From Macrostomum lignano (lineage: Eukaryota), in the NCBI GenBank assembly GCA_002269645.1, contig NIVC01000337.1, forward strand, positions 496,001 through 560,000: a stretch of 64,000 nt of DNA, written 5' to 3'. Of the stretch, positions 1 through 64,000 are shown one piece after another. The notes beneath the pieces were generated by a model. The model did not search any database. It was given only the letters and a program-made list of their open reading frames with translations, and was not told the origin of the DNA. Numbering within the stretch: the first letter of the stretch is position 1; every line of letters begins with the position of its first letter. The translations under genes and the position numbers were made by a program.

Positions 1-3000
1 TCGCGGAGAGGATTTCTGTTTCACGAAGGGATTTTTATGGATTTGGTATCTTCAGTCAGTCAGTAAAGAGGGTAAAGAGAAGAGTGAAAAGAGAAGAGAG
101 AAGAGATTATAGAAAAGAGAGTAGAGATGAGAGAGGACAGATTAGACATGACAGATGGGAGAGAAGAGGGGAGTAAGGCGGGAACGAAGAGGGAGAGAGA
201 AGAAAAGAGGAGAGAGGAGATGAGAGGGAAGATATGAGATAGCAGAGGGAGACAGGAGAGATGAGAGGAGAGAGAAGAGAGGAGCTGAGAGTAGAGGAGA
301 AAGAAATAGTGAGATGAGGCATGAGGGATGAGAGATGAGAGAGGAGAGAAGAGAGGAGAGAGGAGAAAACAGGGGATAAAGGAGACAGGAGAGAAAGACG
401 AAAGACGAGGGAGAAGAGATAAATAAGGTGGTAGAGATGAGAGACGTGAGAGGAGAGAAAAGAGAAGAGAGGAGACAGAAGAATCTGAGTCTGGACAATG
501 GCAGTCAGTTTTTGCGAACAGGGAAAACAAGATATGGTATTTGAAAGGCTTTACAGAGGATTTGGAGATGATTTGGAAGATGGGATTCAAGTCATGGAAT
601 TTCAGCTGATGGATTTCAGGGAATGGAATTCCGGTGATGGGAGTTCTTCCCCTTTCTCCTCCATCGGAGGAGTTGGCCTCGTCTTATATCTAAAGCTGAG
701 TGGGTCGATCGACCGGCCGGGTTTAACGCGTATCTCCTCCTAGACGGCTGGCAACTCAAATGCGGGACTTACATATATCAATTCAGAATTTTCCTACGCA
801 ACAAATAGGCTATTTTAATGTTGAAAAATTAAAAGTCAAGTCCGTTAAAAAAGCAAAAAGCTGTTTTCTTAACCTTCTTTGGCCACTTTGCCTCTCCAGT
901 GGCATTATTGTAAAAACAACCACCCAACCTCCCCCGCAGGTCGCTGTGTATTGGAGGGGTGGTTGATGCGTGTTCTGGGTTCAATGCTAATAAAACCCCC
1001 GCGTGTTGGGGGTTCAGTTAAATTTAATGCTTCCCTCCAGAACGGAGGGTTGGTTTGGGCTGAGTGTACATAGCAATGTACATTGTAAACAGATAGATAG
1101 GACTGTGTCGAGATTCAATTGGTTTTACTATCGGCGCCTTTCAAAAGGCAGCCTGTCTGTATATTAGCTGGGCAGTGAAATTCAATGAATAAACAGCAGG
1201 CAGGTGAATGTACACTCGATACTTAATGCTTTGAACCGGGAAGTTCAGACGTTAACTGTTCCTTTTTTTTAACTTTGAGAGGAGAGACTTATATTGCTGG
1301 AAGGATCTTGCAACGCTGAATTCGGGGATATAAGTTATTTGCTTTAAATATGAAAACAAAAAGCACAGCATTGAAAAAACGATTCCATACTTTTAAAATT
1401 TCTGCCAAGATTGTAGTTGGTTGGGGGGGGGGGGGTTGAGTACACAAATTCAGGCCAGCTATCATTTGAGTAAATTCAGTAATGGAGGAGGCGGGTAACA
1501 AATTTCAATTGGTTTGATTATCGGCGCTTTCAGTCCGTCAGATAAGAGAGTAAAGAGAAGAGAGATTTCAAGGAGAAGAGAGGATAGAAAGATGATAGAA
1601 AGACAGTAGATATGAGAGATAAGAGATTAAAGACGACAGAGCCAGAGGGGAGAGAAGAGGGGAGTGAGGCGGGAATGATGAAGAGGGAGAGCGAAGAGAA
1701 GAGAAAGTAGAGGGAAGAAAGGAGGGGAGAGAGGAAAATGAGAGAGCAAAGGAGGGAGGAAAGATGGGAGGAGAGAGGAGGGATAAGATAGTACAGAGGA
1801 GAGAGAAGAGAGAGGAGAGATGAGACAGGAGACGGTAGAGAGAAGAGGGGAAAGATGAGAGATGAAGAGGGAGAGGGTAAGAGAGAAAATAGGAGTATGA
1901 GAATTGAGAGCAGAGAGGAGAGACGAGAGAGAAAAAAGAGGAGAGAGAGAGGACAGGGTAGAGGAGAGGCGATAGATAAGCGAGTAGAGATGAGAGATGA
2001 GAGAGAAGAGGAGAGATAGAGAGAATTGAGAGAAGACAGGAGAGAAGAGATAGAGAGAAGAGGGGAGAGAGCGAAGCGAGAAGAGAAGGGAGAGAAGAGA
2101 GAGATGAAAAAACAAATGAGAGAGCAAAAGGGGAAAGATGAGAGAATAGAGATGAGAAAATAGAGGGGAGAGATGAGAGATGGGAGGTGATTGATAAGAA
2201 AGTAAGAGTAGAGATGAGAGAGGAGATGGAGAGCAGGAAGCAGAAAGAAGAGATTAGATAAAGGAGCAAAGAGGAGAGAGGCGACAGGAGAGAGTCTCAG
2301 TCTGGACGATGGCAGTCAATTTTTGTAAACAGGGAAAACATGCTATGATATTTCAGAGGTTTTATGGAGGATTTGGAAGATTTGGAAGATTTTTTGACGT
2401 ATACCCAGACAAGTAAAAATCATATTTTTATAGACTTCAGTTTCATAGTCTTGATTGACTGAAATTTGATAGAGATAGTATTTTTTTAAATCGATGGATT
2501 GTAGCTTGAAGGAGGATGATACAAGCTAGATTGCAGTTTAACGGAGAGGATTTTGATGATAGCTGTTTCATGGAGAGGATGAAATGGTTAAATTGAAAGG
2601 GAATAGAGAAAAGAGAAAAGGCTAGAGTAGATAAAAGATTAGATGAAAGAGAACATGAAAAGAGAGAATTAAAAGGGACAGATTAGAGAAAAGAAAAAAA
2701 GAGAATAAAGGCGAGAGAAGAGATGAAGGAATTGAGAGGAGAGAGGAGAGGGGTAAGAGAGGAGAAAGAGGAGACAGAGGGAGTAGAGCCAAAAGACGAG
2801 AGAGAAGAGATAAATTAGTAGAGATGAGGGGAGAGAGAGGAGAGAGAAGCAAGAGGATAAGGGAGAGAGGAGAGGGGAGAAAGTAGAGAGATGAGAGAGC
2901 AGAGAGGAGATAAAGGAGAGGAGAGAGAAGAGATAAAAGAGGAGAGAGGAAAAAGTTGAGAGGAGAAAGTAGTGAGGAGAGATAAGAGAGTAGACATGAG

Positions 3001-5975
3001 AAATGATAGATAAGCGAGGAGATGAGAGCAGAGAGGAGATAGGAGAGATTAGAGATGAGAGAGCAGAGAGGACATAGGAGAGATTAGAGATGAGAGAGCA
3101 AAGAGGAGAGAGGAGACAGACGAGAGTCTCAGTCTGGACGATGGCAGGCAGTCAATTTTTGCACACAGGTAAAACAACATGGTTTTTGGGAGGTTAATAT
3201 AGGATTTGGAGAGGATTTGGACGATGGGATTCGTGTCATTGGATTCAGCTGATGGTTTCGGGGAATGAAATTCTGGCGATGGGAGTTCTATCCCCTCACT
3301 CCGCCAACGGAGGAGTTGGCCTCGTTATATCTAAAGCTGAGTGGGTCGATCGACCGGCCGGGTTTAACGCGTATCTCCTCCTAGACGGCTGGCAACTCAA
3401 ATGCGGGACTTACATATATCAATTCAAAATTTTCCTACGCAACAAATAGGCTATTTTAATGTTGAAAAATTAAAAGTCAAGTCCGTTAAAAAAGCAAAAA
3501 GCTGTTTTCTTAACCTTCTTTGGCCACTTTGCCTCTCCAGTGGCATTATTGTAAAAACAACCACCCCAACCTCCCCCCGCAGGTCGCTGTGTATTGGAGG
3601 GGTGGTTGATGCGTGTTCTGGGTTCAATGCTAATAAAACCCCGCGTGTTGGGGGGTTCAGTTAAATTTAATGCTTCCCTCCAGAACGGAGGGTTGGTTTG
3701 GGCTGAGTGTACATAGCAATGTACATTGTAAACAGATAGATAGGACTGTGTCGAGATTCAATTGGTTTTACTATCGGCGCCTTTCAAAAGGCAGCCTGTC
3801 TGTATATTAGCTGGGCAGTGAAATTCAATGAATAAACAGCAGGCAGGTGAATGTACACTCGATACTTAATGCTTTGAACCGGGAAGTTCAGACGTTAACT
3901 GTTCCTTTTTTTTAACTTTGAGAGGAGAGACTTATATTGCTGGAAGGATCTTGCAACGCTGAATTCGGGGATTTAAGTTATTTGCTTTAAATATGAAAAC
4001 AAAAAGCACAGCATTGAAAAAACGATTCCATACTTTTAAAATTTCTGCCAAGATTGTAGTTGGGGGGGGGGGTTGAGTACACAAATTCAGGCCAGCTATC
4101 ATTTGAGTAAATTCAGTAATGGAGGAGGCTGGTAACAAATTTCAATTGGTTTGATTATCGGCGCTTTCAGTCCGTCAGATAAGAGAGTAAAGAGAAGAGA
4201 GATTTCAAGGAGAAGAGAGGATAGAAAGATGATAGAAAGACAGTAGATATGAGAGATAAGAGATTAAAGACGACAGAGCCAGAGGGGAGAGAAGAGGGGA
4301 GTGAGGCGGGAATGATGAAGAGGGAGAGCGAAGAGAAGAGAAAGTAGAGGGAAGAAAGGAGGGGAGAGAGGAAAATGAGAGAGCAAAGGAGGGAGGAAAG
4401 ATGGGAGGAGAGAGGAGGGATAAGATAGTACAGAGGAGAGAGAAGAGAGAGGAGAGATGAGACAGGAGACGGTAGAGAGAAGAGGGGAAAGATGAGAGAT
4501 GAAGAGGGAGAGGGTAAGAGAGAAAATAGGAGTATGAGAATTGAGAGCAGAGAGGAGAGACGAGAGAGAAAAAAGAGGAGAGAGAGAGGACAGGGTAGAG
4601 GAGAGGCGATAGATAAGCGAGTAGAGATGAGAGATGAGAGAGAAGAGGAGAGATAGAGAGAATTGAGAGAAGACAGGAGAGAAGAGATAGAGAGAAGAGG
4701 GGAGAGAGCGAAGCGAGAAGAGAAGGGAGAGAAGAGAGAGATGAAAAAACAAATGAGAGAGCAAAAGGGGAAAGATGAGAGAATAGAGATGAGAAAATAG
4801 AGATGAGAGCGTAGAGGGGAGAGATGAGAGATGGGAGGTGATTGATAAGAAAGTAAGAGTAGAGATGAGAGAGGAGATGGAGAGCAGGAAGCAGAAAGAA
4901 GAGATTAGATAAAGGAGCAAAGAGGAGAGAGGCGACAGGAGAGAGTCTCAGTCTGGACGATGGCAGTCAATTTTTGTAAACAGGGAAAACATGCTATGAT
5001 ATTTCAGAGGTTTTATGGAGGATTTGGAAGATTTGGAAGATTTTTTGACGTATACCCAGACAAGTAAAAATCATATTTTTATAGACTTCAGTTTCATAGT
5101 CTTGATTGACTGAAATTTGATAGAGATAGTATTTTTTTAAATCGATGGATTGTAGCTTGAAGGAGGATGATACAAGCTAGATTGCAGTTTAACGGAGAGG
5201 ATTTTGATGATAGCTGTTTCATGGAGAGGATGAAATGGTTAAATTGAAAGGGAATAGAGAAAAGAGAAAAGGCTAGAGTAGATAAAAGATTAGATGAAAG
5301 AGAACATGAAAAGAGAGAATTAAAAGGGACAGATTAGAGAAAAGAAAAAAAGAGAATAAAGGCGAGAGAAGAGATGAAGGAATTGAGAGGAGAGAGGAGA
5401 GGGGTAAGAGAGGAGAAAGAGGAGACAGAGGGAGTAGAGCCAAAAGACGAGAGAGAAGAGATAAATTAGTAGAGATGAGGGGAGAGAGAGGAGAGAGAAG
5501 CAAGAGGATAAGGGAGAGAGGAGAGGGGAGAAAGTAGAGAGATGAGAGAGCAGAGAGGAGATAAAGGAGAGGAGAGAGAAGAGATAAAAGAGGAGAGAGG
5601 AAAAAGTTGAGAGGAGAAAGTAGTGAGGAGAGATAAGAGAGTAGACATGAGAAATGATAGATAAGCGAGGAGATGAGAGCAGAGAGGAGATAGGAGAGAT
5701 TAGAGATGAGAGAGCAGAGAGGACATAGGAGAGATTAGAGATGAGAGAGCAAAGAGGAGAGAGGAGACAGACGAGAGTCTCAGTCTGGACGATGGCAGGC
5801 AGTCAATTTTTGCACACAGGTAAAACAACATGGTTTTTGGGAGGTTAATATAGGATTTGGAGAGGATTTGGATGATGGGATTCGTGTCATTGGATTCAGC
5901 TGATGGTTTCGGGGAATGAAATTCTGGCGATGGGAGTTCTATCCCCTCACTCCGCCAACGGAGGAGTTGGCCTCG
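1..5975. repeat. Tandem duplication, unit about 2.65 kb (two near-identical copies plus diverged or truncated flanks), made of long GA-rich polypurine tracts and a unique block of about 0.9 kb
   Basis: Identical ORF-track peptides recur at offsets of 2641-2651 (760 vs 3401; 2622 vs 5273). The motif gagtctcagtctggacgatggcagtc, or a close variant, occurs at about 484, 2292, 3123, 4943 and 5774. The third copy breaks at about 5975. Confidence 0.9.
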
Positions 5976-6451
5976 TAATATATATATTTGTTTGTTTTTG
6001 ATATATAACTTTCTTATAGTTATATTATAATTTGTCTTCATAGCACAAAAATGAACTTTATTAGTAAAATTTACTACTTATTGGATTAGCAAAGACAAAC
6101 ATAATTGCTATTGGAATTTTTCATTGATTATAGACTATTTGTTATTATTAATATAAATGCTTTAAATAATTACTTATGCCTAATATATAGCCTATCTATA
6201 TATACTTCCTTTACTAATTTAGATATTCTATTAGTATAAATATTTTTAGAGATAATATAATGTCTAGGCTTATATAGGTCTATTTTTGCATTGCACCATA
6301 TATAACATGATTAGGCCTAGTTAAGAGCAAAGCAAAGTACTCATTACATGCATATACCTATAGCCATAGCATAGGCCTTATAAATATAATAATAGATGCA
6401 TAGGCCCTACCCTATACTAAATTATAGCAAATGTTGACTAGTCTTTATATT

Positions 6452-7549
6452 TAGGGGCGTCGCCAATGGGGGGGATAGGGGGGACATGTCCCTTCTAGTA
6501 AAAGATCTGGGGGGGGACATACCAATGCTTTGTCCCCCTCCCCACCCCCACCTTTGTGGCCCATTGTGAAAATCAATAATTTTTGCTACATAATGACAAA
6601 ATAGCATCTGCGGCGCTAAAATGGTGCCTGCGGCACTAAAATGAGTGCCTATGGCACTGAAATGAGTGCCTGCGGCGCCAAAATGAGTGCCTGTGGCGCT
6701 AAAATGAGTGCCTGTGGCACTAAAATGAGTGCCTGCGGCGCTAAAATGGTGCCTGCGGCGCTAAAATGGTGCCTGCGGCGCTAAAATGAGTGCCTGTGGC
6801 ACTGAAATGAGTGCCTGTGGCACCAAAATGAGTGCCTGTGGCGCTAAAATGAGTGCCTGTGGCACTAAAATGAGTGCCTGCGGCGCTAAAATGGTGCCTG
6901 CGGCGCTAAAATGAGTGCCTGTGGCACTGAAATGAGTGCCTGCGGCGCCAAAATGAGTGCCTGTGGCACTAAAATGAGTGCCTGTGGCACTAAAATAAGT
7001 GCCTGTGGCGCTAAAATGGTGCCTGCGGCGCTAAAATGAGTGCCTGTGGCACTGAAATGAGTGCCTGCGGCGCCAAAATGAGTGCCTGTGGCGCTGAAAT
7101 GAGTGCCTGCGGTGCTTAAATGAGTGCCCGCAGCACTAAAATGAGTGCCTGCAGCGCTGAAATGAGTGCCTGCGGTGCTTAAATGAGTGCCCGCAGCACT
7201 AAAATGAGTGCCTGCAGCGCTGAAATGAGTGCCTGCGGTGCTTAAATGAGTGCCTGCAGCACTAAAATGAGTGCCTGCAGCGCTGAAATGAGTGCCTGCA
7301 GTGCTTAAATGAGTACCCGCAGCACTAAAATGAGTGCCTGCAGCGCTGAAATGAGTGCCTGCGGTGCCAAAATAAGTGCCTGCAGTGCCAAAATGAGTGC
7401 CTATGGCACCAAAATAAGTGCTTGCGACATTAGAATGACAAATACCGATTCTGAAAATAATATACATGTAGGATTTTCATCATGTACTTATACATCTAGA
7501 ATTCTTGGCTTTGTCCCCTCCCACCATAAAATCCATGGCGATGCCACTG
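6452..7549. mobile_element. Non-autonomous hAT-like element with an internal 21-bp tandem array
   Basis: 8-bp TSD tttatatt at 6444-6451 and 7550-7557. Imperfect TIRs taggggcgtcgcca / tggcgatgccactg (11/14 match). No transposase. Confidence 0.75.
6605..7420. repeat. 21-bp minisatellite (aaaatgagtgcctgtggcact), roughly 38 copies
   Basis: Visible periodicity; it produces the spurious HFSAAGT-repeat ORF at 6886-7467. Confidence 0.95.
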
Positions 7550-7617
7550 TTTATATTATAATATACTGACTAGGTCTATAACCTGTAAGATATAAAATTT
7601 TATTTTAATGAATAAAG

Positions 7618-7771
7618 CAGGGGCAGATCTAGAGGGGGGCATGTCCTCCTTCAATTTGGTGATATTTTTTGGCTTGCAACTAGGCCTATGCCAGGTCTAT
7701 TTTCAAATATTGGGTTATAGTGCTTAGTAAAGCTTGTCCACCCTCTCAAAAACTTTCTAGATCTGCACCTA
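7618..7771. mobile_element. Short hAT-like MITE (about 154 bp)
   Basis: TIRs caggggcagatctag / ctagatctgcaccta. Flanks gaataaag / gaataaaa give a 7/8 TSD match. Confidence 0.55.
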
Positions 7772-8399
7772 GAATAAAAGATCTACTTGTACCTTACTTA
7801 GGCATAGCCATAAGATATATGGTTGTTATAGATGCCCTTGTTAGCTAAATGGCTTACAATCAAGACCTAATCAATAGTATAAGCCTATTTCTTTTGTTGT
7901 TAGACAGCTAGAAGCTAGCCTATATGATGTTGATAAATCTTGCTTATCCCAAAAATCCCAAAAATTAGTATTAAAGCCAGACCAGGCTCTAAGATTCAAG
8001 GGCAATCTTTTACTTTACTGCATTTAATTACTTTAACCATTTTTTATTTCAGAACTTAAAGATGGTAGGAGGATAAAAGGTAAGTGTCTTTAAGTGTCAT
8101 TGTGTGAGGTAAGTCAATTAGTCTTAAATCTTAAAGATTGCCTATTTAAGATAGATACTATACCGTATACGAGATTACGAGCTATACTAAAAATGTATAA
8201 TATTTCATATAATTAATTAATACTCACTAAAGCCAAAGGAAAAAAAAACACTAGTGACGTCATTATAAACAACGTTACTGAGGCTATTGTCAAAAGAAAT
8301 ATCTTGCGAACATCAAGTGGGATGACAATAGGTTGAACAGTGACAGAGTTGTGACAGTGTGATTCGTAGAAGCGTGTATCGTATTTCTTTATTTTCATA

Positions 8400-11300
8400 G
8401 GGTGATTCTCATCGAGAGGTTTCGGAGGTTTTGAGGTTTTTCAGAGGTTTCATTTCAAACAAATATTTTCGCACAAAATTTTTAATACAGTACAAAAATT
8501 AGGATGTTACTAAAATTTACCTGTGAATAAAATTTTTCTTTAGAAAATAGCTCAGAGGTTTCGGATTCTTTTTCAATTTTGCTTGTGATAACCTTGTGAT
8601 AAGTACGCGCGGAAATAATTTAACTATTTTTATGCAGTCAGTTTTAAAAATACACTACACACTGTTAATGTCCTCGTTCCCATAGGCTTTTGCCATTCAC
8701 ATTTAATGTGCATGAATAAAATAAAAAACTTAGACAAATGCGCTGCTTGAAATATACTCATAAAATCTAGACAGCTGTTTTATCCATTTCCCGTTTTTAC
8801 TTTTGAATGCTGCCATTTTGCATTCGAATTATGTTATGACATTGATGTACTGCAATACTGCATGCATACTACACACAGAAGTAAATAGCAGCATTATTGC
8901 TGTCTTAATATTTTTTTATAAATATCTAAGTGCCTGGAATTACAAGAATGCTTCTTCTAGCAAAGAATTTTACTTTTAATCATAAAATTTATTTTAATTA
9001 CTAAAAACTATTAGATTTTCTCTCATAAATAACACTGGTTACCTTGCACAACTGTTCCTGCTGACCAAAGCGCTAACACGTTGAAGTAGTTCTTTTACAA
9101 ACAAAATGTTTACAGTGAGACTTTGTATTTTGTACATGCATTGCACCACCTTTATTCAATGCTAATCTATTTTGAGCAATAAGCTAGATAGCAATAAGCC
9201 AATAGATTCAATAGAGTTAAAACTAATAAGTCATCAGACACAGTTTTTGGCATTTATTTTAAAATAATATAATTTCTTCAATTTTTATTATTTGCTTCTG
9301 TAAAGATTGCAAGATCAAATGCACAGGAAAATCATTGTTTATTGACTTTTAAAATTGTTTATGAAAAGTTATAGATGAAAGTAATCAATACCTTTTATTT
9401 CAACATACTTTGTTTCAGTTGCCAGCACCAAAGCCTGAACTACTACTTGCCTGGTCTCCTGCCTGCATTCTGAGCCTGTTTACCAAGCTGTGTACAGGCC
9501 AACAATGCTTTCATGTTTGTCTAACCTAATAACAGGCATTATGGCATTCCATGTCCTATACCCACTTGTTGCAACTTGGTGCATCTTGCTCGCCACCCTT
9601 AGAGTCGTGGCAGGCTGGTTACTTTTGTGGTGGCAATTGGTTTGGTTATCAGCATACAGAAGATGGATGTGCTAACCACAGCCTAGAGGCTAATCTACTG
9701 CAAACTGCCTTCAAGATGAGTGACTGAAGTTCTTCAACTGCTTGCTGGCCGACATAGGCGCTCCAGCCTTTGTTTTTGTAGGCATTGTCTTTCATATGCA
9801 TTAACTCTCAAATTTAAGAACTTCACTTTCATCTGAGTAAATAAAAAGACAAGACTTAAATTCTCTTATGTACAGATCGGAAATGTGAACTTTTAAAGTG
9901 TTTTGATTCGCAACAGATATTTATAAAATATATGGTGTATTTATGCAGTGTAACAGCAATGTATGGATAAAATCTGTATACATACTGATATAGAAAATAG
10001 AAAATGCTCCTTCTTTGTTTTTGAAATGCATTCTTGTAATGTTCAATGTTTTAAAAATGTAAGGCCTGAAAAAATAAGGCAAGGCCAAATTGGCAACTAC
10101 CATGATGCTCATATGCTTGGATCAAGCTTGCGCAGTTGGTGTATGCTGGCTGACATCGGATTATCTATCAGACTCGGAGTCTCGCAGCACTAAACCCTTC
10201 AAAAAACGTTAGTTAGCCTTTTTGAGATGCAGCATAGCATTCTAGGTTCAATGGGCATGTCTATGAGAATTGCATCATAAATTGTCAAGACCACCAATGT
10301 AAGACCTCAATATTAGGCTGAGGAACATGGGCGATGCTTCTCGGAGTGCGATTTCTGCTATGGCCAGCAAAGTGCAATCGGGCAGCCGCATTATGTCAGT
10401 TGTAGTGAGTTCCATTTAGATGAGTAACACTCAGCTGCTGCTGCTGCTGCTGGACTAAAATGATTGGCACGAGTTCCCTTGGCACAATTCCCGCAGGGCA
10501 ATCAGGTGGGCTTCAAATTCCTCTCCAAGCTTGGCACCAGCATGCCTGACATTGCTTTTCATGGTCTCCAATTGAGACTATCAAAACAGTTGATGCTGGA
10601 AGCCCAAAAATTCGACAATGGGACTCGAGTGCTGCAATGATGAGCAACAATGTTGAAGTTGAGCCGCATCAAAATGTCCTGTGTTGTAGGTAATAGTGAA
10701 AGGAGGATTTTTTTATCTGTCTAATCACTAGAACGAATTTCCCTGAAAGGTCATGCTATAACTTTCGCTGAAAATTGCGCCATTAGCAATTGCGGCATTG
10801 CGACACTAGCCATGTAACATGTAAGAATGTCATCACTTGCCCTAACCATTGGCTACCCTTGATCCTCACATATTGGAAAGACAGCATTTAGAAAATTTAC
10901 TCACTTGGTGCAGTCAAGTGTAGTGAAGACCTTGAGGTGTCAAGAAAGACATTTGGTGGATTAATTTAATTGGCCTCTAGAAGCATATCATATTGTGCAA
11001 TGGTGTTCTTGCAGGCCAATGCTTAGCAAAAATTCCCATAGAGTTTGATGGGCTCTGGAAAGATAGCATGATTGATCAAATAAAATACAATGTTAGTCTT
11101 TTATATAAGCACAAGTACTGAACATCAGAAGAAAATCTAAATATTTATAGCCTTCTCCCTAACATGGTTTGCACCAAGCATTTCATTGGCATGATATTTA
11201 CTGAAGTACATGTTAATGATAAGATAATATATTTGTTAAATATTAAAGCAACAAACTTATAAAAAATGTGATAGCTAGGCATACATAGTAGGAGCTACTA

Positions 11301-12240
11301 TATAATATGAATATTTGCATTAAAAGACAAAAACTAAAACAAGTTACTAAAATATACAACAATTAGAAATTTTACTCACCTATAACAATGTAAATTATAA
11401 CTGAATATAAATAGCTATTAATAAACTACATTTAAAATTTAAAATGTAAAAACTTCAGACTATTAGAGGTAGATGTAGAGCAGTAAAATGAATAAATTTT
11501 GCCACTTTCAAAGCTTTGTAAGTGGTCCCTAAGATCCCTAAGATTCCCTAAGATTAAAGACCTAAGTAAGAAAATTTTTATGCTATGCGCATAGTGTGTT
11601 AGGATTTAGGATAATGATGTAAAAATAAAAAATATGCTCATAAAGTAAAATGTAAAATATACAATATTTAATATTTAAAATATAATAAAATATAACATTG
11701 TTATACATTTTAGATGCCTAGTAAATTGATTTGGGCCTTTTTATGACTATGTCTATATTGTTAGTCTGTATTTAGGGCTGACTTAAAAATTGATAGCTTT
11801 CTAACTAAAGACTAAGTCAAAAACAATATGAAGTTTGTATTGGAAAAATAGTGTGTATGTAATTACATGGACAGGTCTAGTAAAAATTAAAATTAGGATA
11901 GTTACGAATATGCATTGAAAGTGAACAACACACATTTGCGAGTATTCGCAACTGTGAGCTAATGAAATGAAAAGAAAACAATATGAAAATCATGCATAAA
12001 ATGATCATACTACTTCCCTTAAAAACAGTTAAATAATTTCCGCGCGTACCTATCACAAGCAAAATTGAAAAGAATCCAAAACTTCTGAGCTATTTTCTAA
12101 AGAAAAATTGTATTCATTTGTAAATTTCAGTAACCTTTCGATTTTTGTGCAGAACTAAAAGTTTTGTGCGAAAATATTTGTTCGAAATGAAACCTCTCAA
12201 AAACCTCAAAACCTCCGAAACCTCTCGATGAGAATCACCC
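8400..12240. mobile_element. Non-autonomous DNA transposon (MULE- or Merlin-like), copy 1, 3841 bp
   Basis: TIRs of about 230 bp begin gggtgattctcatcgagaggtttcgg and end ...cctctcgatgagaatcaccc. Perfect 9-bp TSD attttcata at 8391-8399 and 12241-12249. AT-rich interior with no recognisable transposase. Confidence 0.9.
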
Positions 12241-14422
12241 ATTTTCATATGCACACCGTATTCTTTCATTTATTTTAACAATATTCGTACGTATTATTAT
12301 CGCGCTATTTTTACTGTTAATTGCTTTGTTTTTGTAGCCTCGTATGTATTTATTCTATTATTTGTATTTCATTCATATCGTTATTATTTCTCGTAAAGTA
12401 GTTCTACCTATGTACTTGTACTGACATATGTTATTCTTGCTTGATATATTTATCGATTAATTTGTACATGTACATTGCGCGCCGCGTGGGGGGTTGTTTG
12501 TCTGGGTTTGGATTAAGGGTGTTGTTGTTATCTGTTTACCTTTAAATATATGCTTACACTGCAGTCAGCAGCCGCTCTCGCCCTTCCCCTTGCTTCGCTT
12601 CTCGACCTAGGCTTGCTAACCCTTAGCTGTGACGCTGTCTGGCCTGGCCTCCTTACACCAACTCTTCCGCCGTCTACCTTGGCACACCAATTAGTTAATT
12701 AAGTGATCCAGCAATTTTAAGCAGCACTAGCAAAAGTCTAAGGGTTGAAGCGGCTTGCCGATCTGCTAATTAATCGTGAACTATCTAAATTAACCGCTAC
12801 ACAAATCCGTCTTATTCGCCTTATTCGTCACAGAGTGAAGAGTAGTATCAAGTCCAAGTTAGACGACGATAGGCCGAATTAAAAGTGGAAGAAAGAACTG
12901 ATAATTCTTAATACGTTATTATTAATTAATATATTAATACTAAATCATATTTTTTACTGAGTGGCAACTGCTGCGTATTAGGCCTGTAAATAGCTGCGTG
13001 TGAAAACTTATATTTGTTTATTATGGCTGCTAAAAATTCAAAAGTTGAACTGTAATGTACTTGACATACTATGACTTGTAGGTTCAGTAAAAGGGTTTGT
13101 AACTACTTATAGTAACGTACTACATGTAGTAATGGAATTTTTAGTTACATAAATTGTTACATTCTGAAAACATTTAGTTTAAGCGGATAAGCCTCTTTGT
13201 TCACTTTGGTGAGGAAGCGACACCCAGTCTGTCGCGTCCTACTTTCTTCTACACAGTCAACCTGCTCTTGTTTTGAAAACTTGGGATCTGACTTTTGGTG
13301 TTACAGTTTTCCTTTAAGTCTTGTCTATATCTGCCCGTGCACGGTATCATTTTGGCCGCAAGAATACAACTGCTACCAACTCAAACTGCTACCAAACTCA
13401 AACTGCTACCAATTCAAACTGCTACCAAATAAAGCAGAACCCTAAACTCGAATATTTTTATCATTCATCATGAGAATCAAGTGTATAGGCTGGGGTCTCC
13501 AACCTGCCTCGGTAAAAGAAGATCCGATCCGGTTGTTTTCATCCACAAGTTTCCTTCAATCGATAAGCTAGATCTGTGCTAAACGAGTGGATTGCCGTTC
13601 ATTCTAGAGATTTGCAACGGATCCCGAGTTTGCAACTCTCAGCAGGTTAATTTGTTCTCTGAATTTTCTTGACAGACTTCAGGGATTCTAACAACCCAAA
13701 TCATAAAAGGCAGACAGCTGACGGTCCATCTGTGGCTATAGCCAGCCCACTTTGGGAGATCGGCATGTTGACAGAAGATGCATCTTCCCGAATGCGTACG
13801 AGCCGTACATTCTAATAAGTATTTTTGAGAGTGTCTGGCATGTTTTAGGTCTCCAGATCGGCCAGTCAGAGTCATACTAGGCTTGTTCAATCAGAAAAAT
13901 TCGCTTTAAGTATAACAAAGCAATCAGTTCAAACCGAAAAATCGACGCTTGGTATAACAAAACGACTCGAAACCTCGACTCAAACACAGCAATTTTGAGA
14001 GACGACCAATACACATGGATTTTAAATATACATTTTGTACATTTTAAATTTCAAATAAAAAACTGCATCCTTGAATCTCTGGATTGTTTTGCGGTGCTCA
14101 AGTGCAGGCCGGACTAAGCGCTTTAAGTGTTTCAATGAAATTTTAACAACAGAAAGCAGTTGCAAATAAATAATAACAGCTCTGACACAAGCAGTATGTA
14201 TTTTGGTATTTTTTAAGCGTTTAGGCGTGTAAGAAATGTTAAATTACTGTTAAGTTTGGCAATTTTCAATAATGCGTATACATAAGAGGTACCAAAAGTT
14301 TTCCAGCAATTTCATGGGTTGAGCGGTTGCACGCCTTGACCAAGAAGTACTGCATAGGATCTTGGTCATTTTGTATTTATTTTTAGCCAAATATCATTTT
14401 AAGGATATTAGGATAAAACTGC

Positions 14423-17400
14423 TCAAGTGCTAGTGCCGCTTTTTACTGCCAACTTCCGGGCCGAGTGGTCGTACATCTTAATCAAATTCACGAATACCTG
14501 GTCCAGCGACATCTGGTAGAGAGCCCAGTAGCTCACCCCCATACGGCTCTGGTTGGCTGCCAACCATTTCAGTGCGGGTGACAGGCTCCGCACCGCGGGC
14601 TTGGGTACCGAAAACCGCATGACAAAACCCAGGCCGAGGTCCTCCTGTGTATGCGCTCCTTTGAACTGCTCTACAACTGCGTTCTTGATGGATAGCCTCT
14701 TCTGTCTGACTGCCGACTCGCCATCCGGAGCCAGCAGCAGCTCCAAGGTGTACGCGTCTCCGTGACTGCAAGGAAAGTACAAAAGTTATATAAGGATAAA
14801 AATACCGTTACGTATAATAGGCTGGAGTTGATCTCTGTTGACAGTACTGGTAGCTACGAAGAATAAAAATGACCAGGATGTGAACAGTGCATCAACATGC
14901 ACGCCTGACAGTCATTATGAGTCATGCTACTTATAGATATGGCATGCTGTGGTGTGGCGACTGCTGGTTAAATTCAATGTAGGAGGAATCTACTCGAAGA
15001 ACTGTAACCTTCTCTTGACTAAAAGCTCAGGGCTAACCAAATTTCTGGGGCCTACTGGTTAAGTACGCTCGTAGTTCTTTGGTAGCGGGTTAAGGTCTGG
15101 CGCTAAGGTTCCTGAGATCGATTCTGTGCCTGGTCTTAATCTGCGGCGCCTCTTGGCCTTAGATTTTTAGAGCGATTCTTACCCATTAGGACCGACCCCA
15201 GGGCACAGACTGCGTACATGCTTGAAGACAACGGAATCAAGACCACTGTACACCCTGCGTGAGCGCGTGCCTACGTACGAAATCTAATAATGCGTGTGCA
15301 AGCTCAGGCGTCGCATTTGGGGCGAAGTACGTATCCGTCGCTTTTATTTGCGACAAGACAATGCCTCTTGGAGTGCTTGCTCTCAACAGATTGTTTTTCT
15401 CAGGTTCAAATTTGACTTAATAAGCATTTGGATTCAATTTGAACGATGGGCAGCACCTGGTGATTTTTAGTTATTTGGCTATAAAGACTAAATTAGGGTT
15501 TGGGTTTTTACATGGTGTCCTCAGAAGAGCGTACTGTCATATGGGATGCTATGATGCAGCGAGGCTGCATTGGCTGTCAAAGTTGACTGAAATAGCTCAT
15601 ATTCAGTTTTGCCTGACCTGCCTGAATACACACTGCTCACGAGCTGGAGACAATGCAGACTGCTCAATAAAGTCCAATTCGCACTGCCATCAAGTCAAAC
15701 GACCGATGTAAAAAGGAACGAAAGTTGAAGTACAAGTAATTTGGTTTAATTTGATGGCACTGTGAACGAGCCATAATTCACAACACAAAAATATTTCATG
15801 CTGCTAATTAATAGACTCACCGACTCTGCAGCTGCTGCACGGTGCCCACTGAAATCATGCGGCCTTTGTTCATGATGCCGACCCGACTGCACAGGGCTTC
15901 GACCTCCTCCATACTGTGGGTCGTAACTATGACCGACCTCTGCTGATGCACCATGCGGCGGATGGCACCCCAGATGAAGCGCTTGTTCTCGGGATCAACG
16001 CCGGTCGAAGCCTCGTCAATAACGATAAGTGCCGGGTTGCCGAGCATGGCGATGGCGAGGCAGAGACGCCGCTTGTTGCCGCCCGAAAGCTGACCGGCTT
16101 GCTTGTCGCAGTGCTGCGCCAGGCCCAGGCTCTGCATCAGACAGATCGTCTGTCGCTCCGCTTCGATCGTATCAAGTCCGCGGATGGCCGCGTAAAAGCG
16201 AATGTGCTCGGCGACGGTGATGCTGTTGAAAAGTGGATTGTGCTGAGGGCAGTAGCCGATGGTGCCGACTGTGGCTCCCTCCCGACCGGAAATCCAGGCA
16301 CCGTCATGCACGCGGACCTCACAAACGCCCTCCGTCGCAGCCTCCTCGCCGACAATGACCGACATGGAGGTGGACTTACCGGCTCCGTTGGCGCCCAGCA
16401 GACCGAAGATCTCGCCGGCCATCGTTCCGAAGGTGATGCCTCGCACAGCGTGGACTCCGTTTGCGTGAATCTTTTGTAGCTTCCGTACTTCCAGCACGTT
16501 CTTGGAGTTCCTGGGAGCCGCCAGCACCCTCTCCGTCTCTTTGCGAGCGCCTTCTTCCATGTCGCTTTCGGGTTTGTTAGGCATGGTCTGGGAGCCGCCG
16601 TGGCAAAGAATCTCTTTGACAACTTCTTTTTTCTCAACGAAGAAAATAATGCCGCTCAGAATGATAATGTGCACTGGCATTGCTATCAAACAGTTGAGTA
16701 TCTCCTGTTGCTTCCACAGACTTTCAGCCATACCAGGCAGTTCGGAACCGTCAACTGTTTGATAATACTCAGCCTTGAAGAAATAGTACAACATGCAGTG
16801 AAACACAAGGCCAGTAGGGGCTGCAGGCGGAACTGTCCAAATCAGCACGTTAAAAATATAAGCGGGGAAGTAAGTTAGTAATGTGAAGGCTGCAGGCAAT
16901 AACACTCCGACCAACACGCAAACCGTTGAGACAAGGGTGTTGTGAGTCTTTATAAGAACAGCGATGGCGTACATTGTCAGCAGGTTGGACACAAGTCCAA
17001 AGAAAAACAATGGTAGAAGTGCAGCAAGAATAAGATACGCGCGCCTGTATGCCTCTGTAACCATTAACAGCCCGATGGCTAATGCGTAGAAAATCGCATA
17101 CTGGACCCAGTGCATCAAAAATGTGTTGATCCAATAGGCTAGATGCGTCATGCCAGTGGACAAGAGGTAGCCGCGCACCCTGCTGCATATGTCCTCAACT
17201 GGATCGCTCAAATATGAGATTGGGAGCAATGGGATCACTAATAAAAACACTATTAACGGCCAGCCGGTTCTGGCAAGTCTCGTCTCCCTACTATTTATTA
17301 CAGCGAGAGCCGTAGTGTTTTCGTGTTCTGCCATTCCAAAAAAATTCAGCATTGCGACTAGCGCTCTTCTGTGAATATGCACTTTGGATTTGGAGATATC

Positions 17401-20400
17401 TTTTCCAAAGAAAACACCAATGCTTACGGACCGGCCCTTGTTTGACACATTCTTTTGCCAGGAAGAGGCGTAGTACAAAACGCACGGAGTATACCATTTT
17501 TTATTATCATCTATATATCTATAGTTCCATAGCATATAGTACACATGATCATGAAAAAATTTATCAGACATAAGTTCCTCTATCCCCAAAAATGGAGGCT
17601 TTTCTATAACAATGGGCGGAAGAGGCTCGTCTTTTCTAGTTGCATCTCGAAGAGCAAGCCTCTTGCAGTCATCCACTGAGATGTAATTCGCGGCCCCATC
17701 AGAGATGCACACAATTGGTATTGCCTGTATACCAAAGTCTTCCACTCTAAACAACATCGGCTTGACCAGAATATCCATCTGCATCAATTCGAGCTTGCTT
17801 TCTTCAACTTTTTTAAACCCGGTTTTAGACGTAGCGGTGCTAACAGCCATCAGTGTGAGCAAGGCGGCCGGAACCAGGAACCTGCTTGCTAGATTAGCCT
17901 TTACCCGCACTTGTCGCTTGATATTGATCTTGAACAGAGCGGAAACTGACCTGTAACGAAGGTTCTCATTTTGGTTGAGCTTGTCATCAGTTGATCAGAT
18001 GCTTCCTTCACCTCGGGAGTCTCAACCGGAACACTAAGGATTTCGGTACGCTGAGGGAGCAGCAGCGTTCCTGCGCGAAAGGCTTTGATGATATCTTCCG
18101 AGTCCATCCCACCAAGCCTCATGAACACGTCGTCAAGAGATGCCTGCGATAAGCCAAACGTTTCTACCTCTCCGCTCGTCTCCAGAATTTGAACTGCTTC
18201 TGTCAACACAGCCGAGTCCATAGCAGGAACCTCAAGCTGGAGCTCCGTATCGATGTGACTCTTCACTCGGATCTGTTTCAGCTTGGTCAGTAGTGGCTGC
18301 ACTCCAGTCTTGGACTTCAGTGACACGTTCAGTGTAAAGCTGCAGCCAAACGCTTGCTTTAAAAACATCGAAGACCCCGCGCACACGATCTTGCCGCCGC
18401 ACAAAAAGATTTTGCGGTCTGCAAGAATGTCCGCCTCATCCATGAATTGAGTGCACAGAATAATGGAGCGGCAGCTCTTCTCCTCCTGTAGCAGCTGCCA
18501 CAGCTGTCGCCTCGACACCGGATCCAGACCGCTGGTGGGTTCGTCAAGAAACACAACATCCGGGTCGCCCAACAGAGCCAAGATCGTGCTCACCTTCCTC
18601 TTTTGCCCGCCACTCAGGTCGCACGAACGCACATTCTCCTTGTCTTCCAAGCCGAGTCTCTGGAGCATACTCCGAGCTTTCTCCAGCTCGCTTTTACTGG
18701 CCAATCTGCTGAGCATAGTGACTCGGATGCAGTCCATTACGGTGAGCGCGTCGCAAAGGTCGTCGAACTGAGGGCAGATACTAATCCGTCCTCTAAGCGA
18801 TAGACGGAGCAGCGGGTTCGTCACTAGACAGCCGCCGATATAGGCCGTTCCCTCGTCTGGCAGCTCATCGCCTGTGAGGATCTTGACGAGGGTTGACTTG
18901 CCTGCGCCGTTGTGTCCGATGAGAGCCGTGATCTGGCCTCGGTAAATCTTGCCTGCAGTTGTTGAAAGGAGATGAATGATTGTCGAGTTCCATTATTAAT
19001 TTCTTACTAGCATCACAATAGCACTCTAGATAGGCCAGCAAATAAATGCTCGAACAAGCGCCGATCGAAGAATTTATTGCACCATTACACTTCCCCTGAG
19101 CAGAAAAAAACATTTTGATCTCTGCCTTTCCGGCCGTCTTTCCCCCCCTATAATGATATGCTGAGCAATGGTTTTCTGATGCTCTTCTACTTTTCGGCGC
19201 CTTGCGTTTTCTCTCCCTCTATTTACTTTTTTGTACATCGTAGGTACGGCTTCATTGCTAAAAACGCCCAGATCTTCTAAATCCCTAGACCTCTTTTTTC
19301 CTCACATGTTTGAACGGAATTTTTCAGGAATAAAATATCTGTACTAGTATTGTTTTACTTTAGTATGTTGATAGTAACCTTCATTCAATCAATTTTATAC
19401 AAAAAATGAAAACTAATGTCAATTCACACCATGTAAAAAGTTGTCTTATTGTCGTTTAATCGAATCTAAATATACTAAATCTCTAAGGTTTGTATGCTTG
19501 TATTTACTAATTGTGAAGCAAGGCGTTTGCATTCACGTTAATTAACTTACACGATAGCTTCTTCAGCACGGCGGGCACGTCAGAGCAGCAAAAGCACAAA
19601 CTTCTGTAGGTCTTTGTGATGTCATTGACAACGATAATTGGTGACAGCCCCATCACCGGTTCGATGTGGGGCTCTGCCTTCTCCGCCGTAACTTGACCCG
19701 CACCCTGAGCAGTATCGTTCTCATCCTTCTTGCCTCGCTGGCTCCAGAAGGCGGGCATGAACGGGTATTGCGGCGGCAGACAAAGACCGTTTCCGCTGCT
19801 CAGGATGAAGTCCAGGTAAGTCAGCAGCAAGAATAGCAGCAGTAGCCCGATAGCCGTCCAGTTTTGGATTTGAGAAAGCCGCCCGGAGTTGTCGTCTTCT
19901 TGCTTAATTTCGGAGAATTGACGTCTGACTTCCGAACTGAGCAGCTTGGTGATGTATTCAGTGGCGAACAGTGGGGAGAAAATGTACAATAGGAATTTAT
20001 ACTTCTCTTGGGGTGGTGGCTTGATGAACTCTGTCACCAGCAAGCCGATGCTTATGACAGTAGCCAGTATTGACAAACCAATCGTTGACGGCATCAGCAG
20101 CTCCAGAAGCAGCAAGACGGCAGCAAAGTTGAGGCAAAACAATGTCAAGAAGACGAAGAGTCGAGCCATGGCTGAAGCTGGAAAAACACCGGGGCACTGC
20201 AGTGCGTTCGATGCCGTGAACACACCGGCGAACAGGAGGCACTCAACCAGAGTGATGAGCCAAATAACCAGCCAGTAAACGGACACCGACAGGCCGCTCC
20301 GAAACAGTCGCTGCAGGAAGCCACCGATCTTTAGCGCCCGGACGCAGGTTATGGTAGAGATGAGCATATAGAAGGTCACTCCACCTGCTGCTAAACTGAC

Positions 20401-21207
20401 TGTGAATCGCACAGTTGCGTGTATCAAACGTATAAAATAATTCTTTTTAATGTACTTTGCACAAATTGACTGCGGCAATGATATTGACGCCGCAATATTC
20501 CGTTTTTTAATATTGTTGCGCTCAGTTGGTTTACGAGTAGGTTTCAGAGAAGGGTCTTTGTAAAACACTTCGAACTGTTGCACATCAGCAAATCTGTCGA
20601 GTCCAAGCCTTTTCTGCGTTGAAAGTATCAACACTTTGTACAAAAATGCGCATCTGATGTCCCGGAATAACGTAGAGGTGGGCATAAAAATTTTACCTAA
20701 GCATTCCAACACCGTCCTAGATTTTTCGGGAGTTTTGGAGTAGCGTATCAGCGCTACGATGGCTGGATTGGTCCGATGGATATTAAACCGCTCTCTGCAG
20801 TCCGTCTCTGGCCCGCAGTCCTCAATCCAGTCGGCATTTCCACCTGCCGCAGTCATGAGGCTGGTTGCGGCAGCCGCCTCAGCCGGGAAGGCTGACCGGT
20901 CAACTAGAACTTTGGATTTCGACGCCGCAAAGTCGGAGGCGGTGTATAGGATGACTGTTTTGTTAGCATTTATTTCATCCAATGAAGAACTGACGTCCCC
21001 TTTAAGGGAAACAGCCGCTATTGGCAGGACATAAAGGTTGGACATCATTAGTGCGATGGGCACAACAATCACGAGGAGGCGCCAAGCCTTGAGCTTCAGC
21101 AGCAGCAGGAGCAGCAGTACGAACTGCTCGAAGAACCCGCCGGCGCTCAGGTTCTGCTCCGGCTTGGGCACGGCTGACGGCTGCTTCTTGCTTGGGTCGA
21201 GCGGCAT
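14423..21207 (-). CDS. ABCA: ABCA-subfamily full ABC transporter (TMD-NBD-TMD-NBD, about 1700 aa). Exons 21207-19551, 18952-15821 (contains a frame break near 17994-17901) and 14765-14423
   Basis: NBD1: GHNGAGKST, LSGGQKRK, VVFLDEPTSGLD. NBD2: GANGAGKST, LSGGNKRRL, TTHSMEEVEALC. Multi-pass hydrophobic segments and a C-terminal SLDQVF motif. Junctions tcgt|gtaagt...ctgcag|gc and cg|gtgagt...ttgcag|t are phase-consistent. Confidence 0.9.
15080..15370 (+). mobile_element. Diverged tRNA-derived SINE related to the 24.8 kb and 62 kb family
   Basis: Degenerate A- and B-box-like motifs (tggtagcgggtt ... gagatcgattct). The core ccactgtacaccctgcgtgagcgcgtgcctacgtacg resembles ccgctgtacactcctgtgtgagtgtgtgcctgcgtacg in the other SINEs. 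Lies in the last ABCA intron. Confidence 0.45.
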
Positions 21208-21994
21208 TCGGAAGTTTCTTCAGAGTGGCCACAAAGCCGCCTTTGTTGCAGGGAAGCCTGGCTGCCGTTCTCAGATTGCTATAGCTAGGAATGGTCTCAA
21301 GTTCTCTTCCTATACTGACCGCCTTTAGGCTGATTTGCCCAGCTCTCGGACTTAGCACACCGAGATCAGGAGTGCCGGAATTTCGGCAAGCACTAAGCAT
21401 CTCAGTTTGGTCTATGGTGCGTTCAGCTATTGTTATTTTTAGTAGCTCATGCACTTAGCTGATGAAGAGTGAAGACTGAGCAACCGGTTCGAATCAACCT
21501 ATTTTGGACACTCGTCCAGAAGCCCCACATGTAGAATACAGTCTCCCAACCGGTACCAAAAGTTGGTGGTAGCAGCGGAAAGCAAATACAAATTGAAACA
21601 AAAATCGATCCTTCACTACTGACTCAAAACATAAATTGTAACAAATAAATGAAAAGAGTATTTTCTTCAATAGCTGTGTTATTGGCATATTTATGAGCGT
21701 AGATTTATTTCAATCAGATCTGGTCAAGCATTTGTATTTTAAAGATGTATTGAGTAGAAGGCAGTTGTAAAATAAAATAGGAGCGTAACTTTGCCATCAT
21801 TTAAACCGGTCTTCGAGCTTACTAATCTTTACAAAGGTGCACGCCAACATACAGAGAGAGAGAGAGAGCATTGAATTTTGGAAACTAAAAGAGATAATTA
21901 CAAGCTCAAATAATAATGAAAAAAGATACGATTAGCCTGCCTGCAGGGAATTGCATGGTGTGTAAGAGAACAGCAATGCTGAGATTTTCTTGTT

Positions 21995-22350
21995 CCAATT
22001 CCTTATCTGCTCAGCCACCTCACTCCGAATCCTTATCTGTGCAGCCACCCCACTCCGAATCCTTATCTGTGCAGCCACCCCACTCCAATTCCTTATCTGC
22101 TGTGCAGCCACCCCACTCCAATTCCTCCTCTGTGCAGCCACCCCACTCCAATTCCTTATCTGCTGTGCAGCCACCCCACTCCAATTCCTCCTCTGTGCAG
22201 CCACCCCACTCCGATTCCTTATCTGCGCAGCCACCCCACTCCGAATCCTTATCTGTGCAGCCACCCCACTCCGAATCCTTATTTGTGCAGCCACCCCACT
22301 CCGAATCCTTATCTGCGCAGCCACCCCACTCCGATTCCTTATCTGTGCAG
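21995..22350. repeat. 30/33-bp minisatellite (cagccaccccactccgaatccttatctgtg)
   Basis: About 11 copies, giving repetitive ORFs in several frames. Confidence 0.95.
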
Positions 22351-22485
22351 CCAGCCCCATCTATACCAACTACATGCACAACACCAGCAAGGCTACAATT
22401 ATTTTAACTGACCAGTTGTTTTCATGTAAATCCTAACTCAAACTGTAAATTCCCGCCAGTCAACAAGGTGGAAAGCACGATCAGG

Positions 22486-25400
22486 TCACGGCACCGGGGG
22501 CAGGTGCTCCCGCACCGCCTGCAGAATCCGCGCCCTCGGCCCCTTCGGCAGGCCGATGCCACGCAGGCCCCGATCGTCCAGGCACACCAGCTCGCGCACG
22601 CCGATGTTGTGCTGCTCAAAGTGCGGAATGTACTGCCCATAGCCCAGGTAGTCGAGGAACTGTCGCAGGAACGGCGGCTCCGATCCGAAGAACCTGCATT
22701 GAACGATGAGTACGAACTTCATTATTGTATAAATATCACTTCTAAATCTACCATACCATCCCACCTGTAAGCTTCAAACCATCTACTTTCCCACACCTGT
22801 TTTCCCGTACATTTATTTCTCTCACATCCGTTCCCCTCACGTCCCGTTCCCCTCACACCTGTTCTCCTCACACCTGTTCCCCTCACACCTGTTCCCCTCA
22901 CACCTGTTCCCCTCACACCTGTTCCCCTCACACCTGTTCCCCTCACACCTGTTCCCCTCACACCTGTTCCCCTCACACCTGTTCCCCTCACACCGGTTCC
23001 CCTCAGCAGACAATACAAAAAGATAAAACTTCAGCAGACCAGGAGAGCTTCTTGTGCCGCAAAGGGTTCGTCATGTAGCCAAGTATTCCCGGACGGTCTG
23101 GCGGCCAGTCTCGTTGCCATGGCAACCCAGTCCCGATGCCATTGCCGATCGGTCTGAGAAAGTCCGCTTCGTCCCCATCAGCAGACGGCTCGTCCAGGTG
23201 GCCGCTGCCGGCCTGTTGAAGCGACTGCAGGCCGTCCAGCTGCACTTGTTGCGGGTCACTCGAGGACATCAGGCTGAGAGCCTGGTTCAGGCGCTGGCTC
23301 AGGTGGGTCACGTGCCGCTCCAGGCGTCGGACACGATGCTCGAGCGCTCTAGTTGAAATGAATGAATTGGTTTTTTAACTCGTAATTCAAATCTGCTGAC
23401 TTGCCAGACTTATTGATGAACAAAGCTTTCTGCAGCTTCTATGGTATTTTCTATTGTAGCTTGGAATTTAGAGAGAGATAATTATGAAAGATAGTGATGA
23501 GAGGTAATGATAAGATAGATAATGATGAGAGAGATAATGATGAGATAGATAATAATGAGAGAGATAATGATGAGATAGATAATGATGAGATAGATAATAA
23601 TGAGAGAGATAATGATGAGATAGATAATAATGAGAGAGATAATGATAAGATAGATAGTGATGAGAGATAATGATGAGAGAGATAATGATGAGAGAGATAA
23701 TGATGAGAGAGATAATGACGAGAGAGATAATGATGAAAGAGATAATGATGAGAGAGATAATGATGAGAGAGATAATGATGAGAGAGATAATGATGAGAGA
23801 GATAATGATGAGAGAGATAATGATGAGAGAGATAATGATGAGAGAGATAATGATGAGAGAGATAATGATGAGAGAGATAATGATGAGACCACGGCGCACC
23901 ATGCGCATAGTGAAAGTCCGGCATCTATGAAATTGAGGCCTCAATGACAACTTCAATAATTTTGTGAGGTGTTGTGCCATCACCATGTCCACCATTTCCC
24001 TTCTAGCCTGAGTACAAAGCGGCTTCTCCAACCCCCTGGGGCACCTGACGGCCGCCCCGCTGCTGCCAGACGAGGAGCCCGAGAAAGTGTCGGCCTCGTC
24101 ATCGAGACTGTCCGAGCGGGCGGAGGCCGAGCTGCCGTCAGTCGAGCGGCGCCTTCGCCGTCCGCCTCTCCGCCGACTTTTCGAGCCGCCGGACCGTCGC
24201 CGGTCGGACTCGCCTCGCCGATGTCGCCGTTTCGACGACCTGCCGTCCGGCCGGGCGGCGGCTGCGGCGGTGGAGGCGGCGGACTTCCGGCCGAACTGCG
24301 GCGGCGGCGGGGGTGGCGGCGCGGGCGGCGGATGCTTCGGCGGAGGCGGTCGCGGCGGCGGCTGCGGTCGCTCAGGCGGCGCCACCTTCGGGCTGGCGAC
24401 CTCGGAGCTGCCCGGCCGGCTGAAGTCGAGCTCCGCCAACGGTTCCTCCTCGCCTTCGTCGTTGCTGACGCTGGCCAGCCTGGCGTTGTTGGCGGCGGCA
24501 ACCGCGGCAACAGCGGACGCAACGGCATCCCGGTTCATCGCGACCGGCTGGTCGGGCTCGAAGGCTGCGTTGGCCCGGCCGCTGGCGGGGGACTTGGGCT
24601 GATAGCTGGATGGCGGGAGAGACTTGGGCTGATAGCTGGATGGCGGGGGACTTGGGCTGATAGCTGGATGGCGGGGCTGATAGCTGGATGGCGGGAGAGA
24701 CTTGGGCTGATAGCTGGATGGCGGGGGACTTATGCTGATAGCTGGATGGCGGGGCTGATGGCTGGATGGTGGGAGAGACTTGGGCTGATAGCTGGATGGT
24801 GGGGCTGATTTTTTTTATTTATTAGAGGCAGGGGGGTTGTGTGCACCCTGGCGCACTTTAAGCGACACAGGCACACAACCGGCGAGAGGCATTACTGCCC
24901 ATTCCGCCGACTCCCCTGAGCAGGCATACAAGCGCGCGGATACGTTACGCAGGCACACACTCACACAGGAGTGTACAGCGGCCCTAACTTTATCAATTGT
25001 TAGGCATGTACACTTCACTGCGCCTTGGGGGGTTGGCTCTCAAGGCCGTTAATTGCACGAGCAGAGCCAAGCCGAGATTCCAATTCAGCCCCAAATTAAT
25101 GTGACTGCACTTGGAATCGAGCCTGGGTCGCTGGCACACCAGAGCAGCTGCGCTACCGCTGGGCTACGGCCCCCCTTATGGTGGGGCTGATGGCTGGATG
25201 GTGGGGCTGATAGCTGGATGGTGGGGCTGATAGCTGGATGGTGGGGCTGATAGCTGGATGGTGGGGCTGATAGCTGGATGGTGGGGCTGATAGCTGGATG
25301 GTGGGGCTGATAGCTGGATGGTGGGGCTGATAGCTGGATGGTGGGGCTGATAGCTGGATGGTGGGGCTGATGGCTGGATGGTGGGGCTGATAGCTGGATG

Positions 25401-28400
25401 GCGGGGCTGATGGTTGAAAAATCTACTTGGAATTAAGGAGAAAATGGAATTAAAGAGGCCACTTACGCATCCGAGGGTCCCTCCTCCGGCTGCTGGTGTC
25501 CCATCTCGTCTTTGTGCGGCTTCAGCGGCGCCGGCGTCTCAAAGCCGGGAGGCGGCGGCGGGGTCTTCGGCTTTTCCGACTGCGAGCGGGGAAAATCAGC
25601 ATTTTTCTACTAAGAGTAGTGAAACAAAATACGGAAATCAATTTTTTGCTAATAGCAAACTAATCAAGTGCTATTCACCTGTTCGGGCTTCACCCTCAGT
25701 GGCGGAACGGCATGCTTGGCCAGGCCTTCCAGTTTTCCATTAGTCACCTGCAGGCAGGTGAATGTACGCTTGCAAACTTAATTCAACTGTTTTTAACAGA
25801 TTCAGAGGCTTAGCTAGTAGATAAAATTTAATTTAACTTAATTTTAATAGAAAAGAACAAATGAAAATGCTACTGCAAACAACAACCACTCAGGTAAAAT
25901 GAACAACAGGTAGCTTTCTGTATGAAGCAATAAACTGCAGCTGCTGTTAGGAGCAGCAACTAGTTCAAATGTATTTGCTCACTAAATTATACCGCAATAC
26001 GTGTACGACACAGTGGGGCAAGCAAACGGATGCACAAATCAAGCGCAGAAAGAAGAGGCAATGGGAAAAGCATTCAATTTAGCAGGCAAAGCTATATGAA
26101 AAATGATTCTGCATATTAATTGCACTACGAGACGCAATGCAGAAGTAAAAATCAGTCAAAAGCAGAGAAAACAGTTATGAAATTCAGTGCTGATCGGTGC
26201 ACTTCAGAGCTCAAGTCATCCTAATTTGGGCAGCGACGGCAGCTCAGTCGACCTCCTCGACGGTGGGTCCGCCCGCTCGTCCCGCTCGCTGCGGACCCTG
26301 CGGAGGCGGCTGCTGCTGCTGATGCAGCTTGGCCATGAGAGGCGAGCACAGGCTGCTCAGCTGCCGCTGCTGTTCGGCGATCTCGTCCTTGTCGGCCGTC
26401 TGGTTGTTCTCCAGCCAGGAGATGACGCGGTCGCAAGCGGCGGTCACCTCGCCGGCCTCCTTCTCGCCCAGCCGGTCCTTGCAGTCGTTGGCCGCCTGCT
26501 TGTACTGGAAGGCGAGCGATTCCAGCTGGTTGCGGGCCGCCAGGCGCTCGCGGTGCCGCTCGTCCTCCTCGCGGAACTTCTCCGCGTCCCGCACCATCCG
26601 CTCGATCTCGTCCTTCGACAGGCGACCCTTGTCGTTCGTGATTGTGATCTTCTCCTCCTTGCTGGTGCTCTTGTCCTTCGCCGACACCACCAGGATTCCG
26701 TTGGCGTCTACGTCGAAGGTCACCTCGATCTGCGGGACTCCGCGCGGCGCTGGCGGGATGCCGTCCAGGTTGAACCGGCCCAGCAGGTGGTTGTCCCTGG
26801 TCAGCGCCCGCTCGCCCTCAAACACCTGCACCGTGACGCCGCTCTGGTTGTCCGAGTACGTGGTGAACGTCTGCGTCGCCTTGGTCGGGATGCGGCTGTT
26901 CCTCTCCACGATCTTGGTCATCACGCCGCCGGCAGTCTCGATGCCCAGCGACAGCGGAGCCACGTCAAGCAGCAGCAGGTCTTCGATCTTCTCGTCCTTC
27001 ACACCGGTCAGCACCGCCGCCTGCACCGCGGCTCCGTACGCGACCGCCTCGTCCGGGTTGATCGACTTGTTCAGCGTCCGGCCGCCCATGAACTCCTGCA
27101 GCAGCTTCTGCACCTTCGGGATCCTCGTCGATCCGCCGACCAGCACAATCTCGCTGATGCTGCTCTTGTCCATCTTGGCGTCCCTCAGCGCTCGCTCCAC
27201 CGGCTCCATCGTCTGACGGAAGAGGTCAGCGCACAGCTCCTCGAACCGAGCCCTGGTCACGCTGGTGTAAAAGTCGATGCCCTCGAACAGCGAGTCGATC
27301 TCGATGCTCGCCTGCGCTGAGCTGCTCAGAGTTCGCTTCGCTCGCTCAGCCGCTGTGCGCAGCCGCCTCACTGCTCGGGCGTTGCCGCTCATGTCCTTGC
27401 GGTACTTGCGCTTGAACTCCTGGATCAGGTGCTCCACCAGCCGGTTGTCAAAGTCTTCGCCGCCCAAATGAGTGTCACCGGCCGTCGATCGCACCTCGAA
27501 CATGCTGCCCTCCGACACCGTCAGGATGGACACGTCGAATGTGCCGCCTCCCAGGTCGAAGATCAGAATGTTCTTCTCGCCGTCCAGGCTCTTGTCCAGC
27601 CCGTAGGCCAGGGCAGCCGCCGTCGGCTCGTTCACAATCCGCAGCACATTCAGCCCGGCGATCGCACCAGCGTCCTTCGTCGCCTGCCGCTGGCTGTCGT
27701 TGAAGTAGGCCGGCACCGTGATCACCGCGTCAGTCACCTTCTCGCCGAGGTACGCCTCCGCCGTCTCCTTCATCTTGGTCAGCACCATGGCCGAGATCTC
27801 CTCCGGGTAGAAGCTCCGCCTCTCGCCCATGTACTGAACCTCAATCTTCGGCCGCCCACCGTCGTTCGCCACCTTGAACGGCCACAGCTTCATGTCCCGC
27901 TGCACCGTCTCGTCGCTGAACTTCCTCCCGATGAGTCGCTTGGCGTCGAACACCGTGTTCTCCGGGTTCATCGCCACCTGGTTCTTTGCCGCGTCGCCCA
28001 CCAGCCTCTCCGTGTCCGTGAAGGCCACGTAGCTGGGCGTGGTTCGGTTGCCCTGGTCATTGGCGATGATCTCCACTTTGCCTGCCTGGAACACGCCCAC
28101 GCACGAGTACGTGGTGCCCAGGTCGATGCCGATTGCAGGTCCGTTGCTCCTCTTGCCCATGATGCTTCTTCACTGAGCTGAGCTTGACTGAGAAAGAGGC
28201 TTCTTCACTGAGGAAGGCTTGTCTTGCTTTGGATGCTTCTGGATTGCTTTGGTTGCGATCCGAACTGCTTGCTCCTGGGCCAGCAGGACCGCCTGCTTAT
28301 ATAGATTGCAGCTCAGCTTCGAGAAATTTCCAGAATTCCCCATTCACGCCGTCACACATTGGCCCTCTGCTTCGCTGTGCTATTTTTAGAATAGCCTTTC

Positions 28401-31400
28401 TGGAAAATTCTAGAATTAATTAAGAAATGAAATGTGTATAACTCCTGCGTTCAGCTACTAATAGTAGAAATATGAACACAAGGCGTTCCGAAAATGCATA
28501 TTTAAAGGATAAAATTTTCAATTCACTAATTTTCTTTGTTGAAATCCCCTACCGTCCGTGAAGCGCCGCGGAGATCATCCTCCGTGACGGTGACAGACGA
28601 TTCCGCAGGCGCTTTGGGGGCCTGCTGTCGAACATCAGAGGTCGAAGTGCGCGCCTGGGGCTTGGCTGACTGCTGCAAATGAGAGAGATGGCACCATTGA
28701 TTATGTAAAGACACGGGGACTCACGGTGCTTAAATTATTGTTTCCGGTGCAAGATCTTTTTAGACTTACAACAGTGATGAGACGAACTTGACTAGTTTTG
28801 CTTGCCGGCGAAATATTCACTGAAAATGAAAGCAACTTACTGCCCAAATTAACTTTGCAACGTGAAATGTGAAAGTCTCGTCCCATCCCGCCTCTCTCCC
28901 ATCCCGCACCTCTCCCATCCCGCCTCTCTCCTATCCCGCCCCTCCCATCCCGCATCTCTCCCGCCTCTCTCCCATCCCGCCCCTTCTCTTATCCCGCCTC
29001 TCTCCCATCCCGCCCCTTCTCTTATCCCGCCTCTCTCCCATCCCGCCCCTTCTCTTATCCCGCCTCTCTCCCATCCCGCCCCTTCTCTTATCCCGCCTCT
29101 CTCCCATCCCGCCCCTTCTCTTATCCCGCCTCTCTCCCATCCCGCCCCTTCTCTTATCCCGCCTCTCTCCCATCCCGCCTCTCTCCCATCCCGCCTCTCT
29201 CCCATCCCGCCTCTCTCCCATCCCGCCTCTCTCCCATCCCGCCTCTTTCCCATCCCGCCTCTCTCCCATCCCGCCTCTCTCCCATCCCCGCCCCTCTCCC
29301 ATCCCGCCTCTCTCCCATCCCGCCCCTCTCCCATCCTGCCTCTCTCCCATCCCGCCTCTCTCCCATCCCGCCCCTCTCCCATCCCGCCCCTCTCCCATCC
29401 CGCCTCTCTCCCATCCCGCCTCTCTCCCATCCCGCCTCTCTCCCATCCCGCCTCTCTCCCATCCCGCCCCTCTCCCATCCCGCATCTCTCCCATCCCGCA
29501 TCTCTCCCATCCCGCATCTCTCCCATCCCGCATCTCTCCTGCCTCTCTCCCATCCCGCCCCTCTCCCATCCCGCCCCTCTCCCATCCCGCCTCTCTCCCA
29601 TCCCGCATCTCTCCCATCCCGCATCTCTCCCATCCCGCATCTCTCCCATCCCGCCCCTCTCCCATCCCGCATCTCTCCCATCCCGCCTCTCTCCCATCCC
29701 GCCTCTCTCCCATCCCGCCTCTCTCCCATCCCGCCTCTCTCCCATCCCGCCTCTTTAACTAACGTCCCTAGCCTCCCCACCGCGGATCAAATACAAAGAA
29801 TCCTCGTACCGCCATCCTCCAGTCGCTGCTGGCTGTAGACGGGGTCAATTCGGGTCAGCGGTCCAGAAGAGGCCGACTTTCCAGGCGCCAGCGGCTGCTT
29901 GGTGATTGGCAGCCGCTGCTGCTCCTGCTGTTGCTTTTGCTGCTGCTTCTGCTGCTGCTGTCTCTGATGCTGCTGCTTGGTCTGCTGAACGGTTGACCTC
30001 GATTGAACCCGAGCCTGCAGCAGACAGGTGGCTTGAGTGAATTGTGACTCTGGTGCCAGCTTACATATTTAGTTTCCGAGCCCCCAGCATCCCCCGCTTA
30101 CGGCCGCGGCGGCGGCGGCGGCGGCTCTGGCGTCGCAGAAGCTTCGGACCCAGCGGACCAGGTTGAGGGTCTGATAGAGCGAGCCCGACATGATCTCTGC
30201 CGATGGGATGTTTTTATTGTGGGGGCGGTAATTTAATAAATAAAAATATTGATAACAATAAATGACTCAAAAACTACCCATATTTTGCTGCCTAAATTGT
30301 CACCATCGTGTTTAGCATTGTTTGAAAAATTAAATTTGTTAGTGAACTTTTCGTATTGTTGAGCTAAATTTCATTTTTAATTTGTGAAGACGGATGTCAC
30401 TGGGGTTGTGAAGCCGGATGTGACTGGTGGTTTTGAAGCCGGATGTGACTGGTGGTTTTGAAGCCGGATGTGATTGGGGGTTGTGGAGCCGGATGTGACT
30501 GGATTTGTGAAGCCGGATATGATTGGGGGTTGTGAAGCCGAATGTGATTGGGGGTTGTGAAGCCGGATGTGATTGGGGGTTATGAAGCCGGATGTGATTG
30601 GGGGTTGTGAAGCCGGATGTGATTGGGGGTTGTGAAGCCGGATGTGACTGGTGGTTTTGAAGCCGGATGTGATTGGGGGTTGTGAAGCCGGATGTGATTG
30701 GGGGTTATGAAGCCGGATGTGATTGGGGGTTGTGAAGCCGGATGTGATTGGGGGTTTTGAAGCCGGATGTGATTGGGGGTTATGAAGCCGGATATGATTG
30801 GGTTTGTGAAGCCGGATGTGATTGGGTTTGTGAAGCCGGATGTGATTGGGTTTATGAAGCCGGATGTGATTGGGCTCATGAAGCCGGATGTGGTTAAGGT
30901 TGTGAAGCCGGATGTGACTGGGGACAGTGAAGTGGCTCCATGAAAAGCATCGTGCAAACCGCCGTCTCACCTGACGCACTGCTGCTGGGCTGAGTGGCGC
31001 CCATTCGGCACAGGTGAGTCACGCACAGGTCCAGGTTCGCTAGTCGAGCAGCTCGAGTCCCCGGCGACCGATTGAGACCATCGATTGGCTGATCGACTGG
31101 GGGATGAAGGAGGCAGAGCAGCTCAGAGGTTAACGCATCTGACCCTCTCGCACCAGAGATTTTGGGACTCCTGCATCAAAAGCTTGTTGCACGACTCCCT
31201 TCGATGAGCGACAACCCGATGAGGGCGCAATCGTGCTCAGTGGTCAGCGGAATGGGAATTCCTGCTTGCCTCTTCGCTAGCTGCAGGTGACTAGCTAACT
31301 GGTAATATACGAACCATGTGCCTAAGGACTAATTCAACAACTGACAAGCCATGCATTGGCATGCATTGAGTTTAAACCAGAGCGTCACTTACGCCGCTTC

Positions 31401-31984
31401 TCAACAACCAGAGGCAGCGACAGGCCGTCAGCCACAGCGGACTGCAGGCTGATCGACTGAGGCCGGCGCGACTGGCCAGCCGAGCTGGAGGAGCCCAGCT
31501 GCGACAGGCTGGAGTTGAGCCAGGCCAGGTGACCCTGCGGTGGTGCACAGGCGGCAACGGTTAACTGCGCTGGTTAGAGTCAAAGGGCTGGTGCAGATTT
31601 TTTACCAGCAAATCGACAATATCAATCGAAAACTGAACAGGTTTGGAAGCAGAGAGTTGCTTTAGTTTTACCACAGCCAAAATACATTAAACGATGGAGA
31701 ACAACTGAAACTGGTTGCTTGTCGGTCTCTGGTAGAATTTTTTACCATTTTTCTTGAGACACTTGCGAGTAACTCTTTAACAAAAACACGTGCTGGCTTA
31801 ATTTGCAGTTCAAACGTCCAGGTGAGACGTCTACGGACTACGGATGTCTTCATCCGTCTACGGACGTCTCACCTGGGGGGGGCCTCACCTGGATCTCCGT
31901 AGAAGCGTTGCCAGACGAACCGGCCGGGCCCGACCTCAAAGGGTTGCGCCGGGCGTCCCACTGCGCAGCTGCCAGCCCGGTCAT
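22486..31984 (-). CDS. 11-exon, 666-aa protein: N-terminal calponin-homology (CH) domain, Gln/Pro/Arg-rich low-complexity middle, coiled coil, C-terminal SAM domain. Exons 31984-31889, 31534-31393, 31096-30971, 30196-30102, 30014-29810, 28819-28770, 28672-28553, 25579-25467, 24581-24045, 23348-23040, 22693-22486
   Basis: All 10 introns are GT-AG with matching phases (0,1,1,0,1,0,0,2,2,2), summing to 2001 nt with no internal stop. CH-like segment: [13 protein letters not shown]...[18 protein letters not shown]...[16 protein letters not shown]...[18 protein letters not shown] segment: [53 protein letters not shown]. Confidence 0.82.
22830..23005. repeat. 15-bp minisatellite (cctgttcccctcaca) in intron 10 of the CH-SAM gene
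   Basis: About 11 direct copies. Confidence 0.95.
23490..23887. repeat. 15-bp minisatellite (gagagataatgatga), with longer variants, in intron 9
   Basis: Direct periodicity; source of the HHYLS, IIISL and NDERD spurious ORFs. Confidence 0.95.
24585..25413. repeat. 20/28-bp minisatellite (ggtggggctgatagctggat and a longer variant) in intron 8, interrupted by a SINE
   Basis: Arrays at about 24585-24810 and 25178-25413. Confidence 0.9.
24810..25175 (-). mobile_element. tRNA-derived SINE, about 365 bp, copy 1
   Basis: On the minus strand: 5' GGGGGGCCGTAGCCCAGCGG (A box), GGCTCGATTCC (B-box-like) and an A-rich tail. Flanked by atggtggggctgat, a putative TSD that is ambiguous because it lies inside a tandem array. 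Highly similar to 61935-62295. Confidence 0.85.
26244..28160 (-). CDS. HSP70: Cytosolic, heat-inducible-type Hsp70, intronless, 638 aa
   Basis: Signatures [23 protein letters not shown] and [12 protein letters not shown]; cytosolic C-terminus GPTVEEVD. Confidence 0.99.
28297..28415 (-). promoter_or_regulatory. Hsp70 promoter: TATA box and two perfect 4-unit heat-shock elements
   Basis: TATATAA on the minus strand at 28297-28303. TTCgaGAAatTTCcaGAA at 28318-28335 and TTCtgGAAaaTTCtaGAA at 28398-28415 are alternating nGAAn pentamers. Confidence 0.9.
28875..29755. repeat. 16-bp minisatellite (gcctctctcccatccc) with a 33-bp higher-order block, in intron 5
   Basis: About 55 copies; G-rich on the host gene's sense strand. 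Confidence 0.95.
30385..30920. repeat. 24/25-bp minisatellite (gaagccggatgtgattgggggttgt) in intron 3
   Basis: About 21 copies. Confidence 0.95.
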
Positions 31985-33279
31985 TGGCAGCTGCAGACCT
32001 CAGGGCTCGGGGCCGACTGACAGGCCGCAGGTAATAAATAATATTTGACGGACTCCCCAGGCTGCAAAGGCGCTCGGTGTGGGGGTGATTATAATATTTT
32101 AAACATAACTGACAGGAGAATGAAGACACAGACAGATGCGCAGAGCACACAGCTGCAGGGTCAGTGAGTTGACAGAGCAGCGGGTCAGAGCTAGGAACAG
32201 CTGCAATAAGACTTCGGTTCTCAGCGAGCGGCAGCGCAGGACAGACTATGCTTGTGTGTGTTTAACGGCTAAGCCAAGGCCAACTCGGGGACCTCCCGCT
32301 GAGAATATCGCGCTCCAGATGTGAGAGAGAAAACTGTTTGAGAACAAGAGAAATAAAGACGCTGCCTCTTTGCTTCTGCGAGCGTGACCAAGTTTCTGCG
32401 CACCAATATTCCCTTAATACTGCCTCCACCTGCTCCCGGCCCAGTAGGGGGGGGGCGACTTTGTCCAATCATCGCCACTGAGGATGAGGCATTAAAGTCG
32501 CATAACGTGTGCATTTGTGGATTAGGCTGCAATAAAATATTGGCGGAAAAGTATTACCAAAAGCAACAGGTGTGGCAATTGTCCATTGTCAACTCTCCAA
32601 TCAATGTCTGCCCTGGGCACAGGGCCCAAACTGATGGTAACCAAAACCGTACGGTGACTCCAGATCAGATCCATGGCATCACTCGCACTGGCAACTGACT
32701 GAGTGACTGCAGCGGCTGACAAGCCACTGTAAGCTGGGGACCTCTCCCCATACAGCTCTCCAACAATTGTTGAAGTTTGCCTTGAAGGCTTTGAGTTGCG
32801 GTATTCATTGAAAGCTAGCCGTATAGAGAGGAAATTCAGCTTCAAAAATCCCATAGTGACAGCAGCTCAATTGCCAGGCGCAGCCACCTCCAGCAACACG
32901 CACTTAATTTTCTTTCACGCCACTCTCTCAGCGTCTGGCCATCAATAATAGAGGAAGAATGGGATCCCCATATCAAACAGGGAAATTTAACTAGCCCCAT
33001 CTACGAGTACTGCATAGCCTGAGTAATGGAAATAACCGCGCCAGAGGCATTCTCCTCTTCCCTGCCATAGTAGACCAACGGTATAACAACACAGCATTGC
33101 AGAAAGTCCAACTTGATTCAACTCTAGAATACACGTACTGTTTACATCTCACACAGAACTCAACCATTCAATTACGTGTATGAGCCTGATTTGACGATCC
33201 ACTCTTTGGAATTCGAAAAACAATTGTTCCCACACAATTTCATAGTTCTTGCGATAGCTCCTTGCGATTCTGTGAGGTC

Positions 33280-33445
33280 ATTGTGATTCAGCCCGGTCGT
33301 GAGGTCCTTGTGATTCTGTCCGGTCGTGAGGTCCTTGAGATTCTGTGAGGTTATTGTGATTCTGTGAGGTCATGAGGTCCATGTGATTCTGTTCGGTCAT
33401 GATGTTCATGTGATTTTGTCCGGTCATGAGATCCTTGCGATTCTA
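33280..33445. repeat. Degenerate tandem repeat of about 19 bp (tgtgaggtccttgtgattc-like)
   Basis: Several imperfect copies visible. Confidence 0.6.
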
Positions 33446-34265
33446 TTCAATCGTGTACTCGTAATTCTAAGAGGTTCTGCCTTGATGGGGATGTCTGAGC
33501 GTTGCTAGTCAACTGGTCTAACAAGTTATCCATTGCAGTCAGTTTGATCAGGGCATTAGGATGGCATCTATCCTCTTATGTCGATGGCTAATCCCATTAG
33601 TTCTACATGTATTGCAGATGATTATAGCCTGCCAGGCTTCTCAGTCAAGTGAATTCTACTCGTGCGTATTGCTAACGCTTTCAACCTACAAAGCAAACAG
33701 CTCACATGCTCACACTTAGCGGCTGTAAACCACCTGGCTGCAGCGGAAGAAAAGCAGGCCAAACTCTTTTGTTCGGAATGCCAGACAATAACTGACAAGT
33801 GTCAACCCCATTCTGTCACGGGCCGTGCAAATTTTCACAGAGGCCAAGCATCACCCTGCAACTGTTACAAGTCGTTAAACAAGCATGCGCTCTCCCAGTG
33901 CAGGTCCTCACTTTTCCCTAACTAAAGAATGGCTCAAATCTCTTTCACTGATGCACTTTAAGTCGCAATAGCAGTAGCAAGAGGTTGTGCAGAAAAATAT
34001 CAGTTAGAATAGACATTTGCTAACTACACTACTGACTGGCAGTAGCAAAAATTAATGTCGCAAGCGTCTCGGTAAACATTATTAAACAAATTAGGATATA
34101 AAATGACGAAGACAAAAACGCGGCCATAAATCTTTTTCAATTTTGGTTATTTTTTTCCAATCAAGTTCAGCTATGGATACTCGCGTGTATTTTCTGCATC
34201 GCGCATTCACAGTTCAGTCTAGCATCAGCCTCAAGCCAGCGCCATCCTCAGCTCTGAGGGCGGAT

Positions 34266-34724
34266 CTACTTCTTCTTGGACACACCGACGGTGCGGCCGC
34301 GGCGGCCGGTGGTCTTGGTGTGCTGGCCGCGCACTCGCAGGGTCCAGTAGTGGCGCAGGCCGCGGTGGGCGCGCACCCGCTTCAGCCGCTCGAGATCCTC
34401 GCGCAGCTTCGTGTCCAGCTGGTTGCTGATGACGTGCCGGTGCTTCATGTCCTTGATGTCCTTCTGCCTGTTCAGAACCCAGTGCGGGATCTTGAACTGC
34501 TGCGGGTTCATGATGATGGTCACCATCTGCTCAATCTCGTCGTCGGACAGCTGGCCGGCCCGACGGTCGCGGCCGATCCCCGCCCGCTTGGCAACCAGGT
34601 CCGAGTAGCGCCTGCCGACACCCTTGATGGAAGTCATGGCTGTGCGGGCCATGACCTTGCCGTCAATGTTGGTGTTGGAGATGCGGATGATGTGCTTGAA
34701 GTTGGCCGGGATGATCAGCGACAT
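34266..34724 (-). CDS. RPS18: 40S ribosomal protein S18 (uS13), intronless and divergent
   Basis: 152-aa ORF with [22 protein letters not shown] and the conserved C-terminus [31 protein letters not shown] pyrimidine (5'TOP-like) motif lies at 34762-34756. Confidence 0.97.
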
Positions 34725-34830
34725 TTTGATGCTGGGCGCTGAAGATGCCGTTTATGGAAGAGTATTAAAATTTAAAACTAAAATTCGCTACTCGACTACT
34801 TAAATCCTAACAAAAGCAGTAGACTACATA

Positions 34831-35827
34831 CGAGGGGTGTCCCAAAAGTCGGTGCACTTTCTTCACTACAGCATTTTCTGACCGATCAGAAATAAAGTCT
34901 GTTGAAGTTGAAAAGAGAATTATCTGCCCGTTCGTTAAAATGACTTTCTGTTTATTTCTGTATCTGCTGGCATTCTTGAGATTTGAGAACTTTTCTGCCC
35001 CACCCCCTGTGCTACTTTTACAAATTGCCATAGACCAAAGCTTTGTACCTGATGCTCGAAACAACGAAACATTCAACGAATCAATAAAACATCCGCAACA
35101 TGAAAGCTGAGGAAAGAACAGTTAAAAGTTAATCAATATTGTCCTGAGGCTTCTCCACATAGTCACCACTGGGTGCGCTGCACACTTCTGCCATCGGCTG
35201 TGCATGTCGACAACGCACGTCCCACACGGCCAAGAAAATGGAGGAGACGATCGAGCAGGCAAATTTTGTGCTGCTCTCACTGCCACCCTACTTTCCGGAT
35301 TTGTCAACAGCTGACTTTGCCTTCTTTCCAAAGAGGAAGAAGCTGCTGCATGGACAAATCTTTGCTTGTCGTGGGAGCCTGGAAGCATTGACTCGCCAAA
35401 TTCTCCTTCATGAGATGCCGCGCTCAGATTTTGCTGATTGACGACATTGACGACATGCACAGCCGATGGCAGAAGTGTGCAGCGCACCCAGTGGTGACTA
35501 TGTGGAGAAGCATCAGGACAATATTGATTAACTTTTAACTGTTCTTTCCTCAGCTTTCATGTTGCGGATGTTTTATTGGTTCGTTGAATGTTTCGTTGTT
35601 TCGAGCATCAGGTACAAAGCTTTGGTCTATGGCAATTTGTAAAATTAGCACAGGGGGTGGGGCAGAAAAGTGCTCATATCTCAAGAATGCCAGCAGATAC
35701 AGAAATAAACAGAAAGTCATTTTAACGGGCAGATAATTCTCTTTTCAACTGCAACAGACTTAATATTTCTGATCGGTCAGAAAAGGCTGTAGTGAAGAAA
35801 GTGCACCGACTTTTGGGACACCCCTCG
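34831..35827 (+). mobile_element. Fold-back non-autonomous mariner derivative, 997 bp, with inverted arms of about 380 bp
   Basis: TA flanks on both sides and termini cgaggggtgtcccaaaagt / acttttgggacacccctcg. The core encodes decayed mariner transposase motifs HVDNARP, LPPYFPDLSTADFAFFPKRKKLLHG (YSPDLAP motif) and RWQKC...GDYVEK. Confidence 0.93.
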
Positions 35828-38800
35828 TATATAGAACATACTTTATATCATGGTAGCGATCTTTCGAAAAAAAGTCCAAATTCTGTGATTCCTACTACAA
35901 GCTAAGAAGGTTTTAAGTTGCTAAAGTATGAACAATTCTGCAATAATTTGAGCTTTTTAAATACATTTTAAATATAAATTGTATCTGTTAACCTGTATAG
36001 TAGAAATAGATAGCAGAGCTGGCCATAAACTAGATGCATTGGACTAGCTTGGAAATTTTATCAATAGGCACTATAGAATTTAAACTAGGTAATTTTGTAC
36101 AAGGCACTTATATTGTTATGCCCTATCTCATAGTTTTAACATTACATAAGAGTTCTCTATAGATTTTTCTAAACAAATATTTGAAATATTTAATTTTTTT
36201 AGAAACAAGGCTCTCCAAACTCTCCAAAGGATAATTGCAAACCTTAGTTTAAAAGGGTTGGATGAGATCTTTATTGTAAGGCTTACACTTATAAGATCTT
36301 TGTTTTTTGCTATTATGATCTAATAGTCTAATACTGACTCTCAAAAATAATATCAAGACTCAAGATTAACATATATAATGAAAAAGTTTTAACACAAGTT
36401 CTAAAATATCCTATATATCTTAGTAGATATAGATGTATCCATACCCTACAAAAAACTATCTGATGATATATTTATAAATTTTAGAGTAATGATCAGAGAC
36501 TTTAGGCTTAGATGAAAATTATAGTTTACTTACTTAATATAGCAAACCTCCTATTTTATACTTTTGTAGTACCTAGAACCTATACTATAGTTTAAGCCTA
36601 TTTAATGCATTGCCTAGGGGCCTACTAGAAATCTCTATGTAGTATCCCATATTTAATATTACCATTTTATTAGTATTTTTAATATTTTATAAAATCATTT
36701 GAATTGATAAGTTTTTTAATTTATTTATTTTTATTATTATTATAATTTAAACACACATGTATATATACTAAACAAAAAGTACTGAGTTTCCCTATTTTCT
36801 AATGTATTATAACAAAGTTAAGATCTTTTTTTTAAATTTGGACTATGGTTAATGCCAAGCATTAGCCCAATCTAATAATAACTTGATAATAATCTAATAT
36901 CAAAGTTTCCACTTTCCACCATAGCTACAGATATAACTATAGGAAGTTATGGAAATGCATGTTTTTGGCAAACTATACAAATATGGATATGGTTACAGGA
37001 ACTTGTACTTCATATATTTAGTTCCTGTATCTAGTCATGCCACTCAACTGAGACTTAAAAAACCATTGGAGCTGTTGATTTGATGGGGGTAAGGTAGTAG
37101 AAATAAATGAATATTGCTAGTTTGAAAGTAAAGGAAAATCTTAAGTCCCTGGAATTTAGGACTCAAGCATCATTGCATCAACATAGATTGTCAATACTAC
37201 CTTTATTAAGGACTATTAAGATTGGGTATTAAGGGCTATTAAGATGAATGTTTTCACTTTCAATGTAGGGAAGCTCTTAAGTTGGAAACTCAAAGACAGA
37301 GTTTTAATGCCATGTGCATATTGGGCTTAGGTGGTGGGGCTAAAGTTGAGATATATTTTTTCACTTTCAACGTGAAGACTGAAAGAAGCTCTTAAGTTCC
37401 TAGAATTGGGGACTCAAGCAACAAAGACAATAATGTTTGACACTACATACACTATAGGTTTGAATAGGGGAGGGGTGTCAAAGTTAAGACATGTGTCGTA
37501 GTGGTGATTCCTATACACTGAGAATCCCACCGCTGAGACCAAAGTTGTCGCTGGGCTCCGTCTCTCTATACAATTTCAACCGCTGACACCAAAGTTGTGC
37601 TAGGGGTTGCTTCTGTCCCTACAAATGATTTCACTGCTGTCACTAAGTTGTAACAGGCCTTTTGGCTCTCTATGAAATCCCACCGTTATGTCACCAATGT
37701 TGTTACAGGTGTGATTCTTTTTACTGTTCTTACTGTTTACTTACTGATAGCGCATGTACTTTTTACTGGTAGCGTATGTACTCTTATTGGTAGCGTATGT
37801 ACTTTTATTGGCCTGAGCGGTCTCTTGGCACTAATCCTCTAACTCTATGTATCCCCAATTCACTCCTCTAGGAGGGTTTCTCTCAGTCCGGGCGTTGCCG
37901 GGATCAGAGGGTCACAGCGCACTTTGCTGGGTATTCGGCCCTGAGGCGGGTTTCTCAGACTCTAAGCCTGGATTTCTCTACCCCGTGATAGGATTTCTGC
38001 CTTCTATAGGCGGGTTACTAGACTCCTAAGTCTAGGGTTTCTCAGATCCTAGATCTGGTTATCTCGTCCTCTGAGAACAGATTGTACTCCCAACCTTGGG
38101 GCAATTCCTATACTAGTATCTACTACTAAAATTGAGTAATACTGGAACAATTCTTAAACTCAGTCTGAATTTGTCTGGTTAAGCTTGTAATATTCAAGCG
38201 CAAGCTCAAAGCAGAGCAAAGCATTTATTATTCTTAGCCTCTAGTGGGCTTCCTTTTATAGCAAAAATTTTAGAGTGTTTTAAAACAAACTATAATATTC
38301 GTAATATGCAAAATATACAATATATAAAAAGTATTCAACATATTCGTACAGTAAAACAATAGTTATGTTTTCAAAATACAATTTTCCTAGAAACTAATAA
38401 AATGCGGCCTATTACACATGTTTTCATTTTCAACACAAAAGGAGAATTTAAGTCCTTAGGCCTAAGGTAAAAAGAATTAAACAAAACCCAGAATCTATCA
38501 ATATAAGCTTATAAAGTGGAGCCCCAGTAACCATGTGTAAAAATAATGTCATTTTGCTCAAAGTGACACCAGGAAGCTAGATTTAGAAAAAGTTACAAAA
38601 ACTAGACCTATGAAAGGAGAGAACAAGCAAGGAGACAATTAGATACTTTTAATATTATATACACATAAATACTGATATATATTAATATTTTGTTAACAGA
38701 CAAAATGATTGCATCATATTTTTGAAAACAAAATAGTAGTAGACAAACTGGCAGCAAACAAAACAACCATCAACTGCTTATTCTAGCCTATCCTAGGTCC

Positions 38801-39451
38801 AATTAACTTTTCTTGCCAAAATCATTTGTGTAGGCTTACATAATGTTATTTAGGCTTTATTTCATAAAATTAAGTTGATGTACCCTTTGAATCAGTGTTG
38901 GGCACCAGTCTATTAATAAGCATTAATCTGTTAATAAGTGTTTCATTAACATTTTAATGAACTAATTAAAATGATTTTTTTGCACTAATGAATTAGCCTA
39001 ACCAATTTGTGTTAATAATTTTGTGAGTTAACAACAAATTTATCATTAATGTTAATGAATGTCAGTGACTAAAGATGCAAAAAAGAACAAAAATATAAGT
39101 CTGATGAGAAGTTACAACATTACAAATGTATTTAAATCTATATCTAAATACCTAATTATTCTCTTTGTTTATAACAATGATAATGTAAATATACCAACTT
39201 CTTATTAATGAACTTTAATAATGCTTGTGCATAAGCATTGATTGCTTTGATTCACTTCTTTCCTAATCTTTTGTAACTTTCTGTTGCGCCTGCTAATGTT
39301 ACTGAAACAACCCTCCTATTCATATTTGATTATAAACTAATAAAATTATTAATTATTAACTTTCAAGTTTAAAATAAATTAGTTACTTCTTTTACTATAT
39401 GCTTACTTTTAGTAGTATTATATATTCATGTTTTTAAATATGCTTGGATGT

Positions 39452-39638
39452 AACCTAGGGATTCATCTAGCCATTTCTATTGGCAATACACATATATAAG
39501 TCACTATTGGATGATTGGATGAAATAGTAGTCACATGACTGCTCTTAGCCAATAGTGACTTATATGTGTATTGCTAGCCTAGGCCTAACGGCGTAATGCT
39601 AATAGAAAATTAGAAATGGCTAAGTGATTCCCAAGGTT
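39452..39638. mobile_element. Small palindromic MITE-like element
   Basis: Nested inverted repeats: acctagggattcatctagccatttcta / tagaaatggctaagtgattcccaaggt and gcaatacacatatataagtcactattgg / ccaatagtgacttatatgtgtattgc. Confidence 0.5.
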
Positions 39639-40603
39639 GCACATGTATGTTTTTAAATTATTATTCATTACTTTTTTAGCTTCTAAATTTTAGATGACCT
39701 TTGTGTTTTGCTAAAAAGGTGGAAAAGCAAAGACAGTGCATCATGGAAGTCTGTTTTGGAAAAAAGTGAAAGATTTCCAACTATTTTCTATGTTAACTTT
39801 AGTGGATTACCACTTATTAAAAATTATCAGTTAACTTTCAGTTAACTTCACAAAATTAAAAGATAATAAGTTGAGACTTTGTTTTAGGCCTAATGCTAAT
39901 ACTTTTGCTATTAATAATGGACAAAAATATCATTGCAATAGCAACAATTTTAGCAGAATATTTTATTTTAATGCTAGAAAAAGAACAAATTATTCTCTTT
40001 TTTCTTAAATAGTCTATTTTATTTCAATAATGAATAAGGGACATATAAAAAATTGCAATGTTAAACAAAATAAAAAAATTAAGCTTAGGCCTATTTTATT
40101 TTTACTTTTATAAATAGGCCTAGCATAAATCTGCTAGCTAATCTACTAGCCAATGTGGCTAGTTTAAATTGTGAAAGATAAAGAGTGAGTCACGAAATTG
40201 ACGAGTTTTGACAATTATATTAGGGCCTAGTAGGCCTAGGCTTGTTCATTTGATTTTAAATTGAAAACATTTTGAATTATAAAAACTAGCAACACAGAAA
40301 TTCGAAATTCTCTAGTTTAAGTTTACCCCTTATATGTGGCCTAAGTTAGATTAAAATTAGTCATACCTATAGAGTGGCCATATTTTTACTGCTATCTACA
40401 TTTTACGGGATTGTACGCCCAGTCGGTAGTTTTCAATATAATCTAAATATACTAAATCTCTAATATTTGTTTGTTTGTATGCTTGTCCATAACGCTCTAG
40501 AGACTGCAATTCTTCACCGATTTTGATCGCGTTTTCGCCAAAATAAAATTCTAAATATTGAGTTTGACCTAGAGCCCTCTCAGTACTCAACTTGTGCTCG
40601 AGA

Positions 40604-43600
40604 GGGTGATTCTCATCGAGAGGTTTCGGAGGTGGTTTTGAGGTTTTTCAGAGGTTTCATTTCGAACAAATATTTTTGCACAAAATTTTTAATACTGTAC
40701 AAAAATTAAAATGTTACTCAAATTTACTAATGAATACAAATTTTCTTTATAAAATAGCTCGGAGGTTTCGGATTCTTTTCAATTTTGCTTGTGATAGGTA
40801 CGCGCGGAAACTATTTAACTATTTTTATGCAAAGGTTTTAAAAATTACACTACACACTTTTAATGTCCTCGTTCCCATTGGCTTTCGCCATTCACATTTA
40901 ATGTGTATGAATAAAATAAAAAACTTAGACAAAGGCGCTGCTTGAAATATACTCATAAAATATAGACAGTTGTTTCATCCATTTTGCCAATTTACTTTTG
41001 AATGCTGACATTTGCATTCGAATTGTTATGACATTGACGTACTGGATGCATACTACACACAGAAGCAAATAGCAGCATTATTGCTGTCTCAATGTTTTTT
41101 TATAAATATCTAAGTGCCTGGAATTACAAGTATTGCTTCTTCTAGCAAAGCATTTTACCTTTAATCATAAAATTTATTTTAATTACCAAAAACTATTAGA
41201 TTTTCTCTCATAAATAACACTAGTTACCTTGCACAACTGCTCCTGCTGACCAAAGCGCTAACGTTGAAGTTAGTTTTTTTACAAACAAAATGTTTGTAGT
41301 AAGACTTTGTATTTTGTACATGTATTGCACCACCTTTGTTCGATGCTAATCTATTTTGAGCAATAAGCTAGATGGCTAGTACCAATAGCTTTATGAGAGT
41401 TAAACCTAAAAAGTCATCAGACACAGTTTTTGGCTTTTTTTATTCGAAAATAATATAATTTCTTCCATTTTTAATGTGTTTGCTTCTTTAAAGATTGCAA
41501 GAGCTAATGCACAGGAAAATCATTATGTTTATTGACTTTTAAAATTGTTTATGAAAAGTTATAGATGAAAGTAATCAATACCTTTTATTTCAACATACTT
41601 TGTTTCAGCTGCCAGCACCAAGCCTGAACTACCGCTTGCCTGGTCTCCTCCCTGCATTCTAAGCCTATTTACCAAGCTGTGTACAGGCCAACAATGCTTC
41701 ATATTTGTCTAACCTAATAACACACATTATGGAATTCCCTGTCCTATACCCACTTTTTGCAACTCGGTGCACCTAGCTCGCCACCCTTAGAGTTGTGGCA
41801 GACTGGTTGCTTTTGTGGTGGCAATTGGTTTGGTTGTCAGCATACAAAAGATGGCTGTGCTAACCAGATGACATCAAAGACAGCCTAGAGGCTAATCTAC
41901 TGCGAACTGCCTTCAAGATGAGTGACTGAAGTTCTTCAACTGCTTGCTAGTTGACACAGGCGCTCCAGCCTTTGTTAGGCATCATCTTTCATATGCATTA
42001 ACTCCCAAATTTAAGAACTTCACTTTCATTTGAGTAAATAAAAAGACAAGACTTTTATTCTCTCATGTACAGATCGGAAATGTGAACTTCTAAGTGTTTT
42101 GATTCGCAACGAATATTTATAGTGTATTTACTATTTATGCAATGTAACAGCAATGTATGGATAAAGTCTGTATACATACTGATATAGAAAATAGAAAATG
42201 CTCCTTCTTTGTTTTTGAAATGCATTCTTTGATTGGTGCAAGTTCCCTTGGCACAATTCCCGCAGGGCAATCAGGTGGGTTCCAAATTCCTCTCCAATCT
42301 TGGCACCAGCATGCCTGACATTGCTTTTCATGGCCTTCAATTGAGACTATCGAAACAGTTGATGCTGGAAGCCCAAAAATTCGACAATGGGACTCGAGTC
42401 CTGCAATAATGAGCAACAACGCTGAAGTCGAGCCGCATCAAAATATCCTGTAATGGGTAATAGTGAAATGAAGAATTTTATCTGTCTAATCATTGGAATG
42501 AATTTCCCTGAAAGGTCATGCAATAACTTTTGCTGAAAATTGCACCATTAGGAATTTAGGGACACTAGCCATGTAACATGTAAGAATGTCATCACTTGCC
42601 CCAACCATTGGCTACCCTTGATCCTCACATATTGGAAAGACAGCATTTAGAAAATTTACTCACTTGGTACAGTCAAGTGTAGTGAAGACCTTGGTGTGTC
42701 ATGAAAGACATTTGGTGGATTAATTTAATTGGCCTCTAGAAGCATATCATATTGTGCAATGGTGTTTTAGCAGGCCAATGCTTAGCACAAATTCTAATGG
42801 AGTTTGATAGGCTCTGGAAAGATGGCATGATTGATCAAATAAAATACAATGTTAGTCTTATATACAAGCACAAGTACTGAACATCACAAGAAAATCTAAA
42901 TATTTATAACCTTTTCCCTAACATGGTTTGCACCAAGCATTTCATTGGCATGATAATTACTGAAGTACATGTAAATGATAAGATAATATATTGGTTTAAT
43001 ATTAAAACAGTTAACTTATAAAATAAAAAAATTATTATTGAATAAAAATGTGATAACTAGGCATACATAAGTAGGAGCTACTGTATAATATGAATATTTG
43101 CATTAAAAGACAAAAACTAAAACGAGTTACTAAAATGTAAGAAAATTAGAAATTTTACTCACCTATAACAATTTAGATTATAACTGAATATAAATAGCTA
43201 TTAATAAACTATATTTAAAATTTTATTAAAATGTAAAAACTTCAGATCATTAGAGCCCTCAATTTTATAGGTAGATGTAGAGCAGTAAAATGAATAAATT
43301 TTGCCACTTTCAAAGCTTTGTGAAGGAGATTTTCCCTAGGATTAGAGACCTAGGTAGGCCTAATAAAGATTTTTATGCTATGTGCATAGTGTGTTAGGAT
43401 TTAGGATAATGAGGTAAAAATAAAAAATATGCTTGTAAAGTAAAATGTTAAATAATATAATATTAAATGATTGAAAGATAATAAAATATAAAATTATTAC
43501 ACATTCTAGATGCCTAGTAAATTGGTTTGGGCCTTTTTATGACTAGGTCTATATTGTTAGTCTGTATTTAGGGCTGGCTTAAAAATTGATAGCTTTCTAA

Positions 43601-44032
43601 CTAAAGACTAAGTCAAAAACAATATGAAATTTGTTTTGGTAAAATAGTGTGTGTATTTAATTGCATGGACAGGTCTAGTAAAAATTACAATTAGGATAGT
43701 TACGAATATGCATTGAAAGGGAACAACACACATTTGCGAGTATTCGCAACTTTGGGCTAATGAAATGAAAAGAAAACAATATGAAAATCATGCATAAAAT
43801 GTTACTACTTCCTTTAAAACAGTTAAATAATTTCCGCGGGTACCTATCACAAGCAAAATTGAAAAGAATCCGAAACCTCTGAGCTATTTTCTAAAAAAAT
43901 TGTATCAATTATTAAATTTTAGTAACTTTTTAATTTTTGTGCAGAATTAAAAATTTTGTGCGAAAATATTTGTTCGAAATGAAACCTCTGAAAAACCTCA
44001 AAACCTCCGAAACCTCTCGATGAGAATCACCC
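40604..44032. mobile_element. Non-autonomous DNA transposon (MULE- or Merlin-like), copy 2, 3429 bp
   Basis: Same long TIRs as 8400-12240, with a different perfect 9-bp TSD tgctcgaga (40595-40603, 44033-44041). Colinear with copy 1 but lacks the segment of about 430 bp found at about 10030-10460. Confidence 0.9.
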
Positions 44033-45954
44033 TGCTCGAGATGAGAGCGCGCGAAAGGGAATTGGAAATCTAAATTTTAATATAAATTGTCAGCAGTCAA
44101 ATTTTTCGACAACTCAGTTCTTCATTTTTTATGTTTCTGCGAGTTTAAAGCTATTTCGCTCGTTTTTTGCCTAAACTAGAGTGATCTGTTTTGTTTTACC
44201 GTTCTATGAAAATATAAAGAAGAGCTCGATGCACGACTTACGTTTCACTAGCGAATAAACCATCACACCATTTTTTAGAAAACAATTCGCTATCGCAAAA
44301 AATATGTCTGGTAAATAAACTTTTTCATTATGAATATTCGCCACGAGGTTTCGTCTCCAATAGTGATTCGCTAGTGAAACCAAGGACCACTGTACTACTA
44401 CTACAGTGGTCCTTGTAGTGAAACGTGAGTGATGCACCCTCCCTGATGCTTAGTCAGCATATTGCACGCGCTTTTTTCTGCGACCTCGTTGCACTGGCAG
44501 TATTTTGGCAAAACTTGCGGAGCTCTTGGCTCTTATAGAGCTTTTTTATGTAAAATTCTCGTATCATATCTATATCGATCGTAGTATAGTAGTAGTCCAA
44601 AATTTATCGATCACACTCATCGATCTTTGTGTCAGACTACAGGGAGGGCGGGGTTGCCTGCACCCGCAGGTTTCTCGGGATGGTCGCAGACATGTTGTGG
44701 ATATTTTCAAGGCCTGCAATTCGCGCTGTCACGAACTTGCCTAGTTCGATCAGAAAGTAGAATTTCAATGAGCAGGTAATGCTAATTGAAATCGGCACTG
44801 AAGCTAGTCACCAGCCCAGAACTCTGCGGCATCCCCGAATCCGCTGACGCAGTCATTGCAGCTCCTGTTAAGCAAGGAAGCAAGGATGGAACCCGTGTCT
44901 TCCATCTGCTGTAGCGAATCGAAACTCGCGACTCTCCGCTGGCGCTATTCGATTAAAGGACCCGCGCCTACTACATGTAGAAGATGGAATGGAGGTGCGG
45001 ATCGGGCCCAGCAAGACCAATCAGTTCTCTTAATGCCACCACGGCACCACCAAGTCTGGCTGCCACAGTGCCTAAGCATCTCAAGCGAAACTAGGTGGCG
45101 GCAGACGGTCCCGATGCGCTTCTGTTTTCAATCCGATCTGGTCAGCGACTCGCCCCCTCTCTGTCGGTTGCAGTTCCCCACACAGCTGATTCAAGCGGCA
45201 ACAGCGGCAGCTTCGACCATGGAGCAGCAATCTCAGGACATTCGCTGCTCAGTGGGCCTGAAGTCATATCTCTGGGGGGATTGGAGAAGCGTTTCGACTT
45301 TTTTTTCCGCTACATCAAGTGGTTGTGACAACAGCTCAGCTCACCAGCCACTGTTCACCTTCGCTACTCTGACTCTGTTTTGGCTTTAGACTGCTTTGTT
45401 AGGGACTTTCCACTTTAGCACAGCTCTTTTCAGTCTTCGCTTTCCTGCCTCTGACATGAATTCGATGATAGCCACTATAGAATTAGTGGAATTGTAGAGG
45501 CAGTGAAAATTATGTCCTGAAAGCCTCCTCGTGACAACTTACAAACGGGAGAAAATGATCTCTCTTTTTTCATCCCTTGGTTCCCATACTGCTTTCTATC
45601 AGTCCTTGCTGCTCAAAATTGGTTCCCTTTCTCTGATCCACACTCTCACAGCCCCTGTGAAGCTTGAAAATCAATAAACAGATCATTTTAGCAGCTCGTA
45701 TAGTGGAAGTTGTCACCAGCGAGCAAGTCCGTGCAGCAGCGAGTTGAGGCGGACAAAGGAGGACCCGCATGCCCGGTCTGCAGAGCGGGTTTTTCGCCCA
45801 TTGTCCGGATCTGACCGCATGGCTTGCTGTCCGATGCACAAATTATTCATGATTTCGCTTGTAAATGCTTTTAAAGCATCATATTGAGCATTTTATACTG
45901 TATATTATAGCTGCATGATACTGCTGCCGTCAGTCTGTATGGGAGGCTGTTAGG

Positions 45955-46009
45955 AAATGATGATGATCATAATGATGCTGATGGTGATGATGATGATGAT
46001 GATGATGAA

Positions 46010-46030
<21 letters not shown>
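45955..46030. repeat. (GAT)n microsatellite
   Basis: Direct inspection. Confidence 0.95.
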
Positions 46031-46051
<21 letters not shown>

Positions 46052-47043
46052 TAGAACACACCAACAGAATAGAATAACTGATGCCGATTTCACTCCATGA
46101 ATTATGCTCATACTGTTCATAGAGAAATTCGCAACAAGGTGCCCATAGTCAACTGGTGCCACCTGTTGAAGGTCTAGAAGGTCTGCCTGGGTGAAGGCCA
46201 GTGACCAACGAGACCAGGCGGTGCTTTGTTAGGTCCTCAGCTCCACCAGCTGAACAGTGCACGGACATCGACACGCACAGGTGACCCGAGTTCTGTGCCC
46301 CACCCACCTCACACGCTAGCTTTTTGAAAGTTGGCCGGAGTCTTCATCAGCGTGGGCTCGGGCTTCGGGGTGCGGCTGTGAGCACTGATGAGCGAAGCGG
46401 CAGCGAGTTTTGCTGCAGCCGCTAAGGCTGTTGAAGTCGAAACAGACGCTGTTGCATTTATATTATTTTTGTTGGTGTCATCAAGTACCAATGTCTGCGC
46501 TAACAGCACTCCACCGCGTTACGTCTTGCTGAAGAAGCCGGCACGATCGTCATCATATCGCATGGCTTTTGTGCGATCGAAGCCTAACTCTAGCAGGTCA
46601 CCATAGAACTGCATTGAACCCACATCCACAATTGCACAATTCATGTTCCGGTTAATTAAAATGAAAGAAGCTGCATTGTCTTTCCGTTTTTGGCAGCAAT
46701 ATTGTCTTGAAACATTTTTTTCCTAAATTGGCCTGAGTTCTGAGTCTTTGCGTATGTTATTCAACTCATCTAGCTTGTCGTGCATTGGCGCTTTTCAATA
46801 ATTTATCATTTCTCGAAGGAGAACTTGCACAATAAATTTATTTGTCCAACCACGAAGCAGTTCGTAACGTTGGTAAGTATTTTTGCCAAGAAAAAAAGCC
46901 CTTTACACAAGAGGGACTTCGTTCGTCCTTATTTGTGACATGTATTCGAAGTACATGTACATTCATCTTGCTCGTACGTTTCATAGTCTATTTAACAAAT
47001 AACCAAGTGTTTGTGGGAATTTATTGTGGGAATCACCCACAAA

Positions 47044-47360
47044 TTACTGAGCGTCAGCCTTCAGCTTCACCGCATTGTCCATCGCACGCTTGTTGTATCT
47101 GAAAGTTTGGAATCGAAGCGGGAACTGAGCTTATAGTTACTACAGTGCATACTAAAATGTAAGTTGCAGATGCACTACCTGGGTCTGCCCAGCGAGGCAA
47201 AATATCGGTTGAGATTCAACAGGTACTCCTTCAGCGAGTCCGGATCGTCGAAGGCGTCGGTCGACTGGGCCAGAAAGGCGTGATGGCGGCCGCCTGAGGC
47301 GTAAGATCTGGCGGTACTTGTTGACACGGCAACGAGTAGCAGCAGTTGTAGCCAGCTCAT
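47044..47360 (-). CDS. NPF: Neuropeptide Y/F-family precursor, two exons (47360-47179, 47098-47044)
   Basis: Signal peptide MSWLQLLLLVAVSTSTA and NPF-like core AFDDPDSLKEYLLNLNRYFASLGRPR. An 80-bp phase-2 intron splits the Arg codon (AG|gtagtg...tttcag|A), the intron position typical of NPY/NPF genes. Exon 2 reads YNKRAMDNAVKLKADAQ*. TATATA lies at about 47439-47444. Confidence 0.9.
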
Positions 47361-48076
47361 TGTTTCTTTTGACAGGTTCTCTATGTTGAATAAATCTAGA
47401 ACTGCAGCACACGTGCTGCCATGGCAAGCATTCGAGTCTATATATGATTAGAAAGTTGATTTCGAAGGTGAGTGGTCAGGCCTTGTTACAACCAATCAGA
47501 TCTGATCAGAACGCATTTTGCTGTCCCATGCCCAGTTGCCGGGCACTGATCTGTACCGATTCTCGCCCTATAAATCACGCAATCACTTAGGCGACTCGTT
47601 ACATCCGCAATATTCCTAATCTGTAGCAATATTTTCTCTGCGAAAATTGTTAACTCTGGCTAATACATCGCTGCTCTGAGTCTCAGTATATGGCCGAAGA
47701 AAATCAAACGAATTTACCTGCCCCGAATTTACTCGATTTTCTTTCGAAGCACGCGACACCTTGGCTGCTTTTTGATCAGAGTTCTCCAAGGCCCACCAAT
47801 ATGGTAGTGACGTCAATTGCAGCTCGAAAGAGAGTATTTTAGAAATTCGACACGAGCATAAATTAAATACTTTATTTTTCTTTGAGACATCCTTTGAGAC
47901 CCGGAACTACTTCATTGTTATTAAATATGCTCAAATCGTATTGCTTTTATTGATATTGTTTGTGACAACTAAACCTAAAAGACAACAAACTAAATACAAC
48001 TATTAGCCATGGGAAATTCATTGCTAAAAACAGCCCACGAGTTCGGGGCCAGCCCGGCTCGAGACCCTTGTGAGCG

Positions 48077-51000
48077 TCAGCGTCTCCAAACGCCAAGCCG
48101 GCCGATGGCGTCTTTGTTGTCGGCTCGGTGACTTCCCCGGAGCAGCAGGGCGTCGCTCAGGCGACGAGTCTCCGCCTCCAGCAGCGCCGCGTCCAGCCGG
48201 GGCTCCCGGCTGACGGTCGCCAGCGAGGCGTCGAGTAGGCCGCGGATTTCCATCAGCTCGCCGCCAGCGCGACCGTCGCCTCCGAGCTGGCGATGGCGTC
48301 GCAGCGACGACGACCGCCTCGATGCTCGCCGATGCTCCTCCTCAGCCGCTTCCTCCTTCTGCTGCTGCTGCACCTTCAGGGCTGAAATCTGAGGACAGGA
48401 GTTTCCATTCCCGTTATGAAATTCGCCTGAGATTCGATCCCAGATGTACAGCCAAATGTCACTGGAAGTCAAATGTCACTGGCAGTCAAATGTCACTGGC
48501 AGTCAAATGTCACTGACAGTCAAATGTCACTGGTAGTCAAATGTCACTGACAGTCAAATCTCACTGGCAGTCAAATGTCACTGACAGTCAAATGTCACTG
48601 ACAGTCAAATGTCACTGGTAGCCAAAAGTCACTGACAATCAAATGTCGCTGACAGTCAAATGTCACTGGCAGCCAAAAGTCACTGACAATCAAATGTCAC
48701 TGACAGTCAAATGTCACTGGCAGCCAAAAGTCACTGACAATCAAATGTCGCTGACAGTCAAATGTCACTGGCAGCCAAAAGTCACTGACAATCAAATGTC
48801 ACTGACAGTCAAATGTCACTGGTAGCCAAAAGTCACTGACAATCAAATGTCGCTGACAGTCAAATGTCACTGGCAGCCAAAAGTCACTGACAATCAAATG
48901 TCACTGGCAGCCACATGTCACTGACAATCAAATGTCACTGGCAGCCACATGTCACTGACAGCCAAATATTTCAATGCTGCAATCAAAGCAGAAAAGGCAA
49001 TAGGCTGGCGCAATATCTAAACACGCGCACCTGCTGCTCCAAGGCTCGGACACGCAGCCTCTGCAGCCGCTCCCGGCCTTCGAGCGCTCTCTCAGCGCGC
49101 TGGTGCGCCGCTCGCAGCCGGTCGGACTCCTGCTCGGCGTCCTCCAGTCGCCTGCGCGAGTCACGCAGCTGCCGCCGCAGGCTTTCATTCTCTTCCTCCA
49201 GGCGGCGCGTTGCCGAGGCGAAGCCGTCTCGCTCGCGCTCGGCCGCCTGTTCCACCCGTCAATGTTGTTTTTGGTGGGATTTTTCTTGCCATCAGCCCTG
49301 GAACCCCCCCCCCCACAATGTCTAGGCTGCTTCGGCTAAAGAACCGAGGAATAAGGCGAGTGAAATCGATGAGTCGCCTCGGGGTGGCAATCCTTGCTCA
49401 AGGTGGAAAAGCTCGGTCGGCATTTCGAAAGATGGAGCGCTTAAAAGAGGAACTTTTAAACTGAGTTTCAACTTTCAAAAAAAAAAGAAAAGGAAAGCTT
49501 TTCCATCGACTGCGGAGTGGGAGAATCGGAAAAAGAGACTCAAAAATAGGGCATTAGGGTCCATTTGCTTTCAGAAAATCCATGCCCGCTTCTGATCCTC
49601 TGACAACTGAGTCTCGCTGGCTCATGACCGCAAGGCGTGCGCCGGCGAAGTGCCAGCTTCATTCAAGAGCTGATGGGGCAGTAATCGGCTTTTTTTTGGG
49701 GGAGAGCATCGGCCTCGAACACTTACAGCTTTCTCGCGCCAATGTAGGTAGGAATTCTATTTTCTCATAAGGTAGGCTCGTAATAACATGCAGGAGAATG
49801 TCCAAAAATACCTCATGACGATATTCCACTGACGCGGATGCAGATTCCAGCTCGGCGTCAAACTGACGTTCACCTCTGGAGTGGCCGAACAGCTGAGTCT
49901 GCGAGGTGGATAGTTGATAACGTTTACAGCATAACCAGTTTATCATCAAATTATTGTTCAGTCAAAATACTCGTATCCTCAGACATCCTGACATTACCTG
50001 ATATTCGTTCAGTTACAGCTAGCTACTTGCTGCTCTGGTGCAGGTTTTCCTCGGGATCGGGGTGTCTTTGGGATCGGGGTGTCCTTGGGATCGGGGTGTC
50101 TTTGGGATCGGGGTGTCTTTGGAATCGGGGTGTCTTTGGGATCGGGGTGTCTTTGGAATCGGGGTGTCTTTGGGATCGGGGTGTCTTTCGGATCGGGGTG
50201 TCTTTGGGATCGGGGTGTCTTTGGAATCGGGGTGTCTTTGGGATCGGGGTGTCTTTGGGATCGGGGTGTCTTTGGGATCGGAGTGTCTTTGGGATCGGGG
50301 TGTCTTTGGGATCGGGGTGTCTTTGGGATCGGGGTGTCTTTGTAATCAAGGTGTCTTAGGGGGTATCTTTGGGATCGGGGTGTCTTTGGAATCGAGGTGT
50401 CTTAGGGGGTGTCTTTGGGATCGGGGTGTCTTTGGAATCGGGGTGTCTTAGGGGGTGTCTTTGGGATCGGGGTGTCTTTGGGATCGAAGTGTTTTTGGGA
50501 TCGGGGTGTCTTTGGGATCGGGGTGTCTTTGGGATCGGGGTGTCTTTGGGATCGGGGTGTCTTTGGGATCGGGGTGTCTTTGGGATCGGGGTGTCTTTGG
50601 GATCGGGGTGTCTTTGGGATCGGGGTGTCTTTGGGATCGGGGTGTCTTTGGAATCGGGGTGTCTTAGGGGGTGTCTTAGGGATCGGGGTGTCTTTGGAAT
50701 CGGGTGTCTTTCGGATCGGGGTGTCTTTAGAATCGGGGTGTCTTTGGAATCAGGGTGTCTTTGGGATCGGGGTGTCTTTGGGATCGGGGTGTCTTTGGGA
50801 TCGGGGTGTCTTTGGAATCGGGGTGTCTTTGGGATCGGGGTGTCTTTGGGATCGGGGTGTCTTTGGGATCGGAGTGTCTTTGGGATCGGGGTGTCTTTGG
50901 GATCGGGGTGTCTTTGGGATCGGGGTGTCTTTGGAATCAAGGTGTCTTAGGGGGTATCTTTGGGATCGGGGTGTCTTTGGAATCGAGGTGTCTTAGGGGG

Positions 51001-52553
51001 TGTCTTTGGGATCGGGGTGTCTTTGGAATCGGGGTGTCTTAGGGGGTGTCTTTGGAATCGGGGTGTCTTTGGGATCGAAGTGTTTTTGGGATCGGGGTGT
51101 CTTTGGGATCGGGGTGTCCTTGGGATCGGGGTGTCTTTGGGATCGGGGTGTCTTTGGAATCGGGGTGTCCTTGGAATCGGGGTGTCTTTGGAATCGGGGT
51201 GTCTTTGGAATCGGGGTGTCTTTGGGATCGGGGTGTCTTTGGGATCGGGGTGTCCTTGGAATCGGGGTGTCTTTGGAATCGGGGTGTCTTTGGAATCGGG
51301 GTGTCTTTGGGATCGGGGTGTCTTTGGGATCGGGGTGTCTTTGGGATCGGGCTGTCTTTGGGATCGGGGTGTCTTTGGAATCGGGGTGTCTTAGGGGGTG
51401 TCTTAGGGATCGGGGTGTCTTTGGGATCGGGGTGTCTTTGGGATCGGGGTGTCCTTGGGATCGGGGTGTCTTTGGAATCGGGGTGTCTTTGGAATCGGGG
51501 TGTCTTTGGAATCGGGGTGTCTTTGGGATCGGGGTGTCTTTGGAATCGGGGTGTCTTTGGGATCGGGGTGTCTTTGGAATCGGGGTGTCTTTGGGATCGG
51601 GGTGTCTTTGGAATCGGGGTGTCTTTGGGATCGGGGTGTCTTTGGGATCGGGGTGTCTTTGGGATCGGGGTGTCTTTGGAATCGGGGTGTCTTTGGAATC
51701 GGGGTGTCTTCGGAATCGGGGTGTCTTTGGGATCGGGGTGTCTTTGGGATCGGGGTGTCTTTGGGATCGGGGTGTCTTTGGGATCGGGGTGTCTTTGGGA
51801 TCGGGGTGTCTTTGGGATCAAGGTATGAATCCTTGATCAAGGATGGATCAAGGATCAAGGATCAAGATTGAGGTTATGTTCAATTCGAGTAGCATACGGG
51901 GTCAAATCATGGTAGAGTTGGTTTCTTCATGTACAAAAACTCCTGTAAACATCTCAAAGATAAATGGTAACTGCAGTTTTATAAGGATTTTAGAAATATT
52001 TTTCCAGCAAAACACGAATTCTGAAACCCTGAAACAGCTCAGCTGTTTCTCACATTGGAATGACGAACGGACGGATGAAGCGGCGGCGGCTGGGACACCC
52101 ACTGCCCATCGTCAGCATCTTCATCGTTCGCCTGTCGCTGGCAAGTGCAGACTAAAAGCGGACTCGTGGCCGAGTTCTTCCGCGGTGGCACCTGCCGGTG
52201 GTCGATCCTGCCAGCCGTGGGCGCGTCGTCATCTTCAGCGCCTCCGCGCCCGGCGTCAGACATGTCCGCAGGCAGGGAGCAGCTGGACGAGGCGCTGTTG
52301 ACGACGGCTCCTCCGAAACCGGAGGAAGCGTCGAATGCTCGAGGCGGCAGCGCAAAGGTGAGCGCTGGCGGCGTCTGCGGACCCAGGTCGGCCAGGTAGA
52401 ACTCGGGCCGCACGCGGATCAGCGTGCTCGCGGCAACGGCTGCAGAAGTCGGGACCTGCGATTTGTGCTGCTTCTGCTGCTGATTCATGTCCGGATTGGA
52501 GTTGAGCACTCTCAGGCCACATCCGCGTTTGTCTTCGCTCTTTAAATCCAGGT
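48077..52553 (-). CDS. Probable multi-exon coiled-coil protein. Supported exons: 52553-52054, 49898-49812, about 49250-49031, 48388-48077
   Basis: Heptad-rich segment RRLEEENESLRRQLRDSRRRLEDAEQE. Phase-0 junction EQQ|gtgcgc...cctcag|ISALK and a phase-0 exon at 49898-49812. The link between 49812 and about 49250 could not be resolved. Confidence 0.5.
48460..48965. repeat. 17-bp minisatellite (gtcaaatgtcactgaca) with a 51-bp higher-order period, intronic
   Basis: About 30 copies; its ORF peptide has a 17-aa period. Confidence 0.95.
50050..51830. repeat. 17-bp minisatellite (ggggtgtctttgggatc), about 100 copies, intronic
   Basis: Direct periodicity; explains the many overlapping 17-aa-period ORFs. 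Confidence 0.97.
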
Positions 52554-52815
52554 CTGAAACGCCCTACCTGAGTCTCTTGTGGAATAAGGATATTCTCTGT
52601 AATTAAAACGTTTTTTCATCGGGAATCTGTGGTCTACCAATCTTTATGAATTATTTATTTGGCTGTGGGCTGCGGTTTTGCACTGATCAGTGAATAGTGG
52701 TGTAGAAAAGCGAAGTAATTAGGGAGGATGAAGAGGGTCGCTTAATCTACGGAGGACAATCGCCCCGGTTTTGATGGCATCTACAGGAGCTCAAGCCATT
52801 TTATATTGTTTTAAA

Positions 52816-53090
52816 TAGGGGTTTTAGCCTAGTGGTTAGAGCGTCGAACTCACAACTGAAAGGTCGGGGTTCGATTCTCGACTCGCTCGGAACAACATTG
52901 ATTCACTTCGACCACCTGTAAATTACCCCAGCATTTCCTGGGGTAATTGAAGGTGTGCCTGGCGACCCCCCGGCCCAGTCCTTGGACTAAACAGCCCTAC
53001 GTAGCCTTCAGATGCGCCGCACAATAGCTGCGGCTGAGCTGTCGGTTGCAAATCTGCCCGTTAGGGCAGGTGTAATAAAAATAATGCTTT
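52816..53090 (+). mobile_element. tRNA-derived SINE of a second family
   Basis: A box tagcctagtgg, B box ggttcgattc and an anticodon-loop-like ctcacaa. Acceptor and anticodon stems do not pair. A body of about 200 bp follows, ending in an A-rich tail (gtaataaaaataat). Confidence 0.7.
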
Positions 53091-54474
53091 CAGGATAAAC
53101 TAGCAATCAGCGCCCCAGCGACCCTAACCCTAACCCATATAGACCTTTGTAGTAGTAGACCTTTGTAGTAGTAGACCTTTGTATAGACCTGGTAGTTGGA
53201 CCAGATCCGTAAGTAAACGATTCGGTGAAGTTCGGGTGACTGCGCATTTCTGTCTTGCTACTGTCAAGTAGGTCAGATTGCAACCTGCGCATTTAAAGAG
53301 CATACACGGACATAAATTTTGACAACTATACTGCAGTATCACATGGCAATCCTTGCGAAGGTCTACGCCCTATGAAAGTTTCGACGCGTTCTGACCTGGC
53401 CGCGTCAGTACAAGTGCCCGAAAGTGCATAGCGAACTTCTGTAAGTCATCAAATCAGACTCTATCCGAAAATTCTCTCACGCATCAATTGGCTTTTATCG
53501 CGTAGGCAAGCTGCCTTGATAGCTGGGACTCGAGCATCAGCCTCCGATTAAAGTGTAAACTTGAAGGCTGTCAGACGGGAACTGTGGTACAAGTACACTA
53601 AAACTGGGATGACATTTTCCGACCAGCTGAACGTTCGGCAGTTATATGACTCCTCCTGGGTCCGCCCGAAGATGCCAGTTGCTACACTGCTGGATTTATG
53701 ATGAAGCGGTGCGAGGCAGCAGCCCAACCGCCAGTTCCTTGCCGCTCACAGCGGTTCCGTCCGCCCTCGTTACCGAGGAGGCGAAATCAGGCGGGTAGCA
53801 ACTTGGAATGCAACCGAATGCAATCCTGCATTCCGAACAGCTTCATCTTGATTGACTGCTCCGCTCTCTTTCAGCCCGAATTCGTAGATAAAATCTCGGC
53901 CTCCGCATTGCTTGATTAGCATTTCCAAAGAAAAGCAAAACTATTGTGGTCTTGGAAGCAATCCATGGAAAAGCTGACTGGTTATGCAACATTAAAACAG
54001 ATCCGCCACTCTCCTTGGGCTGCTGTGTTATTACGTCACTCGCCGAGAAGACAGGTTTATACCAAGGGTCTTCGCTAATATTTAAGAACTATGCCATGGG
54101 AAAGCCAGGTAAGCCTCAGATCCCTATTGGTTCTGATCCCTGTTCTACCCTGCCTTCACAGGTACCGAGGCCATGCAGGAAAATTTGTAAACGGAAGGCT
54201 CTCGAGACTTTTATTGGCCAACCAGTGCCTGTTGCGGTGGCGATCAATTCCCAGTCTGAAGCCTCCACTCTCTCCTCTACATTTCTTTCCGCAATACGGA
54301 GCGCGGGTTTAAAGACTTCAGCCGTACCGTCTTTGCACCCTCCACTTCTATTCGGTTCTTTACATCCGGAAAGCAATTGAAAACCGCCTCATCCAGCCCA
54401 GACGCTTTTCTTTTTCACCTTGCCGCGCAGATTTGGTGCCGCCCGCCCTTCATTAAGCCTGAGCTAAGGGACCC

Positions 54475-57400
54475 ATGACGGTCCGGAACAGAACTCCATT
54501 TGCTACTGGGGTGGCTGCGGCGCTTGTTCTAGTGCTGCTGACGACAATTTCTGCTGCAGAAGCTCAAACGGGTAATAAATTATCTATAGTTCAAGATCCG
54601 CACCCGCTTCAACTTATCCGCATCACAATGAGTAGACGATTTTGGAAAAAGTTCTCTTACTCGTATTGAATCTAAAATATTTTTCTAACATCTATTTCAG
54701 TGCCATGTGCATCTGTGAGATGCTTAAAGATACAAACTATAATTCTTTATAATATTTCAGATCAAACTGAAACTTCAGGAGTAGCAGGTACAACACAAGT
54801 TATGCAGCCAGCGATAAATGAGGAACAAACAACTGAACAGCCAATAGCAACAGAAGAATTAACGACAAACAACGGACCAACGACTACAACTGAGGAACCA
54901 ACGACTGCAACTGAGGAACCAACTACTACAACTGAGGAACCAACTACTACAACTGAGGAACCAACTACTACAACTGAGGAACCAACTACTACAACTGAGG
55001 AACCAACTACTACAACTGAGAAACCAACTACTACAACTGAGGAACCAACTACTACAACTGAGGAACCAACTACTACAACTGAGGAACCAACGACTACAAC
55101 TGAAGAACCAACGACAACAATTGAGGAACCAACTACTACAACTGAGGAACCAACGACTACAACTGAAGAACCAACGACAACAATTGAGGAACCAACTACT
55201 ACAACTGAGGAACCAACTACTACAACTGAGGAACCAACCACTACAACTGAGGAACCAACGACAACAATTGAGGAACCAACTACTACAACTGAGGAACCAA
55301 CTACTACAACTGAGGAACCAACTACTACAACTGAGGAACCAACTACTACAACTGAGGAACCAACTACTACAACTGAGGAACCAACGACTACAACTGAAGA
55401 ACCAACGACAACAATTGAGGAACCAACTACTACAACTGAGGAACCAACTACTACAACTGAGGAACCAACGACTACAACTGAGGAACCAACGACAACAATT
55501 GAGGAACCAACTACTAAAACTGAGGAACCAACTACTACAACTGAGGAACCAACTACTACAACTGAGGAACCAACTACTACAACTGAGGAACCAACGACTA
55601 CAACTGAGGAACTAACGACTACAACTGAGGAACTAACGACTACAACTGAGGAACCAACTACTACAACGGAGGAACCAACGACTACAACGGAGGAACCAAC
55701 GACTACAACTGAGGAACCAACGACTACAACTGAGGAACCAACGACTAAAACAGAGGAACCAACTAAGGAATCCATGGCAACAACGGAATCAGGGAGTAGG
55801 GTAATAACTACAATGAATACGCCTCCAGGATCTCGAGGACGGCAGAACGAGACTGGAAGCGGAAGAAGCGCTGGTCAGCTCAACCCGCTTGTACCAACCA
55901 GTCAACCAACACCCAGCGATTCGATGCCAATATTAAGTAAGGGTGTTCTAATAAAAATAATTAGCATTAGTAATCTGTAGACTAAAAGCTATTTCTGTAT
56001 AATGTTAATATTTCCTAGATTTCGAGCCATGTCGTCAGGAGACAAGTCAAGGCGATCACATCAACGGGATGTCAGACTCGAGAGCCATCACAGTCTATGG
56101 CTACCAGCCCAATCAAGGTCGCTGCATGCCCTACAACTACTACGGTAGCGCTGGCTCCTCGAACCGCTTTGACTCCATAGAGTCATGTGAGAATTCTTGT
56201 CAGAGACGCTTTGAACGTGAGTTTCGCCAACCTTGCTATTTTTGCTTGGTGGGTTCTTCACTGCTACGAGCTTACATGCATACAAAGCAAATGAATGACT
56301 TGGGTTGTGGGAAAAATGCACTAGGGACACTAATGAGTCACGTTGCATTAAAATCAACTTCGTTAGAAAGCAGCAACATCAACTGCTCGTTCGAGGAGGC
56401 AACGGATTGCATCGACTACGACAGTTCGAAGTACTCAAGTAGTTCTCTTGTTTACTACTACGTGAAGAAGATCGGCACCTGCATCCAAGCTGTGCTCAAG
56501 GACACGGCCGAGTGCAGCAGGCTGGGAGAGACCAAGTTCTTCCAGCAGAAGCAAGCTTGCAGCGACCTGTGCGTGCGGCCCGCAACTGACAGTGTCATTC
56601 AGGGTGCGAGCCAATTTGCGCATTATAACTAAACGTTGAATCGACAACCTAAATTGAAGCCAACGTGACTCCCAATTCCAGATCGATGCTTTGCCGTTTT
56701 CAAATCCGAGAAGGACGGCACATTTTGCCCGTTCCGAGAGAAGAAGTACTTCTACAACGAGCAAACAAAGCAGTGCATCAGTCGGCAAGCGTGCGGCACG
56801 GAGGTTGTCAGCAACAGTTTTGCTTCCCTGGAGGAGTGTCAGAAGTTCTGTCTGCCCCGCTCTGTTGCAGGTCTGGGTCCATCTCAGTTCTACCTCTTAC
56901 TTTGGATGGCCAGGTTGTTTGCCATCTGTCGATGGGCAGCATAGGAAACGGAGGCAGATACAGAGACAAGATCAATGGCTCACGGAATGAAGGGCACACA
57001 ACCATATTTAAGCATGCAGTGTTGAACAAAGCAGCTAAAAATCTCTGCTTTAAGGATGGAGACACGATGTAGGAATCTAAACACAGGCAAACAAGTAGAA
57101 TGCCGAAATTAGTAAGAGAGAAACAGTGATCACTGTTTACCAACTTCAACCTGGCACACAAATCGCAAGGCAATAGTCGGGCCACAGCTCCCCTCGCCTC
57201 TGTGGAACCGGTTCCGTTCCAAACCATTCGAATGAAACTTGTTGTTGCAGAGCTCTGCAGCCTTCCGCGAGATCCCGGCTCGTGCGAATTCCAAGGGAAA
57301 AAGCTGCTCCGCTACTACTACGACTCGGAGCAGCTCAAATGCCAGCCGTTCAGCTATTCCGGTTGTCATGGAAACAAAAATCGTTTCTTTGATGAGGCCG

Positions 57401-60400
57401 ACTGCCGAAAGACTTGCGTTGTAGCGGCAGCTACAGCGCCGCCGCCGCGAACGTCGCTGAACAGCAGCCGACTGCCGACAGCGGATGATCAGCCGCCACT
57501 CCTAGTCGAAGGCAGCGTCTGCAGACTGCCACCGTCCGCTGGCTCCTGTCCTATGACGGACGGAAAACGACTGTTAAGGTACTTTTACGACCCAACGAAG
57601 GATGAATGCCGCACGTTTAAATACACTGGCTGCGGTGGCAACGGGAACAACTTCGAGACTGGCGAGGACTGTCATTACGCCTGCAGGAACTACAGTAAGG
57701 GAAGGGTGCTTATGAATAGTAGTAGTTTAAGTATCGTCTGGCTATTAATTTGCTACATGTAGTTCGTATATCTAAGAAGCAATTTCAATCAGTTTATTTC
57801 AGTTTGACGCAAACTAGGCTCGGTTTCAATGGCACAATAATTGAACTCTGATCCCCCCAGACTCGAGCCGACAGCCTTTGTGCCAGAGCACAGCACCGGC
57901 ATGTCCACCCGGAAGCCTGTGCGAAGCGCACCAGAAGCTTTGTAGCGGCAGCTGGATGGCCTTGGACATGATGCAGGACCGCTGCCAGCTGCCCAAAGAC
58001 GCTCCAACACCGCCGAGCGCCGAAACCGAAACTCGGAATACTGCCAATAGCCAGGGACAAGGATTCTACTTTGATTATAAAACTTTCAACTGCTACCAGT
58101 CCATGGGTAGACACGGAATCGGCATGAACTTCTTCAAATCGTGGGACGAATGCAAGAGCTTCTGCTATCCGGAAAAGAGACACCTAATCTGCTTCCTGGA
58201 GAGCGACCCCGGCCCTTGCAAGGTCAACCTGAAGCGATACTACTTTAATCAGACGACGGGCGCCTGTGAGGAGATGACATACGGTGGCTGCCTTGGCAAT
58301 CGAAATCGCTTCTTAACGATGAGCGAGTGCAAAAACATGTGCGAGGACCAGCTGCAAAGGGATCCCTGTTTGTACCCACCGTCTCACGGCCAGATCTGCC
58401 CCGGACAGACCCCGGAAGTCTCACGAAAGGTAATGTACTTTTACCGAGGTAGCACCAAAAATTGTTACGAGTTCACCTATAATGGCTGCGGTGGCAGTCG
58501 GAACCTGTTTGCCAGCGGGGAGCAATGCAAGGAGCAGTGCAGAGCCAGCCGAGTCGTCAAGATGCGAAGGCCGCGCGGAAAGGCTTCCGCTCGCTCGGCC
58601 GCACCCACCGCAGCTCGCCTACTAGCCACCACGACAAGCGCCACTACGACGACATCTGATCCAACCACAACAGCCATGGAAGCACCGACGCCGACAACAA
58701 CTTTCGGCATGGAGAAGTGCCTATCAGAGTCACCTGAAGTGGTTACCAAAACGCCAGCGGCCTCTTGTCCGGACGGAAAGCTCCAAAAGGTGTTCGTGTT
58801 CAAGAAAGAGACATTCAGCTGCGAAGTCTTCCAATCGGCGCTTGAATTCTGCGGCGACACGGAGCTGCGCGGTGCCGCCTTCTGGAGCCGCTCGGCTTGC
58901 GAGAGCGCCTGTCCAGTGGCGACGAAGAGTAAGCCGTGTCTGACTCAGTACTTCTATATGTGCTTCTAAACTGTATTGAAGTAGTTTTAAGGAGATTGAG
59001 GCTTGGATTCATCGCGAAAACTGTTGTCACGATTTTTTAAAGTGATGAAAGGCCACTCCGCTAAAGTCCGCGTTAATTATTTCAGAGTGCCCAACCAGCT
59101 CGCCATGCCCGACAGACTGCAAGTACAAGCGCAGCGTTCAGCAGCTTGACAGCAGCGGCTGCCTCATCTGCCGATGCTTTGATCCTTGCGAAGGAAAATG
59201 CCCGCCTACCGAGCGCTGCAAGGCCAGCTGCAACGATGAGCAGTGCTCCGAGGTCAATGCAAAGTGTTTAGCGTGTGAGTTTTCATCTGAGTAGTTAAGC
59301 TGGCATATCTATTTTGTTGGATTGCATTCTGCTAGGGCTACACTCACCAGCTTGTTTCTCAATCTCTACACTCTACACTCAATCAGCTTGCTTATCGAAA
59401 GTCGAAATAAAAAGCCGTAGATATTACTCCTGAGGTGAAGAATAAAAAGTAGTATATACTATTTCACCATTTTCACTACTTAGTGCTGAAGTTCTAATAG
59501 AATTTCGCGGCTTCAATGGTAGGCAGTTATGAATCCCTTGCATTCAGCCAATTTTCAACGAAAAACTCCGCAGTGACTCGCTCGGGCGACTGTCCGCCGC
59601 TGAAAATCTCTGGCGACGCCTGCGAGCGCCAGTGCGACTTTGACCTCGACTGCCCGGACGAGAGGCAAAAGTGCTGCCAGAGCGGCTGCGCCCAAGGCCG
59701 CTCCTGCCAGAATCCCTACCTGACGCCGCCGCCGCCGACAACGAATCGGCCGCCGCAGGTCCCGTGCGACAAGACGCCCCACGGCTGCTGCCCGGACGGA
59801 GAGACTACGGCGGACAACCCGAGTCTGACTAACTGCCCGCCGTTCGCTCCCAAAAGCAAGTTTCCCAGCCCCATGCAGAGCATCGTCGTGCTCGAGGGCG
59901 TTCGACTGAAATTGGACTGCGGCTTCTTGGCGGTGCCAAAGCCGACTGTGATGTGGCTCAAGGACAACCGGCCGGTGGTGCAAGACCAGCGAGTCCGCAT
60001 TGATGGCCAGAAACTGAAGTTGCGCCAAGTCACGGAATCCGACTCGGGCGAATACGAATGCTCCGCTTACAACTCAGAGGGCCAAGCCGCGCGCAAGATC
60101 AGTCTGGCAGTTCAGGTGCCCGCGACCATCCTGAGCCTCGAGGCGCCCGAGCAGCCGCTGCTGGTGCGGGGCGAACAAATCCAGCTGATCTGCAACGCTA
60201 CTGGGAAGCCAAAGCCGGAAATCCGCTGGCTGAAGTACGATCAGACGATTCCAGGGGAAATAGTGAGTTTGCTTCTAGCACACTCTGCTTCTATTCCACA
60301 TAGATAGCCGTAGATAAAACTAACACTCGAAACTCAAAACGAACGCAGGCCGACACACTGAATCTGACAGTCGGCCCCGCCGCAGTGGCTGAGTACACCT

Positions 60401-61348
60401 GCAGGGCCGAGAACGAGGCCGGGCCGCCGGTCCAGGCCAAGACGAGTATTGAATTCCGCGAGCCACTGCGGGCAGCCGTTGAAGTCATCAGTCCGGCCGG
60501 CAAAACTGAGGAAGGCGGTCGCATCCGGCTGCAGAGCCAGCTAAAAGCGGGGTACCCGGCACCCTTCTTGTATCTCTGGTTCAAGGAGGTGCAGCAGAGC
60601 GAGTCTTCAACCAACGGATCAGTCGCAACCGCTGCGCCTCTCGGCACCGGCATGTCTTTGGACTTGGACCCGCTGAAGCTGTCGCACAGTGGGAGGTACT
60701 TCCTGCGGGTCACGAACCAGTTCGAGACAGTGGAGTCTGAGCGAGTTACCGTCACTGTGATGTCCCGTGAGTGTCCTTTCGACACTGAAATGCTACCCAC
60801 TGAAAATATCCTCTGCTAAGCAATAGGATTAAAACTCTCGTAAAAGCACACAAGATTCCCAAGACAAGAAGGTCATCATCGTTCGGGATGCATCAGAATC
60901 AAAACTGTCAACATTTGCAGAATGTGGCGATGTTCTGTGCGACACCAGGTGTCGCTATGGATACCAGAGGGACAATAAAACCTGTTCAACCTGCCAGTGC
61001 ATCAACCCGTGCCAGGACAACACCTGCAATAAAGGCCAGGTCTGCCGGCCATTCTGCCTAGACATCAACGATTGCACCAAGTTCCAGACGGAGTGCATCT
61101 CGGGTAAGCAAATTCTGCTCAACAAACTTTTGGACGACTCAGCTTAAATAACTGAGGAAACAAATTGAAAAACCCAACGTATATCTTGAAATTCAGCCGA
61201 TACACCGCCGCCAGACTGCTTGGACCAGGACGCTGAATACTGCAGCCTGGTGCTCCAGAATGATGCACGAGCCTGTGAATACGCACAGGCCCAGTGCTGC
61301 AGTTCGTGCTTCGCGCACAGCCTGGCAAGAAGCCGCGACGAAGACTGA
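54475..61348 (+). CDS. Papilin-like secreted multidomain protein: signal peptide, EEPTTTT mucin stalk, about 9 Kunitz or Kunitz-like domains, antistasin-like domains, WAP, GCCPDG module, 3 Ig, PLAC
   Basis: Exon 1 (54475-54571) encodes a signal peptide and joins exon 2 (54761-55936) in phase 1. Canonical Kunitz domains include CSLPRDPGSC...GCHGNKNRF and CFLESDPGPCK...GGCLGNRNRF. WAP: GDCPP...CDFDLDCPDERQKCCQSGC. Ig motifs W-x-K-D and DSGEYEC. Terminal PLAC-like CLDQDAEYCSLV...CEYAQAQCCSSC, with stop at 61346-61348. Confidence 0.9.
54890..55770 (+). repeat. Coding 21-bp tandem repeat encoding about 41 EEPTTTT units
   Basis: Lies inside exon 2 of the papilin-like gene, in frame. Confidence 0.95.
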
Positions 61349-61934
61349 CTGGAATGATGGCTGCTGGAGTGGCACCGCGAATGGCGGATTTGGATCCCAA
61401 CTTCACCAGAACTGAGAAAACATGAGTAGTTTCTAATCATAATTTCAGAATTACGCGCTGTGAAGCGTTCGGCAATCTAGCAGTGTTTTTTCTTTGAGTA
61501 TGCATAGTGTTAATCGATGAGTAGCGCTGTAGCATTATTCATATTTAATTAACTTGTTATCAAACATTTTATCAGTATGTTCTGTACCAATTAAACCAAT
61601 TAGCACTTTTTATACACCACGCTTTAGCAATGCTAGACACTAACTACTTACTCGTGTAAAATTCTGCCCTTTTTAACCCTCGTCTCTTGCCGACCAACTG
61701 CTGCTCTGACGAACTAGCGAACCAGTTTAAGCTGGATCTTTTAACCAGCCGAAATAAATGGATGCTTTTTTCAACTGCAGGAACTCACTTGCACACAAAA
61801 TGCCGTAAACTTGGTCAAGACGTCAAAAGTACCTTTGGATTCTGCGCGTGTTCACATCATACTGGACTCGTGCAGGAAAATATACGCGACTAAATTTGTC
61901 GTGAGATTCACCTCTATGCCGCCCAAGCCTCCTA

Positions 61935-62295
61935 TTTTTTTAATTAGAGGCAGGGGGGTTGCGTGCACTCTGGCGCACTTTAAGCGACATTGGCACACAA
62001 CCGGCGAGAGGCATTACTGCCCATTCCGCCGACTCCCCTGAGCAGGCATACAAGCGCGCGGATACGTACGCAGGCACACACTCACACAGGAGTGTACAGC
62101 GGCCCTAACTTTATATTCTCGTTAGGCATGTACACTTCACTGCGCCTTGGGGGGTTGGCTCTCAAGGCCGTTAATTGCACGAGCAGAGCCAAGCCGAGAT
62201 TCCAATTCAGCCCCATATTAATGTGACTGCACTTGGAATCGAGCCTGGGTCGCTGGCACACCAGAGCAGCTGCGCTACCGCTGGGCTGCGGCCCC
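61935..62295 (-). mobile_element. tRNA-derived SINE, copy 2 of the 24.8 kb family
   Basis: Near-identical to 24810-25175. TSD cccaagcctccta at 61922-61934 and 62296-62308. Confidence 0.88.
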
Positions 62296-63019
62296 CCCAA
62301 GCCTCCTAGATCTAAAAAAAAAAAATAATAACTAATTCAACACAACTAATGGTTGCTTAGTCCACATAATTCACGGCTGATTAATCTGTTTAAAGAGTAT
62401 CATTTCAATACAGTTTATTAACTAACAAAATCAATGCACAGCACCATACAGAAATCAAGGACAACAGGTGCAACAGTTGCTACCAGTGGTCCTTGACCCA
62501 AATACTCGTATAAGAAATTTCAATCAACAGGTATCTATGCGATAAGGCTCTAACTACAGGCTAGGGTGGATAAATATTTTATACTCAATTATGCTAAGGC
62601 TACATAAGATTTCTTATATAAGCAACTAAAATTCTATAAAACCTGCCTTGGCTAACCAAAATGGTTTATAGACTAAAATATCAGTACACCTTGATTGTCA
62701 ATTATAAACGGACTACGAGAAAACAAAATTTCACAATGAAAGGAAAGAATGCTTCAATGCATATTTCCAATCACTGAATAACAATTTGACATGCAATCAA
62801 AATGGTCTGTTTTGGAATCTGAAACTAGATATCATAACAAAATTATGTTGCCATGGGGATTTACAGAGCAGCTCAAGGACGAATCCTAGAAAGGATCTCA
62901 GATTCGAAGCGAGAGAATCTACACTCGCAGATTCCCAGACGGCAGTGAGCTGCGAAATCCGCTATGCTAGACGTGAAAGGAACTCGAAATCCTCTCATTC
63001 ATCATCTGATCCTCTCAGG

Positions 63020-63385
63020 AACCCTAAATCCGCTCCAGTAGGAACCCTAAATCCGCCCCCCAGTAGGAACCCTAAATCCGCCCCCCCAGTAGGAACCCTA
63101 AATCCGCCCCAGTAGGAACCCTGAATACGCCCCCTAGTAGGAACCCTAAATCCGCCCCCGCCCCAGTAGGAACCCTAAATCCGCCCCATCCCAGTAGGAA
63201 CCCTAAACCCGCCCCAGTAGGAACCCTAAATCCGCCTAAGTAGTATAGGAACCCTAAATCCGCCCCCCAGTAGGAACCTCAAATCCGACATAGTAGGAAC
63301 CCTAAATCCGCCCCCCAGTAGGAATCTCAAATCCGACATAGTAGGAACCCTAAATCCCCCCAGTAGAAACCCCAAATCCGCCCTT
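63020..63385. repeat. Minisatellite of about 24 bp (cagtaggaaccctaaatccgcccc)
   Basis: About 15 imperfect copies between the convergent papilin-like and GSR 3' ends. Confidence 0.9.
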
Positions 63386-63502
63386 TTGACATCCGAAATT
63401 CGCTGTAAAAGGAATGCAAAATCCTGCGCAATGCTCAGAGCATGCTCAGATACTCAGTTCAGCATCTCTCCACGCCCCCAGCCCCCGAGTCCAGCGAAGA
63501 CT

Positions 63503-64000
63503 TCAACGCATCGTGACCAGCTCCTCGGCGCTGGTGGGATGAATGGCCACCGTGTTGTCAAAATCGGTTTTGGTGGCGCCCATCCGCATGGCAACAGAGA
63601 AGCCCTGCAGAATCTCGTCGGACGCTTCACCGAACAGGTGCAGCCCGATGACTCGCTCGGTGGGCAGCAGGCAGATCAGCTTGATGCGGAATCTGGGCTT
63701 GTGCTCGGTCATGGAGAAGTACATCGGCAGGAAGTCGGACTGGTAGATCTTCAAATTTTTCTCGCCGTGCTTCTTCACCGCTTCCTCTGCAAGTTCATAA
63801 AACCAGATCGATTAATAGAGGGTGTGCAATGTACGGAGAGGGGGCCGTTTTACACGGTGTCAGAATCATTTCCAACGGGAAAGAAGTTAAAACCCAACGG
63901 GCGACGGACTCACCCTGAGTCAGGCCGCAGGTGCCGGCGGGCGGGTGGCTGAATATCACGGACGGGATGTTGCTGTAATCCAGCTTGGCTTCCGCCTGCC
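63503..64000 (-). CDS. GSR: Glutathione reductase, 3' partial (exons >64000-63914 and 63786-63503)
   Basis: [23 protein letters not shown]|EEA... and [25 protein letters not shown]; phase-1 junction cagg|gtgagt...ttgcag|ag. Confidence 0.92.

Follow-up and report, generated by a model that had tools for sequence, protein, structure and literature searches.

An Hsp70 gene of the heat-inducible type probably sits, as an autonomous transcription unit in the same orientation as its host, within intron 7 of a gene belonging to a CH-SAM family conserved among animals, in the flatworm Macrostomum lignano. We give this reading a probability of about 0.7. The window analysed is the 64-kb stretch NIVC01000337.1:496001-560000, covered by GenBank annotation Mlig_3_7, and all positions refer to it (Table 1).

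An Hsp70 gene with a heat-shock promoter

The Hsp70 coding sequence is one uninterrupted open reading frame running from 28160 to 26244 and is therefore intronless, as cytosolic inducible (HSPA1-like) Hsp70 genes are. Pfam HSP70 (PF00012) matched it at E=3e-256, with residues 9-612 covering profile positions 1-597 of 599, and its C-terminus, GGPTVEEVD, carries the EEVD motif of the cytosolic type. The frame, the Pfam match and the EEVD end together bear out the original prediction of an intronless 638-aa Hsp70 at this site.

Both perfect heat-shock elements (HSEs) and the TATA box that had been predicted were present on the minus strand, the HSEs lying 15 nt (proximal) and 95 nt (distal) upstream of TATATAA. 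The four-unit pattern TTCNNGAANNTTCNNGAA matched twice in the 64-kb window, whereas 0.02 matches were expected and none of 100 shuffles reached two; three-unit matches in the window were all confined to the same two sites. The distal HSE, placed about 140 bp inside the host donor by the original prediction, measured 137 bp from it. Transcription would start ~25-30 nt past the TATA box, giving a predicted leader of ~110 nt, and Hsp70 mRNA-like contigs of ~87% nucleotide identity carry untranslated leaders 47 and 100 nt long without a spliced leader. Whereas the promoter is clear, the 3′ end is predicted from two ATTAAA signals, starting at 25848 and 25832 (395 and 411 nt past the stop), and AATAAA is absent from the minus strand of the Hsp70 3′ region. 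These signals would place the 3′ region inside the intron, as had been proposed.

Drosophila hsp70 and human HSPA1A/B, the classical heat-inducible genes, have an intronless frame, an EEVD end and inverted nGAAn arrays just upstream of the TATA box, and the human HSPA1A promoter contains a CCAAT box. The window Hsp70 resembles them in all of these features. The classical genes are intergenic, often tandem or clustered, and we know of no case in which those of Drosophila or human lie within introns of other genes.

Comparators also come from M. lignano itself, where HSP genes and HSE-bearing LTR retrotransposons whose transcription start is preceded by canonical HSEs are strongly induced by heat (bioRxiv 10.1101/2024.12.18.629116; PMC6371448). 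The Hsp20 promoter and these retrotransposons carry one to four canonical HSEs and are strongly induced at 33-37 °C, and the Hsp20 promoter yields a heat-responsive reporter (same sources). Although they share organism and HSE position with the nested Hsp70, they have been assayed by qRT-PCR, RNA-seq and reporter transgenes, whereas the nested gene is known from sequence and is unannotated in GenBank. From its promoter we infer that this Hsp70 copy is heat-inducible. The GenBank annotation of the scaffold derives from RNA-seq transcript assemblies (PMC5730564), and an uncalled Hsp70 would fit a gene that is silent in the absence of stress, with the culture conditions of the RNA-seq as a caveat.

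Table 1. Features of the Hsp70 unit and its probable host gene (window positions)
Feature	Position	Strand	Details
Host exon 1	31889..31984	(-)	Predicted; ATG at 31984; acceptor-like CTGCAG 6 nt upstream
Host exon 2	31393..31534	(-)	First part of CH domain
Host exon 3	30971..31096	(-)	Mid CH domain; six-frame match to CH-SAM family profile, E=0.002; NAV2 CH alignment
Host exon 4	30102..30196	(-)	Final helix of CH domain
Host exon 5	29810..30014	(-)	Q-rich linker; identical to A0A1I8H2H4 residues 1-68, splice sites shared
Host exon 6	28770..28819	(-)	Reproduced in A0A1I8H2H4
Host exon 7	28553..28672	(-)	Reproduced in A0A1I8H2H4; donor ACG/GTAGGG
Host intron 7	25580..28552	(-)	GTAGGG..TCGCAG; 2973 bp; phase 0 on both sides
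Distal HSE	28398..28415	(-)	Four perfect nGAAn/nTTCn units; ends 137 bp inside host donor
CCAAT box	28358..28362	(-)	Between the two HSEs; sequence match only
Proximal HSE	28318..28335	(-)	Four perfect units; 15 nt upstream of TATA box
TATA box	28297..28303	(-)	TATATAA; 137 nt upstream of Hsp70 ATG
Cryptic AG/G acceptor	28292..28293	(-)	Directly 3′ of TATA box; used by UniProt model A0A1I8H2H4
Hsp70 coding sequence	26244..28160	(-)	Intronless; 638 aa + stop; from ORF list and translation
Candidate poly(A) signals	25827..25848	(-)	Two ATTAAA, starting at 25848 and 25832
Host exon 8	25467..25579	(-)	Predicted only; 113 nt restoring frame from exon 7 to exon 9
Host exon 9	24045..24581	(-)	Proline-, arginine- and serine-rich; both boundaries uncertain
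Host exon 10	23040..23348	(-)	Coiled coil; contains Met 23269, start of GenBank CDS PAA85308.1
Host exon 11	22486..22693	(-)	SAM domain + stop; Pfam SAM_1 E=2e-8

The host gene and its animal relatives

The host could be modelled as 11 exons with GT-AG at each intron and compatible phases, which together leave a 666-aa frame open; the 2001 nt of spliced coding sequence contain no stop and no frameshift. The junction of exons 10 and 11 is the same in PAA85308.1, and exons 8 and 9 are placed by reading frame and splice signals. An alternative exon-9 donor at 23952 scores slightly higher. M. lignano donors are enriched for GT[G/A]AG (PMC8629364), a motif from which the exon-7 donor deviates; exons 9 and 10 also have non-consensus donors. 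Minisatellites occur in most of the host introns.

Intron 7 is the largest of the host introns and the only one above 300 bp without a minisatellite. Its donor, ACG/GTAGGG, falls at 28553/28552 and its acceptor, TCGCAG/TCG, at 25580/25579; as the upstream exons total 834 nt, it is in phase 0 on both sides, so that the predicted 2973-bp intron was recovered with the boundaries proposed for it. Numbering it as the seventh also held, since adding a possible 27-nt microexon (31170-31144) lowers the family-profile score from 46.5 to 38.4 bits. The entire Hsp70 unit, from HSEs to ATTAAA (28415..25827), lies within the intron and on the host strand.

The earlier designation of the host as a CH-SAM gene stood directly for its SAM half and indirectly for its CH half. 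Pfam SAM_1 matched the stop-free segment containing the SAM exon at E=2e-8, whereas Pfam CH (PF00307) gave no match at E<=10 on the host N-terminus or the translated frames. In a phmmer search, however, the host N-terminus matched the CH domain of NAV2 (PDB 2yrn) at E=6.7e-5, and homologues retrieved through the SAM exon have a Pfam CH domain at the position aligned to it. These homologues form a family with a C-terminal SAM, in which 10 of the 20 representatives scanned combine an N-terminal Pfam CH domain with a SAM right at the C-terminal end; the named members are from starfish, sea urchin, crinoid, amphioxus, coral, nemertean, oyster and sponges. The host aligned colinearly with Patiria XP_038072816 at both its N-terminus (E=4e-11) and its C-terminus (E=7e-19; 34% identity over 163 aa). 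A profile built from 11 family members gave 46.5 bits (positions 57-193) and 83.3 bits at the two ends, or 131 bits in total.

Like the family members from Patiria, Branchiostoma ('protein sickie-like', XP_066281179) and Magallana ('neuron navigator 3 isoform X4', XP_034325839), the host combines a navigator-type N-terminal CH domain with an extended central part of low complexity, a coiled coil that contains RLE(S/R)HV, the motif KKL..FFG.EPP and, at its very C-terminal end, a SAM. It differs in being shorter (666 aa, as against roughly 665-1300 aa) and in having a CH domain too diverged for Pfam, and two motifs of the family, SSESGRGTM and IRKQLEGLE.MYSE, could not be clearly recognised in it. 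As the exons on either side of Hsp70 match both ends of one animal protein family, Hsp70 falls within the span of the CH-SAM gene. The structural core of the original prediction, a complete HSE-bearing Hsp70 unit flanked on its own strand by exons of a CH-SAM gene, is thus supported.

Alternative readings of the locus

An alternative that we consider unlikely places Hsp70 between two genes instead of in an intron, the ancestral CH-SAM gene having become divided or being expressed in separate parts. The CH unit would then end at or after exon 7, where unspliced read-through appends VGDFNKEN and a stop, and where splicing into the Hsp70 leader through the acceptor at 28292 leads to a TGA at 28172-28170; the SAM unit would start by spliced-leader trans-splicing at 25580, or from a start within intron 9, as GenBank has it. 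Multi-gene precursors do account for ~7% of assembled M. lignano transcripts (PMC5730564), and an ATG donated by a leader at 25579 would be in frame because exon 8 begins in phase 0. Database protein searches with the host model matched A0A1I8H2H4 only, which shares exons 5-7; no transcript or annotated protein was found to join exon 7 to exon 8, and no database protein spans CH and SAM or holds exons 8-9. GenBank, moreover, contains neither Hsp70 nor CH exons in the window, only a 145-aa SAM ORF (PAA85308.1) starting at Met 23269 in exon 10, and the SAM end is likewise a separate 145-aa gene at the two other paralogous loci. This ORF, however, begins at the first Met past the stop ahead of exon 10 in unspliced sequence, as would be expected of a 5′-incomplete or intron-retaining transcript assembly.

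The frame that stays open through all 11 exons and the colinear match of the two halves to a single family also argue against separate genes, as does the lack of any AATAAA or ATTAAA between host exon 7 and the Hsp70 promoter. The locus does resemble the spliced-leader operons of M. lignano (PMC8629364) in its close same-strand genes, with ~250 nt between the Hsp70 poly(A) signal and the next acceptor, below the 1-kb limit used for operons. It differs from them in that Hsp70 is equipped with a TATA/HSE promoter of its own, the flanking exons encode one conserved protein, and the acceptor at 25580 (TCGCAG) mismatches the trans-splice motif [T/C]TNCAG (PMC8629364).

The original prediction had also suggested a built-in stress switch. 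As a selected device, the heat-fired Hsp70 promoter, 137-250 bp into the intron, would block or truncate the host to leave a CH-only product or, in another form, Hsp70 read-through would drive expression of the SAM exons; we regard this as very improbable. The geometry is suggestive: the genes share an orientation, the HSEs lie near the non-consensus host donor GTAGGG, and the intron contains a sense poly(A) signal, with weak ATTAAA signals ~250 nt upstream of the host acceptor. In an older database model, A0A1I8H2H4, the only one to use the exon-7 donor, host exons 5-7 run on into the Hsp70 leader. This model, however, requires a 6-nt 'intron' to bypass an in-frame TGA and has further odd substitutions, so that the fusion looks like an annotation artefact. 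In addition, near-identical Hsp70 sequences occur in models with other flanks, which makes the position in the window look recent rather than conserved, and the host is apparently expressed too weakly for its 5′ half ever to have been annotated, which would leave scant host output to switch.

Least probable of all is that the host copy is a non-functional relic, one of several homeologues in a hidden polyploid, with Hsp70 and a short SAM transcript alone expressed: the SAM and ABC-transporter region does exist in three paralogous copies, the host 5′ exons are unannotated, and minisatellites occur in most introns while one paralogue has transposons in its equivalent of intron 9, but the 2001-nt coding sequence is intact, the family-aligned CH and SAM residues are retained, and exons 5-7 are identical in A0A1I8H2H4, a model from an independent assembly.

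Origin and meaning of the nesting

In the reading we favour, an autonomous Hsp70 gene within intron 7, heat-shock factor would bind the HSEs under stress and give rise to a monocistronic Hsp70 mRNA ending ~420-440 nt past the stop. Full-length host mRNA would arise by transcription across the silent Hsp70 unit and splicing of 28553 to 25579. Any effect on the host would be a by-product and not a designed switch: promoter occlusion could occur, host transcripts could end at the Hsp70 poly(A) site, which lies in sense orientation, or the AG at 28293 could capture the exon-7 donor.

The Hsp70 portions of the M. lignano models A0A1I8H2H4 and UPI0007A2D90C are 98-99.7% identical to the window Hsp70. 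Hsp70 sequences with 98-99.7% identity occur in models whose flanking parts mismatch the window, a comparison drawn from fused gene models. Such near-identity between differently flanked copies suggests that the insertion is recent and probably incidental. It may have arisen when an Hsp70 gene present in multiple dispersed copies was recently duplicated, at the DNA level, into the host intron.

The expectation of mostly antisense nested genes proved weak, as orientations in mouse and human are 'broadly similar' (PMC11694760). In the mammalian pairs H13/Mcts2 and Herc3/Nap1l5, premature polyadenylation of the host has been linked to the nested gene (survey, PMC11694760; mechanism, PMC3192792). 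The M. lignano locus is similar in that an independent transcription unit lies wholly in a host intron, and same-orientation pairs are common among the mammalian ones. In mammals, however, the trigger is imprinting or tissue-specific expression and host effects have been measured, whereas Hsp70 would be triggered by stress and is known here from its sequence.

Overall, the host belongs to a CH-SAM family that is conserved in animals and so far uncharacterised, and the placement of Hsp70 between host exons is genuine, but the probable nesting is of an ordinary kind: both same-strand nesting and host truncation tied to nested-gene expression are already known from mammals.

The Hsp70 unit and its promoter

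On the minus strand of the window, an intronless reading frame encodes an Hsp70 whose C-terminus is PTVEEVD, the ending that marks cytosolic Hsp70s. Two heat-shock elements (HSEs), a CCAAT box and a TATA box precede it (see table), and this layout is the classical heat-shock arrangement. The 64-kb window contains the four-unit HSE pattern two times where 0.02 would be expected, and two or more occurrences were reached in none of 100 shuffles; three-unit matches in the window are all confined to the same two sites. Judged from these motifs, the copy is probably heat-inducible. Downstream of the stop codon, two ATTAAA signals were found and no AATAAA on this strand. The whole unit is enclosed by a splice donor, ACG/GTAGGG (28553/28552), and an acceptor, TCGCAG/TCG (25580/25579), which delimit a 2973-bp interval in phase 0 at either end. 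The original prediction had described an Hsp70 unit of this anatomy, from the phase-0 intron through the HSEs and TATA box to the intronless 638-aa frame, and every element is in place on the minus strand; the distal HSE, said to lie about 140 bp inside the host donor, lies 137 bp inside it.

Features of the locus on window coordinates
Feature	Position	Strand	Remark
Ribosomal protein S18 ORF	34269-34724	minus	intronless; Pfam Ribosomal_S13 1e-43
CTGCAG	31985-31995	minus	6 nt before predicted host ATG
Host exon 1	31984-31889	minus	predicted
Host exon 2	31534-31393	minus	predicted
Host exon 3	31096-30971	minus	predicted
Host exon 4	30196-30102	minus	predicted
Host exon 5	30014-29810	minus	predicted; also in A0A1I8H2H4
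Host exon 6	28819-28770	minus	predicted; also in A0A1I8H2H4
Host exon 7	28672-28553	minus	predicted; also in A0A1I8H2H4
Distal HSE	28415-28398	minus	four perfect alternating TTC/GAA units
CCAAT box	28362-28358	minus	between both HSEs
Proximal HSE	28335-28318	minus	four perfect alternating TTC/GAA units
TATATAA	28303-28297	minus	ATG 137 nt further on
Hsp70 ORF	28160..26244	minus	638 aa, full-length Hsp70 domain, Pfam 3e-256
ATTAAA signals	395 and 411 nt past Hsp70 stop	minus	candidate poly(A) signals
Host exon 8	25579-25467	minus	predicted
Host exon 9	24581-24045	minus	predicted
Host exon 10	23348-23040	minus	predicted; exon 10/11 junction as in PAA85308.1
Host exon 11	22693-22486	minus	predicted; exon 10/11 junction as in PAA85308.1
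ABC transporter large exons	15820-21207	minus	directly 3' of CH-SAM gene; ABC_tran domains in called product
Minisatellites	30382-30923, 28876-29754, 25178-25411, 24583-24804, 23471-23888, 22821-23005, 21994-22359		units of 15-30 bp, up to 55 copies
Interspersed repeat	~24997-25165, 61935-62297		first copy in host intron 8

Two Hsp70 mRNA-like contigs with about 87% nucleotide identity (L004 and L005) are monocistronic, with leaders of 47-100 nt and without a spliced leader; no UTR sequence common to these contigs and the window was found. The protein collection held no exact match to the window's Hsp70 protein, nor to its ribosomal protein S18, which is encoded on the host strand 2.3 kb 5' of the host ATG.

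The host gene and its protein family

The host exons were put together from GT-AG sites and reading frame, and the 11 exons joined give an uninterrupted 666-aa frame. Exons 5-7 recur in A0A1I8H2H4, a UniProt model from the older ML2 assembly, with splice sites exactly equal. The exon 10/11 junction (KKLSW/FFGSEPP) is the same in the GenBank protein PAA85308.1, even though its donor, GTCTGC, is weak. Alternatives for the exon-9 donor differ by no more than 4 bits and this boundary is provisional. Six nucleotides before the predicted ATG, a CTGCAG fits the reported trans-splice acceptor motif [T/C]TNCAG, and on this motif trans-splicing may also occur at the host gene.

Pfam detected a SAM domain downstream of Hsp70. 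It found no CH domain on the host N-terminus, and in a search for CH across X-masked minus-strand frames from 30900 to 34800 it matched ribosomal protein S18 alone; the host CH domain is spread over three short exons and too diverged for Pfam. Searched exhaustively, the SAM exon by itself retrieved a family of animal proteins of 650-1300 aa whose C-terminal SAM domains are about 50% identical. Of the 20 representatives scanned, 10 have an N-terminal CH domain that passes the Pfam threshold together with a SAM domain at the extreme C-terminus, and the named CH-SAM proteins belong to starfish, sea urchin, crinoid, amphioxus, coral, nemertean, oyster and two sponges. Exons 1-4, the N-terminus of the host, match the family's CH region (Patiria, E=4e-11; 46.5 bits against an 11-member profile), and its C-terminus (exons 10-11) matches the coiled coil and SAM (E=7e-19, 83.3 bits), in colinear order. 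Among solved structures, the N-terminus is closest to the CH domain of neuron navigator 2 (NAV2; 2yrn, E=6.7e-5), with alpha-actinin CH domains following weakly. Because the exons flanking Hsp70 thus encode both ends of one conserved protein, calling the host a CH-SAM gene was correct. So was counting the enclosing intron as the seventh, since an optional 27-nt microexon at 31170-31144 reduces all scores (NAV2 E from 6.7e-5 to 0.0064, the profile from 46.5 to 38.4 bits).

The family appears to lack a proper name. Many arthropod members, from scorpions, spiders, horseshoe crab and insects (P0125-P0132 and others), are without a Pfam CH domain in the isoforms listed, and several are misleadingly named 'serine-rich adhesin for platelets', 'hornerin' or 'neuron navigator 3'.

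The seven minisatellites occupy host introns 3, 5, 8, 9 and 10 and the sequence just past the stop; the one at 24583-24804 adjoins the predicted exon-9 acceptor. Intron 7, with Hsp70, is minisatellite-free. Intron 8 also holds one of two copies of an interspersed repeat (96% identity across 366 bp) with the 5' end GGCCGTAGCCCAGCGGTAGCGCAG...GGCTCGATTCCAAG. It is probably a tRNA-derived SINE, because this end is tRNA-like yet ARAGORN called no tRNA on it. Elsewhere in the window, strand asymmetry is strong at 1-6000 (GC skew 0.47-0.68) and at 50000-52000 (0.54), where it coincides with a long tandem array whose translation gives PKDTPIPKTPRSQRHPD repeats.

One gene or two, and the age of the insertion

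The GenBank locus NIVC01000337.1:508486-529269 (20.8 kb) is 100% identical to window 33269..12486. Its annotation, derived from RNA-seq transcript assemblies (PMC5730564), places only two genes there, a 145-aa SAM ORF and the ABC transporter, and calls neither the 638-aa Hsp70 nor CH-SAM exons 1-9. The 145-aa ORF starts at Met 23269, within exon 10, which in unspliced sequence is the first Met past the stop preceding that exon; it looks like what a transcript assembly would yield if it were 5'-incomplete or retained an intron. The join of exon 7 to exon 8 was found in no transcript or database protein. A homologue search with exons 7-11 returned nothing, low-complexity words having probably crowded the candidate list, and a cleaned full-length query matched A0A1I8H2H4 alone. 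In that model exon 7 is spliced at its donor to 28293, an AG three bases past the TATA box, and reading continues into Hsp70; the model bypasses an in-frame TGA (28172-28170) by a 6-nt 'intron' and further along has PAA where the window encodes 11 residues. Its exon 7-Hsp70 join is probably a fusion artefact, though the model shows that pairing of the exon-7 donor with an acceptor within the Hsp70 unit is possible. Two other older M. lignano models, UPI0007A2D90C and A0A1I8IUW7, likewise fuse Hsp70 with unrelated neighbouring exons, and the tiny pseudo-introns and odd substitutions in such models are probably annotation artefacts of an indel-rich assembly.

We put the probability of a same-strand nesting of Hsp70 in the CH-SAM gene at roughly 0.7. 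A separate downstream gene beginning at 25579 is a real rival: in M. lignano about 30% of genes receive a trans-spliced leader whose last bases are ATG, an estimated 15% of genes belong to operons (PMC8629364), and a leader-donated ATG at 25579 would read in frame. We nonetheless regard two genes as unlikely: the acceptor TCGCAG departs from the reported trans-splice motif [T/C]TNCAG (PMC8629364). No poly(A) signal was found after exon 7.

Compared with the Hsp70 portions of M. lignano gene models, the window's protein shows 98-99.7% identity. In UPI0007A2D90C (ML2), Hsp70 is 99.7% identical, the upstream part differs and an ankyrin/kinase-like gene is fused downstream; the upstream part of A0A1I8IUW7 is different again, and none of the extensions of these models matched the window. 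Because near-identical copies have non-matching flanks, Hsp70 appears to have been duplicated recently and to occur dispersed, with the window holding one of its copies, the other contexts being known from fused gene models rather than inspected DNA. A search for target-site duplications and terminal repeats around the unit gave chance-level matches only. Two paralogous loci (L002, on NIVC01000094.1, and L003) carry 98% identical copies of the SAM and ABC-transporter region, the ABC transporter exons being 98% conserved in both. In both, similarity to the window breaks off at 23458, inside intron 9, and the upstream host exons, with any Hsp70 among them, are outside the compared stretch. In L002, the equivalent of intron 9 (434-9811, 9.4 kb) holds minus-strand ORFs of 1246 and 520 aa, which look like a LINE, together with what looks like a Tc1-like transposase fragment; homology picks up again 110 bp ahead of exon 10.

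Possible consequences for the host gene

In the best-supported reading, the Hsp70 unit would be autonomous. In M. lignano, canonical HSEs 5' of the transcription start go with strong induction after 2 h at 37 °C, the induced loci with HSEs are HSP genes and HSE-bearing retrotransposons, and a reporter under the Hsp20 promoter responds to heat (bioRxiv 10.1101/2024.12.18.629116; PMC6371448). Host transcription would have to cross the silent unit, which would be removed with intron 7. Because both genes share an orientation, host transcripts could be trapped at the AG at 28293 or at the poly(A) signals of Hsp70, and elongation of the host could be disturbed when the Hsp70 promoter, 137-250 bp inside the intron, is active.

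A heat-triggered isoform switch, in which the Hsp70 promoter firing beside a weak host donor diverts the host to a CH-only product, is far less probable. Host transcripts could be polyadenylated within the intron, at the 3' end of Hsp70, or the AG directly past the TATA box could capture the exon-7 donor; a further route would be heat-induced read-through beyond the weak ATTAAA signals into the SAM exons. If true, stress would uncouple the CH end of a conserved protein from its SAM end. It is also very improbable that selection has made such interference an adaptive stress switch; the apparent youth of the insertion argues against it.

Nesting as such is common. Host/nested pairs involve more than one in ten mouse and human genes, with opposite orientation only slightly favoured, and nested-gene expression has been tied to premature host polyadenylation (PMC11694760; PMC3192792); in Drosophila, about 6% of genes are intronic (PMC3786989). 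What is new locally is an unannotated inducible-type Hsp70 copy, a full-length CH-SAM model and the exposure of a wrong UniProt fusion model; for a model flatworm this is mainly an annotation gain, as both the Hsp70 copy and the 666-aa CH-SAM gene are absent from GenBank Mlig_3_7. In M. lignano transgenesis, the compact 260-bp HSE-CCAAT-HSE-TATA promoter could be used as a second driver inducible by heat. The species already has transgenesis and heat-shock RNA-seq, and heat-dependent interference with the host, if shown, would provide a clean example of nested-gene interference that can be switched experimentally. More broadly, the uncharacterised CH-SAM family, extending from sponge to amphioxus, is here defined by a navigator-type CH domain and a SAM domain at opposite ends of the protein.

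Follow-up and report, generated by a model that had tools for sequence, protein, structure and literature searches.

A neuropeptide F-type prohormone gene of Macrostomum lignano with an asparagine codon at the amidation position

Introduction

What becomes of an NPY/NPF-type prohormone gene when the codon for its amidation-donor Gly has been replaced? From flatworms to humans, NPY/NPF-type ligands are regarded as unable to do without their C-terminal amide, and peptidylglycine alpha-amidating monooxygenase requires a C-terminal Gly. The question is raised by a locus of Macrostomum lignano that lies within a stretch of 64,000 nucleotides (contig NIVC01000337.1, positions 496,001 to 560,000; hereafter the window), where the gene Mlig008652 has Asn at that position. 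A well-conserved and expressed member of the family that is predicted to be non-amidatable is a natural experiment on the amide rule, and with RNAi and transgenesis available in M. lignano a test of the rule is practical. An active peptide would suggest a receptor specificity so far unrecognised, or else an endogenous antagonist; the feeding and reproduction pathway concerned is under discussion as a target for anthelmintics. Should the peptide be inactive, the locus would be a snapshot of a dying member of an expanded neuropeptide family, probably lost through one tandem mutation at the most critical codon. In either case, the automatic label 'Neuropeptide F' conceals the Asn difference.

Results

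The gene lies on the minus strand of the window at 47360..47044, exactly from start codon to stop codon, and consists of two exons that give 78 codons when spliced. A pattern scan showed a TATA box (TATATAG) at 47438..47444, an in-frame stop upstream of the ATG at 47450, and an AATAAA polyadenylation signal at 47020..47025, 19 nt past the stop codon. The transcript-derived, 5'-partial model PAA85310.1 translates the 5' UTR in frame (AAVLDLFNIENLSKET-M...), giving this UTR a minimum extent of 47361..47408; its first base, 47408, is ~34 nt downstream of the TATA box, a spacing that fits the expectation for a TATA-directed start. The coding part of exon 1 (47179..47360, with the ATG at 47360) encodes Met1-Pro60, contributes bases 1 and 2 (AG) of the Arg61 codon, ends ...CTG GGC AGA CCC AG, and carries the signal peptide and most of the NPF-like peptide. 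A phase-2 intron of 80 nt (47099..47178, GTAGTG...TTTCAG) follows inside the Arg61 codon, and an unspliced reading of exon 1 runs immediately into a stop (AGG TAG). The coding part of exon 2 (47044..47098) supplies the third base of Arg61, then Tyr62, Asn63, Lys64-Arg65, A66-Q78 and TAA (47046-47044), and reads A TAC AAC AAG CGT GCG ATG GAC ... GCT CAG TAA. The preliminary description, made from the letters of this DNA, had read R-Y-N-K-R after a phase-2 intron between 47044 and 47360, and this is how the minus strand reads. The AAC codon of Asn63, at the amidation-donor Gly position, occupies 47092..47094; it is the same in a second locus of the genome (see below), and it is GGC in the paralogue Mlig022158. 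The adjoining AAG CGT (47086..47091) encodes Lys64-Arg65, a dibasic prohormone-convertase site that is kept in both loci.

The spliced product has 78 amino acids (MSWLQLLLLVAVSTSTARSYASGGRHHAFLAQSTDAFDDPDSLKEYLLNLNRYFASLGRPRY-N-KR-AMDNAVKLKADAQ), with the layout MSWLQ...LNRYFASLGRPRYNKRAMDNAVKLKADAQ. Judged by eye, its signal peptide has the hydrophobic core LQLLLLVAV followed by small residues (STSTA / SYA) and ends at about A17 or A21. No basic cleavage site is present in the precursor upstream of K64-R65, which leaves one long peptide directly after the signal peptide. The C-terminal portion of the prohormone reads ...LNRYFASLGRPRY-N-K-R, after which comes a C-flanking peptide of 13 residues (A66-Q78). 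From the established secretory-peptide pathway, we would expect loss of the signal peptide (after about Ala17 or Ala21), a cut by a PC2-type convertase behind Lys64-Arg65, and the trimming of Lys-Arg by a carboxypeptidase. This would release a peptide of 42-46 residues, ...YFASLGRPRYN, with a free carboxylate, together with the 13-residue C-flanking peptide. The predicted monoisotopic masses are 4811.36 Da (S22-N63) and 5288.59 Da (R18-N63) for the free acids and 1373.70 Da for A66-Q78. As the amidating enzyme needs a C-terminal Gly and Asn stands in its place here, we predict the Mlig008652 product to be a non-amidatable ...GRPRYN-OH peptide.

Several lines of comparison place the gene in the NPY/NPF family. 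A precomputed match to Pfam PF00159 (pancreatic hormone peptide) was found on a protein that is one residue different from the window product (P0001). The best PDB match was neuropeptide F of Moniezia expansa (1K8V, E = 6.8e-4), with precursor residues 30-62 aligned to peptide residues 6-39 and Tyr62 placed on the terminal Phe39. The pancreatic-hormone signature, [FY]x3[LIVM]x2Yx3[LIVMFY]xRxR[YF], fits the precursor at residues 46-62. Exhaustive phmmer searching against 1.84 billion representatives gave 8 matches only, with the best E down to 1.8e-11; the relevant ones were NPF-type precursors of M. lignano, of krill and of an annelid-type metagenomic host. The phase-2 intron in the Arg codon lies at the same position in a Mlig022158 locus (L006) and in the annelid-type NPF locus (L002), and Collins et al. 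(2010, PMC2953531) describe it in the npy genes of planarians and vertebrates. With the Pfam and 1K8V matches and the shared intron, the earlier assignment of the gene to this family, family-typical intron included, stands: by its sequence Mlig008652 is confirmed as an NPY/NPF-family prohormone gene and not a chance open reading frame. The amidation-donor Gly that should follow the terminal Phe or Tyr is absent, with Asn in both the window and the second locus, so that the product cannot be a canonical NPF/NPY-amide, though the gene is a homologue by descent.

A metagenomic protein ending GRPRYNTTS (P0009) was considered as a second Gly-less NPF and rejected as an unspliced gene call. In its DNA (L002), exon 1 ends CCT CG|GTATAAT..., so that 'RYNTTS' comes from reading on into the intron; ~1.5 kb downstream lies the true exon 2, which reads A TTC GGT CGG (R-F-G-R). 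The NPF exons of this locus are at 3501-3722 and 5195-5251, and its true product ends RPRF-G-R. About 20 further metagenomic matches from the profile search (P0020-P0040) likewise cover exon 1 alone, ending or going astray at GRPR; they confirm the fixed intron position and are uninformative on the Gly. Many metagenome 'proteins' carrying PF00159 are therefore exon-1-only or read-through NPF calls from annelid-type animal host DNA, and their odd C-termini are artefactual.

The same protein has been deposited more than once. The window product is identical to UniRef entry A0A1I8J1G8 ("Neuropeptide F") from M. lignano and to the matching 78 residues of PAA85310.1 (94 aa; Mlig008652g1), and PAA91104.1 (Mlig008652g2) differs from it solely by A66V. 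Two M. lignano gene sets, deposited independently of each other, contain identical or near-identical RYNKR proteins. The second locus, Mlig008652g2 on NIVC01000094.1, differs from the window at 10/721 aligned bases and has the same AAC codon, GT..AG splice sites, reading frame and KR. The GenBank annotation of M. lignano was built solely by placing RNA-seq and de novo transcript assemblies on the genome (Wudarski et al. 2017, PMC5730564). Since its models are transcript-derived, the junction 47179|47098 has transcript support at the level of the models. Mlig008652 is thus transcribed, the deposited models for both loci coming from assembled transcripts only. An exact look-up in the contig index with the 78-aa product and with the RPS18 of the window had neither on record. 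Public databases already list the gene under automatically assigned names, and we found no paper with the peptide or the gene identifier: GRPRYN, FASLGRPRY, RPRYNKR and Mlig008652 were not met in print in our literature search, and an earlier mention may be contained in McVeigh et al. 2009, who reportedly mined M. lignano ESTs.

Comparison of the two loci showed both to be intact, each having the 78-codon open reading frame, ATG, stop, signal peptide, GT..AG, KR, TATA and AATAAA; neither has a frameshift, a premature stop, a lost splice site or a lost start. The coding differences between them are 3 synonymous and 1 nonsynonymous (pN/pS = 0.11, Fisher p = 0.048, from four differences only), and the sole nonsynonymous one, A66V, is in the C-flanking peptide, outside the NPF-like peptide. 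The flanks of the loci are ~1.5-2.5% diverged, the same as the gene, with no conservation peak over it. As the peptide region has ~100 nonsynonymous sites and ~2 changes would be expected there under neutrality, the zero that we saw is not significant. Against annelid-type, two limpet, krill and cestode (Moniezia) NPFs, the Mlig008652 peptide scored at least as high as every Gly-containing paralogue. Judged by these alignments, the peptide apart from the Gly is not degenerate and is at least as canonical as any paralogue. Word-seeded, exhaustive phmmer and profile searches recovered no orthologue from another species; apart from M. lignano copies, the protein searches returned nothing but annelid-type fragments of exon 1, molluscs and krill.

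The M. lignano genome has at least four NPY/NPF gene groups, and the three others keep the Gly. The closest paralogue, Mlig022158 (PAA78650.1; three loci), ends ...LFDDPEVLRQYLRSLNGHYATLARPRY-GKR, has 37% overall identity to the window product and is annotated in UniRef as 'Pro-neuropeptide Y' or 'Pancreatic hormone'. It shares with the window gene two exons, a short phase-2 intron after ...CCC AG, an exon 2 of the form A TAC xxx AAG CG, and the core FDDP..L..YL..LN...A.L.RPRY; its own exon 1 ends AGG CCC AG, its intron is ~83 nt long and its exon 2 starts A TAC GGC AAG CGC. The paralogue differs in having GGC (Gly) where the window gene has AAC, and hence in being amidatable, and it does not fully fit the strict family signature, with His where Tyr is expected, whereas the window gene does. 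Mlig009822 has three loci with three peptide copies each (3x SRPRF-GKR), and Mlig007142/Mlig003006 have two or three copies (2-3x SRP[R/H]F-GKR). All RxR[F/Y] motifs in the other M. lignano NPY/NPF genes recovered (10/10) are followed by GKR. As three other gene groups keep the Gly, M. lignano is not without amidated NPF/NPY, which would be supplied by Mlig022158 (...ARPRY-GKR), Mlig009822 and Mlig007142/003006; the redundancy of these amidatable groups would permit the loss of the amide in Mlig008652.

NPF/NPY precursors normally hold one peptide copy. The prohormones of Mlig009822 (P0005/P0012/P0013), Mlig007142 (P0007/P0014) and Mlig003006 (P0015) have 2-3 tandem, shortened NPF-like copies each (...YLxSxSRPRF-GKR), the third copy of Mlig003006 reading RPHF. 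Mlig009822 and Mlig007142 apparently adjoin one another, having consecutive accessions and contigs that agree in length. A similar precursor, with 3x GRPRF-GKR, is found in the krill Meganyctiphanes norvegica (P0004/P0011).

At the homologous site Mlig022158 reads TAC GGC AAG CGC, and the change in the window gene is therefore GGC to AAC. The preliminary description had argued that Gly to Asn needs two substitutions. The two altered bases are borne out by the paralogue; two separate events are not required, because GG to AA is CC to TT on the opposite strand and could have arisen as a single tandem mutation, with no need for a long elapsed time. The replacement of GGC (Gly) by AAC (Asn) at the amidation-donor codon would predate the recent duplication of the genome region that holds Mlig008652.

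Elsewhere in the window, an intronless gene at 26244-28160 (-) encodes a cytosolic HSP70 of 638 aa (E = 0 to human HSPA2/HSPA1A) and lies in the most GC-rich part, between tandem-repeat arrays. A second intronless gene, at 34266-34724 (-), encodes ribosomal protein S18/uS13 (152 aa), matching the 40S S18 of solved ribosomes over its full length (E = 1e-66). An ABCA-type lipid transporter accounts for the very long exons at 15817-21207 (-), with open reading frames of 697, 307 and 566 aa; the longest of these frames aligns through its residues 222-697 with the second half of human ABCA1/ABCA4 (E = 3.5e-89). A run of exons at 56069-60307 (+) has multiple Kunitz domains (TFPI-like, E = 4e-32), then cysteine-rich and Ig-like sequence, a composition suggestive of a papilin-like extracellular matrix protein. 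The segment directly upstream of the Kunitz exons, 54876-55765, is a 21-bp unit repeated 42 times and gives a mucin-like open reading frame, (TTTEEPT)n. At 47571-47810 (+), there is a TATAAAT at ~47571 and an ATG at 47691 that opens a short open reading frame, ~330 nt from the NPF gene start codon; these may mark a neighbouring gene with divergent transcription and an intergenic region in common with the NPF gene.

The load of short-period tandem arrays in the window is unusually high (examples: 17 bp x 106, 16 bp x 55, 21 bp x 39), and these arrays are the source of many long spurious open reading frames. Tandem-array or low-complexity regions are at 1-6000, 6608-7426, 21994-23888, 28876-29754, 30382-30923, 48448-48967, 50053-51819 and 63017-63383. 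The first 6 kb is strongly strand-skewed and of low complexity, with a GC skew of 0.47-0.68. This load fits the repeat-rich genome of M. lignano (PMC5730564).

Discussion

The preliminary description had offered an antagonist, a ligand for a diverged receptor and a decaying paralogue as possible readings. Our comparisons lean weakly toward retention of Mlig008652. We give about an even chance to the reading that the gene is still maintained and not dead, and that it encodes a secreted, non-amidated NPF-like peptide of altered pharmacology, acting as a weaker, a different-receptor or a competing ligand; the retained function is what we infer from an intact and canonical precursor. The more specific proposal, that ...GRPRYN-OH is a functional hormone of M. 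lignano, either through a diverged receptor of its own or in endogenous competition with amidated NPF/NPY, we regard as doubtful. If true, it would be a rare case of an NPY/NPF-type ligand that works without a C-terminal amide.

The most serious alternative is early-stage decay, in which loss of the Gly inactivated the peptide, the gene is still transcribed and looks intact only because too little time has elapsed, and all NPF/NPY signalling is carried by the amidated paralogues. We consider this a substantial possibility, short of an even one. In vertebrate Y receptors the C-terminal amide (Tyr36) contacts the binding pocket directly and is described as essential (PMC10297964); an Asn-extended free acid may be simply inactive. 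Decay is also favored by the redundancy of the NPF/NPY family in this genome, by a two-locus comparison too shallow to prove constraint, with gene and flanks equally ~2% diverged, and by the protein searches, which gave no orthologue to mark the Asn as old. Several points speak against decay: both loci are intact from TATA through AATAAA; of their four coding differences three are synonymous, and the single nonsynonymous one lies outside the NPF-like peptide; that peptide is no less canonical than any paralogue with Gly; and the Asn is older than the divergence of the two loci.

It is very unlikely that the bioactive product is another part of the precursor, such as the C-flanking peptide AMDNAVKLKADAQ, which would make the loss of the amidation signal irrelevant. 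NPY-type precursors regularly encode a C-flanking peptide, whose functions have been called elusive (PMC2953531), and the KR that would free it is retained in both loci; against this, the only amino-acid difference between the loci (A66V) falls there, and this part has no similarity to the C-flanking parts of the paralogues or of other NPF precursors.

Restoration of the Gly in the RNA, through A-to-I editing of both adenosines or through a rare splice to an undetected exon, would give an amidated peptide and appears highly improbable to us. An AAC codon with two such edits does read GGC, and genome-guided transcript models, which take their letters from the genome, would conceal editing (method: PMC5730564). 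The 251-nt stretch of pre-mRNA that surrounds the codon, however, showed no advantage in folding over shuffled sequences (z = -0.38), and the AAC codon is in an unpaired loop of the predicted structure. Our search for an alternative exon 2 agrees with the earlier report that no better RFGKR or RYGKR exon lies downstream: within 7 kb no AG is followed in the right phase by R-[F/Y]-G, and the few [FY]G[KR][KR] strings across the whole window are in unrelated contexts, none of them plausible.

That errors of sequencing or assembly produced the Asn codon, which the preliminary description had already judged unlikely for a single base-call error, is a negligible prospect and is ruled out in practice, as the same AAC stands in the window and in a second locus ~2% diverged from it, RYNKR proteins are found in two separately deposited gene sets, and we found no point in its favor.

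Comparison with known systems

The window gene resembles flatworm NPF (Moniezia expansa, 1K8V) and spiralian NPFs in having a signal peptide and then a single long peptide with the C-terminus ...L..YL..LN.YFA..GRPR[F/Y], and in alignments of 25-28 residues with NPFs of cestode, annelid-type, limpet and krill origin its peptide is identical at 12-17 positions. Canonical NPFs differ from it in reading RPRF-G-R/KR (annelid-type locus, Patella, Lottia and krill) where the window gene has Asn, and in being C-terminally amidated on a terminal Phe, whereas the terminal aromatic residue of the window peptide is Tyr.

A non-canonical member has been described in the planarian Schmidtea mediterranea, where npy-11, an 'atypical neuropeptide Y', is likewise part of an expanded flatworm NPY family, has a non-canonical C-terminus and keeps the gene organisation of the family (PMC2953531). 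In that work a conserved site for alpha-amidation is marked for planarian npy genes in a figure legend. The two genes differ in what they have lost: npy-11 is without the C-terminal aromatic residue and retains the amidation site, whereas Mlig008652 keeps the aromatic residue and loses the amidation site.

Bovine seminalplasmin/PYY2 is non-amidated and has a new function, being an NPY-family duplicate that is no longer an amidated Y-receptor ligand. Mlig008652 is like it in being a duplicate of an NPY-family gene that would stand outside amidated signalling. The names PYY2 and seminalplasmin are equated in PMC2698874. PYY2 differs in being a vertebrate gene with reproductive-tract expression and a strongly diverged C-terminal region, whereas Mlig008652 differs from its family only at the single Gly position.
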